A stretch of DNA of 64,000 bases. It comes from Clostridia bacterium (GTDB lineage: Bacteria > Bacillota > Clostridia > TANB77 > CAG-508). The number at the start of each line of letters is the position of its first letter. Position 1 is the first letter of the stretch. The notes under the pieces were generated by a model, which saw only the letters and a program-made list of their open reading frames with translations, did not search any database and had not been told where the DNA came from. Shown in pieces: positions 1 to 64,000 of this stretch. A program made the translations under genes and the position numbers. The DNA is taken from NCBI GenBank assembly GCA_900753245.1, contig CAADYJ010000080.1, positions 3,228 through 67,227 on the forward strand, read 5' to 3'.

Positions 1-576
1 TGGTATTCTTGCTCCCATTTCTGTGAATTTTCTAGGATTTTTTAAGAATTCTACTATTTCTTCTAATTCTTCTTTTTCTTCATCTACACCTGCAACATCT
101 TTAAATGTTACCTTTGCTTTATCTTGTGGATTTATCATTTTTGCTCTATTTTTTCCAAATGTCATTGTTTTATTTCCACCATTTTGGTTTCCACTCATTA
201 GGAAGAACCAGAAGACAATAAATATAGCTAATATTCCAATTGGTGTAAGTAAACTTAATCCCATCATTAATATAGATTCAGACTTTTCTGTTACTTTTAC
301 ACTCTCTGTTTTCATTGATTCTTGTAAATTATCCATTAAACTTTCAATACTTGGTATATTTACTTCTTTTGGTGTATTATCGTTTTTTAATGTTACTTCT
401 GCACTTGTTCCTTTAGAGTCTATTTCTATTTCTTTTACTTCTCCTGCTTCTATTTTAGCAACTAATTCAGAATATGCTAATTTATTGTTAGAATTATCTA
501 ATATTGATGTCACTACAACAATAAATATTACTAAAATAATTAGCCACATTGCTAATGTTTTTATACTATTTTTCAA
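1..576 (-). CDS. ftsH: ATP-dependent zinc metalloprotease FtsH, N-terminal ~190 aa only. The gene runs off the window start. TTG start at 576 sits behind an AGGAGG RBS
   Basis: Minus-strand translation by hand gives [22 protein letters not shown]...[11 protein letters not shown]...[35 protein letters not shown]. This is the typical FtsH N-terminus: a TM segment, a periplasmic loop, a second TM, then the start of the AAA module. The ORF track only shows an antisense ORF here. The order tilS-(hpt)-ftsH matches Firmicutes synteny. Confidence 0.8.
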
Positions 577-725
577 TTTGTTTTTCCTCCTTTTGGATAT
601 AAGTTATAATTTCACTTTTCCTGAAATATAACATATGAATATTTTATTTGCAAGTGTTTTTCATAAAGTTTTTTTGCTTCAATCCTTCTATTTTCAAGGT
701 TTTCTTACGGAACTTTATAATTTAA

Positions 726-1742
726 CTACATAATTTTTTTGAAAAAAATTTTTCCTTTATTTACAACAATTTTTATGTTTTTATTTGGTGTTAAAAATTT
801 ATTTCCAATATTATTTTCGCATAATTTTACAATGTCTGAAATATGTATTTTTCCAATGTTTTGGTGATTTTTTAAAAGTCTATTAATAGTATATAGCACA
901 AGCCTATTTTTTATTACTAATTCTTCTTCGTTAAACTTTCTCAAATCTAATATTATTTCTTCTTTGCCTTCTAATGCTTTATTCCCTAGCTTTTCTTCTA
1001 TTAATATTTTATTATATTCCATTTTAGTTTGATTTTGTATATACTCGTTTTCATTATAAGCAAGTTCTGATAGTCTATTTAACGTTACTATTATATTTGG
1101 ATTAAACTTTTCTTGTATAAAAGGTATTAATTCATTTCTTATTTTATTTCTTGTATAAATATTTTCTTTATTAGTTTTATCTTGTCTTGGATCTAATTGT
1201 TCTTTACTACAATATTCTTCAATTTCGTTTCTTTCACATTTTATTAAAGGTCTTATATATTTATTTTCTCTTTTTATTTCTATTCCTTTTAATCCTGCTG
1301 TTCCACTTCCCCTAATTATATTCATAAGAACTGTTTCTGCATTGTCATTTGCATTATGTGCAGTTGCTATTTTGCTAGCTTTAGTTTTTTCTAATACTTC
1401 TTCAAAAAATGAATATCTAAGTTTTCTTCCAGCTTCTTCAGTTCCTATCTTCTGTTTTTTTGCAAGTTCTTCTACTTTTTCTTTTTTTATATAACAAGGT
1501 ATTTCTCTGTTTTCACAAAATTTTTGTACAAACTCTGTTTCTTCATCTGCTTCTTTTCTTATTCCGTGATTTATATGTGCTACTACTATTTTGCAATCTA
1601 TTTTTCTATTTTTATTTAAATTATATAGTGAATTTAATAAAGCCATAGAGTCTGGTCCTCCAGACACTCCTATGACTATAGTATTTCCTTTTTCTATTAA
1701 TTCATACTTTTTGATTGTATTTAGTACTTTATCTTCTAACAT
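726..1742 (-). CDS. tilS: tRNA(Ile)-lysidine synthetase
   Basis: PP-loop motif GVSGGPDSMALL near the N-terminus; about 340 aa; lies upstream of ftsH as in Bacillus and Clostridium. Confidence 0.85.
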   Translation of the reverse strand: MLEDKVLNTIKKYELIEKGNTIVIGVSGGPDSMALLNSLYNLNKNRKIDCKIVVAHINHGIRKEADEETEFVQKFCENREIPCYIKKEKVEELAKKQKIGTEEAGRKLRYSFFEEVLEKTKASKIATAHNANDNAETVLMNIIRGSGTAGLKGIEIKRENKYIRPLIKCERNEIEEYCSKEQLDPRQDKTNKENIYTRNKIRNELIPFIQEKFNPNIIVTLNRLSELAYNENEYIQNQTKMEYNKILIEEKLGNKALEGKEEIILDLRKFNEEELVIKNRLVLYTINRLLKNHQNIGKIHISDIVKLCENNIGNKFLTPNKNIKIVVNKGKIFFKKIM

Positions 1743-1788
1743 TTTTACCTCTTATTGTGGCAAAAGGGTCACCCCTTTTTACCACTTT

Positions 1789-3120
1789 TTACTCTCTATA
1801 TTTTTCTATATTAGCAAATTTTGTGTAATTTCCAAGCCATAATAGCTCTACTGTTCCAGTTGAACCAGAACGATGTTTTGCAAGTATTACTTCTGCTATA
1901 TTTTTCTTTTCACTATCTTCGTTATAATAATCATCTCTATATAAAAACATAACAATATCAGCATCTTGTTCTATAGCTCCAGACTCACGAAGGTCAGATA
2001 GCATAGGTCTATGGTCTGGACGTTGTTCAGGTGCTCTAGATAGCTGTGATAAAGCTATTACAGGTACATTTATTTCTTTTGCTAATATTTTTAATGAACG
2101 ACTTATCTCTGAAATTTCCTGTTCACGAGAAGAACCTCTTTTTCCACTTCCTTGTACTAATTGTAAATAGTCAATAACTACTAATCCTATATTTTGTTCT
2201 AACTTTAGCTTTCTACATTTAGCACGTATCTCCATAATAGAAATGCCCGGCGTATCATCTATAAATATTTTTGATTCTGAAAGAGTTCCAGATGCTTCTG
2301 CAAGTTTTCCCCAATCATCATCATCTATTTTTCCTGTTCTTACCTTGTTACTATCTACCATTGCTTCACTACATAAAATACGATTTACCATCTGCTCTTT
2401 TGACATTTCTAAGCTAAATATTGCAACTGGTGTATTACCTCTAGTTGCAGCATATGATGCTATATTTAATGCAAAAGCAGATTTTCCCATAGCTGGTCTT
2501 GCAGCAACTAATATTAGGTCTGAATTATGAAGTCCTGCTGTTTTATAGTCCAAATCTGCAAAACCTGTAGGTACCCCTGTTATGTGTTGTTTTTGATTAT
2601 ACAATTGCTCTAATTGTGTGAATGTATCTACAAGTACATCTTTTATAGATGCATATCCCTTTTGATTTCTAGATTGTATTGTATCAAATATTCTCTTTTC
2701 TGCTTGGTCCATTAACATGTCTACTTCTTGAGTCTCATCATAACCTAATTTTATAATATCATTTGCTGTTTTTATTAAATTTCTAAGTAATGATTTTTCT
2801 TCTACTATTTTTATGTATTTTTCGACATTAGCAGTTGTTGGTACTTTATCTGGTAATTCTGCTAAATATTCTAGTCCTCCTACTGCTTCTAGCTTTCCAA
2901 GAGATGAAAGTTCTGATTTTAGTGTAATAATATCTACTGGCTCTGCACGATTATATAAATTTAGTATTGCACCATATATTGTTTTATTATCTTCTCTATA
3001 AAAATCTTCTTCTTTTAGTACTTCTATTGCAGATATAATTGCATCTTTGTCTGTAAGCATACTTCCTATAACTGCTTGTTCAGCTTCAGTATCATGTGGT
3101 GGCACTTTTCCTACTTCCAT
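1789..3120 (-). CDS. dnaB: replicative DNA helicase (DnaB family)
   Basis: 443 aa. N-terminal DnaB domain (AEQAVIGSML), Walker A GARPAMGKSAFALN, and the IDYLQLV and RDDYY motifs. Synteny rplI-dnaB. Confidence 0.9.
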   Translation of the reverse strand: MEVGKVPPHDTEAEQAVIGSMLTDKDAIISAIEVLKEEDFYREDNKTIYGAILNLYNRAEPVDIITLKSELSSLGKLEAVGGLEYLAELPDKVPTTANVEKYIKIVEEKSLLRNLIKTANDIIKLGYDETQEVDMLMDQAEKRIFDTIQSRNQKGYASIKDVLVDTFTQLEQLYNQKQHITGVPTGFADLDYKTAGLHNSDLILVAARPAMGKSAFALNIASYAATRGNTPVAIFSLEMSKEQMVNRILCSEAMVDSNKVRTGKIDDDDWGKLAEASGTLSESKIFIDDTPGISIMEIRAKCRKLKLEQNIGLVVIDYLQLVQGSGKRGSSREQEISEISRSLKILAKEINVPVIALSQLSRAPEQRPDHRPMLSDLRESGAIEQDADIVMFLYRDDYYNEDSEKKNIAEVILAKHRSGSTGTVELLWLGNYTKFANIEKYRE

Positions 3121-3167
3121 AAAATTTCTCCCTTTTTTCTAAACTAAAATGATTCGTCCCTATTAGT

Positions 3168-3614
3168 TTAGTCAGCAATAATTTGGACTTTTAGTTTTCC
3201 TATAACTCCTTCATATAGTTTTATTTCTACAGTTAGTATTCCTAAGTTTTTTATTGTTTCTGCTAATATTATTTTTTTCTTATCTACTTCTATTTGATAT
3301 TGTTTTTTTAAATTTTCGGCTATTTCTTTAGATGTAACTCCTCCAAATATTTTTCCGTTTTCTCCTGCTTTTACTTTTATTACTAATGCTAAATCTTTTA
3401 TTTTATTTGCTAACTTTGTAGCTTCTTCTTTTTCTACATCTTTTCTATATTGATTTGATTCTTGCTTTGCTTTTAAATTTCCTAAGTTTCCTGCATTTGC
3501 TTCTACTGCTAATTTTTTAGGAAATAAATAATTTCTAGCATAACCATCATTTGCATTTATTATCTGTTCTTTTTTTCCTACACCTTTAATATCTTGTAAT
3601 AATATAACTTTCAT
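3168..3614 (-). CDS. rplI: 50S ribosomal protein L9
   Basis: [36 protein letters not shown] is the classic L9 N-terminus; 148 aa. Confidence 0.9.
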
Positions 3615-3769
3615 TTTATTTACCTCCTTAAGTAGTATGATTATATCACAATTTTACAGTAATAGGAATAGTTTTATCAACTTTTTAAAGTGTTTTTTTT
3701 ATTTAACTAAATATAAAAGAATTACCCCAGAAGTACCAGGTACTTTTGGGGTAATTTAAAATTTAAAAA

Positions 3770-4090
3770 TTATTTATTTAATGTTTTTTTAAATATGTTT
3801 CTTGTTAAATCACTTATAACTGGTAATTCATAATCTTCTTCTTTGTAAGCTTTTACCATACCAATTATTAATAATACAGACATAAGTATACTAATTATAC
3901 TTCCAATAAATCCTACATATGGGATATATCTTAATACTATTGATACTATAAGTCCACCTGCTGAAATTACTATTGATTGACAAGCATTGAATTTTGTTCT
4001 GTCATCATTATCTTTAAGTGCTAATAATACAACTAGCCCTCCAACCCATCCAAATAGGTATGCAAGTAGTCCTCTTATTTTTTGCTCCAT
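3770..4090 (-). CDS. small membrane protein, DUF4870-like
   Basis: 106 aa with the LAYLFGWVGGLVVL...KFNACQS pattern and 2-3 TM helices. The family assignment is from memory only. Confidence 0.45.
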   Translation of the reverse strand: MEQKIRGLLAYLFGWVGGLVVLLALKDNDDRTKFNACQSIVISAGGLIVSIVLRYIPYVGFIGSIISILMSVLLIIGMVKAYKEEDYELPVISDLTRNIFKKTLNK

Positions 4091-4171
4091 TTTTTTCTCC
4101 TCCTTTTATTTAATATATATTAATATTACATATATAATATTATTTAAACATATAATTTGTGTTTTGTCCAC

Positions 4172-6205
4172 TTAATTTGCTATTTCACTAAAATATTCAT
4201 TTATTCTTATTATTAGTTCTTGTTTTACTTCTTCTATTGTCATTCCTTCTACTTGAGCTCCTGCAAGAGTTATATGTCCTCCACCTCCAAGTTTTTCTAA
4301 GATTAGTTGGACATTTATATCTCCTATCGAACGACCACTTATGCATATTTTATTTCCTAGGTTTCCTATAACAAATGACGCTGTAATATCACTTATTGTT
4401 AATAGTTCGTCTGCCGCTTTAGCACATATAACATTGCTGTTACTATCTGCTTTATCATATACAGATATTCCTATTGTATCATTTGTTATTTCTGCATTAG
4501 CTACTATTTCTGATATTTTGTTGTATGTTTCTAAATCACTTTGGAACCATTTTTTTACTTTTATTATATCTACTCCACATTTTCTTAAATATGCAGCTGC
4601 TTCAAATGTTCTTACTCCTGTTTTAAATGTAAAGTTTTTTGTGTCCATCATAATTCCTGCATACAATCCTTCTGTTTCTAATTGTGTTAAATTAATTTCA
4701 TTTTCTGAATATTCTAATAGTTCAGTTACTAGTTCACAGGCAGATGATGCATATACTTCATGGAATGTAAGTATAGAATTTTCTATAAAGTCTGTGCTTC
4801 TTCTATGATGATCTATAACAACAATTTTATTTGTTTTTTCTAATAATTCTGGTACTTCAACATATGTTGTTTTATGTGTATCTACTACTACTAGTAAAGT
4901 TTCCTTTGTTATTATATTTATTGCTTTTTCTTTGTTTATAATTATATCTTTATATTCTTCTTCACTTTTGGCTGCTTCTATAAAATTGTCTACACTAAAT
5001 CCTGATGTATTATTTACTACATAAGCTTGTCTTCCTATTGTTTTTGCTAATCTATAAATACCAAAACATGAACCCATAGCGTCTATATCACTGTTTGTAT
5101 GTCCCATTACAATTACTTGGTCTGCTTCTTGCATTAATTCTTCTAAAGCGTGTGCTACAATTCTTGCTTTTACTTTTGTTCTTTTTTCTAATTCTTGAGT
5201 TCTTCCTCCAAAGAATGTATATTTTCCGTCTTTTCTAAGAACTGCTTGGTCTCCACCTCTACCTAATGCAATGTCTATAGTAGCTTGTGCTGATTTATAT
5301 TTTTCGTAATTTGAATCTCCTTCAGTTGATATTGCAATACTTAATGTTGATTGTATTTTTCCTGGTATTGAAATTTCTTTTATTTTGTCTAATATATTGA
5401 ATTTTTCCTCTTCTAACTTTTCAATATATTTTTGCTCTAATATAATAATAAATGTATCTCTTTCAGATTTTATTATTAATCCTTCAAATTCTGTTGCCCA
5501 GTCATATAAGTTTCTTTCTATTTGTGCAATTAACCCTGGTCTATCTTCGTCTGAAACCCTTTGCATTATTTCATCATAATTGTCTATCATAATGATTCCA
5601 ACACATAATTTAGAATCTTTATATTTTTTTTCTAATTCTACGTCTTTTGTTTCATCTATAAAGTAAAGGGTTGTCATATATTCGGTTTCTTTTTTCTTAT
5701 CCTTTTCTTTAGATTTAACATATTCTCCTAATATTTTATAATTTTTGTCTCCTATTTTTATTTGCTTATATATTAGTTCTTTTAGTTCTCTTTTATTTTC
5801 TTCGCTACTATTTTCTATTTCTAGTTTTATTTCTTTTACTATGTTATTTAAATAATTGTTTATATCAATGTTTGCAAATTCATGTATAAATTTTGAACTT
5901 TTCCAAATGATATTTCCATCTGTTTCTATTATTACTAATGGGAAAGGTGAATTAATTAGAGTACTTTTCGCAGCATTATCTACTGTCAAAGTTAAATCTT
6001 TAATATGTTCTGATAGTTCAGCTTTTCTTCTATTGTTTGTCCAGTATGCATACATAATTACTAAAACATATAAAATTATTGATGGTGTAATAAAGTTAAT
6101 TTCATAACAGCATAATGCAATTAATAAAACAGCTATAATAACTAAATATATTTTTGTTTTTGATACTAACTTATTAAATAATTTTCTATTTGTATTATTC
6201 GGCAT
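4172..6205 (-). CDS. gdpP: cyclic-di-AMP phosphodiesterase GdpP (2 TM + PAS-like + degenerate GGDEF + DHH/DHHA1)
   Basis: 677 aa. Two N-terminal TM helices, a DHH motif (VVIDHH), DHHA1 GGGGH (LGGGGHITLAG), and the conserved yybT/gdpP-rplI-dnaB neighbourhood. Confidence 0.8.
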   Translation of the reverse strand: MPNNTNRKLFNKLVSKTKIYLVIIAVLLIALCCYEINFITPSIILYVLVIMYAYWTNNRRKAELSEHIKDLTLTVDNAAKSTLINSPFPLVIIETDGNIIWKSSKFIHEFANIDINNYLNNIVKEIKLEIENSSEENKRELKELIYKQIKIGDKNYKILGEYVKSKEKDKKKETEYMTTLYFIDETKDVELEKKYKDSKLCVGIIMIDNYDEIMQRVSDEDRPGLIAQIERNLYDWATEFEGLIIKSERDTFIIILEQKYIEKLEEEKFNILDKIKEISIPGKIQSTLSIAISTEGDSNYEKYKSAQATIDIALGRGGDQAVLRKDGKYTFFGGRTQELEKRTKVKARIVAHALEELMQEADQVIVMGHTNSDIDAMGSCFGIYRLAKTIGRQAYVVNNTSGFSVDNFIEAAKSEEEYKDIIINKEKAINIITKETLLVVVDTHKTTYVEVPELLEKTNKIVVIDHHRRSTDFIENSILTFHEVYASSACELVTELLEYSENEINLTQLETEGLYAGIMMDTKNFTFKTGVRTFEAAAYLRKCGVDIIKVKKWFQSDLETYNKISEIVANAEITNDTIGISVYDKADSNSNVICAKAADELLTISDITASFVIGNLGNKICISGRSIGDINVQLILEKLGGGGHITLAGAQVEGMTIEEVKQELIIRINEYFSEIAN

Positions 6206-6280
6206 AAATATCTCCCTTTTTTATTTGAATACTTTATCTATTTTACTATTTTTACCCTATTTTGTCAAATTTAACGCCTC

Positions 6281-7564
6281 TTATTTCCTTATTCTTTCCA
6301 TTATTTTCCTGCATTTTTCAAAAACTTCTTTTTCATCTTTTTTTATTTTTCTACTTTCCATTAGTATGTTTCCGTTTATTATTGTTGTTTCTACATTTGT
6401 TCCTTTTGCATTATATACTATGTCTGAGACTATATCATTTACAGGATTTGTTACCACATCATTTAAATTCAATATTATTATATCTGCTATTTTTCCCTCT
6501 TGTAAACTTCCTATTTTATCTTCTAAATTTAGAGCTTTTGCGCCATTTATTGTAGCCATCTTTAAAACTTCATACGCTGGCATACTTACTGCATTTTCTT
6601 GTATTCCTTTTTGAAGTAAAGCTGTAAACTTCATTGTTTCGAATAAGTCTAAATTACTTCCACTTCCTTGTCCATCTGTACCTAATGAAACATTAATATT
6701 ATTTTCTATCATTTCATTTATATTTGCAATTCCACATCCTAATTTTAAGTTACTTACTGGGCAATGAGAAACACTTATATTTAATTTTGAAAGTCTTTTT
6801 ATATCTTCTTTAGACAATTTTACGCAATGAGCTAGAATTGATTTTACTCCTATAAATTCTTTTTCTAATATATCTATTGGATTTTCTTTATATATATTTT
6901 TTATATCTTCTACTTCTTTTTTATTTTCACAGAAATGCATGTGTACTAAAAGTTCTTTTTCTTTTGCAAATTCAATACACTTTTCCACATATTGTAGATT
7001 TGTTGTGTATAATCCATGTATTCCTGCATTAAAAGTAATTAATTCATTCTTATTTCTATATTTTTCTAGTAATTCATCTAATTCTTTTAGTCTTTGTATT
7101 CCATCTTCTTCATTCATGTTCATTAATGTTCTAGTTGTCTGTAATCTTATTCCTGTATCTATTGCTGCATTTATAATATCATCTGTCATAAAATACATAT
7201 CATTTATAGTTGTACATCCGGTCTTTATCATTTCTATAAAGGATAGTTTTGAACCATAATATATGTCACTTTCTGTTAATTTATCTTCCATTGGCCATAT
7301 TTTCTTTTCTAACCAATCTTGTAAATTATAGCCATCTAATGTTTCTCTAAATATGCTCATTGGAACATGACTATGTGTATTTATTAGCCCTGGCATAACT
7401 ATTTTTCCTGTTGCATCTATTACTTTTTCTTCACTATCAGATTCTATATTTTTAGCAATTTGGGTAATTTTATTATCCGTTATTTCTATGTCTACATTTT
7501 TTTCTATTTTTTCTCTTTCTTCATTCATTGAAATAAGCGTAGCATTTTTTATTAATATTTTCAT
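6281..7564 (-). CDS. amidohydrolase of the MtaD/SsnA/chlorohydrolase family (5'-methylthioadenosine/SAH deaminase-like)
   Basis: 427 aa. Metal-binding HSH (LINTHSHVPMS), HxH...HC and D motifs typical of the guanine-deaminase/MtaD amidohydrolases. Confidence 0.7.
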   Translation of the reverse strand: MKILIKNATLISMNEEREKIEKNVDIEITDNKITQIAKNIESDSEEKVIDATGKIVMPGLINTHSHVPMSIFRETLDGYNLQDWLEKKIWPMEDKLTESDIYYGSKLSFIEMIKTGCTTINDMYFMTDDIINAAIDTGIRLQTTRTLMNMNEEDGIQRLKELDELLEKYRNKNELITFNAGIHGLYTTNLQYVEKCIEFAKEKELLVHMHFCENKKEVEDIKNIYKENPIDILEKEFIGVKSILAHCVKLSKEDIKRLSKLNISVSHCPVSNLKLGCGIANINEMIENNINVSLGTDGQGSGSNLDLFETMKFTALLQKGIQENAVSMPAYEVLKMATINGAKALNLEDKIGSLQEGKIADIIILNLNDVVTNPVNDIVSDIVYNAKGTNVETTIINGNILMESRKIKKDEKEVFEKCRKIMERIRK

Positions 7565-7643
7565 ATGGCTCTCCTTTTATTTATTAGTATCCATTTTTTC
7601 TTGTATTTTATTTAGATATTTTTATAACATTCTCTTTGCATTT

Positions 7644-8532
7644 TTATAAATTGTTTATTTCAGTTTTAGATAAACCTGTAATTGATAGGATACTTTCTAT
7701 ATCCATTCCTTTATTTTTCATTTTTTTAGCTATTTCCATTTTTTCTTTTTTTCTTCCGCTTTTGCATTCCGCTTTTGCATTCCGTTTTTCCATTCCGTTT
7801 TTCCATTCCGTTTTTCCATTCCGTCTTCTTAAACCTTCTTTTTGTGCATAGTTTAATCTAGAATTTTCCTCTAATTGTGCAGACAACCTATATTCATAAA
7901 GTTCCCTTACTTCTTCATTTGCTAATAATTCTTCTAACTCTTCTACTGCTTCTTTTATTATTTTATCTTTTTCTTTAGCCATTTCAATCAACTCCCCCTT
8001 TCCATCGATTAAGGCTAACCAACACTCTAATTTATTTGCTAATCTTGGTCTTTCTTTTCTGAACTTTGGTAATTCTATAAAATAATATGTTATATCTTTT
8101 ATTATTTCGTACTCTCTATGCTTGTCTGCTACTGTTACAGTTTTTGTACAATACTCTGGCAATTCTAACATATTATAATTTAAAATATTTATTAATATAA
8201 CAGGTTTTAGTGTAATATAATCTTCATTTTTTGCCATTTGCTCTGCTATCAATTTACCACCATAAAATTCGCTTCTTTTATCCATATTTTTGTTATCTCG
8301 TAATTGCATCTCAATGTCTATTATTTTGCTTTTATTTATTGTAGCTTTTATATCTATCCTTCCTGCTTTTTCTTCTTTTGTAAGCTTAATTAGGCTTACT
8401 TCTCCGTATGATTTCTATTTTATCAATTTTCTCCTTTAATAAAGCTTCTAGGAAGCTTTTTAAATATTTTTCGTTGCCTTTTTTAGTAAAAAAAGCCTTA
8501 AATACAATATCATTTTTTAAATTAAGTTCCAT
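7644..8532 (-). pseudogene. Rpn-family (YhgA-like, PD-(D/E)XK) recombination-promoting nuclease / putative transposase, frameshifted
   Basis: The C-terminal 221-aa ORF (7644-8309) aligns to the intact paralogue at 45567-46568. This covers ...IDIEMQLRDNK... through to the conserved C-terminal ...ITGLSKTEINNL. An N-terminal piece (MELNLKNDIVFKAFFTKKGNEKYLKSFLEALLKEKIDKIEI, ATG at 8532) lies in another frame. It ends at a TAA near 8390, and the continuing frame (SLIKLTKEEKAGRIDIKATINKSKIIDIEMQ...) is open across that point. This places a ±1 frameshift near 8385-8400. Confidence 0.7.
7754..7831. repeat. Six tandem copies of a 13-nt unit (ATTCCG[C/T]TTTT[G/C]C) inside the Rpn pseudogene coding region
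   Basis: Read directly: cttccgcttttgc attccgcttttgc attccgtttttcc x3 attccgtcttctt. The unit length is not a multiple of 3. Three units (39 nt) restore the frame, so the protein shows a 13-aa periodicity. Confidence 0.8.
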
Positions 8533-8830
8533 CTATTACTTCCTTTCTAATATTAGCATGCATGTCAAAAAAGCACAATACATATATAATAAAAATTTGT
8601 TTTTCTTACTTAATTCAAAAAAGCTTTTTTTACCTCCTTTACTTAAATTTTTATAATACATTAACATTTATATTTTTTGGGAAATATTAGATTTAAAGAT
8701 AATTTCACAAAATATTTGAATTAACTTGTTTGATTCTTTATTTAGATTTAAATTGAATTAAATAAGATAGAAATATTATATCATTTTTTTCGATTTTGTA
8801 AATAGTTTTATGTAAATATAATAACATTTA

Positions 8831-8867
8831 AAAAGTAGTTTAAGAAAATTTTTCTTAAACTACTTTT
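8831..8867 (-). terminator. Rho-independent terminator downstream of rpoC
   Basis: Near-perfect inverted repeat AAAAGTAGTTTAAGAAAA / TTTTCTTAAACTACTTTT lies immediately 3' of the rpoC stop. A T-rich tract follows on the minus strand. Confidence 0.6.
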
Positions 8868-8873
8868 TGCTTA

Positions 8874-11800
8874 TTATTCTTCACTAGCTGTTTGTTCTTC
8901 AGTATTTTCTACTGTTTCCTCTCTTACTTCATTTTGTTCTGTGCTAATGTGTGTATTTCTATATTTAGCAAGTCCTGTTCCAGCTGGAATTAATTTACCT
9001 ATAATAACATTCTCTTTTAGTCCTATTAATTCATCAACTTTTCCTTTAATTGCTGCTTCTGTTAATACTCTTGTTGTTTCTTGGAAAGATGCTGCAGATA
9101 AGAAACTATCTGTTGCAAGTGATGCTTTTGTAATACCAAGAAGTACACGTTTTCCTGTTGCAGGACGTTTTCCTTCTTCTATTGCTTTTTTGTTTATGTC
9201 TTCAAATTCATACATATCAACTAATGAACCTGCAAACATTGGTGTTTCTCCATTATCTTCAACTCTTACTTTCTTAAGCATTTGTCTACCAATAACTTCA
9301 ATATGTTTATCATTAATATCAACACCTTGATTTCTATATACTTTTTGTACTTCTTGTACTAAATAATTATATACTCCTTCTGGTCCTTTTATTAATAATA
9401 ATTCATTTGGATTTATAGATCCTTCTGTTAAAGGCTGTCCTGCTACTACTTCGTCACCATCTTTTACTCTTAGTTTAGATCCAAATGGTATAACATATGC
9501 TTTACTATCATCTTTAGAAGTAACATTAACTGTTTTTCTCTTCTTATCTTCTGATATTTTAACAGTTCCGTCAATTTCAGAAATAATTGCAAGTCCCTTT
9601 GGTTTTCTAGCTTCAAATAACTCTTCAACCCTTGGAAGACCTTGAGTAATATCGGCAACACCAGCAACACCACCAGAGTGAATAGTTCTCATTGTAAGCT
9701 GTGTACCAGGCTCACCAATTGATTGTGCTGCAATAATTCCGATAGCTTCACCAATATTAACTTCTTCATGTGTAGATAATCCCATTCCATAACATTTTGA
9801 ACATACTCCGTTTTTTGTTCTACATCCAAATACGCTACGTACTTTAACCGTTTCAATTCCTGCATCAACTATTGCATCTGCAATTTTTTCATTAATCATT
9901 GTGTTTGTATCTACTATAAGCTCTTTAGTTTCTGGATTTACTATATTCTCTAATGGATAACGTCCAATTAATCTTTCTTGTAAGCTTTCTATAACTTGAT
10001 TTCCATCTTTAATTGCTGTTAATTCAATTCCATCATGTGTTCCGCAATCATGTTCTCTAACAATAATATCTTGAGAAACATCAACTAATCTTCTTGTTAA
10101 GTATCCAGAGTCAGCTGTTCTTAAAGCTGTATCAGATAAACCTTTACGAGCACCATGAGCAGAGATAAAGTATTCTAGAGCATCTAGACCCTCTCTGAAT
10201 GATGATTTAATTGGTATTTCAACTGTTTTACCAGTAGTACTTGCCATAAGTCCACGCATACCTGCAATTTGTTTTAATTGGTCTAAGTTACCACGGGCAC
10301 CAGAGTCAGACATCATAAACATTGGGTTTAATTGTGTAAATGTATCTTTCATTGCATTTTTTACATCATCTGTTGCTTTTTCCCAAATTTTAATTACTGA
10401 TTGATATCTTTCTTCTTCTGTTATTAAACCACGTTTATATTTCTTTAATATATTATCAACGTCAGCTTGTGCTTGTGCTAAAATTTCTTTTTTAGCTTCT
10501 GGTACTTTAACGTCTTCGATTGAAACTGTAATACCACCTGTTGTTGAATATTTGAAACCTGTCGATTTAATGTAGTCTAATAATTCTGCTGAACGGCTTA
10601 ATCCATATTGATTTATACTCTTTTCAACTATTTTTCCTAATTTCTTTTTATTTACAACAAAGTTGATTTCTGGTTCAAATTCGTTTTCTGGATTTGTTCT
10701 ATCTACAAATCCTAAGTCTTGTGGAATTCCTTTATTGTAGATTATTCTACCAACTGTAGTTTCTACTTTTTTATGTCTTTCATTTCCTTCTTCATCTACT
10801 TTTACCATACGAACAAATACTTTTGCATGCATTCCAACTTCTTTGTTTTCATATGCAATTATTGCTTCTTCTGGTGATGAGAAGTAATTTCCTTCACCTT
10901 TTTCCCCTTGAACTTCCATTGTTAAGTAGTAACTTCCTAAAATCATATCTTGTGTAGGTATTGTTACTGGTTTACCATCTTGTGGTTTTAATAAGTTATT
11001 TACAGATAACATTAAGTATCTTGCTTCTGCTTGAGCTTCTGGTGATAATGGAACGTGAATTGCCATTTGGTCACCATCGAAATCAGCATTGAAAGCTGTA
11101 CATACTAATGGGTGTAATTTTATAGCTCTACCTTCTACTAAAACTGGTTCAAATGCTTGAATACCAAGTCTATGAAGTGTAGGAGCACGGTTTAACATTA
11201 CTGGATGGTCTTTAATTACATCTTCTAATATATCCCATACTTCTGGACGTAATCTTTCTACCATTCTCTTTGCATTTTTAATGTTGTGTGCTATTCCTCT
11301 TCCTACTAATTCTTTCATAACAAATGGTTTGAATAATTCTACTGCCATTTCTTTTGGAAGACCACATTGATATAATTTAAGTTCTGGTCCTACAACGATA
11401 ACTGAACGTCCTGAATAGTCAACACGTTTTCCAAGTAAGTTTTGACGGAAACGTCCTTGTTTTCCTTTAAGCATATCTGATAATGATTTTAAAGGTCTAT
11501 TTCCAGCACCTGTTACAGGTCTACCTCTTCTTGAGTTATCTATTAATGCATCTACTGATTCTTGTAGCATTCTTTTTTCGTTTCTTTTAATAATTTCTGG
11601 TGCTCCAAGTTCAATTAATCTTTTTAAACGATTATTTCTGTTTATTACTCTTCTATATAAATCGTTTAAGTCAGATGTTGCAAATCTACCACCGTCTAAT
11701 TGAACCATTGGTCTTAATTCTGGTGGAATAACTGGAACAACATTCATTATCATCCATTCTGGTCTATTTCCAGATAATCTAAAAGATTCTACTGTATCTA

Positions 11801-12431
11801 ATCTTTTAATTAATTTTGCCTTTTTTTGTTCACTTGCGCTTTCTAATTCTTTCTTTAATTTTTCTGATAATTTTTCTACATCTATCTCTTTTAATAATTT
11901 TTCTAGAGCTTCTGCTCCCATCTCTGCTTTAAAGCTACCATAACCGTATTTTTCTACTGCATCATGATATTCTTTTTCTGTTAATACTTGACACTTCATT
12001 AATCCTGAAGTTCCTTTATCTGTAACTATATAAGATGCAAAATAAACTATTTTTTCCAAATTTCTTGGAGAGATATCAAGCATTAATGCTATTCTTGATG
12101 GAATACCTTTAAAATACCAAATATGTGCTACTGGAGCTGCAAGTTCGATATGTCCCATTCTTTCACGTCTTACTTTTGATTTTGTAACTTCTACACCACA
12201 ACGATCACAAACTATACCTTTGTAACGAACTCTTTTATATTTACCACAATGACATTCCCAGTCTTTTGTTGGTCCAAATATTCTTTCGCAAAATAGTCCA
12301 TCTTTTTCTGGTTTTAAAGTTCTATAGTTAATAGTCTCTGGTTTTTTTACTTCTCCCTTTGACCATTCTCTAATTTGTTCGTCTGATGCTAATCCTATTT
12401 TAATTTTATCAAATACTTCTAATTCATCCAC
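8874..12431 (-). CDS. rpoC: DNA-directed RNA polymerase subunit beta'
   Basis: 1185 aa. Zinc-binding [23 protein letters not shown] and catalytic [14 protein letters not shown]. It sits directly downstream of rpoB. Confidence 0.95.
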
Positions 12432-12624
12432 TTTTTAATTAGCCCCCTATTTATTAATTTCTTGGGTAATTTTAAAATAGATTTCAAGTTCTATCCACTG
12501 CTGGTGCAAATTTTATTGTCGCCTTTTATCTTTTTAAAATTTATTCAGTTATTTTTCTCAATTAGGAACTGTACCTAATTGCTACTTTTTCCCAATTGGG
12601 GATAAATCCCCAATTGGAATTTTT

Positions 12625-15600
12625 TTAGTTTTCTTCGTCAAAATCATCTGTATCAAATAATTCTTCATCATCTAATCCAGCAAATAATTCATCTGATTCA
12701 TCTGTATCTAGTAGCATTGCTTCTGCATCTTCGTCTGCTTCTATATAGCTATCTTCTAATTCTGCTTCATCTACTACATTTTCTCCAACTTTAGCTTCTT
12801 CGTAATCTATTCCTTCATCTATATGTTCTTTTAGTTCTAATTCTTCATCATTTTCTGAGTATAATTTAATGTCTAGTCCTAAAGATTGAAGTTCTTTTAT
12901 TAATACTTTAAAGCTTTCTGGAACTCCTGGTTCAGGAACATTTTCACCTTTAACAATTGCTTCGTATGTTTTAACACGTCCAACAACGTCATCTGATTTA
13001 ACTGTTAACATTTCTTGTAATGTGTAAGCAGCACCATATGCCTCTAATGCCCAAACTTCCATTTCACCAAAACGTTGTCCACCAAATTGTGCTTTACCAC
13101 CTAAAGGTTGTTGTGTAACTAATGAGTATGGTCCAGTTGAACGAGCATGTATTTTATCATCTACTAAGTGATGTAATTTTAACATATACATTACACCAAC
13201 TGTAATTGGGTTATCAAATTTTTCACCTGTACGTCCATCATAAACTATTGCTTTTCCATCTTCACGAAGTCCTGCTTCTTTTAATAATTCTTTAATTTCT
13301 TCGTCTGATGCACCATCAAATACTGGTGTTGCTACTTTCCATCCTAAAGCTTTAGCTGCCATACCTAAGTGAACTTCTAGAACTTGACCTAAGTTCATAC
13401 GAGATGGAATACCTTGTGGATTTAATACTATATCTACTGGTGTACCATCTTCTAAGAATGGCATATCTTCTACTGGAAGTATTCTTGAAATAACACCTTT
13501 GTTACCATGACGTCCGGCCATTTTATCACCAACAGAGATTTTTCTCTTTGTTGCAATATAACAACGAATTACTTGGTTAACACCAGGTCCTAATTCATCT
13601 GAATTATCTCTAGTAAAGATTTTTACATCTACTATTGTTCCAGCTTCACCATGTGGAACTCTTAAAGATGTATCTCTAACTTCTCTTGCTTTTTCTCCAA
13701 ATATTGCACGAAGTAATCTTTCTTCTGCTGTAAGTTCTGTTTCTCCTTTTGGAGTAACTTTACCTACTAATATATCTCCTGGTCTTACTTCTGCACCTAT
13801 TCTTATAATTCCGTTTTCATCTAGGTCTTTTAAAGTATCATCTCCGACATTTGGAATATCACGAGTAATTTCTTCTGGACCTAACTTTGTGTCACGGCAT
13901 TCGCAATCATATTCTTCAATATGTATTGATGTATAAACATCTTCTTTAACTAATCTTTCGCTAATTAATACAGCGTCTTCGTAGTTGTAACCTTCCCAAG
14001 TTGTGAAAGCTATTAAAACGTTTCTTCCTAAAGCCATTTCTCCATCTTTTGTAGATGGTCCATCTGCTAAGATGTCTCCTTCCTTAACTTTTTCTCCTCT
14101 TGTTACAACTGGTCTTTGGTTAATACATGTACCACCATTTGTTCTTTTGAATTTACGTAGCTTGTATGTATCTATATCACCTTTTTTATTTCTAACTTGT
14201 ACTTCATCAGCTGTTACTTTTTCTACTACACCTTCATTTTTAGCTGTTACAGTTATTCCAGAGTCTTTTGCAGCTCTATATTCGATTCCTGTTCCAACTA
14301 TTGGAGATTCTGGCATTAAAAGTGGAACTGCTTGACGTTGCATGTTAGATCCCATAAGTGAACGTTTAACATCATCATGCTCTAAGAATGGTATCATTGC
14401 TGCTGCAACAGATACTAATTGCTTTGGAGAAACATCTACATAGTCAACTTGACTTGCATCAACTTCTGTAATTTCTTCTTTATGACGTACACGAATTCTC
14501 TTATTTTCGAATTTTCCATCTTTGTCTAATGGTTCTGATGCTTGAGCTATAATATATTTATCTTCTTCATCAGCTGGCATGTATTCTACATTATCTGTAA
14601 CTTTTCCATCAATTACTTTTCTATATGGTGTTTCTATAAATCCATATTCATTTATAACTGCAAAAGATGATAATGCAGAAATAAGTCCAATGTTTGGTCC
14701 TTCTGGAGATTCTACTGGGCAAAGTCTTCCATAGTGAGTATAGTGAATATCACGTACTTCGAATCCTGCTCTCTCACGAGAAAGTCCACCAGGTCCTAAT
14801 GCTGAAATTCTTCTTTTATGTGTAAGCTCTGATAATGGGTTTGTTTGATCCATAAATTGTGATAATTGAGAGCTTCCAAAGAATTCTCTAATAGATGATG
14901 TAATAGGTTTTGTATTAATTAATGTCTGTGGTGTTACAACATCTAAGTCTTGAATTGTCATTCTTTCACGTACAACTCTTTCAAGTCTTGTTAAACCAAT
15001 TCTAAATTGATTTTGTAATAATTCACCAACACATCTAATACGTCTATTTCCTAAATGATCTATATCATCTATGTTTCCTATACCATGATCTAAATTAAAT
15101 AAATAATTTATAGAAGCTATGATGTCTTCTGTTGTTATATGCTTTGGAATTAATTCTTCTTTTCTTTCTTTTAATACTTTGTGTAAATCTTTTTTGTCAG
15201 TTGTATCTAATATTGATTTTAATACTCCATAATTTACTTCTTCTTTAAAATGTAAATCTGAAATATCAACATCTGTTACAAAGCTATGAATATTTACTGT
15301 TCCATTACCTATAATTCTTGCTTTGTTTTCGCCAACTTTAATATCTACAATATTTAAACCTGTATTTTGTATATCTTCTGCTACTTCTTTTGAAATAACA
15401 CTATCTTTTTCTACTAATACTTCTCCTGTTGATGGATCTATAATATCTTCAAATGCTACTTTTCCTGTAATTCTTGTAGCTAAATTCAATTTTTTGTTAT
15501 ATTTATAACGACCTACTTTTGCTAAGTCATATCTTCTTTCATCAAAGAATAATCCATTAAATAAACTTCTTGCAGCTTCAACAGTTGGAAGTTCACCTGG

Positions 15601-16320
15601 TCTTAATTTTTTGTATATTTCAATTAAAGCTTCGTCTTGAGTTTTAATTGTATCTTTTTGAATTGTTGCCATTAATTTGGGTTCTTCACCAAATAAAGAT
15701 ATCATCTCTTCATCTGTAGTTAATCCAATAGCTCTTAATAAACAAGTTACAGGTATTTTTCTTGTTCTATCTACTCTTGCCCAGAATACATCGTTTCCAT
15801 CTGTTTCATATTCTATCCAAGCACCACGAATTGGCATAACAGTTGATGTAAATATCTTTTTACCTGTTTTGTCAAATTCTGAAGCATAGTAACATCCTGG
15901 TGAACGTACTAACTGACTAACAACAACTCTTTCGGCACCATTTATAATAAATGTTCCGCTATCTGTCATTACTGGGAAATCTCCTAAATAGATTTCTTGT
16001 TCTTTAATTTCACCTGTTTCACGGTTAATTAAACGAACTTTTACGTGTAGTCTTGTTGAATATGTTGCATCTCTTTCTTTTGCTTCTTCAACAGTATATT
16101 TAGTTTTGTCTTCCATGTAATAATCGAAAAATTCAAGAACTAAATTTCCTGAGTAGTCTACGATTGGAGAAATATCTTTTAATACTTCACCTAATCCTTC
16201 TTCAATAAACCAATCGTAAGAATCTTTTTGAACCTTAATAAGGTTAGGCATTTCTATGAAATCGCCAATTTTTGCAAACGTTTTACGTGTGCATTTTTCA
16301 TGTTTGATATCTTTTACCAA
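12625..16320 (-). CDS. rpoB: DNA-directed RNA polymerase subunit beta. TTG start with AGGGGTGA RBS
   Basis: 1231 aa. Motifs [12 protein letters not shown] and [22 protein letters not shown]. Acidic C-terminal tail. Confidence 0.95.
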
Positions 16321-16822
16321 AACAAATCACCCCTATATTGAATTTAAAGCAGACTTAAATTTTAGCATTTATGAAATTAAATATTTTACACAAATGCACT
16401 TTTGTGAATTAAATTTTATTTAATAAATAGAAAAGTCCTTCTTGTTTTTTATTTTGCTTTTCAGAAATTCTTCTTTCCTGCTTACTTAAAGTTAAACTCC
16501 CGTAAGTAAAATAAAATCAATTCCTCTTTTCTATAAAGTTAACTAAAAATTTTGTAAAGTACTTTTAGGCAATAAAAAGGCTAGTTGGTAACATATCTTT
16601 TTTACCAACTACCTTTTGCTTTTGTACTTTATTTTTTTGAAACTAATTTTTTTCTTTTTATATTAACCAACCTCTTTATTTTCTAGGTTTTGGAGTTAAT
16701 ATTTATGTTTTATCTTTTTCATCAGGCGATAAAACTCCTTATACTATTTTAGTATACCTCATGTACGTAAGGCTTGTCAATAGTTTTTGTCCATATTTTT
16801 TATTAATTTTTCATTAAAAAAG

Positions 16823-16851
16823 TAGACTTTTTATTTTTTATATAGTACAAT
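16823..16851 (+). promoter_or_regulatory. Candidate sigma-A-like promoter for the 16889 gene (TAGACT-N17-TACAAT)
   Basis: Hexamers read by eye about 40 nt upstream of the AGGAG RBS. Weak -35. Confidence 0.25.
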
Positions 16852-16888
16852 AATTTTCGTTAATAAAATTATATTTAAGGAGTTTATT

Positions 16889-17380
16889 ATGTTAAAGAAA
16901 TATTTATTAATTTTTTTAGTATCTATGGTTCCACTTATTGAACTTAGAGGAGCTGTGCCTATAGGGCTTAGTCCTTTATTAGGTGACCCTCTTCCTATTA
17001 TACCTCTTTATATTGTTTGTATATTAGGAAACATGCTTCCAGTTCCAATTATTTTCTTTTTTGCAAGAAAAGTCTTAGTATGGGGTTCAAACAAAAAATT
17101 TATTGGAAAATTTTTTAGATTTTGCCTAGAAAAAGGTGAAAAAGGTGGTAAAAAATTACAAGCTAAAGCAGGTAGAGGTTTATATTTTGCATTATTTCTT
17201 TTTGTTGGTATTCCTCTTCCAGGAACAGGAGCTTGGACAGGAACACTTGCTGCAAGTCTTTTAGATATGGACTTCAAAAAAAGTAGTATAGCAGTTATGG
17301 CGGGAGTTGTTTTAGCAGGTATTATTATGGGGCTTGCTTCTGCAGGAGTATTTGGTGCAGTAGGTGCTATATTTAGTTAA
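16889..17380 (+). CDS. small integral membrane protein (COG2426 / putative small multidrug export family)
   Basis: 163 aa with four hydrophobic helices and the LIELRGAVPIGL motif. Good RBS AAGGAG. Family recalled from memory. Confidence 0.5.
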   Translation: MLKKYLLIFLVSMVPLIELRGAVPIGLSPLLGDPLPIIPLYIVCILGNMLPVPIIFFFARKVLVWGSNKKFIGKFFRFCLEKGEKGGKKLQAKAGRGLYFALFLFVGIPLPGTGAWTGTLAASLLDMDFKKSSIAVMAGVVLAGIIMGLASAGVFGAVGAIFS

Positions 17381-17394
17381 TTAATTTTTAAAAG

Positions 17395-17437
17395 CAAAAA
17401 AATCACAATTAGTTATATACCAATTGTGATTTTTTAT
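17395..17437. terminator. Bidirectional rho-independent terminator between convergent genes
   Basis: AAAAAAATCACAATT-(11 nt loop)-AATTGTGATTTTTTATTTT. The 9-bp stem is flanked by an A-run and a T-run. Confidence 0.6.
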
Positions 17438-17439
17438 TT

Positions 17440-18681
17440 TTATTCTTCTACTTTTTCTCCACAGTTTGGGCAAAATTTAGAATCTTCTGCAAGTTTTCCG
17501 TTACATTTTTTACAAACCTTTGGTTTCTTACTTCCGCAATTACTGCAGAAATTTCCTTCATTTTCTTTTCCACATTGACAAGTCCATGTTGATTTTACTT
17601 CTTGCTTTGGCTCTTCTGTTACTACTTCTGTTGTTTCTTTTACTGGTTCTTCTACCTTTTGCTCTTCTTGTTTGCTTAAATCTATTGTACTTTTTTGTGT
17701 ATCTTGCCATGGATTTGCTACTGCATTTCCCATTACATTTCCAGTAGCCATATTCATTACACCAACTCCCATGAATCCATTTAAAGCTCCAGATTCATTT
17801 TTAGCTGCATTTTTTACCGCTTCTGAATATGCATCAACCATTTTACCTTGTTGCATATAAGCATTTGAACTTAATTCGTAGTCATCTATTTTCTTTTCTG
17901 ACTCTTCATCTAAAGTAACTGACTCTACAGCAAAGCTTTCAATTTTCAATCCTCTTTCACGTATTTTTTCATCAAATACTTTTTCATCCATCATTTCTCT
18001 TATTTCGTCTGTTTGACTAGGCATTTCTAAAACAGGAACTTTATATTTACTGTTTCCTAATTCATTTACTACATTTTGGAATACTGCTATTACTTCACTT
18101 CTAATTTGTTCCTCAATTTGATTTTTTCTATAAATATCTGCTGTTCCTGCAATTTTTGACATAAATAATGCTGGATTCATAATACTAAATGTATATTTAC
18201 CATAGCATTTTATCTCAACTCTTAATGGAGTAATTGTATTTGTCATTTGATTTGGAATTGGATGTGACCAATCTTGGAAAGGAATTGGAGAAGCTGTTCC
18301 GAATTTATTATCGACTATTTCTTTGATATTAAAGAAATAAACTGCTTGCTCTTTTGCTGTTCCTCCGTTATATGTAAATCTTTGCCACATTTCTTTAAAT
18401 ACTGCTCCAAATTGTCCTGCAAAGAATGATGGTGAAGATGATTCATCAAAAGTATAAAATCCATCTTCGGCAGTAGCATCAATTATTCTACCATTATCAA
18501 ATATAACAGCACATTGACCAGGTGCTACTATAATTGTACTTTTATTAGTTATAACTCCTGTAGGAGTTGTCTTTTTTACCATAAGTACATCATTCGTCAT
18601 ATTTTCGCAACGAATGGCCTCTTTCCATTGATCTGCCATTGTTCCTTTAATAGCTTCTTTAGCTGCTTTTATTAATCCCAT
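17440..18681 (-). CDS. SPFH/band-7 (flotillin-like) domain protein with a C-terminal double zinc-ribbon (YdjI-like)
   Basis: 413 aa. The C-terminus has CQCGKENEGNFCSNCGS...CKKCNGKLAEDSKFCPNCG. The N-terminal two-thirds resembles the B. subtilis YdjI-type SPFH family. Confidence 0.55.
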   Translation of the reverse strand: MGLIKAAKEAIKGTMADQWKEAIRCENMTNDVLMVKKTTPTGVITNKSTIIVAPGQCAVIFDNGRIIDATAEDGFYTFDESSSPSFFAGQFGAVFKEMWQRFTYNGGTAKEQAVYFFNIKEIVDNKFGTASPIPFQDWSHPIPNQMTNTITPLRVEIKCYGKYTFSIMNPALFMSKIAGTADIYRKNQIEEQIRSEVIAVFQNVVNELGNSKYKVPVLEMPSQTDEIREMMDEKVFDEKIRERGLKIESFAVESVTLDEESEKKIDDYELSSNAYMQQGKMVDAYSEAVKNAAKNESGALNGFMGVGVMNMATGNVMGNAVANPWQDTQKSTIDLSKQEEQKVEEPVKETTEVVTEEPKQEVKSTWTCQCGKENEGNFCSNCGSKKPKVCKKCNGKLAEDSKFCPNCGEKVEE

Positions 18682-18735
18682 ATTTTTTCCTCCTTTTTAA
18701 TATAACTATATGGTAGACCGAAAGGGATATTCTCC

Positions 18736-19665
18736 CTAACGGTTTAATGGTTCTAATCCAGATAATACCCAAGTATTATTTCCTGTTGTTATTACACTTC
18801 CGCAGTATGGACATTTTCCTGCTGATGTAATTTCTGTAGGAGCACCACAATTTGGGCAGTTAGTTGTTTTTACTTTGCCTGTTCCTTCTGGTGTTAATAC
18901 TCCTGTTTTTCTTTCAAAAGTCATTTTATATACTGATATTCTATCTTGTTCTTTATTTCCTTCTAATACTTCTTTAGTTGTAGCATCTATAATATAATCT
19001 TTCTTTGTTGCTTTTAATGCTATCTCTAAGATATCTCTATCTCCTTCTTGTCTAAATTTATATAGTGTAGCATAATTAACTGCTATTCTATCTACTATAT
19101 TTATACGATTTGTATCTATATATCCTTGTAATTGAGATTTATGTTGTTCAAATAAACTTTCTGTTTCAAATGGTCTCATTGGTTCCCAATCTCTTGCTGT
19201 CCATGCATTTTGTAGTTTTACATATAAATCTTTTGCCCAAGCAAGCATTTTCTCTTCCGAGAAGTTTGGATCAATTTTCTTAATTTCATCTGCCCATATA
19301 TGTGATTGACTAACATCAATTTCTGGTGTTGCATATGCTGATGAAGTAATATTTTCTGTTGATTTTTGATTATTTTTAGCTTTAATATAGTTATAAATAA
19401 TTACAATAGCTAAAGCTACTATAAAAATGATAATAGAAAATCCGTCAAAATCTGAGTCTGAATCATAACTTGAACTAGAGCTAGAACCATAATCATAATC
19501 ATGAGAACTCCAACTACTAGAAGAACCAGAATCCCAAGATGAAGATGAAGACGATCCACTGTCATATCTATCAAAGCTTCCTACATCTGCCAAACTAACA
19601 GTATGTATTTGTAGCATTATTATAAAACTTATTATAATTAAAAACAATTTCTTACTTTTTTTCAT
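18736..19665 (-). CDS. single-pass membrane protein (YdjH-like, uncertain) with a Ser-rich ectodomain and a cytoplasmic domain ending in a zinc ribbon
   Basis: Signal peptide, then DSGSSSSSSWDSGSSSSW...SSSSSSYDSDSD low complexity. TM FSIIIFIVALAIVIIY. C-terminus CPNCGAPTEITSAGKCPYCGS. Co-oriented with, and 55 nt upstream of, the SPFH gene. Confidence 0.4.
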   Translation of the reverse strand: MKKSKKLFLIIISFIIMLQIHTVSLADVGSFDRYDSGSSSSSSWDSGSSSSWSSHDYDYGSSSSSSYDSDSDFDGFSIIIFIVALAIVIIYNYIKAKNNQKSTENITSSAYATPEIDVSQSHIWADEIKKIDPNFSEEKMLAWAKDLYVKLQNAWTARDWEPMRPFETESLFEQHKSQLQGYIDTNRINIVDRIAVNYATLYKFRQEGDRDILEIALKATKKDYIIDATTKEVLEGNKEQDRISVYKMTFERKTGVLTPEGTGKVKTTNCPNCGAPTEITSAGKCPYCGSVITTGNNTWVLSGLEPLNR

Positions 19666-19789
19666 TTGTTCACCTCCCTATAATTATTTTATAGTACACT
19701 TTAATAATACCTTTTTTTGTTGTTTTTTGTCAATATTTTTTGCTTTTTGTTATTAAATATTTGTGAACTTATCTTTATATAATATAAAA

Positions 19790-19818
19790 GTGAAATAAAA
19801 ATATTCTTTCTATTTCAC
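19790..19818 (-). terminator. Terminator after the histidine kinase gene
   Basis: GTGAAATAAAAA-TATTC-TTTCTATTTCAC. The stem is 12 bp with one mismatch. It lies 8 nt past the HK stop with a T-rich tail on the minus strand. Confidence 0.5.
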
Positions 19819-19825
19819 CTTTTCT

Positions 19826-21838
19826 CTATTTTTCTTTATTAAAACTAATTATTACCTTAAATAAATCTCCATCTAAATATATTCCAAACTCTCCTTTTTG
19901 TAGCTTAGTTAAGCTTTGTGCTATTGAAAGTCCTAAACCGCTTCCTTCTGTGTTTCGAGAAGATTCTCCTCTTACAAACCTCTCCATAAGTTCATTTGCC
20001 GAAATATTTAATTTTTCTTTAGAAATATTTTTTATTTCTATTTTCACTTTTTTATTTTCTTCCAGTAAATCTACATATACTCTTGAATTTTCCATTGCAT
20101 ATTTTTCAATATTTGTGTACATATTTTCCATTACTCTATACAAATATCTACTATCTGCTAAAATAAAAACATCTTCCTTTGGCATTTCTATATTTAAATC
20201 TAAATTTTTATTTTTAAATTTATCCTCAAACTCTCCTGATATTTGTTTTATCAATTCATTAACATTTATTTTTTTCATATCAAGTTTTATATTTCCTGAA
20301 GAAGCTTTTGATGCTTCTATTAAATCTTCCGTCAATCTTTTTAATCTTTGAGATTTTTGTTCTAATATATCTAGGTACTCTTTTGCTTTTTCATTCTGTA
20401 TATCTTCCTTTTTTAGTAAATCTACGTAATTTATAATTGAAGTCAATGGTGTTTTTATATCATGAGATACATTTGTTATTAATTCTGTTTTCATTCTTTC
20501 GCTTTTTAAACTTTTATCTATTGCATTAGTAAATCCCCCTGCAATATCATTTACATATATACATAATTCTTTCAAAACTCCTGTATATTCATCTTCTTGT
20601 AATCGTACCTTTGTATCTCCTTCATATATTTTTTTTACAGTATTTTTTATATTTAAAAATTTCGTAATGTTATCAAAATAATATTTAAATGCAAATACAT
20701 ACATAGCTATTAATAAAATTATTCCTGTAAATCCCCAATTCGAAAATATTAATGTAAATATTAACATACATGCTAATATTACTATAATTTTTGCAGCCAA
20801 ACTAAAATTATTAAATATGTTTTTTACTCCATTTTTTATCCATTTACACAATCTATATATTATTGTATTTTTTAATATTGTGTTTGTTTTTACTCTTCTC
20901 AGTATACTTTCATACAAAATTAAAGCTATCGAATACATTATAATTAATATTCCTATATTTCCAATAATTGTTGTTATATTTAAATTGTACGATAATTCTA
21001 TTCCTAAAAATAAAAGCATAATAAATGGAATAAACATTGCTGCAAGTATTATTTCTAAAGGAATTTTGTCTATTGATTCTAATTGTATTTCTTTAAAATT
21101 TCTTTTTCTTCCTGCATATATCGTTATCAGTATTGCACTTACTATTATTAAAACAAGTGTAATTATTATATTTATAATTGCAGTTTTAACTGAATTTGTA
21201 CATATTTTGTATGTAATATATAAATTATAATAATCATCGTGAAATTGAGTAACATCTTCATTTATTGATGTATAAATTGTACAATCATAATTTTCTTCTA
21301 ATGTCTTATAGTGATCTACATATTTTATATCTTCTATTGATAAATTACTTATATTAGTTCTTACTTCTCTATTTTCATAATTCCAATAATAAGAATTCTT
21401 AGACAATTCTTCTTTAATTTTATCTACACTATCTGTTCTCATTGTTTGTGTCAAATTTGTAATAGCTTTATTTGTTTTATTATCTATTATTAAAAATTTA
21501 AAATTTCTATTCTCTAAATATGTTTTATAATAAATATAACCATTTTCGGTTTTAAATTCTATATCTTCATTTAAATCTGTTAATATTTCTTCACCATTAG
21601 CATCTTTTACTTTTGAATAATTTGCTTCTACATTTGATAAGATTGAATTCTTATACAAATTTTCAAATCTTTGTGTTTCAAAATAGCTATCAGCTTTTTG
21701 TTTATTTTTTTCTCTAGAGAAAAAAGCCAAAGAAATTATAGATTGCAACATTACAAACCCGCAAATTGGAATTAATATATAACATATAATTCTAACTATT
21801 ATTGCATATTTATTTATATTTTTTTCCATTATATTCAC
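19826..21838 (-). CDS. sensor histidine kinase (multi-TM sensor + HisKA + HATPase_c)
   Basis: H-box NVSHDIKTPLTSI, N-box and G-box (GSGLGLSIAQ). Large N-terminal region with several TM helices. Overlaps the response regulator stop by an operon-like 6-nt spacer. Confidence 0.85.
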   Translation of the reverse strand: MNIMEKNINKYAIIVRIICYILIPICGFVMLQSIISLAFFSREKNKQKADSYFETQRFENLYKNSILSNVEANYSKVKDANGEEILTDLNEDIEFKTENGYIYYKTYLENRNFKFLIIDNKTNKAITNLTQTMRTDSVDKIKEELSKNSYYWNYENREVRTNISNLSIEDIKYVDHYKTLEENYDCTIYTSINEDVTQFHDDYYNLYITYKICTNSVKTAIINIIITLVLIIVSAILITIYAGRKRNFKEIQLESIDKIPLEIILAAMFIPFIMLLFLGIELSYNLNITTIIGNIGILIIMYSIALILYESILRRVKTNTILKNTIIYRLCKWIKNGVKNIFNNFSLAAKIIVILACMLIFTLIFSNWGFTGIILLIAMYVFAFKYYFDNITKFLNIKNTVKKIYEGDTKVRLQEDEYTGVLKELCIYVNDIAGGFTNAIDKSLKSERMKTELITNVSHDIKTPLTSIINYVDLLKKEDIQNEKAKEYLDILEQKSQRLKRLTEDLIEASKASSGNIKLDMKKINVNELIKQISGEFEDKFKNKNLDLNIEMPKEDVFILADSRYLYRVMENMYTNIEKYAMENSRVYVDLLEENKKVKIEIKNISKEKLNISANELMERFVRGESSRNTEGSGLGLSIAQSLTKLQKGEFGIYLDGDLFKVIISFNKEK

Positions 21839-21843
21839 CTCTT

Positions 21844-22545
21844 TTATTCATATTTTTCTATTTTATATCCAATTCCCCAAATTACTTTCAAATATCTAGG
21901 TTCTTTTGGATTTATTTCAATTTTTTCTCTTATATGTCTTATATGTACTGCAATAATATTTTCGGCTCCATATGCTTCATCTTCCCATACATTTTTGTAT
22001 ATTTGTTCTATAGAATACACCTTGCCTTTGTTTTTAGTTAAAAATTTTAAAATATTGTATTCTGTTGGTGTTAATTTTATTTCTTTTCCTTCAACTACTA
22101 CTTGCTTTGTATCATCATTAATAATTAAATCTCCACTTTTATAAACAATGCCTTCTTCCTTTTTGTTTTCAAAGCTTCCAAATGTTGTATATCTTCTTAT
22201 TTGTGAATTTACTCTAGCTATTAATTCTATTGGATTAAATGGTTTTGTTACATAATCATCTGCTCCAATATTCAAACCTGCAACTTTATCATAATCTTCA
22301 GATTTAGCAGATAGCATAATAATTGGTACAGATTTATTTTTTCTTATTTTACTTGCAACCTCCATTCCATCCATTTCTGGCATCATTATATCCAAAATCA
22401 CAAGATGAATTTCTTCTTCATTCATAACCTTTAATGCTTGTTTTCCATTATATGCTTCAAATATTTTATATCCTTCTTTGCTTAAATAAATCTTTATAGC
22501 TTTTACTATTTCTTTATCATCATCACATACTAAAACATTGTACAT
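21844..22545 (-). CDS. OmpR/PhoB-family response regulator
   Basis: Receiver domain (VLVCDDD...ILDIMMPEMDG) plus a winged-helix output domain (LTPTEYNILKFL...GIGYKIE). Confidence 0.9.
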   Translation of the reverse strand: MYNVLVCDDDKEIVKAIKIYLSKEGYKIFEAYNGKQALKVMNEEEIHLVILDIMMPEMDGMEVASKIRKNKSVPIIMLSAKSEDYDKVAGLNIGADDYVTKPFNPIELIARVNSQIRRYTTFGSFENKKEEGIVYKSGDLIINDDTKQVVVEGKEIKLTPTEYNILKFLTKNKGKVYSIEQIYKNVWEDEAYGAENIIAVHIRHIREKIEINPKEPRYLKVIWGIGYKIEKYE

Positions 22546-22668
22546 ATTTTTCTCCCCTTTTCTTGTATTTTAGTATAACATATTTTTATTAAGAAAAAAG
22601 TACGTAGATTATTAATTTTTTCTTAACTATACAATAAGTGAGGTAAAACATTTTACCTCACTTATTAA

Positions 22669-23808
22669 CTACTCTTCTATTTTTTCTTTTCTCTGTTCTC
22701 TATAATCTATAAAATCTTCAACTATAACTTTTAGTATAGCTATAATTGGTACTGCTAAAAACATTCCAATAATTCCAAAATAAGCTCCTCCTACTGTTAC
22801 TGCAAGAATTACTAATATAGGATTTATTTCTAAAGAATTTCCTACAATTTTTGGATTAATTATATTAGCATCAATTTGTTGTAATATAATAACAACTATT
22901 AACATCCATATAGCTTGAGATAAGCCTCCTGTAAATAGTGTAATAATTCCTGCTATAGCAACTGCTATTATTGCTCCTATGTAAGGAATTAAATTAAATA
23001 ATCCTATCATAAATCCAAGTAGCACAGCATATTTAACTCCTAATATGCTCATTGCTATAGATGTTACTATTCCAACAACTAATGCATCTAATAATTGACT
23101 TGTTAAGAAATGGAAAAATATTTCATTTGTTCTATGAAAATATTTTCCTAAATTTTTGTATGCTTTTTTAGTAAAAATTGCTCCTGCTAATTTACTTAAG
23201 AATTTTAATATTTCAGTTCTACTATTTAAAATATATACAGAAACAATAAATGCTACAAATATATCAAATATCTTAGAAGCTATACTTATCGCTCCCTGAG
23301 CATATTGAGCTATTGCTCCAATATTAATTATTTGCTTTAAGTCTATATTTTGTATTTCTTGCATTACTCTTGTTACAACTTCTGTCTTCCAAAAAGAATC
23401 TTCAGGAAGTTCATTTATTTTTCCAACAGCAATTTCATAGTATGTACTAAAATTTGTTGTTAAATCTATTATACTTTGTATTATCGGTGGAATTATAAAA
23501 TTAATTAAAATAACAATTATAATAATTACTATTAAATATACTGTTAATATACTAAGTGGTCTAGCTTTCTTTTTTATAATTTTTAATTTTTTAGTTTTCC
23601 CATATACTTCTTCTATTTTTCTACAAGGTATGTATAAAATATATGAAATTAATACTCCTGCTGCAAAAGGTGCTAAAATTCCAAGTAATTCCTTAAGCCA
23701 ATTTGTTATTTGCCCTAGATTATCAACTGTTTTATATACAAAAATTGTTGCTACTGCAAATGTAAACCAATATAACCATTTTGTCCATGTTTTAGTTTTC
23801 TTCTCCAT
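22669..23808 (-). CDS. AI-2E family transporter (PerM/YdiK-like permease)
   Basis: 379 aa, about 8 TM helices, and the characteristic C-terminal ...GMFLAVPIIAILKV block. Confidence 0.7.
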   Translation of the reverse strand: MEKKTKTWTKWLYWFTFAVATIFVYKTVDNLGQITNWLKELLGILAPFAAGVLISYILYIPCRKIEEVYGKTKKLKIIKKKARPLSILTVYLIVIIIIVILINFIIPPIIQSIIDLTTNFSTYYEIAVGKINELPEDSFWKTEVVTRVMQEIQNIDLKQIINIGAIAQYAQGAISIASKIFDIFVAFIVSVYILNSRTEILKFLSKLAGAIFTKKAYKNLGKYFHRTNEIFFHFLTSQLLDALVVGIVTSIAMSILGVKYAVLLGFMIGLFNLIPYIGAIIAVAIAGIITLFTGGLSQAIWMLIVVIILQQIDANIINPKIVGNSLEINPILVILAVTVGGAYFGIIGMFLAVPIIAILKVIVEDFIDYREQRKEKIEE

Positions 23809-23854
23809 TTTATTTTTTCTCCTTTATTTTTACTTAATGTTTTTAAGAGTGCCT

Positions 23855-24637
23855 TTAGTGTTCCAAATTTGGAATGAAAAGGTCACCTCCTAATGTTAAT
23901 TCTATTGGGCAATGGTCACTTCCCATTATTTCAGAATAAATTTTTGTTTCTTCTATTTTATCTTTTATTGAATTTGATGTAATAAAATAATCTATTCTCC
24001 ATCCTACATTTTTTTCTCTTGCTTTCATCATATATGACCACCATGTATATGCATTTTCTTTTTCAGGATACAAATATCTAAATGTATCTGTAAAACCTGC
24101 TTCTAAAAGCTGTGTCATTTTATTTCTTTCTTCATCTGTAAAGCCTGCATTATGATGATTTGTTTTAGGATTTTTCAAATCTATTTCTTTATGTGCTACA
24201 TTTAAATCTCCACAATACACTACAGGCTTTATTTTATCTAACGAAACTAAATATTTTCTTATTTCATCTTCCCATATCATTCTATAATCTAAACGTTCTA
24301 ACTCTCTTTTTGAGTTTGGTGTATAGCAATTTACCATATAAAACTTATCAAATTCTAATGTTATAATTCTACCTTCTTGGTCATGTTCTTCTATTCCAAG
24401 TCCATATGAAACAGATAATGGTTTTTTCTTAGTAAATATAGCCGTTCCAGAATATCCTTTTTTTACAGCACTGTTCCAATATTGATAATATCCTTCTAAT
24501 ATAAGTTCTATTTGTCCTTCTTGCATTTTTGTTTCTTGCACGCAGAATATGTCTGCATCTATTTGCTTAAAAAAATCCATAAATCCTTTATTTAAAACTG
24601 CTCTTAAGCCATTTACATTCCATGATATTATTTTCAT
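23855..24637 (-). CDS. xth: exodeoxyribonuclease III (Xth/ExoA family AP endonuclease)
   Basis: MKIISWNVNGLRA, CGDLNVAH and SDHCPI motifs; 260 aa. Confidence 0.9.
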   Translation of the reverse strand: MKIISWNVNGLRAVLNKGFMDFFKQIDADIFCVQETKMQEGQIELILEGYYQYWNSAVKKGYSGTAIFTKKKPLSVSYGLGIEEHDQEGRIITLEFDKFYMVNCYTPNSKRELERLDYRMIWEDEIRKYLVSLDKIKPVVYCGDLNVAHKEIDLKNPKTNHHNAGFTDEERNKMTQLLEAGFTDTFRYLYPEKENAYTWWSYMMKAREKNVGWRIDYFITSNSIKDKIEETKIYSEIMGSDHCPIELTLGGDLFIPNLEH

Positions 24638-24739
24638 TTATTTTTCTCTCCTTAAAAAAATAAAGCAAAACATTCAAATTATTGTGGATATTTTTACCCA
24701 TAACAATTTAAATATTTTGCCCCGTCTATAAAACTTCAA

Positions 24740-25732
24740 TTAAAATTCATATACATATGCTTCTACGCTTCTTCTACCATATTGAAGAGCCGCACTATGT
24801 GATCCCATATAAACATCTAATTTGCTATTAGAAATTGCTCCACCTCTATCTTGTACAACAAACCATCCACCATTTGGTTTATTTTTAAATGCTGGTATAT
24901 AAATTACTGTTCCTAGTTTATAACCATTTCCTGCTGCTAATGTATACCATGAGCTTGCTTTTGCACCAGAAGCTGTAATTCCATTTGTTTTACCACAACA
25001 TTTTGCACAAGAACAATATGCTGATGTATTAAATGTTTTTACTTTTGGTGTAATTCCTTGTACTTTTTTAGCAAGTGCTGTAGATGCTGTTGCAGCTGGG
25101 TTTGATGTTGCTGTTCTTTCTTGTGAATTTCTTGCTGTTACTTGCACTGTTCTAACTTCTACTATTTTATTTACTGGCTCAGTTATTACTGTGCATGCTA
25201 TTTGCGTTCTTTCTATTTCTACTTCATTTTGATATTTAACTTTATAAGTTACTTCTTTTAATCCATTTTTTCCATTTTGAACTACTTTATTTTGTTTTGT
25301 TCCTTCTCCTGTTGCTTCTTTTGTTATTGTTTCAAATGGTATTGTTACTTGTTCTTTAATAATTTTTTCTACAATTGTATCATAAGAACTTAAAATTTCT
25401 TCAGATGTAATAGTTGCTTCTCTTTCAGCTAATTTTATATCTTCTTCTGACATTTTTAAAATTCTTATTGTTTTATTGTCTCCTACATATTCTTCTTTAT
25501 CTGGAGATACTTTTTCGTCTTCAGCTAAAGTAATATGGTTTTCTTCTAATATATCAGATACTTTCGTTTTTGCTGTTAATACTTGCATTTCATAATCGTT
25601 TGAAAGTATAATCTTTACTTTGTTTAAACTAGCATTCGTAGCCATAACACCAATACTTGTAATACATATTAGTACTAAACTTATTCCTAGTATTTTTACT
25701 AAGGATATGGATGCTTTATCTTCTTTCTTCAT
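24740..25732 (-). CDS. YabE-like cell-wall protein (N-terminal TM, DUF348/G5-like region, C-terminal 3D domain)
   Basis: The C-terminal region ...VVQDRGGAISNSKLDVYMGSHSAALQYG resembles a 3D (Asp-Asp-Asp) domain. It sits downstream of tatD, as yabD-yabE does in Bacillus. Confidence 0.6.
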   Translation of the reverse strand: MKKEDKASISLVKILGISLVLICITSIGVMATNASLNKVKIILSNDYEMQVLTAKTKVSDILEENHITLAEDEKVSPDKEEYVGDNKTIRILKMSEEDIKLAEREATITSEEILSSYDTIVEKIIKEQVTIPFETITKEATGEGTKQNKVVQNGKNGLKEVTYKVKYQNEVEIERTQIACTVITEPVNKIVEVRTVQVTARNSQERTATSNPAATASTALAKKVQGITPKVKTFNTSAYCSCAKCCGKTNGITASGAKASSWYTLAAGNGYKLGTVIYIPAFKNKPNGGWFVVQDRGGAISNSKLDVYMGSHSAALQYGRRSVEAYVYEF

Positions 25733-25915
25733 AAAAAATTTTACCTCCCTTTTTTATGGAACATTGTTATTGTAACATTTTTTACAACAAATGTCAAATT
25801 TTGAGATATTTTGCTTTCCTTAGAGTAGTAATTGTTTCAAGTTTTGTTTTATGTTATTTACTAAAAAAAGCATTGTGCTTACTACATTATATGTGCTTGT
25901 ACTAAAAAATATGAA

Positions 25916-26710
25916 TTATTTTTTCATAATTTTGGTAAAAATTTTGTATGCGTTCTCATAACTAGCTTTTGCAACTTCTTCTATTTTTATATTTTTAAAA
26001 TCTGCTACTTTTTGTGCTACAAGTTTTACATTTCTACTATCATTTCTAGTTCCTCTTTTAGGCTCTGGCGCTAAGTAAGGGCTATCTGTTTCTATTAATA
26101 CTTTGTCTAATGGTACCATTTTTACTATGTCTTCAGCATTTTTAGAATTCTTAAAAGTAATTGGTCCTGCAAAAGATATATAAAAACCTAATTTCAGTGC
26201 ATCATGAACTAACTGCCTATTTAAAGGGCAACAATGAAATACACCTTTATTTATTACATTATTTTCTTTTAACATTGTAATTGTGTCTTCTACTGCTTCT
26301 CTTGTGTGAATAACTATTGGCAAATTATATTTATTTGCAAGTTCAATTTGCTTTATAAACATTTGCTTTTGTATTTCTTTATTTTCTTTATTCCAATGAT
26401 AATCTAGCCCTATTTCTCCTACTGCCAATACTTTATTATTTTTGTCTTCTTTTATTATTTCTTCTATTTGTTTTACATAGCTTTCTACTTCTTCTAAACT
26501 TTCTGGTACATCATTTGGTGATACCCCGCAAATAGAATATATAAATGGATATTTATTGCATATTTCTATACTCTTTTTAGAAGATTCTATATCATAACCT
26601 GCACAAACAAATTTTGTTATTCCATCTTCATATGTTTCTTTTATTATTTTTTCTCTATCTTCATCAAATTTTTCATCGTTATAATGAGAATGTGAATCAA
26701 AAAACTCCAT
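25916..26710 (-). CDS. tatD: TatD-family metal-dependent DNase/hydrolase (YabD)
   Basis: HSHYND N-terminus plus the GEIGLDY, HTREA and ETDSPYL motifs. Confidence 0.85.
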   Translation of the reverse strand: MEFFDSHSHYNDEKFDEDREKIIKETYEDGITKFVCAGYDIESSKKSIEICNKYPFIYSICGVSPNDVPESLEEVESYVKQIEEIIKEDKNNKVLAVGEIGLDYHWNKENKEIQKQMFIKQIELANKYNLPIVIHTREAVEDTITMLKENNVINKGVFHCCPLNRQLVHDALKLGFYISFAGPITFKNSKNAEDIVKMVPLDKVLIETDSPYLAPEPKRGTRNDSRNVKLVAQKVADFKNIKIEEVAKASYENAYKIFTKIMKK

Positions 26711-26721
26711 AATTTCTCCTA

Positions 26722-27099
26722 TTATTTAAATGTAACTACGCAATTTGCTATTGCATATTCTTTTATATGTGAAAGACTTATATCTATATTTTCTATTTTT
26801 TCTTCCATGTCACAATTTATAAAACTTACGTATGGTCTTCCATCTTTATTATTTAAAATTTCTATGTTTGTCCATACTATATCTGTTTTTTCTTCTAAAC
26901 TTTCAGAAACAGCCTTAAAAATAGCCTCTTTTGCAGCAAACCTCACTGCAAAATGTTGATATTTCATATTATTCTTGCTACTGCAATACTCTATTTCTTT
27001 TTCTGTATAAACTCTATTTAAAAATTTATCTTCTAAATTTTCTATAGCATCTTCTATTCTGCTTACTTCAATTATATCTACTCCGCACTTAACTTTCAT
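26722..27099 (-). CDS. acpS: holo-[acyl-carrier-protein] synthase
   Basis: 125 aa. GVDIIEVSRI...FAAKEAIFKA pattern of AcpS-type phosphopantetheinyl transferases. Confidence 0.85.
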   Translation of the reverse strand: MKVKCGVDIIEVSRIEDAIENLEDKFLNRVYTEKEIEYCSSKNNMKYQHFAVRFAAKEAIFKAVSESLEEKTDIVWTNIEILNNKDGRPYVSFINCDMEEKIENIDISLSHIKEYAIANCVVTFK

Positions 27100-27120
27100 A
27101 ATTGTCCCTTCAACTTTTTA

Positions 27121-28371
27121 TTATTTTCCTTTAAAATATAATAAAATAAAGTTTATAATATTAAATGTTAATGTAGCTGCTAATATTACTATTATTGCAA
27201 GATTTATTTTATTTGTTTTCTCTATATTTAAATCTTTATATGTAATATCATATTTATTTTTTATTTCATTATATAAATAATCTAGCTCTAATGTTTTTCT
27301 CCATTTTTCATACATTAGAGAGCCTTCCATATCATTAGTAATTTCTTGAATCCAAAAATCACTTGTAAATTTTAAAAATTTCTCTCTTGTTTGTGCAAAG
27401 TTTCTTTTTTGCATAAATTCTAAATTTATTTTCTTTAAGTATAATTTTTTATACAAAGCCAAAATATATGTATATAAATATTCTCTTTCATATATAAATG
27501 GTAATTTTGTATAATTTTCTACACTTGCACTAGAAGTTAGCAATGCTGTTGATTGCTTATTAAATCCTATTTTTGCATATTTTCTTGTTTCTAATATCTT
27601 TTCGTTTTCTAGCTTTTCATTTAAATTTACTTGATATGAACTAGGTAATACATTTGTAAATTTTATAAATTCTTCCTTTATATTTTCAAAATCATTATCT
27701 ATATTCCAACTATCTTGTTCTATACATGCATATGAATATGTTATAAACTTCTCTACGTCTAAATTCATATCTTTTGTGTTTATTGTTGGACCTGTAATTT
27801 TATTTATTATTGTAGATAATTCTTTAATATCTTTTAAATTATTTGTTTGTAATCGTATATTTTCATAGTCTTTTAAAAAACTATAATCTGCATTTATTTC
27901 CCTAAATTTATAATTAAAGTTTAATATATCAGAAAATTTATCATCATCTTCTACTATTGTTTTTAATAGTAAAAAACATATTCCACTTTTAAAACAAATT
28001 ATTTCTATTTTTTGTATATTAAAAAATATTCCACTTCCGCCTTCTTGTCCCATTTTTCCTTGTACTACATTTCCTAAAGAATATTCAAATATGTTACATT
28101 CGTTTTTAGCTAACAAATTTGCTTTAACACCGTCTTCTAATTCGTTTAAACTTTTCATTTGTCTTCTAGTACGTCCAAATGACCAAAATAGTTTTTCTCT
28201 AATATTAGGTAAAAAATATGTATATAAATTTAAATCTTTTTCTTTTTCAAATATTTTTAGTTCACACTTTTTATCTTTTAATAATTTTAATAAATATTTG
28301 TTATACTTCTTTTCCTCTACTAAATAAGGGTATATAAAGTAAGAATATTGATATTTTATCTTCTGTTCCAT
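27121..28371 (-). CDS. hypothetical protein, C-terminal single TM anchor
   Basis: 416 aa ORF with no recognisable motif. Hydrophobic C-terminus NLAIIVILAATLTFNIINFILLYF. Sits only 21 nt from acpS. Confidence 0.4.
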   Translation of the reverse strand: MEQKIKYQYSYFIYPYLVEEKKYNKYLLKLLKDKKCELKIFEKEKDLNLYTYFLPNIREKLFWSFGRTRRQMKSLNELEDGVKANLLAKNECNIFEYSLGNVVQGKMGQEGGSGIFFNIQKIEIICFKSGICFLLLKTIVEDDDKFSDILNFNYKFREINADYSFLKDYENIRLQTNNLKDIKELSTIINKITGPTINTKDMNLDVEKFITYSYACIEQDSWNIDNDFENIKEEFIKFTNVLPSSYQVNLNEKLENEKILETRKYAKIGFNKQSTALLTSSASVENYTKLPFIYEREYLYTYILALYKKLYLKKINLEFMQKRNFAQTREKFLKFTSDFWIQEITNDMEGSLMYEKWRKTLELDYLYNEIKNKYDITYKDLNIEKTNKINLAIIVILAATLTFNIINFILLYFKGK

Positions 28372-28426
28372 TTTTATCTCCTTTTACTTAAGTATGTTTA
28401 AAAAAACATCCTTAAGTACTTTTATA

Positions 28427-29941
28427 TTATTTTGTATAATAATTTGCATTTATGTCTTGTGCTAAATGCCATTTACCAATAAAGTTAACTACAACATAAT
28501 CTGTTAATTCATAAGTTGGTTCTACTACTACTTCACCTTTTTGGTTTAAAGCTCCCCATTTTCCGTCTTTTTTTACTGCTACATATCCATATTTGTTTTG
28601 CTCTGTTGCATCATCATAAATATAATTTACTACTACAATTCCTTTTGAATTTACATATCCATATTTTCCGTCCTTTTTGCTTAGGAAAATAGTATTTGTA
28701 GATAATATTTCTTGTGCTTTCTTTTCTTCTAATTTAAAGTTGTAGTATTTATATTCATCTGATACACGAACTTTAATATAGTTTTTGTCTTGGTTAATTT
28801 CACTGACTATTCCTGTTACTTTTATATTAAAGTTTCTGTCTATTAAATCACTTTGTCCGTCTTCCTTTTGAGCTTGTATAAAATCTGCTTCTTGTATGTA
28901 TTTAATGTATGTATATGTAAAGTCTAATTTTGTCTCATTTCCTACACTAACTATTCCATATTTATTATCTTTTTTTGCTATATAACAATTTGCAAAGGCA
29001 TAATTTATATCTTCATAAATAGCATCTATTTGTGCTTCTCCTTCAGTTGTAACTACTCCATATTTTCCATTTTTCTTTATTACAATGCTATCTGATTGAA
29101 TTGATTTTACATCATCAAATTGTGCTTCTAAGAATGTTTCTTTATCACTATTTACTATTTTTAAAGTTCCATTCTCTTTAACAACATACATGTTGTTTCC
29201 ATATACATTTTTTATTTCATCATAGTTTGGTTCTAATGCTATTGTTTTGTCGTAACGAACAACGCCATATTTACCATTATCTGCTTTAACTATAAATCCG
29301 TTTTCATATTTTGAAGTAAGAGGTTCTATTTCAGCATATATATTTTCACAAATTATATTTCCTACTGAATCTACTACTCCTTTTTTACCATCTTTTGTAG
29401 TTGTAAATACTCCTGATGTTCCTAACATAACTTCTATATTATCGTAATTACAACTTACAAGTTCTTTTCCATCTAAGTTTATTAGTCCATATTTTCCGTC
29501 TTTTTGTACTTTTAATACATTTTCTTCATACCATAAATTATTATTTTTGTCATGGTTTGTTAATGCTTCTACTTTATCATAACCATTAAATAATTGTTCA
29601 TTTTTTTGGTTTACTGCTTTTGATGTATATGTACCATTTTCATAATTTACATTTTCTGTACATATGAATACTGGTTTTGTGTTTTCTGGTATAACTATCA
29701 TTTCTGAATAAGTAGGTTCTATAATTACATTTTCTTTTGTGTCTATTACTCCCCATTTTCCATTTTCGTAAATTGTATAATAAGCTAATACAAATGATTT
29801 TTCTGTTTTTTCTGGTTTATCTTTTAGTATTTCTTTAATTCCTATAACAAACATAATTATTACTAGTATTGCAATTATTACGGCTGCTACTTTTTTCTTA
29901 TTTAATTTGGCTTCTGTATTATATCTTCTACCTCTGCTCAT
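28427..29941 (-). CDS. WG-repeat (KWG) protein with N-terminal membrane anchor
   Basis: Repeated ...DGKYG(L/V)(I/V)... and GKWGV/GKWGAL units of about 35 aa throughout. N-terminal TM VAAVIIAILVIIMFVIGI. Confidence 0.6.
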   Translation of the reverse strand: MSRGRRYNTEAKLNKKKVAAVIIAILVIIMFVIGIKEILKDKPEKTEKSFVLAYYTIYENGKWGVIDTKENVIIEPTYSEMIVIPENTKPVFICTENVNYENGTYTSKAVNQKNEQLFNGYDKVEALTNHDKNNNLWYEENVLKVQKDGKYGLINLDGKELVSCNYDNIEVMLGTSGVFTTTKDGKKGVVDSVGNIICENIYAEIEPLTSKYENGFIVKADNGKYGVVRYDKTIALEPNYDEIKNVYGNNMYVVKENGTLKIVNSDKETFLEAQFDDVKSIQSDSIVIKKNGKYGVVTTEGEAQIDAIYEDINYAFANCYIAKKDNKYGIVSVGNETKLDFTYTYIKYIQEADFIQAQKEDGQSDLIDRNFNIKVTGIVSEINQDKNYIKVRVSDEYKYYNFKLEEKKAQEILSTNTIFLSKKDGKYGYVNSKGIVVVNYIYDDATEQNKYGYVAVKKDGKWGALNQKGEVVVEPTYELTDYVVVNFIGKWHLAQDINANYYTK

Positions 29942-29991
29942 ATATATCTCTCCCTATTATTTTTTTACATATACACTATATCATATTTTGA

Positions 29992-30023
29992 CATAAAAAA
30001 ACAAGGTTTTTCACCTTGTTTTT
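29992..30023 (-). terminator. Rho-independent terminator 4 nt after the spoIIE stop
   Basis: AAAAAAACAAGGT-TTTTC-ACCTTGTTTTT. On the minus strand the hairpin is followed by a T7 run. Confidence 0.65.
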
Positions 30024-30024
30024 A

Positions 30025-32523
30025 CTACTTTTGTTTTATTTTTGCAACTATAACTGTCATATCATCTTTTTGTATTCCATAGTTATTGTCAATTGCTTCT
30101 TGTAAAATAATGTCTGCTATTTTTTGTACATCTTCTGTATCCATTTCTTCTAATAGGAATTTTAGCCACAATTCTTTATTTGTATATTCTGTACAAGACT
30201 CTAATATTCCATCACTACACATAACTAAAATGTCTCCATCTTCTAAAGCTCTATCATATACAACTAAATCTATATCATTTAATATTCCTGTTGGAAGTGA
30301 TAACGATTTTAGTATTTCTACATTTCTTCTATTTTTTACATATGTTGGACATGCTCCGTTTTTTATAAATTCTAATTTTCCTTCATATAAGTCAAGAATT
30401 GCTACATCTAATGTTGCGTACATATCTTCTTCTCCTGTAGCAGATAAAGTAGAATTTATTAGTCTTAAAGAGCTATCTTTTTCAAATCCTGAAGATAATA
30501 ATTTTTCAAGCATTGCTATTGCTGTTTTACTTGCTTTTCTTGCTTCTTTTCCAGAACCTTTTCCATCACTTATAGCAAGTAAATATTTGCCATCATCTAG
30601 TTTTGTTTGTAAAGATGTATCTCCTGATATACTAGAGCCTGCTTTTGTTGTTCGTGCTATTCCTATTTGCAAACTTTGCTTATCTTCTGTTACATATGTA
30701 AATGCACAAATTGTTTTATTACTTCTTAAGCCACACTCTTGTTTTTGTAATACCATTTGCTCTCCAAAAACTTTGCTTATTAATTTTCCCATTTTCTTAA
30801 TATCGCAAGGTTTCTTTTCCACATCTTCACACGTATTTGTGTATAACGTTGCTTGTATTCTTCCGCTTTCTTCCTTTTTTATAGAAATATTTTCAATTTT
30901 TATATTTTTTTCTTCAAACAAGCATTTTATTTGCTCTTTTTCTTCTGTAAATTCTTCTTTTTTGTTTTCTTCTATTTCGTCTGCAAGTGCACCTAATGCT
31001 TTAGAAACTTCTTCTAGTTGGTTTGAAACTGCTTTTTTATTTTCTTCTAGTTTCTTTTTCCATATAAAGTTTAATTTACTTACTTTATATGCTTCATTAA
31101 ATGCTTTTACTATTTGTTCTATATCTTCTTGTACTACATCATTTATATAGTCTTTTTCAAAACCTACTATATAGTTGTTATGGTCTGCAAATACTTTTAT
31201 TACATCATTTGCATCTATTTTTTCTTTCTCTAGTAGTATTTCAAAAAGATCTTCTACTGTTGTATCTTGTGGGTCATAAACATCATCAAATAATATGTTT
31301 GCTTCCATTCCTTCTAAGTTATTTTGTAGTTCTCTTTCAAATATTTTAAAATTATCTTCTTCTTGTTTTTTTAATTCTTCCTCATCTACTATTGTAGCTG
31401 CGGCCTCTTTATAAGTTTTTGCCATTTCAGATATTGTTTCTGACATATTGTTTAAACGGAATATTGCTTCTTTATTATCTTCTAAAACTCTTCCTGTTGT
31501 TTCTGGTAATAATTTTGTTTTTCCATACAAGTCTTCTATATCTATTTTTACTTTTTTAGGAACTGCAAGTAATCCTAATGAAGCTATTAAAATTTCTTGT
31601 ATATGTATTATTGAAGATGTATTTCCATTTGTTACATATGTAAGTAGAACATTTCCTAATATAAACCCTATTATTACTCCTATTTTTCCTAGTTTGTTAA
31701 ATATTCCTGCTATCATTCCTGAAAGTGCATATGTGGCTATTATTATTGGTTCTCCATTAGATATAATTCCTATTACACTTCCTATTGTAACACCTGCAGT
31801 TGCTCCTACTAATATTCCATTTTTCCAACCTAATATTAGTACTATTAATATGCATAATATGTTTCTTATGCTAAATCCAAAAGCATATAGTGAACCTAAA
31901 CTACTCACGGCTATAGCTATTAGAAGACTTGCTCCCATTATTTCTTCTATTGTATATGCTCTTTTTTCGCCTATATTTTCTATTACAGATATTGAATTTA
32001 CAAATATTTTATAGAATATGTATGCACATATGCTATACATTAAACTAAATATTAAATCGTATACATAGAATTCTTTAAAGAATATTCCTGCTGCTTGTAC
32101 TATGAAACTACTTATTAATAAACGTAAACCTAATTTTCTATTTTCATTTACTTCATTTTCAAATTTTGGTGCTCTTATTAACATACTTACTAAAACTAAA
32201 AGTATTGTTAATATTGTGTTTAGTGCGTTTGTACTTCCAAATGAAATAAATGTACCTATTATTACTACTATAGATAGTATTCCTATTGGGATGCATGAAC
32301 TTAAAGCTGCTACTAATATTGCTACTCCAAATGGTGCAAGTTTTACTGCATCTGTTCCTATTCCAACAAATGAAAGCATAAACGCTAATATATATAATAT
32401 ACATGTTTTTTTGTTAAAACATTTTTTTAGTGTTTGTTTTATATTTGTTTTTTTATTAAATTCTACATCCTCTTTTCGATTTTCTTCGAAATCTCTTGCT
32501 ATATTTTGAAACATCCTTACCAC
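30025..32523 (-). CDS. spoIIE: stage II sporulation protein E (about 10 TM helices + PP2C phosphatase)
   Basis: 832 aa. N-terminal polytopic membrane domain and C-terminal PP2C-like motifs (ISDGKGSGKEA...MCSDGILE). Confidence 0.8.
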   Translation of the reverse strand: MVRMFQNIARDFEENRKEDVEFNKKTNIKQTLKKCFNKKTCILYILAFMLSFVGIGTDAVKLAPFGVAILVAALSSCIPIGILSIVVIIGTFISFGSTNALNTILTILLVLVSMLIRAPKFENEVNENRKLGLRLLISSFIVQAAGIFFKEFYVYDLIFSLMYSICAYIFYKIFVNSISVIENIGEKRAYTIEEIMGASLLIAIAVSSLGSLYAFGFSIRNILCILIVLILGWKNGILVGATAGVTIGSVIGIISNGEPIIIATYALSGMIAGIFNKLGKIGVIIGFILGNVLLTYVTNGNTSSIIHIQEILIASLGLLAVPKKVKIDIEDLYGKTKLLPETTGRVLEDNKEAIFRLNNMSETISEMAKTYKEAAATIVDEEELKKQEEDNFKIFERELQNNLEGMEANILFDDVYDPQDTTVEDLFEILLEKEKIDANDVIKVFADHNNYIVGFEKDYINDVVQEDIEQIVKAFNEAYKVSKLNFIWKKKLEENKKAVSNQLEEVSKALGALADEIEENKKEEFTEEKEQIKCLFEEKNIKIENISIKKEESGRIQATLYTNTCEDVEKKPCDIKKMGKLISKVFGEQMVLQKQECGLRSNKTICAFTYVTEDKQSLQIGIARTTKAGSSISGDTSLQTKLDDGKYLLAISDGKGSGKEARKASKTAIAMLEKLLSSGFEKDSSLRLINSTLSATGEEDMYATLDVAILDLYEGKLEFIKNGACPTYVKNRRNVEILKSLSLPTGILNDIDLVVYDRALEDGDILVMCSDGILESCTEYTNKELWLKFLLEEMDTEDVQKIADIILQEAIDNNYGIQKDDMTVIVAKIKQK

Positions 32524-32814
32524 CCCATAAACTTTTTTATTTTTCTTTTGCTTGTCCTATTGTAGTATATTTGTGCTACATTATTTGTCGTTTTTAATAC
32601 GAAATTTAAAAAAGTTTTTTACATTTTGTGATATATTTTTATTTTTTACTCCTTTTTTATTATTCTTTTGTGAAATTCTTTTTCTATTTTATCGTAAAAA
32701 GGCTAAAAATACAAGAGATTATTTGATATTTATATTTTATCTTAATATCAAAGTTAAGATATAATCTCAAGAATATATTTGTTTTTTTGTTATTTTTTCC
32801 ATTTATTGACATTT

Positions 32815-32852
32815 ATAAAAAAACCACACACTCTTTACTAAAGAGTGTGTGG
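32815..32852 (-). terminator. Strong rho-independent terminator after the lipoprotein gene
   Basis: CCACACACTCTTTA-c-TAAAGAGTGTGTGG is an almost perfect 14-bp GC-containing palindrome. A T7 run follows on the minus strand. Confidence 0.75.
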
Positions 32853-32876
32853 TGAATCAATGCGAATATTTAGTTT

Positions 32877-33500
32877 TTATTCAGTTGGCGGTGTGAGGTA
32901 GCAAGTTAATTTTTCTTTAGTTGCAATATTTCTAAGTGAAAATTCTTGTTCTCCATCCCAGTTAGAATATTCTGGATGGTATTCTACATATTTAGGCCAT
33001 TCTGAAACTTTTGAACCTAATGCAACTTTAAATCCATATCCATCCAAACCTTTGTTAAATAGTATTTTGTCTGCTGATTTTAATTGGTAATGCTGGTTCT
33101 CTTCCATATTAATAATATACTCTTCACTTTCATTATATATTACTATTGCTGGTTTGGCAGATTCTAATTGTCCCATATAATCTTCCATCGATGTAAAATC
33201 TGTGATGTATGTTACTTCACCTGGATCTGCAGAATCTGTTTCTTCTGCTGTTGTTTCTTCCTCTACTGTCTCATCTTCACTTGTTGTTTCCTCTGTTACT
33301 GCTTCATCTTCTTTTGTTTCAGGTTCTGCAGTAGGTTCTTCTTTTACTTCTTCAGTTGCTTCTTCTACTGTTGGCGTTTCGTCTGTAGCAACTTCTGGCT
33401 GTGTTTCTGCTTTTGAATTGCCACACCCAACAAGTAAACAAGCAATTAAGCTTAATGTAACAAGTAACCGCATTGATTTTGTTTTGTAATTCTTTTTCAT
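32877..33500 (-). CDS. lipoprotein with an acidic Thr/Glu-rich linker
   Basis: Lipobox LLVGC after a basic N-terminus. Then ETQPEVATDETPTVEEATEEVKEEPTAEPETKEDEAVTEETTSEDETVEEETTAEE low complexity. Unknown C-terminal domain. Confidence 0.55.
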   Translation of the reverse strand: MKKNYKTKSMRLLVTLSLIACLLVGCGNSKAETQPEVATDETPTVEEATEEVKEEPTAEPETKEDEAVTEETTSEDETVEEETTAEETDSADPGEVTYITDFTSMEDYMGQLESAKPAIVIYNESEEYIINMEENQHYQLKSADKILFNKGLDGYGFKVALGSKVSEWPKYVEYHPEYSNWDGEQEFSLRNIATKEKLTCYLTPPTE

Positions 33501-33637
33501 ACTAATTCCTCCTGTTTTTTACCATATTGTTTTTAGTTTCATGAAAAAATTACAACTATACTTTTTCATAGATAATAGTATATCATTGTTTCCAAATTAT
33601 GTCAATCTTTTTTTTAATATTTTTTGTTTTTATGTCT

Positions 33638-33667
33638 AAAAATGGAGCCTATTTAGACTCCATTTTT
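33638..33667 (-). terminator. Terminator downstream of the B1 adhesin gene
   Basis: AAAAATGGAG-(10 nt)-CTCCATTTTT lies 9 nt past the B1 stop. Confidence 0.45.
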
Positions 33668-33675
33668 AATATTTA

Positions 33676-36600
33676 CTATTTTTTTAGTATTTTTCTTCTA
33701 ATAAATACTATTCCTCCAGCTAATAAACCAATTGCTATAATTGTTGTAATTGTAATTATAATGTATAATCCTGCATTACCAAATGGTGGTAATATTTTTA
33801 CTATTTCTGCTCTGTCTGAATCTATTTCTTGTGGTTCCATTGTTGGATCTTGATTTCCTACTACAGAATATTCGTTTCTTCTTCCTACATTGTTGCTTGT
33901 TTTTACTATTTCTACAATATTCTTGTATGTTAAATCATCTGTTTTGTTCTCTGCAGTTATTAATTGTGTTAATACTAAATTTGTACTTGCACTTGATTTT
34001 TTATTATCATAAAGATCTGGCACTAACTCTGTTTTAGCTATTGTAGCATTTTCTTTGGTTGTAATTATTGTATTATATCGTTCTACTTTTGATTTCAAAT
34101 TCTTATTTACTAAATCTTGAGTTTTATCTTGAGTTATTAACTTATCTTGAGTTATTACTTCCCAATCTGTATTTTCAGCTAAACTACTATCAAATTGTAA
34201 GTTATTTGCTACATAGTCTATTATTTGATTTGCAGTTGTTTTTACTATTGTGTTTTTATCGGCTACTGTTCCTGTGTAATAGAATTGATTATCTTTATAG
34301 TCTACTTCACCAACATTTGTTACTGTTATTTGGTAAGTAATTTGTATTTTTGCGCCATGCATTAATTCTTCATCCATGCTTAATTGAATTAATCCTAATC
34401 TAGAATCTTTTGTATTTTTTGCTCTAATGTTTGCTATACTTCCAAATTTATTTTCATCTAACATATTATTTTTATATCCTGTGTCATATTTTTTGTGATC
34501 TTTCCATAATATATTACTTGCTGTTTGTTTTGCATCAAATAGTGTAGATCCATCTGCTAATGTAAGTTTTACATTTGTTACTTCTTTATTTATTTCAAGT
34601 TGTGCTTTTGGTCTTTCTTCTAATCCTAAATCCACATTTTGAACTTTATATATTGAAGTATCTTGTACTGCATCTTTAGTATCTGTTTGTGTTCTATCAT
34701 ATTCGAATTCTATAACCATCATACCTGTTTCTGCTGTCATTTTAGTATTGTCAATTAAATCTTTTATTAAGTCTTCTCTTGAATTCATTGTATTATAATC
34801 AGCTTTATGAGCTGCTAATACTTCTGCTTTATAGTTTGTAACATTTTTTTCTGAATATTCTATTACTTTGTTTCTACGAGATTCTATATCTTTTGCATCT
34901 GATGCGTTTTGATTTTTGCTTAAAGATATACTATCCGCAGTAGTTATATCATACAAATATCCTTTTTGTTCATTATCGTTAAGTTGTTTCTTTATTGCTG
35001 TTTCATTATTTGTACAATTATCTGTATTATAAGCATGTATTTTTGTTATTATTTCTCCTTTTTGTTCTTGTCCATTTACCCATGTAGAGTTTCTTCTCCA
35101 TTCATATGTTTTGTTTTGAGGTATATCTTTTTGATATGTTGTAGATTTATAGTCTTGTCCATTGTAAGATTTGCTATTTAAGCCTCCTAATTCGCTTGGA
35201 TATACAGTTCTTACTGTATCACCATATATAAATCTTACTACATATTTACCAGGCATAAATGATTTAAATGCATATTTTCCTTTATGTTCATTTCCTAAAT
35301 CTATATTTCCTACAATGTTAGATAAACCTATAATTGGTGTTTCAGATTGTACAGTTCCTGAACCAGTTCCTTTTCCTATTGCATTTGTTCCAAAGTTACC
35401 TATTTGATTTGTTCCAAATTCTCTCCATACAAATTCTTTTCCATCATCTAATAATTCTACTAATTGTACAGTTACACCATCTATTAATGTTTCTGAGTTT
35501 TCTCTTAAACCATTTCCTATTGCTACTTTTTCTCCACTTACTTTTCTTTCATCTTCCCATACAGTTCCAGATATTACTCTATTATGATCATCATTGCGAT
35601 CTATTTTTAATTTAATATTTGGTGCTTTATCTGTATCGTCTTCAAAGTTTTTATAATTAGGTGTTCCATCTTTTGGTACATCTGTTGGATTTAAGTTACC
35701 TGGATTTGAATCTCTATCTACAATACCTGCTGGTTGTCCTGATACATCTCCTTCTACGTTTGGTATTGTTGTTCCTTCTTTATATTTAGTAGTATATCCA
35801 TTTATTTCTGCAATATTTTCTTTACCTACTCCAATTACATTTCCTGTTGCTAAATCTTCATCTAGTATAATCCAATCTTCATTGTTTTCAGTCTTTTTGT
35901 TTACTTCGAATGTTAAGTAAATATATGCTGTTTTTCCTGAAGTTAAATATAAACCTTCTGCTTCACTTCTTACATTATTTCCATTATTATCTATTTCTTG
36001 AGAGTTTTTGCCTAAACCAGTAATATATAAATTTTTATAATGGTTTATATCTGTTCTTGTTCCAGCTTGTTTATATATGCTTGCATTATTACCATTTACT
36101 AAGTATTTTTTATTGCTAACTTGAATATATGAACGTTCTGGTACATAAGTTAAATCTTCATCATAGTAATCTACTATTTCGTCTGCTCTACATAGTATGC
36201 TTTGTGATTGGTTTCTTACTCCTATTTTGTATGTAATATATACTTTTAATTCGTCATCTTTACTCTTTCCAAGTTCATTATAATTTCCGTACATACTTAC
36301 TTTGTATGCATAATCAGATGCATATAATTCTCTAGTATATTCTGTATTGTAATAACGTTTTTCTGAATCTATAAGTCCTATATCAGATAACCTTAAATCA
36401 ATATCCCATACATTTTGTACATTTTCACTTCCACAGTTTGGACATGTATTTACACCATAATCTTCTGAAAAGTTTAATTCATCATTTGTTCCTGTTCTTC
36501 CACAATTATTGCATTTAAATTTATCTAATTTATTGTATGTGTATTCATGTGTTTGACCATTTGTCTCTAGTGTTACTTTATATACATCTTTATTTAAAGC

Positions 36601-39600
36601 TAAATCTGAAGTTCTTCTTAATGTATATCCTTGATTAATGTATAAGTTAGCATCATTTTTGTATAAGTAATGTATTTTTTTTTCTATTACATTACTTCCA
36701 TTTATTTTTAACCCCTTCAATAGATTTAAATTGTATGTTGTCGTTCTCTTCTCTTGTTTATTTTTATCTTCTATTAATTCTTCATCTCCTGTAGCTATAA
36801 TAAAATTTGAATATATTGGATATAAATCGTTCTTACGCACTGTTTTATTGTTTTGTGTTACATCTTTTCCTGTATAAGAATTTAACATACAATCTTTTAC
36901 ATATTGTATCATTTCATTAATTTCAGTAGTATTACTATTTGATTTTTCTTTTATTAAGTTTCCAAATTCATCTATAACAGCTTCTTTTGTTTTTACATAT
37001 TCACCATTTTCGTTAAGAGTATAACCTTGTAATTGTTTTTTAGTAAATGTTTTATTTGTTCTATTGTTTTCTTCTGTTACAGTATAGTTTGCAGGTGATG
37101 AACCTATTGATGCAAATCTTGCATTTATTGCTTTTCTTTCTTCTTGTACATCTGTACCATTAGAATTTATATTCCAGGTTCCTTCTTTATTTTCTTCATA
37201 CTTAACCCATCCGTCGCCTTTATCAGATGGACTTACATATTCTACTGGTTCATAATATTGTGAATTATATGTAAATTCTACAAAATATTGATACATAGAA
37301 TTTATTCCTGTGAATAAATACCTACCATTAGAATCTGTTTTAGTTGGATTTTGTATTTGTTCTTTTTTTCCTTTTTTGTCTGTACCTTCATATGATGTTA
37401 ACTCAGCTTTTATTTTATTTCCATTTTTATCATATCTATATAAAGTTACAATTACGTTTGGCATAGGTTTATCAGTTTGATTATTTATTGCTTTTGATTT
37501 ATCGTATACATTATCATTTTCTGTCATCTTTCCGCCTTTTGTGTCTTCCCAAACTTGTCCGCCAAGTTCCATTGTTAAATCTAAATCATATGGTGTTATA
37601 GTTACTGTATACTTTTTCCATGTTCTTTTTCTACTTGTTAACATTGCTAATTTTTGTGCATTGTATTTTATTTTTGTATCTTCTTCCCAAGTTTGAAATC
37701 TGTATTTATAATAATAATACGTCCTTATTGTTATTTCAGTATCTCCTTCACCATCATTATCAGTATCTACCCATTTTTTATCACATCCACTTTCTGTTCC
37801 AGTATTTTCCCATTTCAATCTTCCTCTTATCTGAAGAATTCTTCCTTTTCCAGTATATGTTGTATATTTAGCTTCTGTAGTTTGTAAATATGCGAAGTTC
37901 ATTTTTACTTCTACTGATGTAGGATAATTAGCTTCTTCCGCATTAAATTTTACCCAAAATTTTTCACCACTTGTTGGATATTCATTTCCATTAAGTGTTA
38001 TAATTTGTATTTTATCTAATCCTAATTTTGTAACATTATTATTTACTGCTGAATTTTTAGTTTCTATCCATATATCTTCTATATATGAAAATTTAAGATT
38101 ATCTGGATACTGTACTGAAAAAGGTCCTGCTATATATGTCTTTTTATCTCTTTCAACTACTATCTTAGAATCCGAACTAAATGGTACTACATGATCTTCA
38201 TAATTTTTTAAATATGTATTGTAATAATCTTGATATTTATCAGCTTCTTCTTTTAAGGATGTTGCATTACTATTACTATCTGAGGTATCGTAAGCATCCC
38301 CTTCATTAAATCCAGGTTTATCCTTCCATAAAGCGTCTTGTATTACTTGTTCATCTGCTATATCACTAAATGTTGATGTATAATTTCCCTTTTTAAATTT
38401 TATTTTATCACTAGTAGGGCTAAATTCTGGTCCTGAACTTAATATATATGCTTCTTTATTATTTTTAGGTGTTGAGCTTCCCGCTTCTGACCATGTAGGT
38501 GTTTCGCAATATACGTTTCCATAATATTCATTCTCTCTAAAATCATCTATAATTGTTGGAGTTGTAAAACTAAATCCTTTATAATATTGAAATAACTGTG
38601 TTGATACATTAGTTGATGCTTTATAATAGTCTCCTCCATCTAATAGCTTTTTCGCTTCAGCTTTTGCTGAGGCTTTTCCTGCATATGTATAATAATTTAT
38701 TATTCTTTCATCTATATTTCCTGTAACATATTGATCAATTCGGTTAATAACTGGTGTAAATCTTATACTTCCATGTTTTTGTTTGCATAATAATAAACTT
38801 AGAGTATCTTTTATTGTTTTATTATTTTCTCCTCCAGATATGCTATAATTATGACTACCATTATTATAAATTGTAGGTAAGAATTCTAATTTATTTGTAT
38901 TAGCATCTGTATGTTTCCAATCATAATGTGCTGTTTTATCCCAAGAACCTGGATTTTTTGTTATTTCTGTTGTGTTAGCTGAAGCATTAAAATGTTTTTT
39001 ATTTATATCTTCTATTTCTTCAAGCGAAGCTCTCACTTTACTTACAAGTACTCTTTTTATTCCTCCACATGTATATTCAGTTACATTTCCTACTTTTACA
39101 GTTGCTGTACATTTATATTCTTTATATGTGCATTTATATGTTCTATCATTTATATCTTCAAATACTGTTACTGTTCCAAGATATTGTAATGGTCCAACAT
39201 GATTATCTGGGTCAAGTCCATAATTATATTTTTTTCCATTATAAGTATATTCTGCATTACTATATATTAAACTTGAATCTTGCACTTCTTTTTGATAATC
39301 TTGCTCATCATTTTTATACGTTTCACAACAAGGATACCATTTATGCCAAATTGCATAATTATTACATGTTGCTTTCTTTTTTCTATGCTCTATAGGCGCT
39401 TCTTCATGTTCATCTGGATTATAAACTAATTCCGTATGACTTGGATGTTTTGAACATTTATATTCTATAGCTGTTATACATGTTGGATCAGGATCGTTGG
39501 CATTGCATTTTTCTAGATAAGGTTTATGATTTTTTGAATTTATTTTTGTATCATAATCTTTTCCACATGATTTACAATGATTTTTTCCTTTAGTAACACA

Positions 39601-39972
39601 ATCCCCTTTAGAAACTGGTGTTTGGTCTCCTACATGATTATTAGGATCTATATCTCCTACATCGTAATCTTTATTACATGATGTACAATGCATTTTTTTC
39701 TTTGATATACAATTAGCTGCTGATTGTGTTTTTTGTGTTCCTGTATGGTTATCTGCATTCTTACTACCTTTTCTATATTCTTGTTTGCACTGTTTACAAT
39801 ACCATACTTCTCTACTTGTACAAGTAGCATCTGCTCTCTTTTCTTGTTTTGTATCGTCATTATGTGTACATTTAGTTGCTCCAATTGATTGAGTAGAATA
39901 TATTACTGTTAAACCTGCAAAAGCTAAGAATAACGCTATTAATATAGTTATTATTTTCATTCGTTTTTCCAC
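33676..39972 (-). CDS. giant secreted cell-surface protein B1 (2098 aa): signal peptide, Cys-rich repeats, Cna-B/SdrD-B-like and DUF11-like domains, C-terminal sorting-signal-like tail (ILPPFGN + TM + RRKILKK). Probable GTG start
   Basis: Cna-B-like units, for example QVWEDTKGGKMTENDNVYD...NVIVTLYRYDKNGNKI...TDSNGRYLFTGI and ISGTVWEDERK...GVTVQLVELLDDGKEF. C-terminal ...IQITYQITVTNVGEVDY.... Paralogous to B2 over the C-terminal ~900 aa. GGAAGGTG RBS lies 7 nt before the GTG, which is 19 nt after the A1 stop. Confidence 0.75.
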   Translation of the reverse strand: MEKRMKIITILIALFLAFAGLTVIYSTQSIGATKCTHNDDTKQEKRADATCTSREVWYCKQCKQEYRKGSKNADNHTGTQKTQSAANCISKKKMHCTSCNKDYDVGDIDPNNHVGDQTPVSKGDCVTKGKNHCKSCGKDYDTKINSKNHKPYLEKCNANDPDPTCITAIEYKCSKHPSHTELVYNPDEHEEAPIEHRKKKATCNNYAIWHKWYPCCETYKNDEQDYQKEVQDSSLIYSNAEYTYNGKKYNYGLDPDNHVGPLQYLGTVTVFEDINDRTYKCTYKEYKCTATVKVGNVTEYTCGGIKRVLVSKVRASLEEIEDINKKHFNASANTTEITKNPGSWDKTAHYDWKHTDANTNKLEFLPTIYNNGSHNYSISGGENNKTIKDTLSLLLCKQKHGSIRFTPVINRIDQYVTGNIDERIINYYTYAGKASAKAEAKKLLDGGDYYKASTNVSTQLFQYYKGFSFTTPTIIDDFRENEYYGNVYCETPTWSEAGSSTPKNNKEAYILSSGPEFSPTSDKIKFKKGNYTSTFSDIADEQVIQDALWKDKPGFNEGDAYDTSDSNSNATSLKEEADKYQDYYNTYLKNYEDHVVPFSSDSKIVVERDKKTYIAGPFSVQYPDNLKFSYIEDIWIETKNSAVNNNVTKLGLDKIQIITLNGNEYPTSGEKFWVKFNAEEANYPTSVEVKMNFAYLQTTEAKYTTYTGKGRILQIRGRLKWENTGTESGCDKKWVDTDNDGEGDTEITIRTYYYYKYRFQTWEEDTKIKYNAQKLAMLTSRKRTWKKYTVTITPYDLDLTMELGGQVWEDTKGGKMTENDNVYDKSKAINNQTDKPMPNVIVTLYRYDKNGNKIKAELTSYEGTDKKGKKEQIQNPTKTDSNGRYLFTGINSMYQYFVEFTYNSQYYEPVEYVSPSDKGDGWVKYEENKEGTWNINSNGTDVQEERKAINARFASIGSSPANYTVTEENNRTNKTFTKKQLQGYTLNENGEYVKTKEAVIDEFGNLIKEKSNSNTTEINEMIQYVKDCMLNSYTGKDVTQNNKTVRKNDLYPIYSNFIIATGDEELIEDKNKQEKRTTTYNLNLLKGLKINGSNVIEKKIHYLYKNDANLYINQGYTLRRTSDLALNKDVYKVTLETNGQTHEYTYNKLDKFKCNNCGRTGTNDELNFSEDYGVNTCPNCGSENVQNVWDIDLRLSDIGLIDSEKRYYNTEYTRELYASDYAYKVSMYGNYNELGKSKDDELKVYITYKIGVRNQSQSILCRADEIVDYYDEDLTYVPERSYIQVSNKKYLVNGNNASIYKQAGTRTDINHYKNLYITGLGKNSQEIDNNGNNVRSEAEGLYLTSGKTAYIYLTFEVNKKTENNEDWIILDEDLATGNVIGVGKENIAEINGYTTKYKEGTTIPNVEGDVSGQPAGIVDRDSNPGNLNPTDVPKDGTPNYKNFEDDTDKAPNIKLKIDRNDDHNRVISGTVWEDERKVSGEKVAIGNGLRENSETLIDGVTVQLVELLDDGKEFVWREFGTNQIGNFGTNAIGKGTGSGTVQSETPIIGLSNIVGNIDLGNEHKGKYAFKSFMPGKYVVRFIYGDTVRTVYPSELGGLNSKSYNGQDYKSTTYQKDIPQNKTYEWRRNSTWVNGQEQKGEIITKIHAYNTDNCTNNETAIKKQLNDNEQKGYLYDITTADSISLSKNQNASDAKDIESRRNKVIEYSEKNVTNYKAEVLAAHKADYNTMNSREDLIKDLIDNTKMTAETGMMVIEFEYDRTQTDTKDAVQDTSIYKVQNVDLGLEERPKAQLEINKEVTNVKLTLADGSTLFDAKQTASNILWKDHKKYDTGYKNNMLDENKFGSIANIRAKNTKDSRLGLIQLSMDEELMHGAKIQITYQITVTNVGEVDYKDNQFYYTGTVADKNTIVKTTANQIIDYVANNLQFDSSLAENTDWEVITQDKLITQDKTQDLVNKNLKSKVERYNTIITTKENATIAKTELVPDLYDNKKSSASTNLVLTQLITAENKTDDLTYKNIVEIVKTSNNVGRRNEYSVVGNQDPTMEPQEIDSDRAEIVKILPPFGNAGLYIIITITTIIAIGLLAGGIVFIRRKILKK

Positions 39973-39990
39973 TTTATTTCACCTTCCTTT

Positions 39991-42900
39991 CTATCCTAAT
40001 ATTTTTCTCTTTATTACATAAGCACTTGCTGTTATAGCACTTATTATTCCTAAACTTAATACTATAAATAATATTGTCTCACCAGTTTTTACTGTTAAAA
40101 GTACATCTGCTGAAGACATATCATCTTCTCCAGATACTTTATTTGCTGGTGTTGAGTCTACATCTTGTAAGCCTAAGTCATTATATGCTTCTTGTATTTC
40201 TGCTGTATTATTAATTAACCCTACATTTTCTTGTGTTAGCTTTTTAGTTAATAATAATGTTATTTCTTTTGTTTCTCCTGGATTAATTAAAGTATTTGCT
40301 AAACTTGAACTATAAATTGCTCCATTTTCTCCTTGATACCAATCTTTATTTAGTTCTGAATTGAATTTTAGTTCTGCTGGAATGTAGTCTGCTATTTTTT
40401 TAGCATATCCAGATACAGCACCTTCGTTAGTTACTTTAATTTTATATTCTATTACAATTGTTGTAGAATTAATTTGTTTTCCTACTAAATCACGTTTTGC
40501 AAGTTTTGTATCTTTATAATCATATGTTTTTGTTCCTGTAGAATCTTGAACTGTTATTTTTGATACTGCTTTGTCTAGTTTTAAGTCAAATTTAGGATTT
40601 ACTACTAACCCTAAGTCTATATTATAGATATTTGAATTTGTTACTTCTATTTCTTCTGTTATTGCTGCTGTTCTTTTTTCTTCTCCTAATATTATTTGTG
40701 TATCTATAGCATCTGAATTTAATGTTGAATCTACTCCTTGCTTTCTATAAGTAGTGCTACTGTAATTTGCTGTATCGTATAAGAATATTACTGTATATTT
40801 TCCTTTTGGTACTTCTGTAAATGTGTATTTTCCATCTTCTGATGTTGAAATTTTTTCTTTTTCTAAGTTTCCTGTTACATTGTTTAATAACATAACTTCA
40901 ACATTTTGCATTTTCTTTTCTTGTTCATCTTTTTGTCCATCTTTATTTTCATCTAGCCATACTTGTCCACTTATTCTTTTGTTTTCTGACACATTAGGAT
41001 TATCATTGTCTGTAATTTCTGTAGCCTTTAAAGTATGTGAAATAGAATTTATTTCTATTTCTTTTTTATCTATTGTTGCTGTTATTTTATTTGTTATTTT
41101 TGTATCTTCTTCAACATACCCTACTCTAGCATATATCTTTATTTCTTGCTTTTCACCATCCTTTAATGCTAATATAATTTTTAGTTCATTGTCTTCTGTT
41201 AAAACTATTCCTTTTATTTCTTCTTCTTTTAAATCTTTCATTATTGTAGCTTTTTCAAATACTAATTCTTTTGGAAATTTATCTATAAGTTTTATTCCCT
41301 TACTTTCTCCTGTTTTACTTCCTTTAGATTCTATTATAATTTTATATTCAAATTCTTCTGTTCCACTTATATTTTCTCCTTCTGGTATAGTACAAGATTG
41401 AGTTATACTTAAAGAATTTTTTATAATTGTTATTACTTTTTCGTCTGTATTTTCTTTTTCTACATTATCTGCATATACAGTAGTTTTTATTTTTAAATCT
41501 TTAGAATATACTTCTTCTTTTGTTTCTTTTACTTTTAAATTTATTTTTAAAGTTTGAGAGTCTTGAATTTTTAGTTCTAATCCTGTAATTTTCAAAATTT
41601 CTGTTTTTTCATCATATGTTATTTTCGATTTATCTATTTCTTGTTTTCCATATGTTGCTTTTATAAATTCTAATTCTGTAGGTATATTAATTTCTATTAT
41701 AGTATTTTTAGTTTCATAATATCCATATATGTTTAACTCATAATTAACATTCGTTCCTTCTTCTACATTTTTTATATTGTTTTCTTCATTATCTACTGAT
41801 ATTTCTTGTTCTAAAGAAAAAACCTTATTTCTTACATAGTTAGTTATTTTATCTGTTTCTATTTTGGCTTCTAATCCTTCATATTCTATTGTAGCTTGTG
41901 TCGAGATCTCTTCTTTTTCATTAATATCTCCATCTATTCTTTCTATATAAAATTTAAATATTTTTTCTATTGTTTCTCCTTGTTTTAATGTTGATATTGT
42001 ACATATTCCATCTTTAATATTTTCATCATCTCCTGAATATATTGCATTTTCAGGAGTTGGAACTGTTATTTTTAAATTATTAGCTGCTAAATCTCCAGAG
42101 TTTGTTACTTTAACTGTATATTCAATTTCATCGTCTGATAATATTGTTGCTCCATTTTCTACATTTGCACTTATACTTGCTTCTATTTTTGGTCCTTGTC
42201 CTGTTGTTGCACCAACTTTTGCTGTTTCTTGTCTATCTTCTACTGTTCCTTCTTCTAAATTATTTGAATAATATACTGCATATGTTTCAAATGAAGATTG
42301 GTTATGTTCTAGTCCTTCTTCTACATTTGCATTATAATTAAATGTTATTGCCTCTCCTGTTGGCATAACATAATCGTTTGTTACTATTAAATAAGATTTA
42401 ACTTTACTTAAATCTGTTGGTTCTGCTACCCATCCATTTGATTGTACATTTAAGTCTTTTGTTGCTTCTCCATTTTCTGAGTAATAAACTTGTACTTTAT
42501 TTGAATCTATTCCTTCTACACTTATTCCTGTTGTTAAGTCTAAATCCATTGTTGAGTTTAAATCTTTGTTGCTTAATATTTCTTTGTTTCCTGCAAATGG
42601 TGTTCTTCCTAAGATTGAAACATTTTCTATATCGTTTTTATAGTTATTCATTACACTCATTTTAAATGTTGCTTCTTTTTGGCTTGATAGTATTGGTAAT
42701 TCTGCAACTTTTTCTTCACCTGTAATTGATGTTAATTCTTCTGCTCCATCTTTATAGTTACTAATTCCATTCATTGTAACTATTCCAACTGGTGCTGAAA
42801 AACTTATTTTATTTGTTACTTCATTTATTTCTGAGTTTTCATCATTTTCGTTTGTTACTACCATTGATATTTCTGAATCTATATTTGGTGTTAGTTTGTT

Positions 42901-44904
42901 TACTGTTATGTCTGCTGTAATAACTACGTTTGTTCCTCCTGCTAAATTTTCTAAATTATATTGTGTTTGTGTTCCTTGTAATTCCAATGCTATTGTTTTT
43001 GTTCCATCTGCATTTTGTATTAAGTTTGCATTTTTTACTGTTAATTCTTTATCAAATAATACTTGTATGTTTTTTACATTAATACTTTCTATATAAGAAG
43101 GTAATTTAATTTGTATTGTTGGATTTTTATATAGTTTGCAATCTAAAGAGTTTGTTTTTAGTATTGCTTTTATTTCTACATTTTCGTTTGTTACTACTGT
43201 TGATAGGTTTTGATTGTTTATTACTAATTCTGTTTCAAAACTTGGCTCTACAAATGCTACTACTTTATTTGCTGTTTTTTGTTCTACTATTTGTCCTGCA
43301 TATATTGCATCTACAGTTGTATTTATTTCTAATGAAGTAAATTTTTCCATTTGCTTTTTGCTGTATTTTATATCTGTTTTTATTGCTTTTGTTGCTTTTA
43401 CTTTTATTTCACCTTCTGTTAATGGTTTGCTTGTTTCCATTGCAATTTCAGAGGCTTCTATATTAGATATGTCTACTTCATATTTTTCTTTGTTTATTGT
43501 GTCTATTATTGTGTTTCCTACTTTTATATTAATAAATCCATCTTCTCCTAAGAATTTATTAAACTCTTCTTTTTCTACACTTACTTTCTTAATATATTGT
43601 GTAGCTGCTCCTTTTGTTTTTTCGTCTATTACAAAGTTATCTGTATTTAAGTTTATTGCTATGCTATCTACTATATCTACTAATCCTATATTGGCTGTTA
43701 TGTTTTCTTCGTATTGTGTTTCATTTTTTTCTGTTGCTTCATAATTTGCATATATATAACCTTTGCTTAATGTTTCTACGTTAGTGTTTACTTCTGTATT
43801 TATTACGTTTCCTATTTGATCTTTTAATAGTATTTCTCCTTTTGCTTCATTTTCTATTATGTCTTCTTTTGCTCCATATGTTGTTATTTGTGCTTTTGTT
43901 TGTATTTGTATTTTATTTCCTTCTTCTGGCACATTGTTTAATATTTCTTGTGGATATATGTATGTTATTATGAATTTGTCTTCTGCATTTTTACTCCAAG
44001 AAATATTTCCTTGTTCATCTATTTTGTTTTCTACTTTTATTGTTATTTTTCCTGTTTGTTCGTCATATTGATAGTTTTCTTCGTTAAAGTTTTGTGCGGT
44101 TTCGTCTCCATTTGTTGCTTTTGTACTTTCTGCTACTATTTTTACTGAAGTTGGTTTTTGGTTTGCTATTACTGGTGCTATTATTTCTATATTTTCTTCT
44201 TTTACTGGCATAGCATTATTGGCTACTGATGATTTTATTTGTGTTTGTAACATTACTCCTTGGTTGTTTGCTACTGTATATGGTATATATCTTGTAATTT
44301 GTTCTTCTAATGCTAATGTTGTTTCTTGTGTCCAATCTAGTTTTACTTTTATTTGTGCTTTTATTTGTTTTTCTTTTCCTTTTGCATCTATGTATGTTCC
44401 TGTCAATTTCGCTATGTTTTCTTGACTAAATTGGTTTAATGTTATTGTATCTTTATTGTCAAAAGATATTGGGATTTGAACACTTACTTGTTTGTCTTTA
44501 TTGATTTGGTTTAGTTCTATGCTATTTTCTTCTTTGTTTAATTTTGCTACTGCTTTATTTTCTTGTGCTAAGTCTTGTAGTTTAAAGTTTGCAGTTTTAT
44601 TTTCCTCATTTGCTCCAAATTCTATTTTTGCATTTTTTAAATATCCAGCGTTTTTAACAGCAATACCTATGTTAATGCTGTTTTCTTCTCCTATTTTGCT
44701 TTCTTTTTCGTGTGTCTTGCTATTTTGACTTACAAAGTACGCGTCAAATTCTACATTTTCGTTGTTTGTTTTCACACCTTGTACTTCTAGTTCATTTTCT
44801 GCTGCATATACTTTTTTCGCATAAATTCCTATTGTTGATGCATATGCTAAAAGCATGACCATTACTATTTCACTTGCTATTATTTTGCGAATTATTTTTT
44901 TCAT
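39991..44904 (-). CDS. giant secreted cell-surface protein A1 (~1637 aa from the second ATG): multiple Ig-like/DUF11 repeats, a Cna-B domain, isopeptide-pilin-like C-terminal domain, C-terminal LLTVKTGE + TM + KRKILG
   Basis: Signal peptide MKKIIRKIIASEIVMVMLLAYA. DUF11-like YTVKVTNSGDLAANNLKITVP. Cna-B ISGQVWLDENKDGQKDEQEKKMQNVEVMLLNN...DGKYTFTEVPKGKYTV. GGGGAGG RBS sits before the second ATG (44904). Paralogous to A2. Confidence 0.75.
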   Translation of the reverse strand: MKKIIRKIIASEIVMVMLLAYASTIGIYAKKVYAAENELEVQGVKTNNENVEFDAYFVSQNSKTHEKESKIGEENSINIGIAVKNAGYLKNAKIEFGANEENKTANFKLQDLAQENKAVAKLNKEENSIELNQINKDKQVSVQIPISFDNKDTITLNQFSQENIAKLTGTYIDAKGKEKQIKAQIKVKLDWTQETTLALEEQITRYIPYTVANNQGVMLQTQIKSSVANNAMPVKEENIEIIAPVIANQKPTSVKIVAESTKATNGDETAQNFNEENYQYDEQTGKITIKVENKIDEQGNISWSKNAEDKFIITYIYPQEILNNVPEEGNKIQIQTKAQITTYGAKEDIIENEAKGEILLKDQIGNVINTEVNTNVETLSKGYIYANYEATEKNETQYEENITANIGLVDIVDSIAINLNTDNFVIDEKTKGAATQYIKKVSVEKEEFNKFLGEDGFINIKVGNTIIDTINKEKYEVDISNIEASEIAMETSKPLTEGEIKVKATKAIKTDIKYSKKQMEKFTSLEINTTVDAIYAGQIVEQKTANKVVAFVEPSFETELVINNQNLSTVVTNENVEIKAILKTNSLDCKLYKNPTIQIKLPSYIESINVKNIQVLFDKELTVKNANLIQNADGTKTIALELQGTQTQYNLENLAGGTNVVITADITVNKLTPNIDSEISMVVTNENDENSEINEVTNKISFSAPVGIVTMNGISNYKDGAEELTSITGEEKVAELPILSSQKEATFKMSVMNNYKNDIENVSILGRTPFAGNKEILSNKDLNSTMDLDLTTGISVEGIDSNKVQVYYSENGEATKDLNVQSNGWVAEPTDLSKVKSYLIVTNDYVMPTGEAITFNYNANVEEGLEHNQSSFETYAVYYSNNLEEGTVEDRQETAKVGATTGQGPKIEASISANVENGATILSDDEIEYTVKVTNSGDLAANNLKITVPTPENAIYSGDDENIKDGICTISTLKQGETIEKIFKFYIERIDGDINEKEEISTQATIEYEGLEAKIETDKITNYVRNKVFSLEQEISVDNEENNIKNVEEGTNVNYELNIYGYYETKNTIIEINIPTELEFIKATYGKQEIDKSKITYDEKTEILKITGLELKIQDSQTLKINLKVKETKEEVYSKDLKIKTTVYADNVEKENTDEKVITIIKNSLSITQSCTIPEGENISGTEEFEYKIIIESKGSKTGESKGIKLIDKFPKELVFEKATIMKDLKEEEIKGIVLTEDNELKIILALKDGEKQEIKIYARVGYVEEDTKITNKITATIDKKEIEINSISHTLKATEITDNDNPNVSENKRISGQVWLDENKDGQKDEQEKKMQNVEVMLLNNVTGNLEKEKISTSEDGKYTFTEVPKGKYTVIFLYDTANYSSTTYRKQGVDSTLNSDAIDTQIILGEEKRTAAITEEIEVTNSNIYNIDLGLVVNPKFDLKLDKAVSKITVQDSTGTKTYDYKDTKLAKRDLVGKQINSTTIVIEYKIKVTNEGAVSGYAKKIADYIPAELKFNSELNKDWYQGENGAIYSSSLANTLINPGETKEITLLLTKKLTQENVGLINNTAEIQEAYNDLGLQDVDSTPANKVSGEDDMSSADVLLTVKTGETILFIVLSLGIISAITASAYVIKRKILG

Positions 44905-45366
44905 AGTTCTTTTTCCTCCCCAATTTTTTGACATATTTTTGGCTTATTATATATATTAACTAAATTTTTGCATATTTTTTGTCGTTTTTCAAGGTGTTTT
45001 CCTTTGATAGCAAGCGTTACAGCGTTTATCTCTTTACGGAAACTAGTTTTCAGCTTTTTTTATTAAATTTTAGTTACATTGTTACATTTTTATTTCTTAT
45101 TGCTTTTTTGCTGTTTTTTTCCATTTTTTTATTTTTTATATTTTTTGTATTCCTTCTGTTTCTAGTATTTTATGTTTTTTATTGTATTTTTTGTTTTTAT
45201 TGATTTTTTTTATTTTTTATTTTTTTGTCTTTTTTAGCTTGTAAATACTACGGCAATTGGATTTGCGTGTTTTTTAACTTTTATCTTAATTCAACTAAAT
45301 ATCTAACTTGTACTTTTGTATAAATTGATTAAAGTTATAATTTATAATACTTTTTCTTGTTTTCTG

Positions 45367-45395
45367 TTGACATAAGTTTGTTTTTATGTTTTAAT
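45367..45395 (+). promoter_or_regulatory. Candidate promoter (TTGACA-N17-TTTAAT) for the Rpn gene
   Basis: Perfect -35 hexamer read directly. The -10 matches 4/6. Confidence 0.3.
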
Positions 45396-45566
45396 ACTTT
45401 TATTAGATTGCATAAAATGCAATTGTTTATTTTCTAATAATTTATTCAATTTTTTAGTTCTTTTTTTAATCAATTTTTTATTATTATGGTAAGTAAAAAT
45501 AACAAGGAAAGGAGGTTTATTTGTTTTATGCAATTTAAAATAATTTTGTAGAAAGGATATTTTATT

Positions 45567-46568
45567 TTGACTAAAAAAAATCTTCCAGCTCCTAAAATGG
45601 ATGTTGTTTTTCAATCTCTTTTTAAAAAGGGAAATGAAAATATAACTATGGCACTTATTTCTGACATTATAGGTAGAAAAATTAAAAAAATAGATTTAGA
45701 TAAAAACAAAAGTTTACTTAGAGAATATACTAAAGATAAATTGGGAATTTTGGATCTAATTGCTGTTTTAGACGACGGTGATATTTGTAATATTGAAGTT
45801 CAACTAGCTGATAATAAAGATATAGAAAAACGCTTATTATATTACCATTCTAAAATTTATTCTCAACAGATGTTGGTTGGTGACAAATATGTTGATTTGA
45901 ATAAGACTATTTCTATTGCTTTATTAGATTATAATTTAGAACAATTACGTCATGTAGAAAAAGCTCATACTTCATGGCATATTAAAGAGGATGAAATTAA
46001 TGGATTAATATTGACAAATGAGTTAGAGATGCATATAATAGAGTTACCAAAGATAAGAAAGATGAGTAGGAATGGTAAAAAAGATGCTATTATTGATTGG
46101 ATGTTATTTTTGGATAATCCAAATAATAAGGAGGTTTCTGAAATAATGAAAACAAACAGAGAAATAGAAGAAGCAATGCAAAAGTTAGAGGAAATCACTT
46201 CTGATGAGGAATTAATGAGAATTATTGATTTAAGACGAAAAGCAATATTAGATGAAAATCAAAGAAGATATATTGCAGAAAAAGAAAGAAAAGAGGCCGT
46301 AGAAGAAGCTGTTAAAGAAGGGCTTGAAAGAGGCATGAAACAAGGTATAGAACAAGGCATTAAAAAGGGTATTGAACAAGGCATTGAACAAGGCATTGAA
46401 CAAGGCATTGAGCAAGGAATCGAGCAAGGAATCGAGCAAGGAATCGAGCAAGGCACTAAAAATGAAAAATTTAGAATTGCTAAAAATTTGATTTCTCTTA
46501 AATATGAAATTGATAGTATTGTAAAAATAACTGGCTTATCTAAAGAAGAAATTGAAACTATTTTATAA
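45567..46568 (+). CDS. Rpn-family (YhgA-like, PD-(D/E)XK) recombination-promoting nuclease / putative transposase, intact. TTG start
   Basis: 333 aa. Contains the D...DxxxE(V)Q block (ILDLIAVLDDGDICNIEVQLAD), a coiled-coil C-terminal half, and the conserved tail ITGLSKEEIETIL shared with the 7644 pseudogene. Confidence 0.7.
   Translation: MTKKNLPAPKMDVVFQSLFKKGNENITMALISDIIGRKIKKIDLDKNKSLLREYTKDKLGILDLIAVLDDGDICNIEVQLADNKDIEKRLLYYHSKIYSQQMLVGDKYVDLNKTISIALLDYNLEQLRHVEKAHTSWHIKEDEINGLILTNELEMHIIELPKIRKMSRNGKKDAIIDWMLFLDNPNNKEVSEIMKTNREIEEAMQKLEEITSDEELMRIIDLRRKAILDENQRRYIAEKERKEAVEEAVKEGLERGMKQGIEQGIKKGIEQGIEQGIEQGIEQGIEQGIEQGIEQGTKNEKFRIAKNLISLKYEIDSIVKITGLSKEEIETIL
46344..46451 (+). repeat. 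Coding microsatellite: 9 tandem 12-nt units (GGCATTGAACAA / GGAATCGAGCAA) encoding (GIEQ)n in the Rpn protein
   Basis: Read directly. The protein shows GIEQGIKKGIEQGIEQGIEQGIEQGIEQGIEQGIEQ. Confidence 0.85.
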
Positions 46569-46589
46569 ATAAAATGTATTAATTTAATA

Positions 46590-46628
46590 ATAAAAAACCA
46601 ATTAAGATTTTTTCTTAATTGGTTTTTT
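46590..46628. terminator. Bidirectional terminator between the Rpn gene and B2
   Basis: AAAAAACCAATTAAGA-TTTTT-TCTTAATTGGTTTTTT. The 12-bp stem is flanked by A-runs and T-runs. Confidence 0.65.
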
Positions 46629-46633
46629 ATTAC

Positions 46634-49600
46634 TTATTTTTTTAAAAATTTCTTTTTGATAACAATTATTCCTATTACTAAAATTCCTACGGCTGCGAAT
46701 ATTGTGCTTGTTATAATTATTATATTCTTCATTTCACCAAATGGTGGTAATATTTTCACTACTTCTGCTTTATCACTATCTACTTCTGCTGATTCTGACG
46801 TTGGATCTTGATTTCCTACTATAGAATAACTGTTTATTCTACCTACTGTATTACTTGTTTTAACTATTTCTACTATGTTTTTATATGTTAAGTCTGAGCT
46901 TTCATTTTCTGGTGTAATACTTTGTGTTAGATATAAAGTTTCTTCTGCACTACTATTTCCTCCATTTGTTTGTGAGTAAATAACTGGTACTAATGGTGTT
47001 TTATTAATTGCACTATTTTCTGTTGTTGTTATTATTGTATTAAATGTATTTACTTTGTCTTGTAATCTAGCATTTACTAACTTTTGATTTGTTATTTCTT
47101 CTTTACTTATTACTTTCCAGTTAGAGTTTTTAGTATTATCAAATTGTAAATTATTTGCAACATAATCTATTACTTGGTTTGCTGTAGTTGTTGCTACTTT
47201 CTTTTTATCTGATACTATTCCTGTGTAATAGAATTGGTTATCATTATAGTCTGTTTCTCCTACGTTCGTTACTGTTAATTTATAAGTAATTTGTATTGTA
47301 GCACCATGCATTAATTCTTCGTCCATACTTAATTGTACTAATCCTGATTTTTTTGCATTAGAATTTCTTATTTGAGTTAATATTCCTTTTGCATAAACTG
47401 GTTCATATGTTTCATTTTTCTTCCACAATACATTTGTTGCTGTTTGCTTTGCATCAAATAATACTGAACCATCTGCAAGTACTACTTTTACATTGTCCAC
47501 TTTTTTGTTTATTGCAAGTTGTGCTTTTGGTCTTTCTTCTAATCCCAAGTTTACGTTTGCAACATTGTATTGTATGTCATTGTTTCCTTGTTGATTTCCT
47601 AATTCTATTTTATCTTTTTCTACTTCTACATTAATGTTACCTGTTTCTGCTGTCATGGCTGTTAATTGTTTAAATTTTTCTATTTGTTGTCTTAATGTTT
47701 CTTTTGTTGTTCCTTCTGGAACATTTCTATAAGATGCTAATAATTCTGCCATTTCGTTTGTTATATTGTTAGAAGAATTTTTTATTGTTTCTTGTCTACG
47801 GCTTGCAATATCTTTTGCCACAGATACATCTTTTCCGTCTAATGCTGTTATATTATATAAATATGTTCCTGTTTCATTTTGATTTGCATAGTCTTTATAA
47901 CCATATATATCTTTATTTAAATATTTTAAGTAATATTGTCCTTCTTGAGATATTCCTGGCTCATATGTTGTTGATTTATAGTCTTGTCCATTGTAAGATC
48001 TTGAATTTTTTCCTTTTGCTCCTAATGTATTTGTTACGTCTGTTTGTGTATTTGTTAATACTGTCTCATCGTTGTCTCCGTAGATAAATCTTACTATGTA
48101 GTTTCCTGGTACAAATGATGTAAATACATATTTACCTTTTGTATTATCTGTTACTGTTTGTACTATGTTATTTGAATTAATTATTGGTTCATATGTTCCT
48201 TGGCCTGTTAAAAATTCTTTCCATACGTATTGACTACCATTATCCATTAATTCTACTAATTGTACTCTTACTCCGTCAATTCCTTCTTCTCCTTTTTCTT
48301 TTTTACCATTACCTGTTGCTGTTGCTTGAGCTTTTTCATATTCTGTTCTATTATCTTCCCAAGCTGTTCCTTCTATTGTTCTGTTGTCTTTTTCTAATAT
48401 AACTCTTAAGTTTATTGCTTTATCTGTATCATCTTCAAATTTATTTACATCTACTGGTGACTCAATATTTCCTGGTACAGAATCTCTATCAAAAAGTCCT
48501 GCTACTTTATTATTATCTGTTAATCCTACGTTTGGAATTTCTGTTCCTTCTTTATATTTTGTGCTATATCCATTTATTTCTGCTATATTTTGTTTTCCTA
48601 CATCTTGTTCATCTAAATAGATAAATCTTGATGGATCCTTTCTTACTTTAAATGTTAAGTAAATATTGGCTGTTTGTCCTGATGATAAATATATTTCATC
48701 TAAGCCTGTAATATATAAGTTGTTATACCCTTCACTTTCTAATGATGTTCTTGTATTTGCTGAATATTTACTTTGTTCACTTGCTTTTACATTTTCATAT
48801 TTTACCTTGTTAGCTCCACTTCCAATTTCTATATATGAACGATCATTTACATATTCGTATTCTTTATCATAGTAATCTACTATTTCTTCTATTTTTGTTC
48901 TTATTGATTGTGATTGGTTCCTTACCCTAATTTTATATGTTACATATACTTCTAATTCTCTTTGCTCAGTTTCTCCATATTTTTGAGCTATTTGATTAGT
49001 ATTCAATGAATTTTGTTCTGAGTAATCTTCTACTTTGTATAGGTAATCTGATTTGTATATTTCTCTTGAATATTGTGTATTATAATATGCTGCATCTGAA
49101 AGTCTTACTCCTATATCCCATATTGTATTGTCGCCTTCTTGAGTTACTTGTTCCTCTTTTGCTCTTTGGTTATAGTAGTATGTTTCTTGTCTTCCTTTTA
49201 TTTCTATTGTTGCTTTTTCTATTTCTTTCATTAATGCTACATCTGCTACTTCTCTTCTTGCTAAGCCAAAGTCTATTTGTAGATGCTCTGGATATAATGC
49301 TTTATATTCTACTCCCATTATTGTTCTTGATTTATATCCTATAGTATATTTATCATATATTGGATATACTTTTCTTTGAGTATCGTTTCCTGTAAATGAT
49401 GATATTCTATTGTCTTCTATGAATTGTAATTTTCTTTTTGTTTCTTCTGTGTTTCCAAATTTTTCTAATGCATTTTTATATGCTTTTTCATAACTTTTTG
49501 TTTCTGATGCTTGATCTATTACGTATTCATATATTTCTTTTATTCCGGATTCAGATTTTTCATTTATATCACTTGTATATGTATTTCCTGATGCATTACT

Positions 49601-51313
49601 ATATTTTAATATAGTATATGCTTTATTGTATGTTCCCACTTCGTAATATAATTTTCTTCTTACTTTGTAGTTTTCTGGATATGAACCTATTTGCTCGTAG
49701 TCTAAATTATATTGTTCTCTTTGTGTTTTTATTTCTGTTGCATTTGAATATCCGCCTGATAAGTTATCTTCGTAATATGTTGGTTGATACATTTGTCCAT
49801 TATATATAAATTCTATATAATATTTGTATTTAGAATCTACTTTATCAAATTCATAATGTCCGTTTTTATCTGTTACTGTTCTTGCTACTTCTTTGTTTTT
49901 AGATGCTTCATATAGTACAACCTCTACTCCAGGTAACATTTTTTCTGTTTCATCTTTTTTACCATTTAATTTTGTCTCTTTTGTTTGTTTATCATCTTCC
50001 CATACATTTCCTGCTAATTTAATTGTTAGATTTTTCTCTCCTGGTATTTTTATATCAAGTGATGTACTTTCTAAGTGCCTTTTTCCATCTGGTTCTAATT
50101 GATCTTGATATGCAACTATTTCTTCTTGGAATTTAGTTGATACCTTGTCACTATAGCAACATCCTGAACAGTATGTTATTCCGCCTTTTCCATCTGAATG
50201 ACCATCACAATGTGCTGTATGTGAATGTGAGAATACTGCAACATATTTATGTGATTCAAAATAGTATAATTTTGCTTCTGCTTTCATCCACTTAAAGTCT
50301 ACATGTATATTTTTTATATGTATATCTTTGGGAGCTTTTATTTTTATATAAAATTGTTGTCCTGATGCTGGGTAATTTTGTGCTCCAGTATCTACTAAGT
50401 TTTTGTCATCTACTGGTGTAAAATATCTTGGTTTTATTTCTTTTTTAAAGTTTCCTTCAGAGTCTTTTACTATAAATGATTCTATTTCTATACGATCTGT
50501 TTTTTCTCCTACTACATACATATCTGATATTCCACCAAATACTATTCCATAATTTCCATTTATATAAGTCATAGAAAATGGTCCTACTAGGTATTCTTGT
50601 TTTGTATAGTCTCCTAATACTCTAACATTTTCTTCTTTTGTTGTATTTTGTGGATTCATTGTTCCATTATTTTTATCTAGTTTTCTTGCAAATTGTTCAT
50701 AATATGCTGCTTGTAATGCTAATTGTGATGCTGTAATTCCATTTCCTGTTACTTTTGGTGCTTTTTTGTTTTTATTCAATGTTGGTGTTTCCCATATTGC
50801 TTCTTGTTTTATTGCAGACCAACTATTCCAGTCTGGATCAGGATAAGTTACTATAAAAGCTTCTGTATATGTTGCTGCTTTTTGTTCTTTTAAGAAGTAA
50901 TATGGTCTAGAATAGATTTTTCCTTTTCCTGCATCTGGTGTTGTTACTTCTCCATGTGCTGATTCTTTTCCATTCCAAGTAGTTACCAAATCTTTTATAT
51001 CTTCTTTTGTCTTTCCTTTTCCACTTAAGTGTGCACCTTTAGCTGCACAATATAACTGTCTTTGATCTACTAATACTCTCCAATAACTTGAATCTCCACT
51101 TTGTATTTTTTGAAGGTTGTCTGTATTTACTTCAAAGCTTCCTCCAATGTTTCCACTAGATCCATAGTCTGCAAGTGTTGGTGCTTGTTTAACTTTTTGC
51201 AATGCTACTGTTTGTGAAATAACATTAGGGGATTTTTTTAGTAAAATATATCCTAATACTAATGTTAATAATATTATTATTGCTATACTAGTATTTTTTA
51301 TTATTTTCTTCAT
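46634..51313 (-). CDS. giant secreted cell-surface protein B2 (1559 aa), paralogue of B1. C-terminal ILPPFGE + TM + KKKFLKK
   Basis: Signal/TM MKKIIKNTSIAIIILLTLVLG. Cna-B-like LPGVEVVLYEASKNKEVARTVTDKNGHYEFDKVD. The C-terminal ~900 aa are collinear with B1 (GLEERPKAQL..., LSMDEELMHGA.IQITY..TVTNVGE.DY.DNQFYYTG...). AGGAGGGG RBS lies 5 nt after the A2 stop. Confidence 0.75.
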   Translation of the reverse strand: MKKIIKNTSIAIIILLTLVLGYILLKKSPNVISQTVALQKVKQAPTLADYGSSGNIGGSFEVNTDNLQKIQSGDSSYWRVLVDQRQLYCAAKGAHLSGKGKTKEDIKDLVTTWNGKESAHGEVTTPDAGKGKIYSRPYYFLKEQKAATYTEAFIVTYPDPDWNSWSAIKQEAIWETPTLNKNKKAPKVTGNGITASQLALQAAYYEQFARKLDKNNGTMNPQNTTKEENVRVLGDYTKQEYLVGPFSMTYINGNYGIVFGGISDMYVVGEKTDRIEIESFIVKDSEGNFKKEIKPRYFTPVDDKNLVDTGAQNYPASGQQFYIKIKAPKDIHIKNIHVDFKWMKAEAKLYYFESHKYVAVFSHSHTAHCDGHSDGKGGITYCSGCCYSDKVSTKFQEEIVAYQDQLEPDGKRHLESTSLDIKIPGEKNLTIKLAGNVWEDDKQTKETKLNGKKDETEKMLPGVEVVLYEASKNKEVARTVTDKNGHYEFDKVDSKYKYYIEFIYNGQMYQPTYYEDNLSGGYSNATEIKTQREQYNLDYEQIGSYPENYKVRRKLYYEVGTYNKAYTILKYSNASGNTYTSDINEKSESGIKEIYEYVIDQASETKSYEKAYKNALEKFGNTEETKRKLQFIEDNRISSFTGNDTQRKVYPIYDKYTIGYKSRTIMGVEYKALYPEHLQIDFGLARREVADVALMKEIEKATIEIKGRQETYYYNQRAKEEQVTQEGDNTIWDIGVRLSDAAYYNTQYSREIYKSDYLYKVEDYSEQNSLNTNQIAQKYGETEQRELEVYVTYKIRVRNQSQSIRTKIEEIVDYYDKEYEYVNDRSYIEIGSGANKVKYENVKASEQSKYSANTRTSLESEGYNNLYITGLDEIYLSSGQTANIYLTFKVRKDPSRFIYLDEQDVGKQNIAEINGYSTKYKEGTEIPNVGLTDNNKVAGLFDRDSVPGNIESPVDVNKFEDDTDKAINLRVILEKDNRTIEGTAWEDNRTEYEKAQATATGNGKKEKGEEGIDGVRVQLVELMDNGSQYVWKEFLTGQGTYEPIINSNNIVQTVTDNTKGKYVFTSFVPGNYIVRFIYGDNDETVLTNTQTDVTNTLGAKGKNSRSYNGQDYKSTTYEPGISQEGQYYLKYLNKDIYGYKDYANQNETGTYLYNITALDGKDVSVAKDIASRRQETIKNSSNNITNEMAELLASYRNVPEGTTKETLRQQIEKFKQLTAMTAETGNINVEVEKDKIELGNQQGNNDIQYNVANVNLGLEERPKAQLAINKKVDNVKVVLADGSVLFDAKQTATNVLWKKNETYEPVYAKGILTQIRNSNAKKSGLVQLSMDEELMHGATIQITYKLTVTNVGETDYNDNQFYYTGIVSDKKKVATTTANQVIDYVANNLQFDNTKNSNWKVISKEEITNQKLVNARLQDKVNTFNTIITTTENSAINKTPLVPVIYSQTNGGNSSAEETLYLTQSITPENESSDLTYKNIVEIVKTSNTVGRINSYSIVGNQDPTSESAEVDSDKAEVVKILPPFGEMKNIIIITSTIFAAVGILVIGIIVIKKKFLKK

Positions 51314-51318
51314 TATAT

Positions 51319-54300
51319 TTATCCCCTCCTTCTTGGGTATGTTATTTTTTTCATTTTGTTATAAGATACATATCCTATTGCTATTATTGCTATACAAATT
51401 AGTGCTGAAATAAATCCTACTATTCCTACTATTTCACCTGTTTTTATTGATATAACAAGGTCTGCTGATGACATATCATCTTCATTTGAAACTTTATTTG
51501 CTTCTGTAGAATCTATATCTTTTATTCCTTCTTTATTATATGTTTCATATATTTCTGCATTGTTATTTACTATTCCAGTTCCATCTTCAGCTATTTTCTT
51601 TGTTAATGTTAATGTAACTTCTTTAGATTCTCCTGGTTGTAATTCTACATTTGCTAAGCTTGCATTATATAAATCTTTGTTGCTAGATTGATACCAGTCT
51701 TTATTTAACTCTGCACTGAATTTCATATCTTGTGGTATATAGTCTACTATTTTCTTTACGTAGTTTGCTACATCGCCTTCATTTTTTACAATTATTTTAT
51801 ATTCAACTATTACTGTTGCTTTAGATAATTGTTTTCCTGGTACTTCTACTTTTGCTATTTTTGCATTGTTATATTCATTTACTTTTGTTGTGTCTCCATA
51901 TGTTAATGTTACTTTGCTTATATATTTTTCCAAGCTTAAATCTGATTTTGGTGTTACATACATACCAACGTCTATATTTCTTGCATTACTATCTTTTATT
52001 TGAATAGTATCTGATACAGCTACTATTTTATTTGTTCCATCTATGTTCATTTCCATAGAAATTGCATCTGAATTTACAATTTTACTTACATCTTCTTTTT
52101 GATATTGTGTCAAAATATATTTTGAATTGTCATATTCAAATACTACAACGTATTTTCCTTCTGGTATGTTTTCAAATGTATATTTTCCAGAGTCTGATGT
52201 AGTTGTTATATCCTTTACTAATTCATTATTTTCTTGGTTGTATAGTCTTACTTTTAGTCCTTTAATAGTTTCTTCGTCTTCATCTCTTTGTCCATTTTTA
52301 TTAGAATCTATCCATGCTGTCCCTGATATTTTATATCTTCCTTCTACATTATTGTTATCGTTATTATCTTTATTATCGTCTTCTTGATCTTCTCCATTGC
52401 TGTTATCTTGTGCATTTTTGTTGTATTCTATAATGCTTGTTATTTTGTTAGATTCTATTTTTTTAAATAAATCTCCATATATAACTGCATAGTTTTGAAT
52501 TTGTTTTTCTTTTTCTCCTGAAGTAATTTTGTTTGCTACCACTGTTAATTTTATTGTTAGCTCTTCACTTTTTCCAAAGCTTGTTCTTGTTATTTGTAGT
52601 TTATTTGAATCTATACTTGTAATTTTTTCTGTTCCTGTAGCTGTAATTATTTCTGCATTTTCAAATGTTGTTCCTTCTGGTATTTCATTTTCAAATATGA
52701 AACTGTCTGTATATACATCACTATTATTTTTTATTTTGTATGTATATGTTATTTCTTGTCCTTCTTTAAAGTATTCTTGATCTAGCTTTTGTTGTTCTAT
52801 ACTAAAGTTTAATGTTTGAACTTTATTTGAAACTATATTTGATGTATGTTCTTCAACATTTTGTGCTTTTGCTGTAACTACTGGATTTATTGTTTCTTGT
52901 GCACTTTCTACTTGTGTTTCTACTATAAAGTCTATAGAATCTTCGTTATTATATTGATCTACCTTAAATGTAACTGTATTTCCATTTGTTTGAATATCTA
53001 CTTTTTTATCTTGTGAAGATATTACTCTGTTTTTTGTTGATGTATTTGTTATTTTTAGTCCTTCAGGAACTTTTACTGTTATTTCTAATTGTTTTAAATC
53101 TTCTCCTGATGATATTTCCTCTATTCTTGTAGTGTAAGTTAATTTGCTTCCTTTTGTTAATGTGTAATCTGAAGCTTTATCGCTAGTTACCATTACTTGC
53201 ATTGTTCCTTGTGCTAATTTTAAACTATATTCATTTGAGCTAATTGCTTTTGTCATCTTATTTGCCATTACACTTGCTGATGTTTTCATTGTTAGCTCTG
53301 GTTCTACTAGTTTTCCATTTTGCATTGGTAATGATTTTTTATCAATGTTTACTTCATCTATTTTTAACTCATATTCTACTTGTTTTTCTTCTCCAGCTTT
53401 TAAGCTTCCTATTTGAATTATTTTACTTGTTTCATCTTGATCTTCATATTCAGAAATATAATCATCTTCTACAAATTGTGTATGTTTCGTTTTATATGTA
53501 GCAACCAATTTTCCTTCTCTTCCATCTAAGTTCTCTGTAAAGTTTATTTTTCCATTTTCTTCGTAATAATAAATATTTGCACTTGGTGCTGTTATATTTA
53601 ATGTTACATTTTCTGCATCCATACTACCTGTATTTTTTACAGTTGCTCTAAATTTTACATATTGTCCTTTTCTTACTACTGAATTTTCACTTGTATATGA
53701 TGTTACATATGTTTCTAGTTTTGGTGCTTCTCCTGTTGTTAAAGAAGCTCCTAATGCTACTACTTTATCATTTATAGTTTGACTTTCTTGTACGTTATCA
53801 AAATATACTGTGTATACTGAATTTACTTTTTCATTATAATTTAAGCCTTCTGGTATTTGCATTTCATAGCTAAATTTTATGCTATCTCCAGTGTTCATTT
53901 CGTAATTTTGTAATACTATTAAATAAGATTTTACATTACTTAAATTTGTTGGTTCTGCCATCCATCCATTTGATGGTAAATTTAAGTCTTTTGTTGCTTC
54001 TCCATTTTCTGAATAATATACTGTGTATTGACCTTCTGACATTTGACTTGATGTTATTTTATTTAGCATTACTGCATCAAATGTATTTTCTAAGTTTTCG
54101 TTTGATTCTGTTTTTGTTGTTTTAGTTGTTAAAGTTCTTCCTAATATGCTTATATTATTTATTTTATTTGTATAATTGTTAATTAATTGAATTTCTGACG
54201 TTGCTGTTCTTGCTGGTGCACTTACTTCAATAATTCCTTGTTCTTGGCTTCCTGCTATAGAACGAATTTGTTTGTCTTGTGCATAATTAGAAATTGTATT

Positions 54301-56331
54301 AATTGGTACTAACCCTGTTGGAGCTATATATTTTATTTCTATTTCTTTTGCTTCTTGAGCTTCATTATTGTTTGTATATTTTATTTGTACTTTGTCTGTT
54401 TTTGTTGGAGTTAGATTATTTATAGATATATTAGCTCTTATAACAATTGTTGCTCCTTCTGCTACTTCATTTATTGCATATTTTGTTTGAGTTCCCTTTA
54501 GTGTTACTCTTATAGTTTTATTTTCTGCATTTATTACTTGTACATTTTCTATTTTTAATTCATCTTCATATAATAGTTCTGTTCCTAGTATTTGTACATT
54601 TTCCATTTCTTTTGGTAATGTTATATCTATTGTTGGGTCTTTATATAAACTATCGTATTCTGAATTTGTTTTTAATGTAGCTTTTATTTCTACTTCTTGA
54701 CTTTCTAATACTGTAGAAAATTGTGTATTACTCATTTCTATTTTCATTTTTGACGTTGGTTCTACAGTTTCTATAGTTGTATCTTGATTATCTTTTATTA
54801 TTTCTGTGTTATTTTTATTTACTTGTATATTTGATGTTTCTTCTAATTTTTCTATTTTCTCTATTTGAGTTTTTGTAATATTTTCTTCTTTTATTGTTTT
54901 TTCTGCTATTATTTCTAGCATTCCTTCTTTTTGAGGTTTACTTGTTTTTATTGTAATTTCATTTATGTTGCTTGATTGTATATCTACTACAATATTTTCT
55001 TCTTCATTGCTTGTTATCCTTGCTATTTCTTTGTTGTTTGATAATACACTTATATAACCTTCTTTTCCTAAAATATCGTTAAAGTTTTGTGTATTTACTT
55101 TTAATTGTTTAAAGTATGAACCTGTTCCTATTTGTTCTTTTTGAATATTCCATTTAGCTTGGCTTGCTGTTAGTACTATTTCGTCTGCTACTTTGCTATA
55201 TGCTATATCTATATCATATTTTACTTCGTATGGTATTTCTAAGTTTGTATATAAATATCCTTTACTTATATTTTCTTTAGATATACTTTGTTTTTCTTCT
55301 ATAATGTTTCCTATTTTTTCACTTAGTTTATTTTCTTGACTATATGTTTCATTTAGTATTTTTATTTCTCCACCATATGTTTTTACATTTGCTGATATGT
55401 TTGAGTTAAAATCTATTTCTTTTTGTTCTTCTATGTTTTCATAGCGATATGTAATTATATATTCTTCTTGTGAATCCCATTCTACTTTTCCATCGCTGTC
55501 TGGTATATTACTTTGTTTTATTATTAATTTTCCATTATTTGAATTATAATTCCAATTATCTTGTGATAATATTTGTAATTCATTTTGTTTTCTTACATTT
55601 ATTTGAGGTGTTTTGTTTTCTATTTTTGGTACTTGTATTTCTATGTTTGATTCAGCTATTGGTAATGCATTATTTTGTATTCCTACTGTTAATTTTTGTT
55701 CTATTATTATTCCTTTTTCATTTTCAATTTCATATGAGTTATATTTTTGTATATTTTGATTTATTTCAACTTTTGGATTTGCAACCCATGTTACCATATT
55801 GTTTATTGTTTTTTCTATTTTGTGTTCTTTTCCTTCGTCATCCATATATGTTGCTTTTAATGTAATATCATTTTGTTTACTAAATTCATTAATATTAACT
55901 TTTTTATTTGCATCAAAATAAATAGGTAATGCTATTGTATATTTCTCTGTATTACCATTAATTTGATTTAATTGTATTTTATTATTTTCTATTTTTTGAA
56001 TTTGCTCTTGTTGAACATCTTCACCTATTTTAAAATTAGCATTTGCTTCAACACTTGCATTTTTTAAATATCCTGTATTTTTTACTTTAATATCTAAATA
56101 AAGAGTATCTTGTTTTGTAATTTCTTGTGTAAGTGTATGAGTTTTATTTTCTTTGCTTATAAAATATGCATCAAATTCAACATTTTCATTGTTTGTTACA
56201 ATGCTTTGTTTTTCTAAGTTTGAATTATCTGCATATGATATTCCTGCTCCTTTTACTATTATTGTTAAGTTTGTCATTACTATAATAGTTATTAATAAAC
56301 TTGCTATTATTTTTTTCTTTATTGTATACAT
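51319..56331 (-). CDS. giant secreted cell-surface protein A2 (1670 aa), paralogue of A1. C-terminal LVISIKTGE + TM + basic tail
   Basis: Signal peptide MYTIKKKIIASLLITIIVMTNLTIIVKGA. DUF11-like FRATVKNTGSMDAENVTLNITAP. Cna-B ISGTAWIDSNKNGQRDEDEETIKGLKVRLYN...SGKYTFENIPEGKYVV. AGGAGG RBS. Confidence 0.75.
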   Translation of the reverse strand: MYTIKKKIIASLLITIIVMTNLTIIVKGAGISYADNSNLEKQSIVTNNENVEFDAYFISKENKTHTLTQEITKQDTLYLDIKVKNTGYLKNASVEANANFKIGEDVQQEQIQKIENNKIQLNQINGNTEKYTIALPIYFDANKKVNINEFSKQNDITLKATYMDDEGKEHKIEKTINNMVTWVANPKVEINQNIQKYNSYEIENEKGIIIEQKLTVGIQNNALPIAESNIEIQVPKIENKTPQINVRKQNELQILSQDNWNYNSNNGKLIIKQSNIPDSDGKVEWDSQEEYIITYRYENIEEQKEIDFNSNISANVKTYGGEIKILNETYSQENKLSEKIGNIIEEKQSISKENISKGYLYTNLEIPYEVKYDIDIAYSKVADEIVLTASQAKWNIQKEQIGTGSYFKQLKVNTQNFNDILGKEGYISVLSNNKEIARITSNEEENIVVDIQSSNINEITIKTSKPQKEGMLEIIAEKTIKEENITKTQIEKIEKLEETSNIQVNKNNTEIIKDNQDTTIETVEPTSKMKIEMSNTQFSTVLESQEVEIKATLKTNSEYDSLYKDPTIDITLPKEMENVQILGTELLYEDELKIENVQVINAENKTIRVTLKGTQTKYAINEVAEGATIVIRANISINNLTPTKTDKVQIKYTNNNEAQEAKEIEIKYIAPTGLVPINTISNYAQDKQIRSIAGSQEQGIIEVSAPARTATSEIQLINNYTNKINNISILGRTLTTKTTKTESNENLENTFDAVMLNKITSSQMSEGQYTVYYSENGEATKDLNLPSNGWMAEPTNLSNVKSYLIVLQNYEMNTGDSIKFSYEMQIPEGLNYNEKVNSVYTVYFDNVQESQTINDKVVALGASLTTGEAPKLETYVTSYTSENSVVRKGQYVKFRATVKNTGSMDAENVTLNITAPSANIYYYEENGKINFTENLDGREGKLVATYKTKHTQFVEDDYISEYEDQDETSKIIQIGSLKAGEEKQVEYELKIDEVNIDKKSLPMQNGKLVEPELTMKTSASVMANKMTKAISSNEYSLKLAQGTMQVMVTSDKASDYTLTKGSKLTYTTRIEEISSGEDLKQLEITVKVPEGLKITNTSTKNRVISSQDKKVDIQTNGNTVTFKVDQYNNEDSIDFIVETQVESAQETINPVVTAKAQNVEEHTSNIVSNKVQTLNFSIEQQKLDQEYFKEGQEITYTYKIKNNSDVYTDSFIFENEIPEGTTFENAEIITATGTEKITSIDSNKLQITRTSFGKSEELTIKLTVVANKITSGEKEKQIQNYAVIYGDLFKKIESNKITSIIEYNKNAQDNSNGEDQEDDNKDNNDNNNVEGRYKISGTAWIDSNKNGQRDEDEETIKGLKVRLYNQENNELVKDITTTSDSGKYTFENIPEGKYVVVFEYDNSKYILTQYQKEDVSKIVNSDAISMEMNIDGTNKIVAVSDTIQIKDSNARNIDVGMYVTPKSDLSLEKYISKVTLTYGDTTKVNEYNNAKIAKVEVPGKQLSKATVIVEYKIIVKNEGDVANYVKKIVDYIPQDMKFSAELNKDWYQSSNKDLYNASLANVELQPGESKEVTLTLTKKIAEDGTGIVNNNAEIYETYNKEGIKDIDSTEANKVSNEDDMSSADLVISIKTGEIVGIVGFISALICIAIIAIGYVSYNKMKKITYPRRRG

Positions 56332-56528
56332 TACATAATCCTCCTACTATATTAAACTCTAAAATTTATTATACACTTTTTTTCCAGTTTTTTCAAGGTT
56401 TTTGTAAAAAAAATGAACTTTTTATGTAATCTTTTAAAATGTTTTTTATTGATATTATTTATTTTTATATTTTTTGTAACATTTTTTCACTTTCTTCATA
56501 TTATTATATATATATGAGGGGTGATAAT

Positions 56529-56849
56529 ATGGACGAAGATTTCCCTAATTTTGATGATTTTTGTTCTTCTTTTGAAGAACAAAATGATAATAATACTTCT
56601 ACAGATAATAATTTTTCTGATTTTTCTAATATGTTTTCAGGAATTGATATGAGTACTTTGTTAAAAATAAAAGGAATAATGGAAAAAATGAATCAAAAGA
56701 AAAATGATCCACGATCTAATTTATTATTGTCTCTAAAGCCTTATTTAAAGCCTAGTAGGCAAGATAAGGTTGATCAATATATTCAAATTTTTAATATGAG
56801 TAGTCTTCTTGAAAATATAAACTTTATGGGTGGTGAGAAAACAAAATGA
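56529..56849 (+). CDS. small acidic hypothetical protein (about 106 aa from the internal ATG)
   Basis: GAGGGGTG RBS before MDEDFPNFDDF... The upstream part of the listed ORF is an Ile/Tyr-rich extension with no RBS. The stop overlaps the next ORF's start (ATGA). Confidence 0.4.
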   Translation: MDEDFPNFDDFCSSFEEQNDNNTSTDNNFSDFSNMFSGIDMSTLLKIKGIMEKMNQKKNDPRSNLLLSLKPYLKPSRQDKVDQYIQIFNMSSLLENINFMGGEKTK

Positions 56850-57160
56850 TGTATCCGTATTCTTTTTTTGGTTTTCCCAATTTTAGGAGATATTATAATG
56901 TTCCTCCTAATCCCCATAATTTAAATTATAGTTATGTACATAACCCCAAAAGACCTCCACCTCCAAAGGTAGAAGTCCCTGTTAAAGATGTTTGTGATAA
57001 TAATACTTGTGATAATAATGATGAAAATTTTTTTGATTTTTTTGGACTAAAACTTGCTTTTGACGATTTACTAATTTTAGCAGTTTTATTTTTCTTGTAT
57101 AAAGAAGAAACAAAAGATCCTTATCTTTATATTTCTTTACTTTTGTTATTATTAAGTTAA
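56846..57160 (+). CDS. small Tyr/Pro-rich protein with C-terminal hydrophobic segment. Translationally coupled to the upstream ORF
   Basis: MMYPYSFFGFPNFRRYYNVPPNPHNLNYSYVHNPKRPPPPKVEV..., followed by LLILAVLFFLY. The composition is like spore-coat or insoluble structural proteins. Confidence 0.35.
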   Translation: MMYPYSFFGFPNFRRYYNVPPNPHNLNYSYVHNPKRPPPPKVEVPVKDVCDNNTCDNNDENFFDFFGLKLAFDDLLILAVLFFLYKEETKDPYLYISLLLLLLS

Positions 57161-57171
57161 TAATAGATTAA

Positions 57172-57201
57172 ACGAGTCTTAGTTTTTATACTAAGACTCG
57201 T
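57172..57201. terminator. Bidirectional terminator between the small-protein operon and minC
   Basis: ACGAGTCTTAGT-TTTTAT-ACTAAGACTCGT is a perfect 12-bp stem. Confidence 0.65.
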
Positions 57202-57212
57202 CATAATTATTT

Positions 57213-57836
57213 TTATTCTAATATTATTTCATCGCTTTCGCTACTTATATATGCATAACTTTTGTCTATTTCTTCCTCTTCTGGCTTTTCTATTTCTTTT
57301 ATTTTATTTGAGATTCTTATTTGTGGGCATTCTATTTTGTTTGCAGCTACTATTGCTTCTTTATTTCCTTTTGCTCCTGCATGAGCTAATCCTCTTAAAT
57401 TTCCTAATACTATTATATTTTCACTTGCAATTACTTCTGCTCCCGCATTTACATCTCCTATTATTACTATACTTCCTTCGAATTCTATTTTTTGTCCTGA
57501 ACGTAAAGAACCTCTTTGAAATTTTGTATCCGAAGACTTTATTTCTTTACGAAATGCTCTTTTTATTCCATGCAATCCTAATATTTTAGGGCTTTCAAAT
57601 TCAATTTCTACAGGTATGGTTTCAGAAATCATTGTTTGTATTTCTTCTATTTCTTTATTTTTTAATACTTTTCCTGTTACCTTTATTGGAGTCTTCTCTT
57701 CTTTATATAATTTTTTTAGTTCAGTTAATTTTTTATTTAAACATTCTTTTATTTCTTTTTGCTCCGCTTTTTCACTAATTTTTATTACTATTTCATTTTT
57801 CTTTAAGTTAATTGTTACACAATTTTTCATTTCCAC
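57213..57836 (-). CDS. minC: septum site-determining protein MinC
   Basis: 207 aa. C-terminal beta-helix repeat GSIVIIGDVNAGAEVIASENIIVLGNLRGLAHAGAKG. Follows mreBCD-PBP2 as in Firmicutes. Confidence 0.8.
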   Translation of the reverse strand: MEMKNCVTINLKKNEIVIKISEKAEQKEIKECLNKKLTELKKLYKEEKTPIKVTGKVLKNKEIEEIQTMISETIPVEIEFESPKILGLHGIKRAFRKEIKSSDTKFQRGSLRSGQKIEFEGSIVIIGDVNAGAEVIASENIIVLGNLRGLAHAGAKGNKEAIVAANKIECPQIRISNKIKEIEKPEEEEIDKSYAYISSESDEIILE

Positions 57837-57867
57837 GTCCTCCTAATTATACATATATAGTTTCTTT

Positions 57868-60006
57868 TTAGTTAACTATTTCTGTTGATGGTTTTGCTTG
57901 CATGTTTTCCGTTATTCTGTTTGCATTCATTCCAAAGTATTCTGCTATTATATCTCTTGCTGGCGTTGCTGCTGCACTTCCGTGTTGTCCATTTTCTATC
58001 ATTACTACTACTGCTATTTCTGGTTCTTCATATGGTGCGAATCCTACAAACCATGCGTTTGTAATGTTTCTTCCTTTTTCATCTTTTTTTCCTGTTTGTG
58101 CTGAACCTGTTTTTCCTCCTACTTCTATATTAAAGTTTTTAAATATAGAATATGCTGTTCCTCCTGATTCCGTAGTAACTCCTTTCATTCCTTCTCTTAC
58201 TGCATTTAAATTATTTTGATTAAATGTTATTTTTGTATCTTCTTCTTTTGTTTCTATTCCTAACTTTTCTTTTAAATATTTATTTAATTCATCTTTTGAT
58301 ACTTCTGTTCCATCTACATTTGTTACAGCTTTTATTATAGATACATCTACATCTTTTCCACCATTTGCTAACATACTTGTATATTTTGCCATTTGAAGTG
58401 TGGTAAAACTGTTATTTCCTTGTCCTATTGCTGCTGGCAATATGTCTCCTCCGTTCCATCTGCTTCCTAACATTTTTGAAGTTTCTGGAGATGCAACATA
58501 GCCCGCTTCTTCTCCTAATAGTTCAATATTTGTTTTCTTTCCTAATCCTAATGCCTTTGTGTATTTTGCTAAGTTTTGGATTCCTACTCTATTTCCTACT
58601 TCATAGAAGAAATAGTTACATGAATGAATTATAGCATCTGTTACATTTAGATAACCATGGCCTCTTCCATATGATTGATATATCCAACATTTTGGATTGT
58701 AGTCAGAAGAAAATTTGTAAATTCCGACATCATTTATTTTTTCTTTTGTTGTAATTGCTCCTGTTTCTAATCCTGCTATTGCTGTTACCATTTTGTATGT
58801 TGAACCTGGTGAAGATGGTGAACTTATTGCTCTATTTACAAAAGGATGATTTTTTGCATAATCTGATTGATTTTGATTTGTATAATATGTCCATTTTTCA
58901 TTGCTAATTCCATTAACAAAATCACTTGGATCAAAATCAGGATAACTTGCCATTGCAAGTACTTCACCAGTTTTTACTTTCATTACTACTGCAGATCCAC
59001 CTGTTACATTTACATTATTAGTTGTTGCTATTGATTGTATGCAACTTTTTAATGTGTCTTCAGTTACTTTTTGTAAATTCGCATCTATTGTAAGTATTAC
59101 ATCTGAACCTGCTGTTGCTTCTCCTGAAACATATTCGTCTGTTATTGTTCCATCGACAGCCATATCTATTTGTTTTATTCCATTTTTTCCTTTAAGGTAA
59201 TCCTCAAAAATATATTCTATTCCTGTTTCTCCTATAATGTCGTTTGCGTTATATCTATCTTCTTTACCTTTTAATTTTTCAGCACTTATTTTTCCTATGT
59301 ATCCTAATAAGTGTGATGCTAAACTTCCTGATGGATAACTTCTTATTGCTTCTGTTTCTATATTTATTCCTGGAAAACTTGCACTTTGTTCACTTATTTG
59401 TGCTAAACTTACTTCTCCTATATTACTTGCAAGTTCTACTGATTTTGTACTACTATACCCTGCTTTTTTTATGTGATATCGTAATGTCATTATTTTTCTT
59501 GCTTCTTGAATGTTTTCGTTTTCTATGTTGTATTTTTCTTTTAGGATGTAAAAACATTCTTCTGCTGTTTTCTCTTCTGATATTTTATTTTCTTTTTTCC
59601 ATGTTTTAGCAGATTCATCCCCTATTGTAAATTCAAATGGTTCTATTTTTATTGGTAATTCATCTATATAACTGTCTCCATTTGCTTCTAATACTTGTGT
59701 TATTTTTAATAAAGAATCATTTAAATCTTTATCTTCTAATTTTGTTTTATATAGTTCTAATCTATATCCTAATTGAGTTGTTGCTAATTTGTTTCCAGAT
59801 TGATCTAATATGTCTCCTCTTGCCGCTTCTAACACACTTTCTCTACTTAACCTTGTATTTGATTGTTCTCTATATTCATTTCCTTGTACTATTTGAAGAT
59901 TAAACAGTTGAGCAATAAGTATTATTCCTACTATATAAACTAATATTGATACTATATTATATCTTACATTTAAATTTCTTTCTGTGTTGTTTCTCAACTG
60001 TTTCAC
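57868..60006 (-). CDS. mrdA: penicillin-binding protein 2 (class B elongation transpeptidase)
   Basis: 712 aa. N-terminal TM, then SxxK (SSPGSTYK), SxN (HSCN) and KTG (KTGSAQ) motifs. Position after mreD. Confidence 0.85.
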   Translation of the reverse strand: MKQLRNNTERNLNVRYNIVSILVYIVGIILIAQLFNLQIVQGNEYREQSNTRLSRESVLEAARGDILDQSGNKLATTQLGYRLELYKTKLEDKDLNDSLLKITQVLEANGDSYIDELPIKIEPFEFTIGDESAKTWKKENKISEEKTAEECFYILKEKYNIENENIQEARKIMTLRYHIKKAGYSSTKSVELASNIGEVSLAQISEQSASFPGINIETEAIRSYPSGSLASHLLGYIGKISAEKLKGKEDRYNANDIIGETGIEYIFEDYLKGKNGIKQIDMAVDGTITDEYVSGEATAGSDVILTIDANLQKVTEDTLKSCIQSIATTNNVNVTGGSAVVMKVKTGEVLAMASYPDFDPSDFVNGISNEKWTYYTNQNQSDYAKNHPFVNRAISSPSSPGSTYKMVTAIAGLETGAITTKEKINDVGIYKFSSDYNPKCWIYQSYGRGHGYLNVTDAIIHSCNYFFYEVGNRVGIQNLAKYTKALGLGKKTNIELLGEEAGYVASPETSKMLGSRWNGGDILPAAIGQGNNSFTTLQMAKYTSMLANGGKDVDVSIIKAVTNVDGTEVSKDELNKYLKEKLGIETKEEDTKITFNQNNLNAVREGMKGVTTESGGTAYSIFKNFNIEVGGKTGSAQTGKKDEKGRNITNAWFVGFAPYEEPEIAVVVMIENGQHGSAAATPARDIIAEYFGMNANRITENMQAKPSTEIVN

Positions 60007-60020
60007 CTCCTTTTTTTATT

Positions 60021-60554
60021 TTAAAAATATCTTGTTAGTATTTTTTGTCCTTTAAATATATCTTCTACTTTATATCCTACTTTTTGTATTAATGGATATA
60101 AAATAATTGTTATTATAACATTATATATTATTTCTATTAGTAACACTCTCACAAAGCTTAGTACTTCTATTTGTATTGATAGTCTCATAATCGATATAAC
60201 ATAATTTCCTATTTCGTATAATAATGTTGTTCCTATTACCATTAACATTATTGTCATTCTACTATCTTTTGAAAAATTTTTATCAAAATATCCTCCTATT
60301 GCTCCTACTAGTGCATACATTATACTTGATATTCCTATACTTCTTCCTATTACTACGTCTAAGAATATTCCAAAAAATATCCCATATGCTGTTCCTATTT
60401 TTGCTCCTGCAAATAAGCTTATAAATAGAGTTAGTATTATGAATAGGTTTGGCTTTACTCCTGCTATTGTAAACCAATTAAAGAAGTTTGATTGCAAAAA
60501 ATATATTATTAAGAATGTAACAAACATTAATATAATGCTTATTGTTTTTTTCAT
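60021..60554 (-). CDS. mreD: rod shape-determining protein MreD
   Basis: 177 aa polytopic membrane protein between mreC and PBP2. Confidence 0.7.
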   Translation of the reverse strand: MKKTISIILMFVTFLIIYFLQSNFFNWFTIAGVKPNLFIILTLFISLFAGAKIGTAYGIFFGIFLDVVIGRSIGISSIMYALVGAIGGYFDKNFSKDSRMTIMLMVIGTTLLYEIGNYVISIMRLSIQIEVLSFVRVLLIEIIYNVIITIILYPLIQKVGYKVEDIFKGQKILTRYF

Positions 60555-60565
60555 GTTTTTTCTCC

Positions 60566-61378
60566 TTATTTTATAACTAGAACAGTGTCTATTTTTGCAA
60601 AATCCACTGCTGTTTCTATCATTGCATATCTATCTGTTATATTTTTTCCTGTAATAACTTTTTTTATTGTTCCTATATGAATTCCTTTTGGGTATATTCC
60701 TCCTAGCCCTGATGTTTCTATTGTATTTCCTTCTAAGACTGTTGCACTTGTTGGTATATATGTGGCTTTTAATGTAGATTTTTCTTCTAATGTTCCTCTT
60801 GCTATTACATTATCTCTAGAGGTTGTTAGTGTACAACTTATTGTGCTTGCTGTATCTACTATTGTTTGAACTTTGGCTGTTTTGCTTGTTACAGATATTA
60901 CATGTCCAACTAGTCCTTGGTCTGCTATTACTGGCATGTTTACTTCTATTCCATCATCTTTTCCTACATTTATTACTATTGTATCATTGTAATTGCTTAT
61001 ATCTTTGTTTATTACGTATGCTGGTATTGTTTCATATTCTGTATATTTATCTTTTAAATTAACGTATTCTTTTAATGTAGAATTTTCTGATTTTACAATT
61101 TCTAGTTCTCTTAAAGATTTTTCAAGTTCACTATTTTTTTTCTTTAATTCTTCATTTTCTTCTTGTAAGTTATTTATATTTGTAAAAAATGTATTGTTTC
61201 CAGACATCCAATTTTTTAAATATGTTAATCCATTTTGTATTGGCATAACAAATATTCCTGCTGAACTTTCAATAAATGCAACATTATCTATTTTTATGTT
61301 TGAAATTATTACTATTACTATTAGAATTACAATTGTTATTATAATTCCTGCGATACCTGTTTTTTTAGATTTGCGCAT
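60566..61378 (-). CDS. mreC: rod shape-determining protein MreC
   Basis: 270 aa. N-terminal TM, a coiled-coil (LQEENEELKKKNSELEKSLRELE) and a beta-rich C-terminus. Confidence 0.8.
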   Translation of the reverse strand: MRKSKKTGIAGIIITIVILIVIVIISNIKIDNVAFIESSAGIFVMPIQNGLTYLKNWMSGNNTFFTNINNLQEENEELKKKNSELEKSLRELEIVKSENSTLKEYVNLKDKYTEYETIPAYVINKDISNYNDTIVINVGKDDGIEVNMPVIADQGLVGHVISVTSKTAKVQTIVDTASTISCTLTTSRDNVIARGTLEEKSTLKATYIPTSATVLEGNTIETSGLGGIYPKGIHIGTIKKVITGKNITDRYAMIETAVDFAKIDTVLVIK

Positions 61379-61460
61379 TTTTATTTTCCTCCTATATTAT
61401 ACAAAAAATGTTCAAGGAAGAGTAAATGTTTTTACCCCTACTATGAACACTTTATAAAAT

Positions 61461-62492
61461 CTAACGTCTTTTTCTTGAGTTTATTAATACCGTTTTTAGT
61501 TTTTCTAAATCTTCTATTGTTTTTTCTGTACCCTTTACAACACAATCTAAAGGATTTTCTGCTATAAATACAGGCATTCCTGTTTTTAAGCTTAACAATT
61601 TATCTAAGTTTTGAATTAATGCTCCTCCACCTGCTAGTACTATTCCTTTTTCCATTATGTCTGAAGCAAGTTCTGGTGGTGTTTTTTCTAATGTTTGTTT
61701 TACACTTTCTACTATTTCCATTACAGATTCTTGCATTGCTTCTTGTATTTGTGATGAATAAATTATTATGTTTTTTGGAAGTCCTGATGATAAATCTCTT
61801 CCTCTTATTTCCATTGACATATCTGTCATTAAAGGAAGTGCACAACCTATTTGCATTTTTATTTGCTCTGCTGTTGTTTCTCCTATAGCTAAATTCATTT
61901 CTCTTTTTATATAATTTACTATATCTTCGTCTAATTCATCTCCTGCTACTCTTATAGAATTGCTTACAACAATTCCTCCTAAAGAAATAACTGCAACTTC
62001 TGTTGTTCCCCCTCCAATATCTACAACTATGCTTCCACTTGGTTCTGCAACATCTAAGTTTGCGCCTATTGCTGCTGCCATAGGTTCTTCTATTAGATAT
62101 ACTTCTTTTGCTCCTGCTTGTAAAACAGATTCTTCTACTGCTCTTTCTTCCACTTCTGTTATTCCAGATGGAACTCCTACTACTACTCTTGGTCTTATTA
62201 CATTATAGCGTTGGCATACTTTTGAAATTAAATTTTTAAGCATTAGCTGTGTTGCTGTAAAATCTGCTATAACACCATCTTTTAATGGTCTTACAGCTTT
62301 TATTTGCTCTGGTGTTCTTCCTAACATGTCTTTTGCTTCATGACCTGTAGCTAAAATTGCTCCTGTTTTTCTATCTATGGCTACTACAGATGGTTCTTTT
62401 AAGACTATTCCCTTTCCTCTTAGGGTTACTAATGTATTAGCTGTTCCCAAGTCTATTCCTATATCTTTACTTTTTAGTGAAAATAATTTCAT
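61461..62492 (-). CDS. mreB: rod shape-determining actin homologue MreB
   Basis: GIDLGTANTLV phosphate-1 motif and DIGGGTTEVAV phosphate-2 motif. Confidence 0.9.
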   Translation of the reverse strand: MKLFSLKSKDIGIDLGTANTLVTLRGKGIVLKEPSVVAIDRKTGAILATGHEAKDMLGRTPEQIKAVRPLKDGVIADFTATQLMLKNLISKVCQRYNVIRPRVVVGVPSGITEVEERAVEESVLQAGAKEVYLIEEPMAAAIGANLDVAEPSGSIVVDIGGGTTEVAVISLGGIVVSNSIRVAGDELDEDIVNYIKREMNLAIGETTAEQIKMQIGCALPLMTDMSMEIRGRDLSSGLPKNIIIYSSQIQEAMQESVMEIVESVKQTLEKTPPELASDIMEKGIVLAGGGALIQNLDKLLSLKTGMPVFIAENPLDCVVKGTEKTIEDLEKLKTVLINSRKRR

Positions 62493-62522
62493 TTTTTGTA
62501 TTCCTTTCTTTTTTCATTGCTT

Positions 62523-63209
62523 TTATTTTTGACTTTTGTATTTTCTTATACTTGTATATTTTCCATCTCCTATTATAATGTGATCTAAAAATTGTATATT
62601 TAGTAAATTTGCTACTTGTTCCATTTTGTTTGTTAAATTTATATCTGCTATAGATGGTGTTGCTTCTCCACTTGGATGGTTATGTACTAGTATTATCTTT
62701 GGCATGTCCATTTTTATTGCTTCTTGGAATACTTCTCTTGTTTCTACTGTTGCTGATGAATTTGTTCCTTTACTTATTTCAACTATTTTTTGTACTATAT
62801 TTTTGTTATTTAAAATAATTACTTTTACTATTTCTCTTTTTTCATATCTTAATTCATCCATTAGTAAATTTGAAACATCTTCTGGAGTTTTTATTGTTAC
62901 ATTTAAATTTAATGGTTTAGACATTCTTTTAGCAAGTTCACATACTGCTTTTATTTGAATTGCCTTTACTCTTCCTACTCCTTTAATTTCTTTTAATTCT
63001 TCTATCGATAATTCCTGAAGAAACCTTAAGTTGTTATCTTTTACTCTTGCTTTGCTAAGTATTTTTTGTGCTAACGCTACTGATGTTTCTTCTTTTGTTC
63101 CAGTTTTTATTATTATAGCCAATAATTCAGAATTAGATAATATTTTTTCTCCATACATTTCTAATTTTTCGTAGGGTCTTTCTGAATTTGGTAATTCTTT
63201 AATTTTCAT
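62523..63209 (-). CDS. radC: RadC-family JAB-domain protein
   Basis: HhH N-terminus and JAMM motif LVHNHPSGEATPSIADINLT. Confidence 0.85.
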   Translation of the reverse strand: MKIKELPNSERPYEKLEMYGEKILSNSELLAIIIKTGTKEETSVALAQKILSKARVKDNNLRFLQELSIEELKEIKGVGRVKAIQIKAVCELAKRMSKPLNLNVTIKTPEDVSNLLMDELRYEKREIVKVIILNNKNIVQKIVEISKGTNSSATVETREVFQEAIKMDMPKIILVHNHPSGEATPSIADINLTNKMEQVANLLNIQFLDHIIIGDGKYTSIRKYKSQK

Positions 63210-63252
63210 TTATTGCTTGATTCCTTCCTCAAGCCCCTTTTTATAAATTAAA

Positions 63253-63510
63253 CTACACTTTTCTATATATTAAAATTGCTATAATTACCCCTATTATACT
63301 TGCTATATTTATTTTTAGCATTAGTCCAAATGTAAGTTGTATAATATTTAAATCTAATTGAATTGGTGTTGAAAATCCAAAACTTTGTCCATATGATAGC
63401 CACCATAAGAAGTCAATGTTTTGTGCTAGTTGTCCTATTAAACCTCCTATTACTAAACCTGCTAATATAAATACTAATAAAATCCATATATTTTTTTCTC
63501 TTGTTGCCAT
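63253..63510 (-). CDS. small membrane protein (DUF4321-like)
   Basis: 85 aa, two TM helices. This family often sits beside radC/mreB in Firmicutes. Family assignment from memory. Confidence 0.4.
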   Translation of the reverse strand: MATREKNIWILLVFILAGLVIGGLIGQLAQNIDFLWWLSYGQSFGFSTPIQLDLNIIQLTFGLMLKINIASIIGVIIAILIYRKV

Positions 63511-63778
63511 ATTTTTTCCTTCCCTTCTCTTCCTTACGGAAATGTAATTTTCTTTTGTTTTTTCACCGCTCTTATTATATCTTCATTTTATGTTTTTTTC
63601 AAGTAAAAAATAAAGAAAATTTTTCCATTTTATCTTTTATTTTTTTATTTACTATGTTATATTTATTAGTACCTTTTAAATAACTGCTTCATACTATATA
63701 ATAATTACCATTTATTTCTCGTTTTCTTTTAGTATAATGCATGTTATAATATACTTATAAACTGTTAGGAGGTTATTC

Positions 63779-64000
63779 ATGAAAATAGAAAAATTAAGTG
63801 AAAATAAAATACGAGTTACATTAAGCCATCAAGATTTGGTCCAAAAGAATATTGATTCACATTCTTTTATGGCTAATTCTATTGATTCACAAGACTTAGT
63901 TTTTGATGTTTTAGATGAAGCAGAAAAAGAAATTGGTTTTGTTACTAAAAATTATCAAATAAAAATAGAAGCTATTGCTATTGCTGATGGAGATTTTATT
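63779..64000 (+). CDS. mecA: adaptor protein MecA, N-terminal 74 codons. The gene runs off the window end
   Basis: AGGAGG RBS, then MKIEKLSENKIRVTLSHQDL...VFDVLDEAEKEIGF. This matches the MecA N-terminal pattern (M-IE-..-.T.....S..D.....V.DE..EE..F). Not in the ORF track because there is no stop codon inside the window. Confidence 0.55.
   Translation, partial: MKIEKLSENKIRVTLSHQDLVQKNIDSHSFMANSIDSQDLVFDVLDEAEKEIGFVTKNYQIKIEAIAIADGDFI

Follow-up and report, generated by a model that had tools for sequence, protein, structure and literature searches.

We analyzed a 64-kb stretch of DNA (hereafter, the window) in which a plus-strand open reading frame at 45567-46568 starts with TTG and encodes a 333-aa protein. 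The protein matched PF12784 (PDDEXK_2) with 147.8 bits (cut-off 27.4) and, over residues 11-332, TIGR01784 with 139.4 bits (cut-off 52.1), both of which bear out a preliminary description of this DNA that had assigned the intact gene to the Rpn family. The TIGR01784 model, whose family is also catalogued as COG5464, is named 'Rpn family recombination-promoting nuclease/putative transposase', and E. coli RpnA scores 160.9 bits on it. A Pfam scan at E ≤ 0.01 returned PF12784 alone, and not PF04754. Every homologue located on an annotated plasmid carries the Rpn-family name. The organism is uncultured and known solely from gut metagenomes. The features of the locus are as follows.

45407..45423, plus strand: candidate operator, the palindrome ATTGCAT-AAA-ATGCAAT, overlapping with a -10-like hexamer, TAAAAT (sequence, species comparison)
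45510..45516, plus strand: strong SD-like AGGAGGT upstream in the leader (8-species comparison)
45528..45551, plus strand: mini-ORF ATG CAA TTT AAA ATA ATT TTG TAG, within the conserved block TGCAATTTAAAAT (sequence)
45552..45569, plus strand: weak rpnL initiation region, with AAAGGA (45552-45557), a 9-nt spacer and TTG (sequence, 8-species comparison)
45567..46568 including the stop codon, plus strand: rpnL, full-length Rpn-family PD-(D/E)XK nuclease gene (ORF list, translation, PF12784/TIGR01784, dN/dS)
45591..46115, plus strand: nuclease domain, residues ~9-183, with conserved D12, D63, E77-x-Q79 and R89 (conservation in 80 homologues, RpnA-like spacing, structural model)
46011..46039, plus strand: internal sigma-70-type promoter TTGACA-N17-TATAAT (12 of 12), a candidate for a short rpnS transcript
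46128..46148, plus strand: internal RBS AAGGAGG (46128-46134), 11-nt spacer and ATG (46146-46148), i.e., Met194, the putative RpnS start
46146..46568, plus strand: putative rpnS, an in-frame C-terminal product of 140 aa (Met194-Leu333) and candidate antitoxin (internal signals, RpnS precedent in PMC10400941)
46320..46463, residues 252-299, plus strand: twelve G-x-x-x units, GLER GMKQ GIEQ GIKK GIEQx7 GTKN (Tandem Repeats Finder, translation)
46464..46565, plus strand: small C-terminal helical domain, HTH_Rpn_C-like (hhalign, PF27070 on the 313-aa allele, structural model)
46588..46632, no strand assigned: terminator hairpin separating rpn from B2, which converges on it, a 20-pair stem followed by a T-run (terminator scan; inverted repeat I1)

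Among 80 homologues, D63, E77, Q79 and R89 are invariant and D12 is nearly so. Their pattern and spacing are those of RpnA D11/D63/E82/Q84/R94, with a Q-to-R spacing of 10 in both proteins (PMC5350276); the catalytic correspondence with RpnA is one of pattern and spacing, and hhalign aligned the C-terminus alone. That alignment was confined to 39 residues, 293-331 of the window protein against 251-289 of E. coli RpnA (probability 88%, E = 3e-6), and a precomputed PF27070 (HTH_Rpn_C) match exists on a 313-aa allele of the gene from a sister lineage. The AlphaFold2 model predicted an alpha/beta domain up to residue ~183 (mean pLDDT 89), followed by an all-helical part at whose onset, just past the nuclease domain, Met194 is located. 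One predicted helix spans residues 214-310 and contains the repeat units, and two C-terminal helices (315-322 and 326-332) come after it. A Foldseek search of the model against the PDB gave nothing at E ≤ 0.001, with weak restriction-endonuclease matches only, and a sequence search of solved structures retrieved only a compositional match between the repeat and a Toxoplasma protein. PADLOC, which has no Rpn model, reported only a weak and unrelated match on the repeat ('C3a178 putative invertase'). Homologues in the phage collection were distant (≤30% identical), the best match in the genome scan was 63% identical, and the metagenome scan added one new close locus and no more.

The rpn gene is flanked by minus-strand genes for giant surface proteins, A2 (51319-56331) and B2 (46634-51313) on one side and A1 (39991-44934) and B1 (33676-39972) on the other, and no defence island surrounds it. 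As the preliminary description had stated, it lies between the A1-B1 and A2-B2 pairs and is the only real plus-strand gene there. From this position it had been proposed that Rpn took part in the duplication or homes to its junction, i.e., that it acts in recombination or transposition and either gave rise to the junction of the two cassettes or inserts there. The placement exactly between the gene pairs is consistent with this, as are the increase in RecA-independent recombination upon overexpression of E. coli Rpn (PMC5350276) and the speculation of Zhong et al. that RpnL might promote local duplications (PMC10400941). However, A1 is 48% identical to A2, and this only over the C-terminal 302 aa, B1 is 38% identical to B2, and the DNA identity between the gene pairs is 65-76% and patchy; judging from this divergence, the duplication is old and the cassettes are ancient paralogues. 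A search for direct or inverted repeats joining the rpn flanks to the cassette boundaries found nothing beyond T-rich low-complexity matches, and the inverted repeats near rpn comprise the terminator hairpin and A/T-rich leader arms only. Moreover, the same Rpn-B-A order was found in another species with an Rpn that is 68% identical, and other close homologues adjoin rpoC, groEL, spoVS, rplS or divIVA, with no duplicated cassettes. A published analysis likewise found no transposition and concluded that rpn genes are not transposons. The preliminary description had itself named the lack of any sequence relationship between cassette boundaries and rpn flanks as what would count against its proposal, and by that measure the duplication part fails; we consider a recombinase acting at this junction highly improbable.

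An insertion sequence or autonomous transposon was also considered and rejected: no terminal repeats that could serve as transposon ends were found around rpn, and the sole other rpn copy in the window is a decayed paralogue, 28% identical and frameshifted.

The C-terminal half of the protein carries the repeat, whose core was delimited by Tandem Repeats Finder at 46331-46455 (period 12, 10.4 copies, 84% matches). Nine tandem 12-nt units had been reported at 46344-46451, all encoding GIEQ; the nine units are there, but one of them encodes GIKK (GIEQ, GIKK, GIEQ x7). GIEQ makes up 8 of all 12 G-x-x-x units, and the flanking units are GLER, GMKQ and GTKN. Copy number differs between lineages, as a comparison across strains, suggested earlier as a check, revealed: the window has 7 contiguous GIEQ units where P0001/L086 has 2 at the same locus. 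The allele of the sister lineage has five units fewer and encodes 313 aa, at a DNA identity of about 97.5% between the two lineages. Among the top 120 homologues, the length of the run ranges over 0-22 units. An apparently longer array in L117 had to be set aside since a 100-N scaffold gap within the array makes its units uncountable. The idea of a slippage hotspot thus holds insofar as copy number changes in frame between lineages, but the array is not the neutral 'linker' that had been pictured. A hypervariable four-residue repeat is known for the antiphage RpnL/RpnS toxin–antitoxin genes, where it lies in the helix common to RpnL and its intragenic antitoxin RpnS and sets the specificity of their pairing (Zhong et al. 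2023, PMC10400941). By its sequence, the GIEQ array is this known, strain-variable repeat of the Rpn family and, the gene being probably of the known RpnL/RpnS type, we regard it as an ordinary new member of that family and not as a recombination device.

The gene contains what appears to be a second set of expression signals. The TTGACA-N17-TATAAT element is the sole perfect match in the 64-kb window (0.06 expected) and is present at 12/12 in 11 of 38 homologues; shuffling of synonymous codons gave p values of 0.008-0.06 for each, which combine to 2e-6 over 8 lineages (Fisher). A scan of the 38 homologue genes for an SD followed by an in-frame start codon yielded a single peak, at query positions 192-195, with 28 matches vs ≤4 elsewhere (synonymous shuffles, Fisher p = 6e-13 over 21 lineages). 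The internal SD is composed of rare codons, as GAG accounts for 8.5% of Glu and AAG for 10.7% of Lys codons in the window. Four additional orthologues, as well as an Rpn from a B. cereus plasmid, have the SD+ATG too. Both the internal promoter and the SD+ATG are conserved at the nucleotide level beyond synonymous expectation.

Given this conservation and the RpnS precedent (PMC10400941), we infer that the gene also yields a 140-aa RpnS, the putative antitoxin. Its start would lie 58 residues before the first repeat unit, whereas repeats begin 8-20 residues past the RpnS start according to Zhong et al. (PMC10400941), so the window RpnS would be about three times as long as those of E. coli. Met244 of E. 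coli RpnA aligns near residue 286 of the window protein (hhalign). Alternatively, the true RpnS start is elsewhere; closer to the repeats, and specifically at a distance of 8-20 residues, the 38-homologue scan brought up no canonical start codon preceded by an SD.

Comparison with the 313-aa sister allele gave a dN/dS of 0.044; the rpn gene is intact and under purifying selection. This value, the invariant catalytic residues, the maintenance of the internal promoter and SD through rare codons across many species, and repeat changes that are all in frame and keep the G-hydrophobic-polar-polar pattern of the units argue against the gene being a selfish or decaying leftover without current function, whose repeat would vary by neutral slippage. 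In favor of this explanation are the frameshifted paralogue within the same window and the IS110-family element that has inserted into rpn and split it in several strains. It would also agree with the lack of repeat indels in ten contigs differing by 0-14 SNPs, a biased sample because the contigs were selected by exact protein identity. We consider this explanation very unlikely. The IS110-family insertions do indicate that the toxin is dispensable.

Based on the domain organization, the repeat and the internal signals, we consider it probable (roughly three in four) that this intact rpn gene belongs with the 'gene-within-gene' toxin–antitoxin genes, RpnL/RpnS, described as intragenic antiphage systems by Zhong et al. 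2023 (PMC10400941) and Kingston et al. 2017 (PMC5350276). In this model the 333-aa RpnL would be translated poorly from its TTG start and weak AAAGGA site and would act as a PD-(D/E)XK DNA endonuclease (D12, D63, E77-x-Q79, R89) to which one very long helix and then a small helical domain at the C-terminus are attached. The promoter within the nuclease codons (46011-46039) and the strong RBS/ATG at Met194 would drive production of an in-frame RpnS made up solely of the helical C-terminal region. If the E. coli and C. difficile systems are a guide, RpnS would bind RpnL via the shared helix and hold the nuclease inactive until it is released upon phage infection. The (GIEQ)n array lies within this helix, and each 12-nt unit gained or lost would make it four residues longer or shorter in both proteins at once. 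A change in unit number may accordingly retune the toxin–antitoxin pairing and insulate the system from its paralogues. RpnL toxicity, its neutralisation by RpnS and phage defence are thus putative roles, assigned by analogy with the characterized members. Counting against the model are the distance of the putative RpnS start from the repeats, membership in PF12784 and not PF04754, the negative Foldseek and PADLOC results, the surface-protein neighbours and the IS110-family insertions.

The leader upstream of rpnL is conserved in 8 species, all of which have AAAGGA-N8-10-start codon (TTG in 6, GTG in 1, ATG in 1), and the weak-RBS TTG start noted earlier was confirmed, with a 9-nt spacer. The mini-ORF is present as it had been spelled out, one base earlier than reported (45528-45551 and not 45529-45552); it is in frame with the main ORF and encodes MQFKIIL (7 codons). 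It begins with ATG in 5 species and with GTG in 1, and the frame is lost in the remaining 2 of 8, with ATA in place of a start codon in L114 and ATG directly followed by TAA in L115. The GGAGG at 45511-45515 precedes the mini-ORF ATG by 12 nt, vs 5-11 nt for the window's own genes. AGGAGGT occurs in 8/8 species, 47-58 nt from the rpnL start and 12-22 nt from the mini-ORF start, and recurs upstream of the decayed paralogue (8632-8640). Farther upstream, AATTGCA-N5-7-TGCAATT was found in 6/8 species at 153-251 nt from the start codon, close to a weak promoter-like match (45391-45418), and a third TGCAATT copy is located at 45529-45535. In L114, G is changed to A in the palindrome arms as well as in the downstream copy, giving a TGTA/TACA variant. 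The upstream GGAGG and mini-ORF may represent a leader peptide, a STAB-SD-like stabiliser or an operator site.

As a tentative addition to the RpnL/RpnS model, the upstream ORF might be translated, and termination beside the rpnL RBS might couple or attenuate RpnL translation. Consistent with this, the leader block ATGCAATTTAAAAT is conserved, and the two substitutions within the MQFKI codons among species that keep this peptide (CAA to CAG, ATA to ATC) are both synonymous. The stop codon abuts AAAGGA in the window, and in L011 and L116 the TGA stop overlaps the rpnL TTG, a classical coupling layout. However, the start is gone in L114 and the frame is closed at once in L115, peptide length and C-terminus are variable, the 12-22 nt from GGAGG to the start are outside the range of the window's own genes, and folding of the leader RNA is not significant and shows no covariation. 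We consider such coupling possible, though on balance unlikely.

With about the same reserve, the leader elements may instead act at the RNA or DNA level and not as a coding uORF. In that case AGGAGGT(G) would stabilise the toxin mRNA through ribosome binding, in the manner of a STAB-SD, or serve as a hairpin arm pairing with CUCC/CACCU in codons 7-9, and the TGCAATT copies would be putative operators, to which the C-terminal helical domain of Rpn might bind so as to autoregulate the gene. The constancy of AGGAGGT(G) in all species at a near-constant distance from the rpnL start and lacking a properly spaced start codon, as well as its recurrence upstream of a distant decayed paralogue, agree with an RNA-level role, and an element of this kind has been described in Bacillus thuringiensis cry3A (Agaisse & Lereclus 1996, as cited in PMC12970973). 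The sequence called for in a STAB-SD, GAAAGGAGG, is found at 45507-45515 and in 8/8 species. In the minimum-energy fold, GGAGG pairs with codons 7-9 in 4/8 species (window, L089, L112 and L114), and L091 has a shifted GGUG-CACC pairing. Against this, fold z-scores were weak and not significant (-1.5, -2.0, -1.1 and +0.8) and the consensus fold of the leader was empty; given that empty consensus and a GGAGG:CUCC pairing confined to these species, we do not claim a leader RNA structure. Rfam searches were negative both for the locus (E ≤ 1) and for the entire window (gathering score). For the DNA-level part, the palindrome is present in most species and L114 changes both arms and the downstream copy together; however, such covariation was seen just once, the window has no excess of TGCAATT (19 copies vs 23 expected), and DNA binding by RpnS is unreported.

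Taken jointly, the antitoxin, the toxin start and the leader could mean that the PF12784 branch of Rpn in Clostridia and Bacilli has a distinct layout that departs from that of E. coli in three ways, a reading that we hold to be rather doubtful. The branch may make a long-form antitoxin of ~140 aa from the nuclease/helix boundary, 45-58 residues before the repeats, which may be transcribed from a perfect-consensus promoter embedded in nuclease codons. The toxin start may be deliberately weak (TTG with AAAGGA). The leader, with its palindromic candidate operator, a third half-site beside the toxin RBS and a stand-alone AGGAGGTG, may confer autoregulation or mRNA stabilisation, perhaps through DNA binding by the Rpn C-terminal helical domain itself; we found no description of such leader logic in the Rpn papers that we consulted.

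The reading as a 'recombinase at duplication junction' is to be dropped in favor of an annotation as a probable RpnL/RpnS defence module. The locus offers a clean, testable RpnL/RpnS example outside Proteobacteria, with two natural alleles that are five repeat units apart, and thus material for testing if, in Gram-positive systems, the specificity of toxin for antitoxin depends on the number of repeats. As the internal promoter and RBS are strongly conserved at the nucleotide level, an analysis of rare codons is enough to locate intragenic antitoxin starts in a sequence, and could serve to annotate those of RpnS across the family. In the leader, the conserved palindrome, stand-alone SD and mini-ORF hint that toxin control may have a further layer.

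Compared with known systems, the helix of the window Rpn has the G-x-x-x periodicity of the GxxxG glycine repeats of FliH/YscL, and NCBIfam FliH models matched residues 238-309 with E values of 1e-7 to 1e-11. FliH identity was rejected, since the scores (29-43 bits) are far below the cut-offs (180-293), are confined to the repeat and come without a flagellar or type III secretion context; the likeness is compositional only. The leader resembles the cry3A STAB-SD, as that element is presented in PMC12970973, in having, within a 5' leader, a strong SD-like GAAAGGAGG that precedes the real initiation region by tens of bases and lacks a well-spaced start codon. Unlike the cry3A element as presented there, it has an ATG 12 nt downstream, so that translation of a mini-ORF is possible.

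Among described systems, the RpnL/RpnS ones (E. coli RpnA-E, plasmid RpnP2 and C. difficile Rpn) come closest and share TIGR01784 with the window Rpn. It is like E. coli and C. difficile Rpn in the D, D, ExQ, R catalytic pattern and the homologous C-terminal helical domain, in 12-nt/four-residue repeats whose number differs between strains, in an internal promoter and an internal RBS with ATG (in the window, as sequence signals), and in being a single-gene unit without terminal repeats. It differs in that it belongs to PF12784, whereas E. coli RpnA-E belong to PF04754, and in that its putative RpnS has 140 aa and starts 58 residues ahead of the repeats, vs ~50 aa and 8-20 residues in RpnA-S. 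Its internal promoter is a perfect consensus, unlike those of E. coli and C. difficile Rpn. A further parallel, drawn by Zhong et al. themselves (PMC10400941), is with the TAEL repeats of the EcoR124I/EcoR124II specificity subunits, in which the number of in-frame, four-residue helical repeats likewise determines molecular spacing and thereby specificity; the TAEL repeat fixes how far apart the half-sites of the DNA target lie, whereas the Rpn repeat is thought to set toxin–antitoxin pairing.

The open reading frame at window positions 45567–46568 (plus strand; hereafter rpn, or rpnL for the full-length form) has a TTG start and encodes 333 aa. The protein matched PF12784 (PDDEXK_2) in Pfam at 147.8 bits (cut-off 27.4) and, over residues 11–332, the NCBIfam model TIGR01784 ('Rpn family recombination-promoting nuclease/putative transposase') at 139.4 bits (cut-off 52.1). 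E. coli K-12 RpnA scored 160.9 bits on the same model, and the homologues located on annotated plasmids were all named as Rpn-family. Across an alignment of 80 homologues, D63, E77, Q79, and R89 were invariant and D12 nearly so, matching in pattern and spacing the residues that mutagenesis had identified as important in RpnA (D11, D63, E82, Q84, and R94; PMC5350276). Given a dN/dS of 0.044 between the 333-aa allele and a sister allele, the gene is intact and under purifying selection; the preliminary description had proposed the intactness and the family assignment. The window has a G+C content of 27.6%, an identical sequence was found in many human-gut metagenome assemblies, and among named genomes those of uncultured Clostridia come closest. 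An AlphaFold2 model of the protein (mean pLDDT 89) contained:

to ~residue 183: alpha/beta domain
residues 188–211: short helices
residues 214–310: single continuous helix
C-terminal: two short helices

In a profile comparison, residues 293–331 aligned with RpnA 251–289 (probability 88%).

Tandem Repeats Finder placed a period-12 array at 46331–46455, encoding GLER GMKQ GIEQ GIKK (GIEQ)x7 GTKN, i.e., 12 G-x-x-x units (residues 252–299), all within the long predicted helix. The nine units at 46344–46451, earlier read as all encoding GIEQ, were correct in count and position, but they include a single GIKK. At the DNA level the units differ and group into blocks (GGCATTGAACAA, GGAATCGAGCAA), which shows that the repeat grew by stepwise duplication. 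The expectation that repeat number changes without a shift of frame was borne out by the sister lineage (~97.5% DNA identity, same locus, flanked by the same surface-protein genes), whose 313-aa protein lacks exactly five GIEQ units. Exact matches to the 333-aa protein were found on 15 contigs, and the ten retrieved had 0–14 SNPs per 1.5 kb and no indels; as they were selected by exact protein identity, they are uninformative on the fixation of copy number. Among the best 120 homologues the run comprised 0–22 units, with GIEQ a common unit. In one other assembly (L117, ~12509–12608), a 100-N scaffold gap with duplicated flanks lies within the GIEQ repeat; the repeat breaks short-read assembly, and copy numbers from such scaffolds are therefore unreliable.

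In E. coli, a promoter and a translation start inside each rpn gene yield a small C-terminal protein, RpnS, which blocks the toxic full-length RpnL (PMC10400941). The window gene contains:

46011–46039, plus strand: perfect TTGACA-N17-TATAAT, within the codons for L-T-N-E-L-E-M-H-I-I
46128–46134, plus strand: internal ribosome-binding site AAGGAGG, 11 nt 5' of ATG 46146 (Met194)

The promoter is the sole perfect match on both strands of the 64-kb window (0.06 expected). Of 38 homologue genes, 11 had a 12/12 promoter at the position aligned with this one, and all 11 were at least 36% identical. Resampling of synonymous codons with each locus's own usage produced a 12/12 match in only 1–6% of trials per gene (Fisher combination over eight independent lineages, 2e-6). 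When each in-frame ATG, GTG, and TTG of the 38 genes was scanned for an upstream anti-SD match, 28 matches fell at aligned positions 192–195, against 0–4 at any other. The residues beneath this internal SD differ (KEV, GEV, EEV, MEV, REEE, RRL, and others), whereas the purine run is conserved; GAG accounts for only 8.5% of Glu codons in the window and AAG for 10.7% of Lys codons, and synonymous resampling gave a Fisher p of 6e-13 over 21 lineages. The internal SD and ATG also occur in four further orthologues, a Bacillus cereus plasmid Rpn, and a decayed paralogue in the window. Because the promoter and SD–ATG pair are conserved and Met194 closely follows the nuclease domain in the AlphaFold2 model, we infer an RpnS of 140 aa (Met194–Leu333). 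The rpnL start (AAAGGA, 9 nt, TTG; TTG in six of eight orthologues) is weak compared with this internal start.

Several samples carried a 1587-bp IS110-family element inside rpn at 46037/46038, within the TATAAT of the internal promoter, leaving a 187-aa truncated product. The element encodes a 400-aa DEDD transposase (DEDD_Tnp_IS110/Transposase_20), and the insertion loci (L117, 10473–12059, and L120–L123) come from several independent gut metagenomes, Hadza samples included. In nature, the toxin can thus be dispensed with.

The decayed paralogue (7644–8640, minus strand) is a frameshifted pseudogene 28% identical to rpn, with a start ATG at 8531 (MELNLKNDIVFKAFF...), a frame break near 8400, and its own upstream AAAGGAGGT at 8632–8640. 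Its remaining frame (7644–8309) matched the C-terminal half of PF12784 at 90.6 bits; since it retains its own SD and ATG at the Met194-equivalent position, it could still yield a stand-alone RpnS-like protein.

Upstream of rpnL, a leader with four blocks is common to eight species. Its features are:

AATTGCA-N5-7-TGCAATT: palindrome 153–251 nt upstream of the start, six of eight species
45407–45423: window palindrome ATTGCAT-AAA-ATGCAAT, perfect, overlapping a TAAAAT hexamer
AGGAGGT(G): always 47–58 nt from the rpnL start, eight of eight species
TGCAATTTAAAAT: block containing the mini-ORF start
AAAGGA-N8-10, then the start codon: rpnL initiation

The leader is clearly functional. RNA folding of it gave nothing significant, and Rfam returned no match. 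The mini-ORF, previously described as a uORF, is present at 45528–45551, one base before the position first reported, in frame with rpnL and with GGAGG upstream at 45511–45515. It may be translated: both substitutions in the five MQFKI codons are synonymous in the species that keep them, and its stop TGA overlaps the rpnL TTG in two species. Yet ATA replaces the start codon in one species, another has ATG-TAA, peptide length is inconstant, and the SD-to-start spacing is 12–22 nt against 5–11 nt for the window's own genes. The strong SD would also match the idea of a STAB-SD-like element, as this stand-alone sequence is the same nonamer as that of cry3A (GAAAGGAGG; PMC12970973), and the similar AAAGGAGGT lies upstream of the distant decayed paralogue. 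The repeated TGCAATT half-sites, with a third copy at 45529–45535 adjoining the rpnL ribosome-binding site, look like a candidate operator, and one of the eight species (L114) carries TACAAT/TTGTAT instead, in the palindrome arms and downstream copy alike.

The position of rpn between two cassette pairs had suggested a role in their duplication. A1 and A2 are alike only in their C-terminal 302 residues (48% identity), B1 and B2 are 38% identical, and DNA identity is patchy (65–76%); the pairs are genuine paralogues, but old. A search for sequence common to the rpn flanks and cassette ends, or between the flanks, gave only T-rich low-complexity matches. In a marmot-gut relative (Rpn 68% identical), a B-type gene and then an A-type gene come after Rpn, so this order is older than these species. 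Other close homologues (58–75% identical) occupy unrelated genomic places:

downstream of rpoC, from which an LRR-protein gene and a 257-aa ORF separate it, with an amidohydrolase gene immediately downstream
following groEL
following spoVS
following rplS
downstream of divIVA, adjoining an rsmD-like gene

Nothing found in these sequences ties rpn to the duplication. The scattered settings are those reported for rpn genes, which are single-gene and patchy, without terminal repeats or evidence of transposition (PMC10400941).

A1/B1 and A2/B2 (33676–44934 and 46634–56331) encode giant surface proteins of 1559–2098 aa with SdrD_B and DUF11 domains. They vary between strains, since B2 is split in one (L004; 537 + 980 aa) and another (L005) has only short ORFs (290 + 235 aa) at the A1 place. 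The divergent A1/rpn intergenic region holds a T-rich degenerate tandem repeat (45115–45236; periods 8, 17, and 18), and a 20-pair hairpin with a T-run between convergent rpn and B2 (46588–46632) is probably a shared two-way terminator.

Overall, the observations of the preliminary description stood, with small coordinate corrections. Its interpretation was sound on family and in-frame repeat variation and wrong or unsupported on duplication, and for its uORF there are arguments both ways. The locus belongs to the known RpnL/RpnS class; its new points, modest and each of them computational, are a perfect-consensus internal promoter, a long-form RpnS start, and a conserved leader. The repeat behaves as published for Rpn proteins, whose dodecamer-encoded four-residue repeats vary widely among strains of one species (Zhong et al. 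2023, PMC10400941) and sit in a long helix common to toxin and intragenic antitoxin, where one extra unit in one partner only abolishes inhibition (PMC10400941; commentary PMC10400984). In-frame scanning of the 38 homologue genes found no canonical start with an SD nearer the repeats. In the Rpn proteins of Zhong et al. the repeats begin 8–20 residues after the RpnS start (PMC10400941), whereas the only conserved internal start in the window's branch lies 45–58 residues before them; RpnA Met244 aligns near window residue 286 in the profile comparison. The annotated Rpn-family gene of B. cereus plasmid pMLY1.3 (577–1518) has its best internal SD and ATG at Met203, ~45 residues before its G-x-x-x repeats and aligned with window Met194, which suggests that the long-form start holds generally across this branch.
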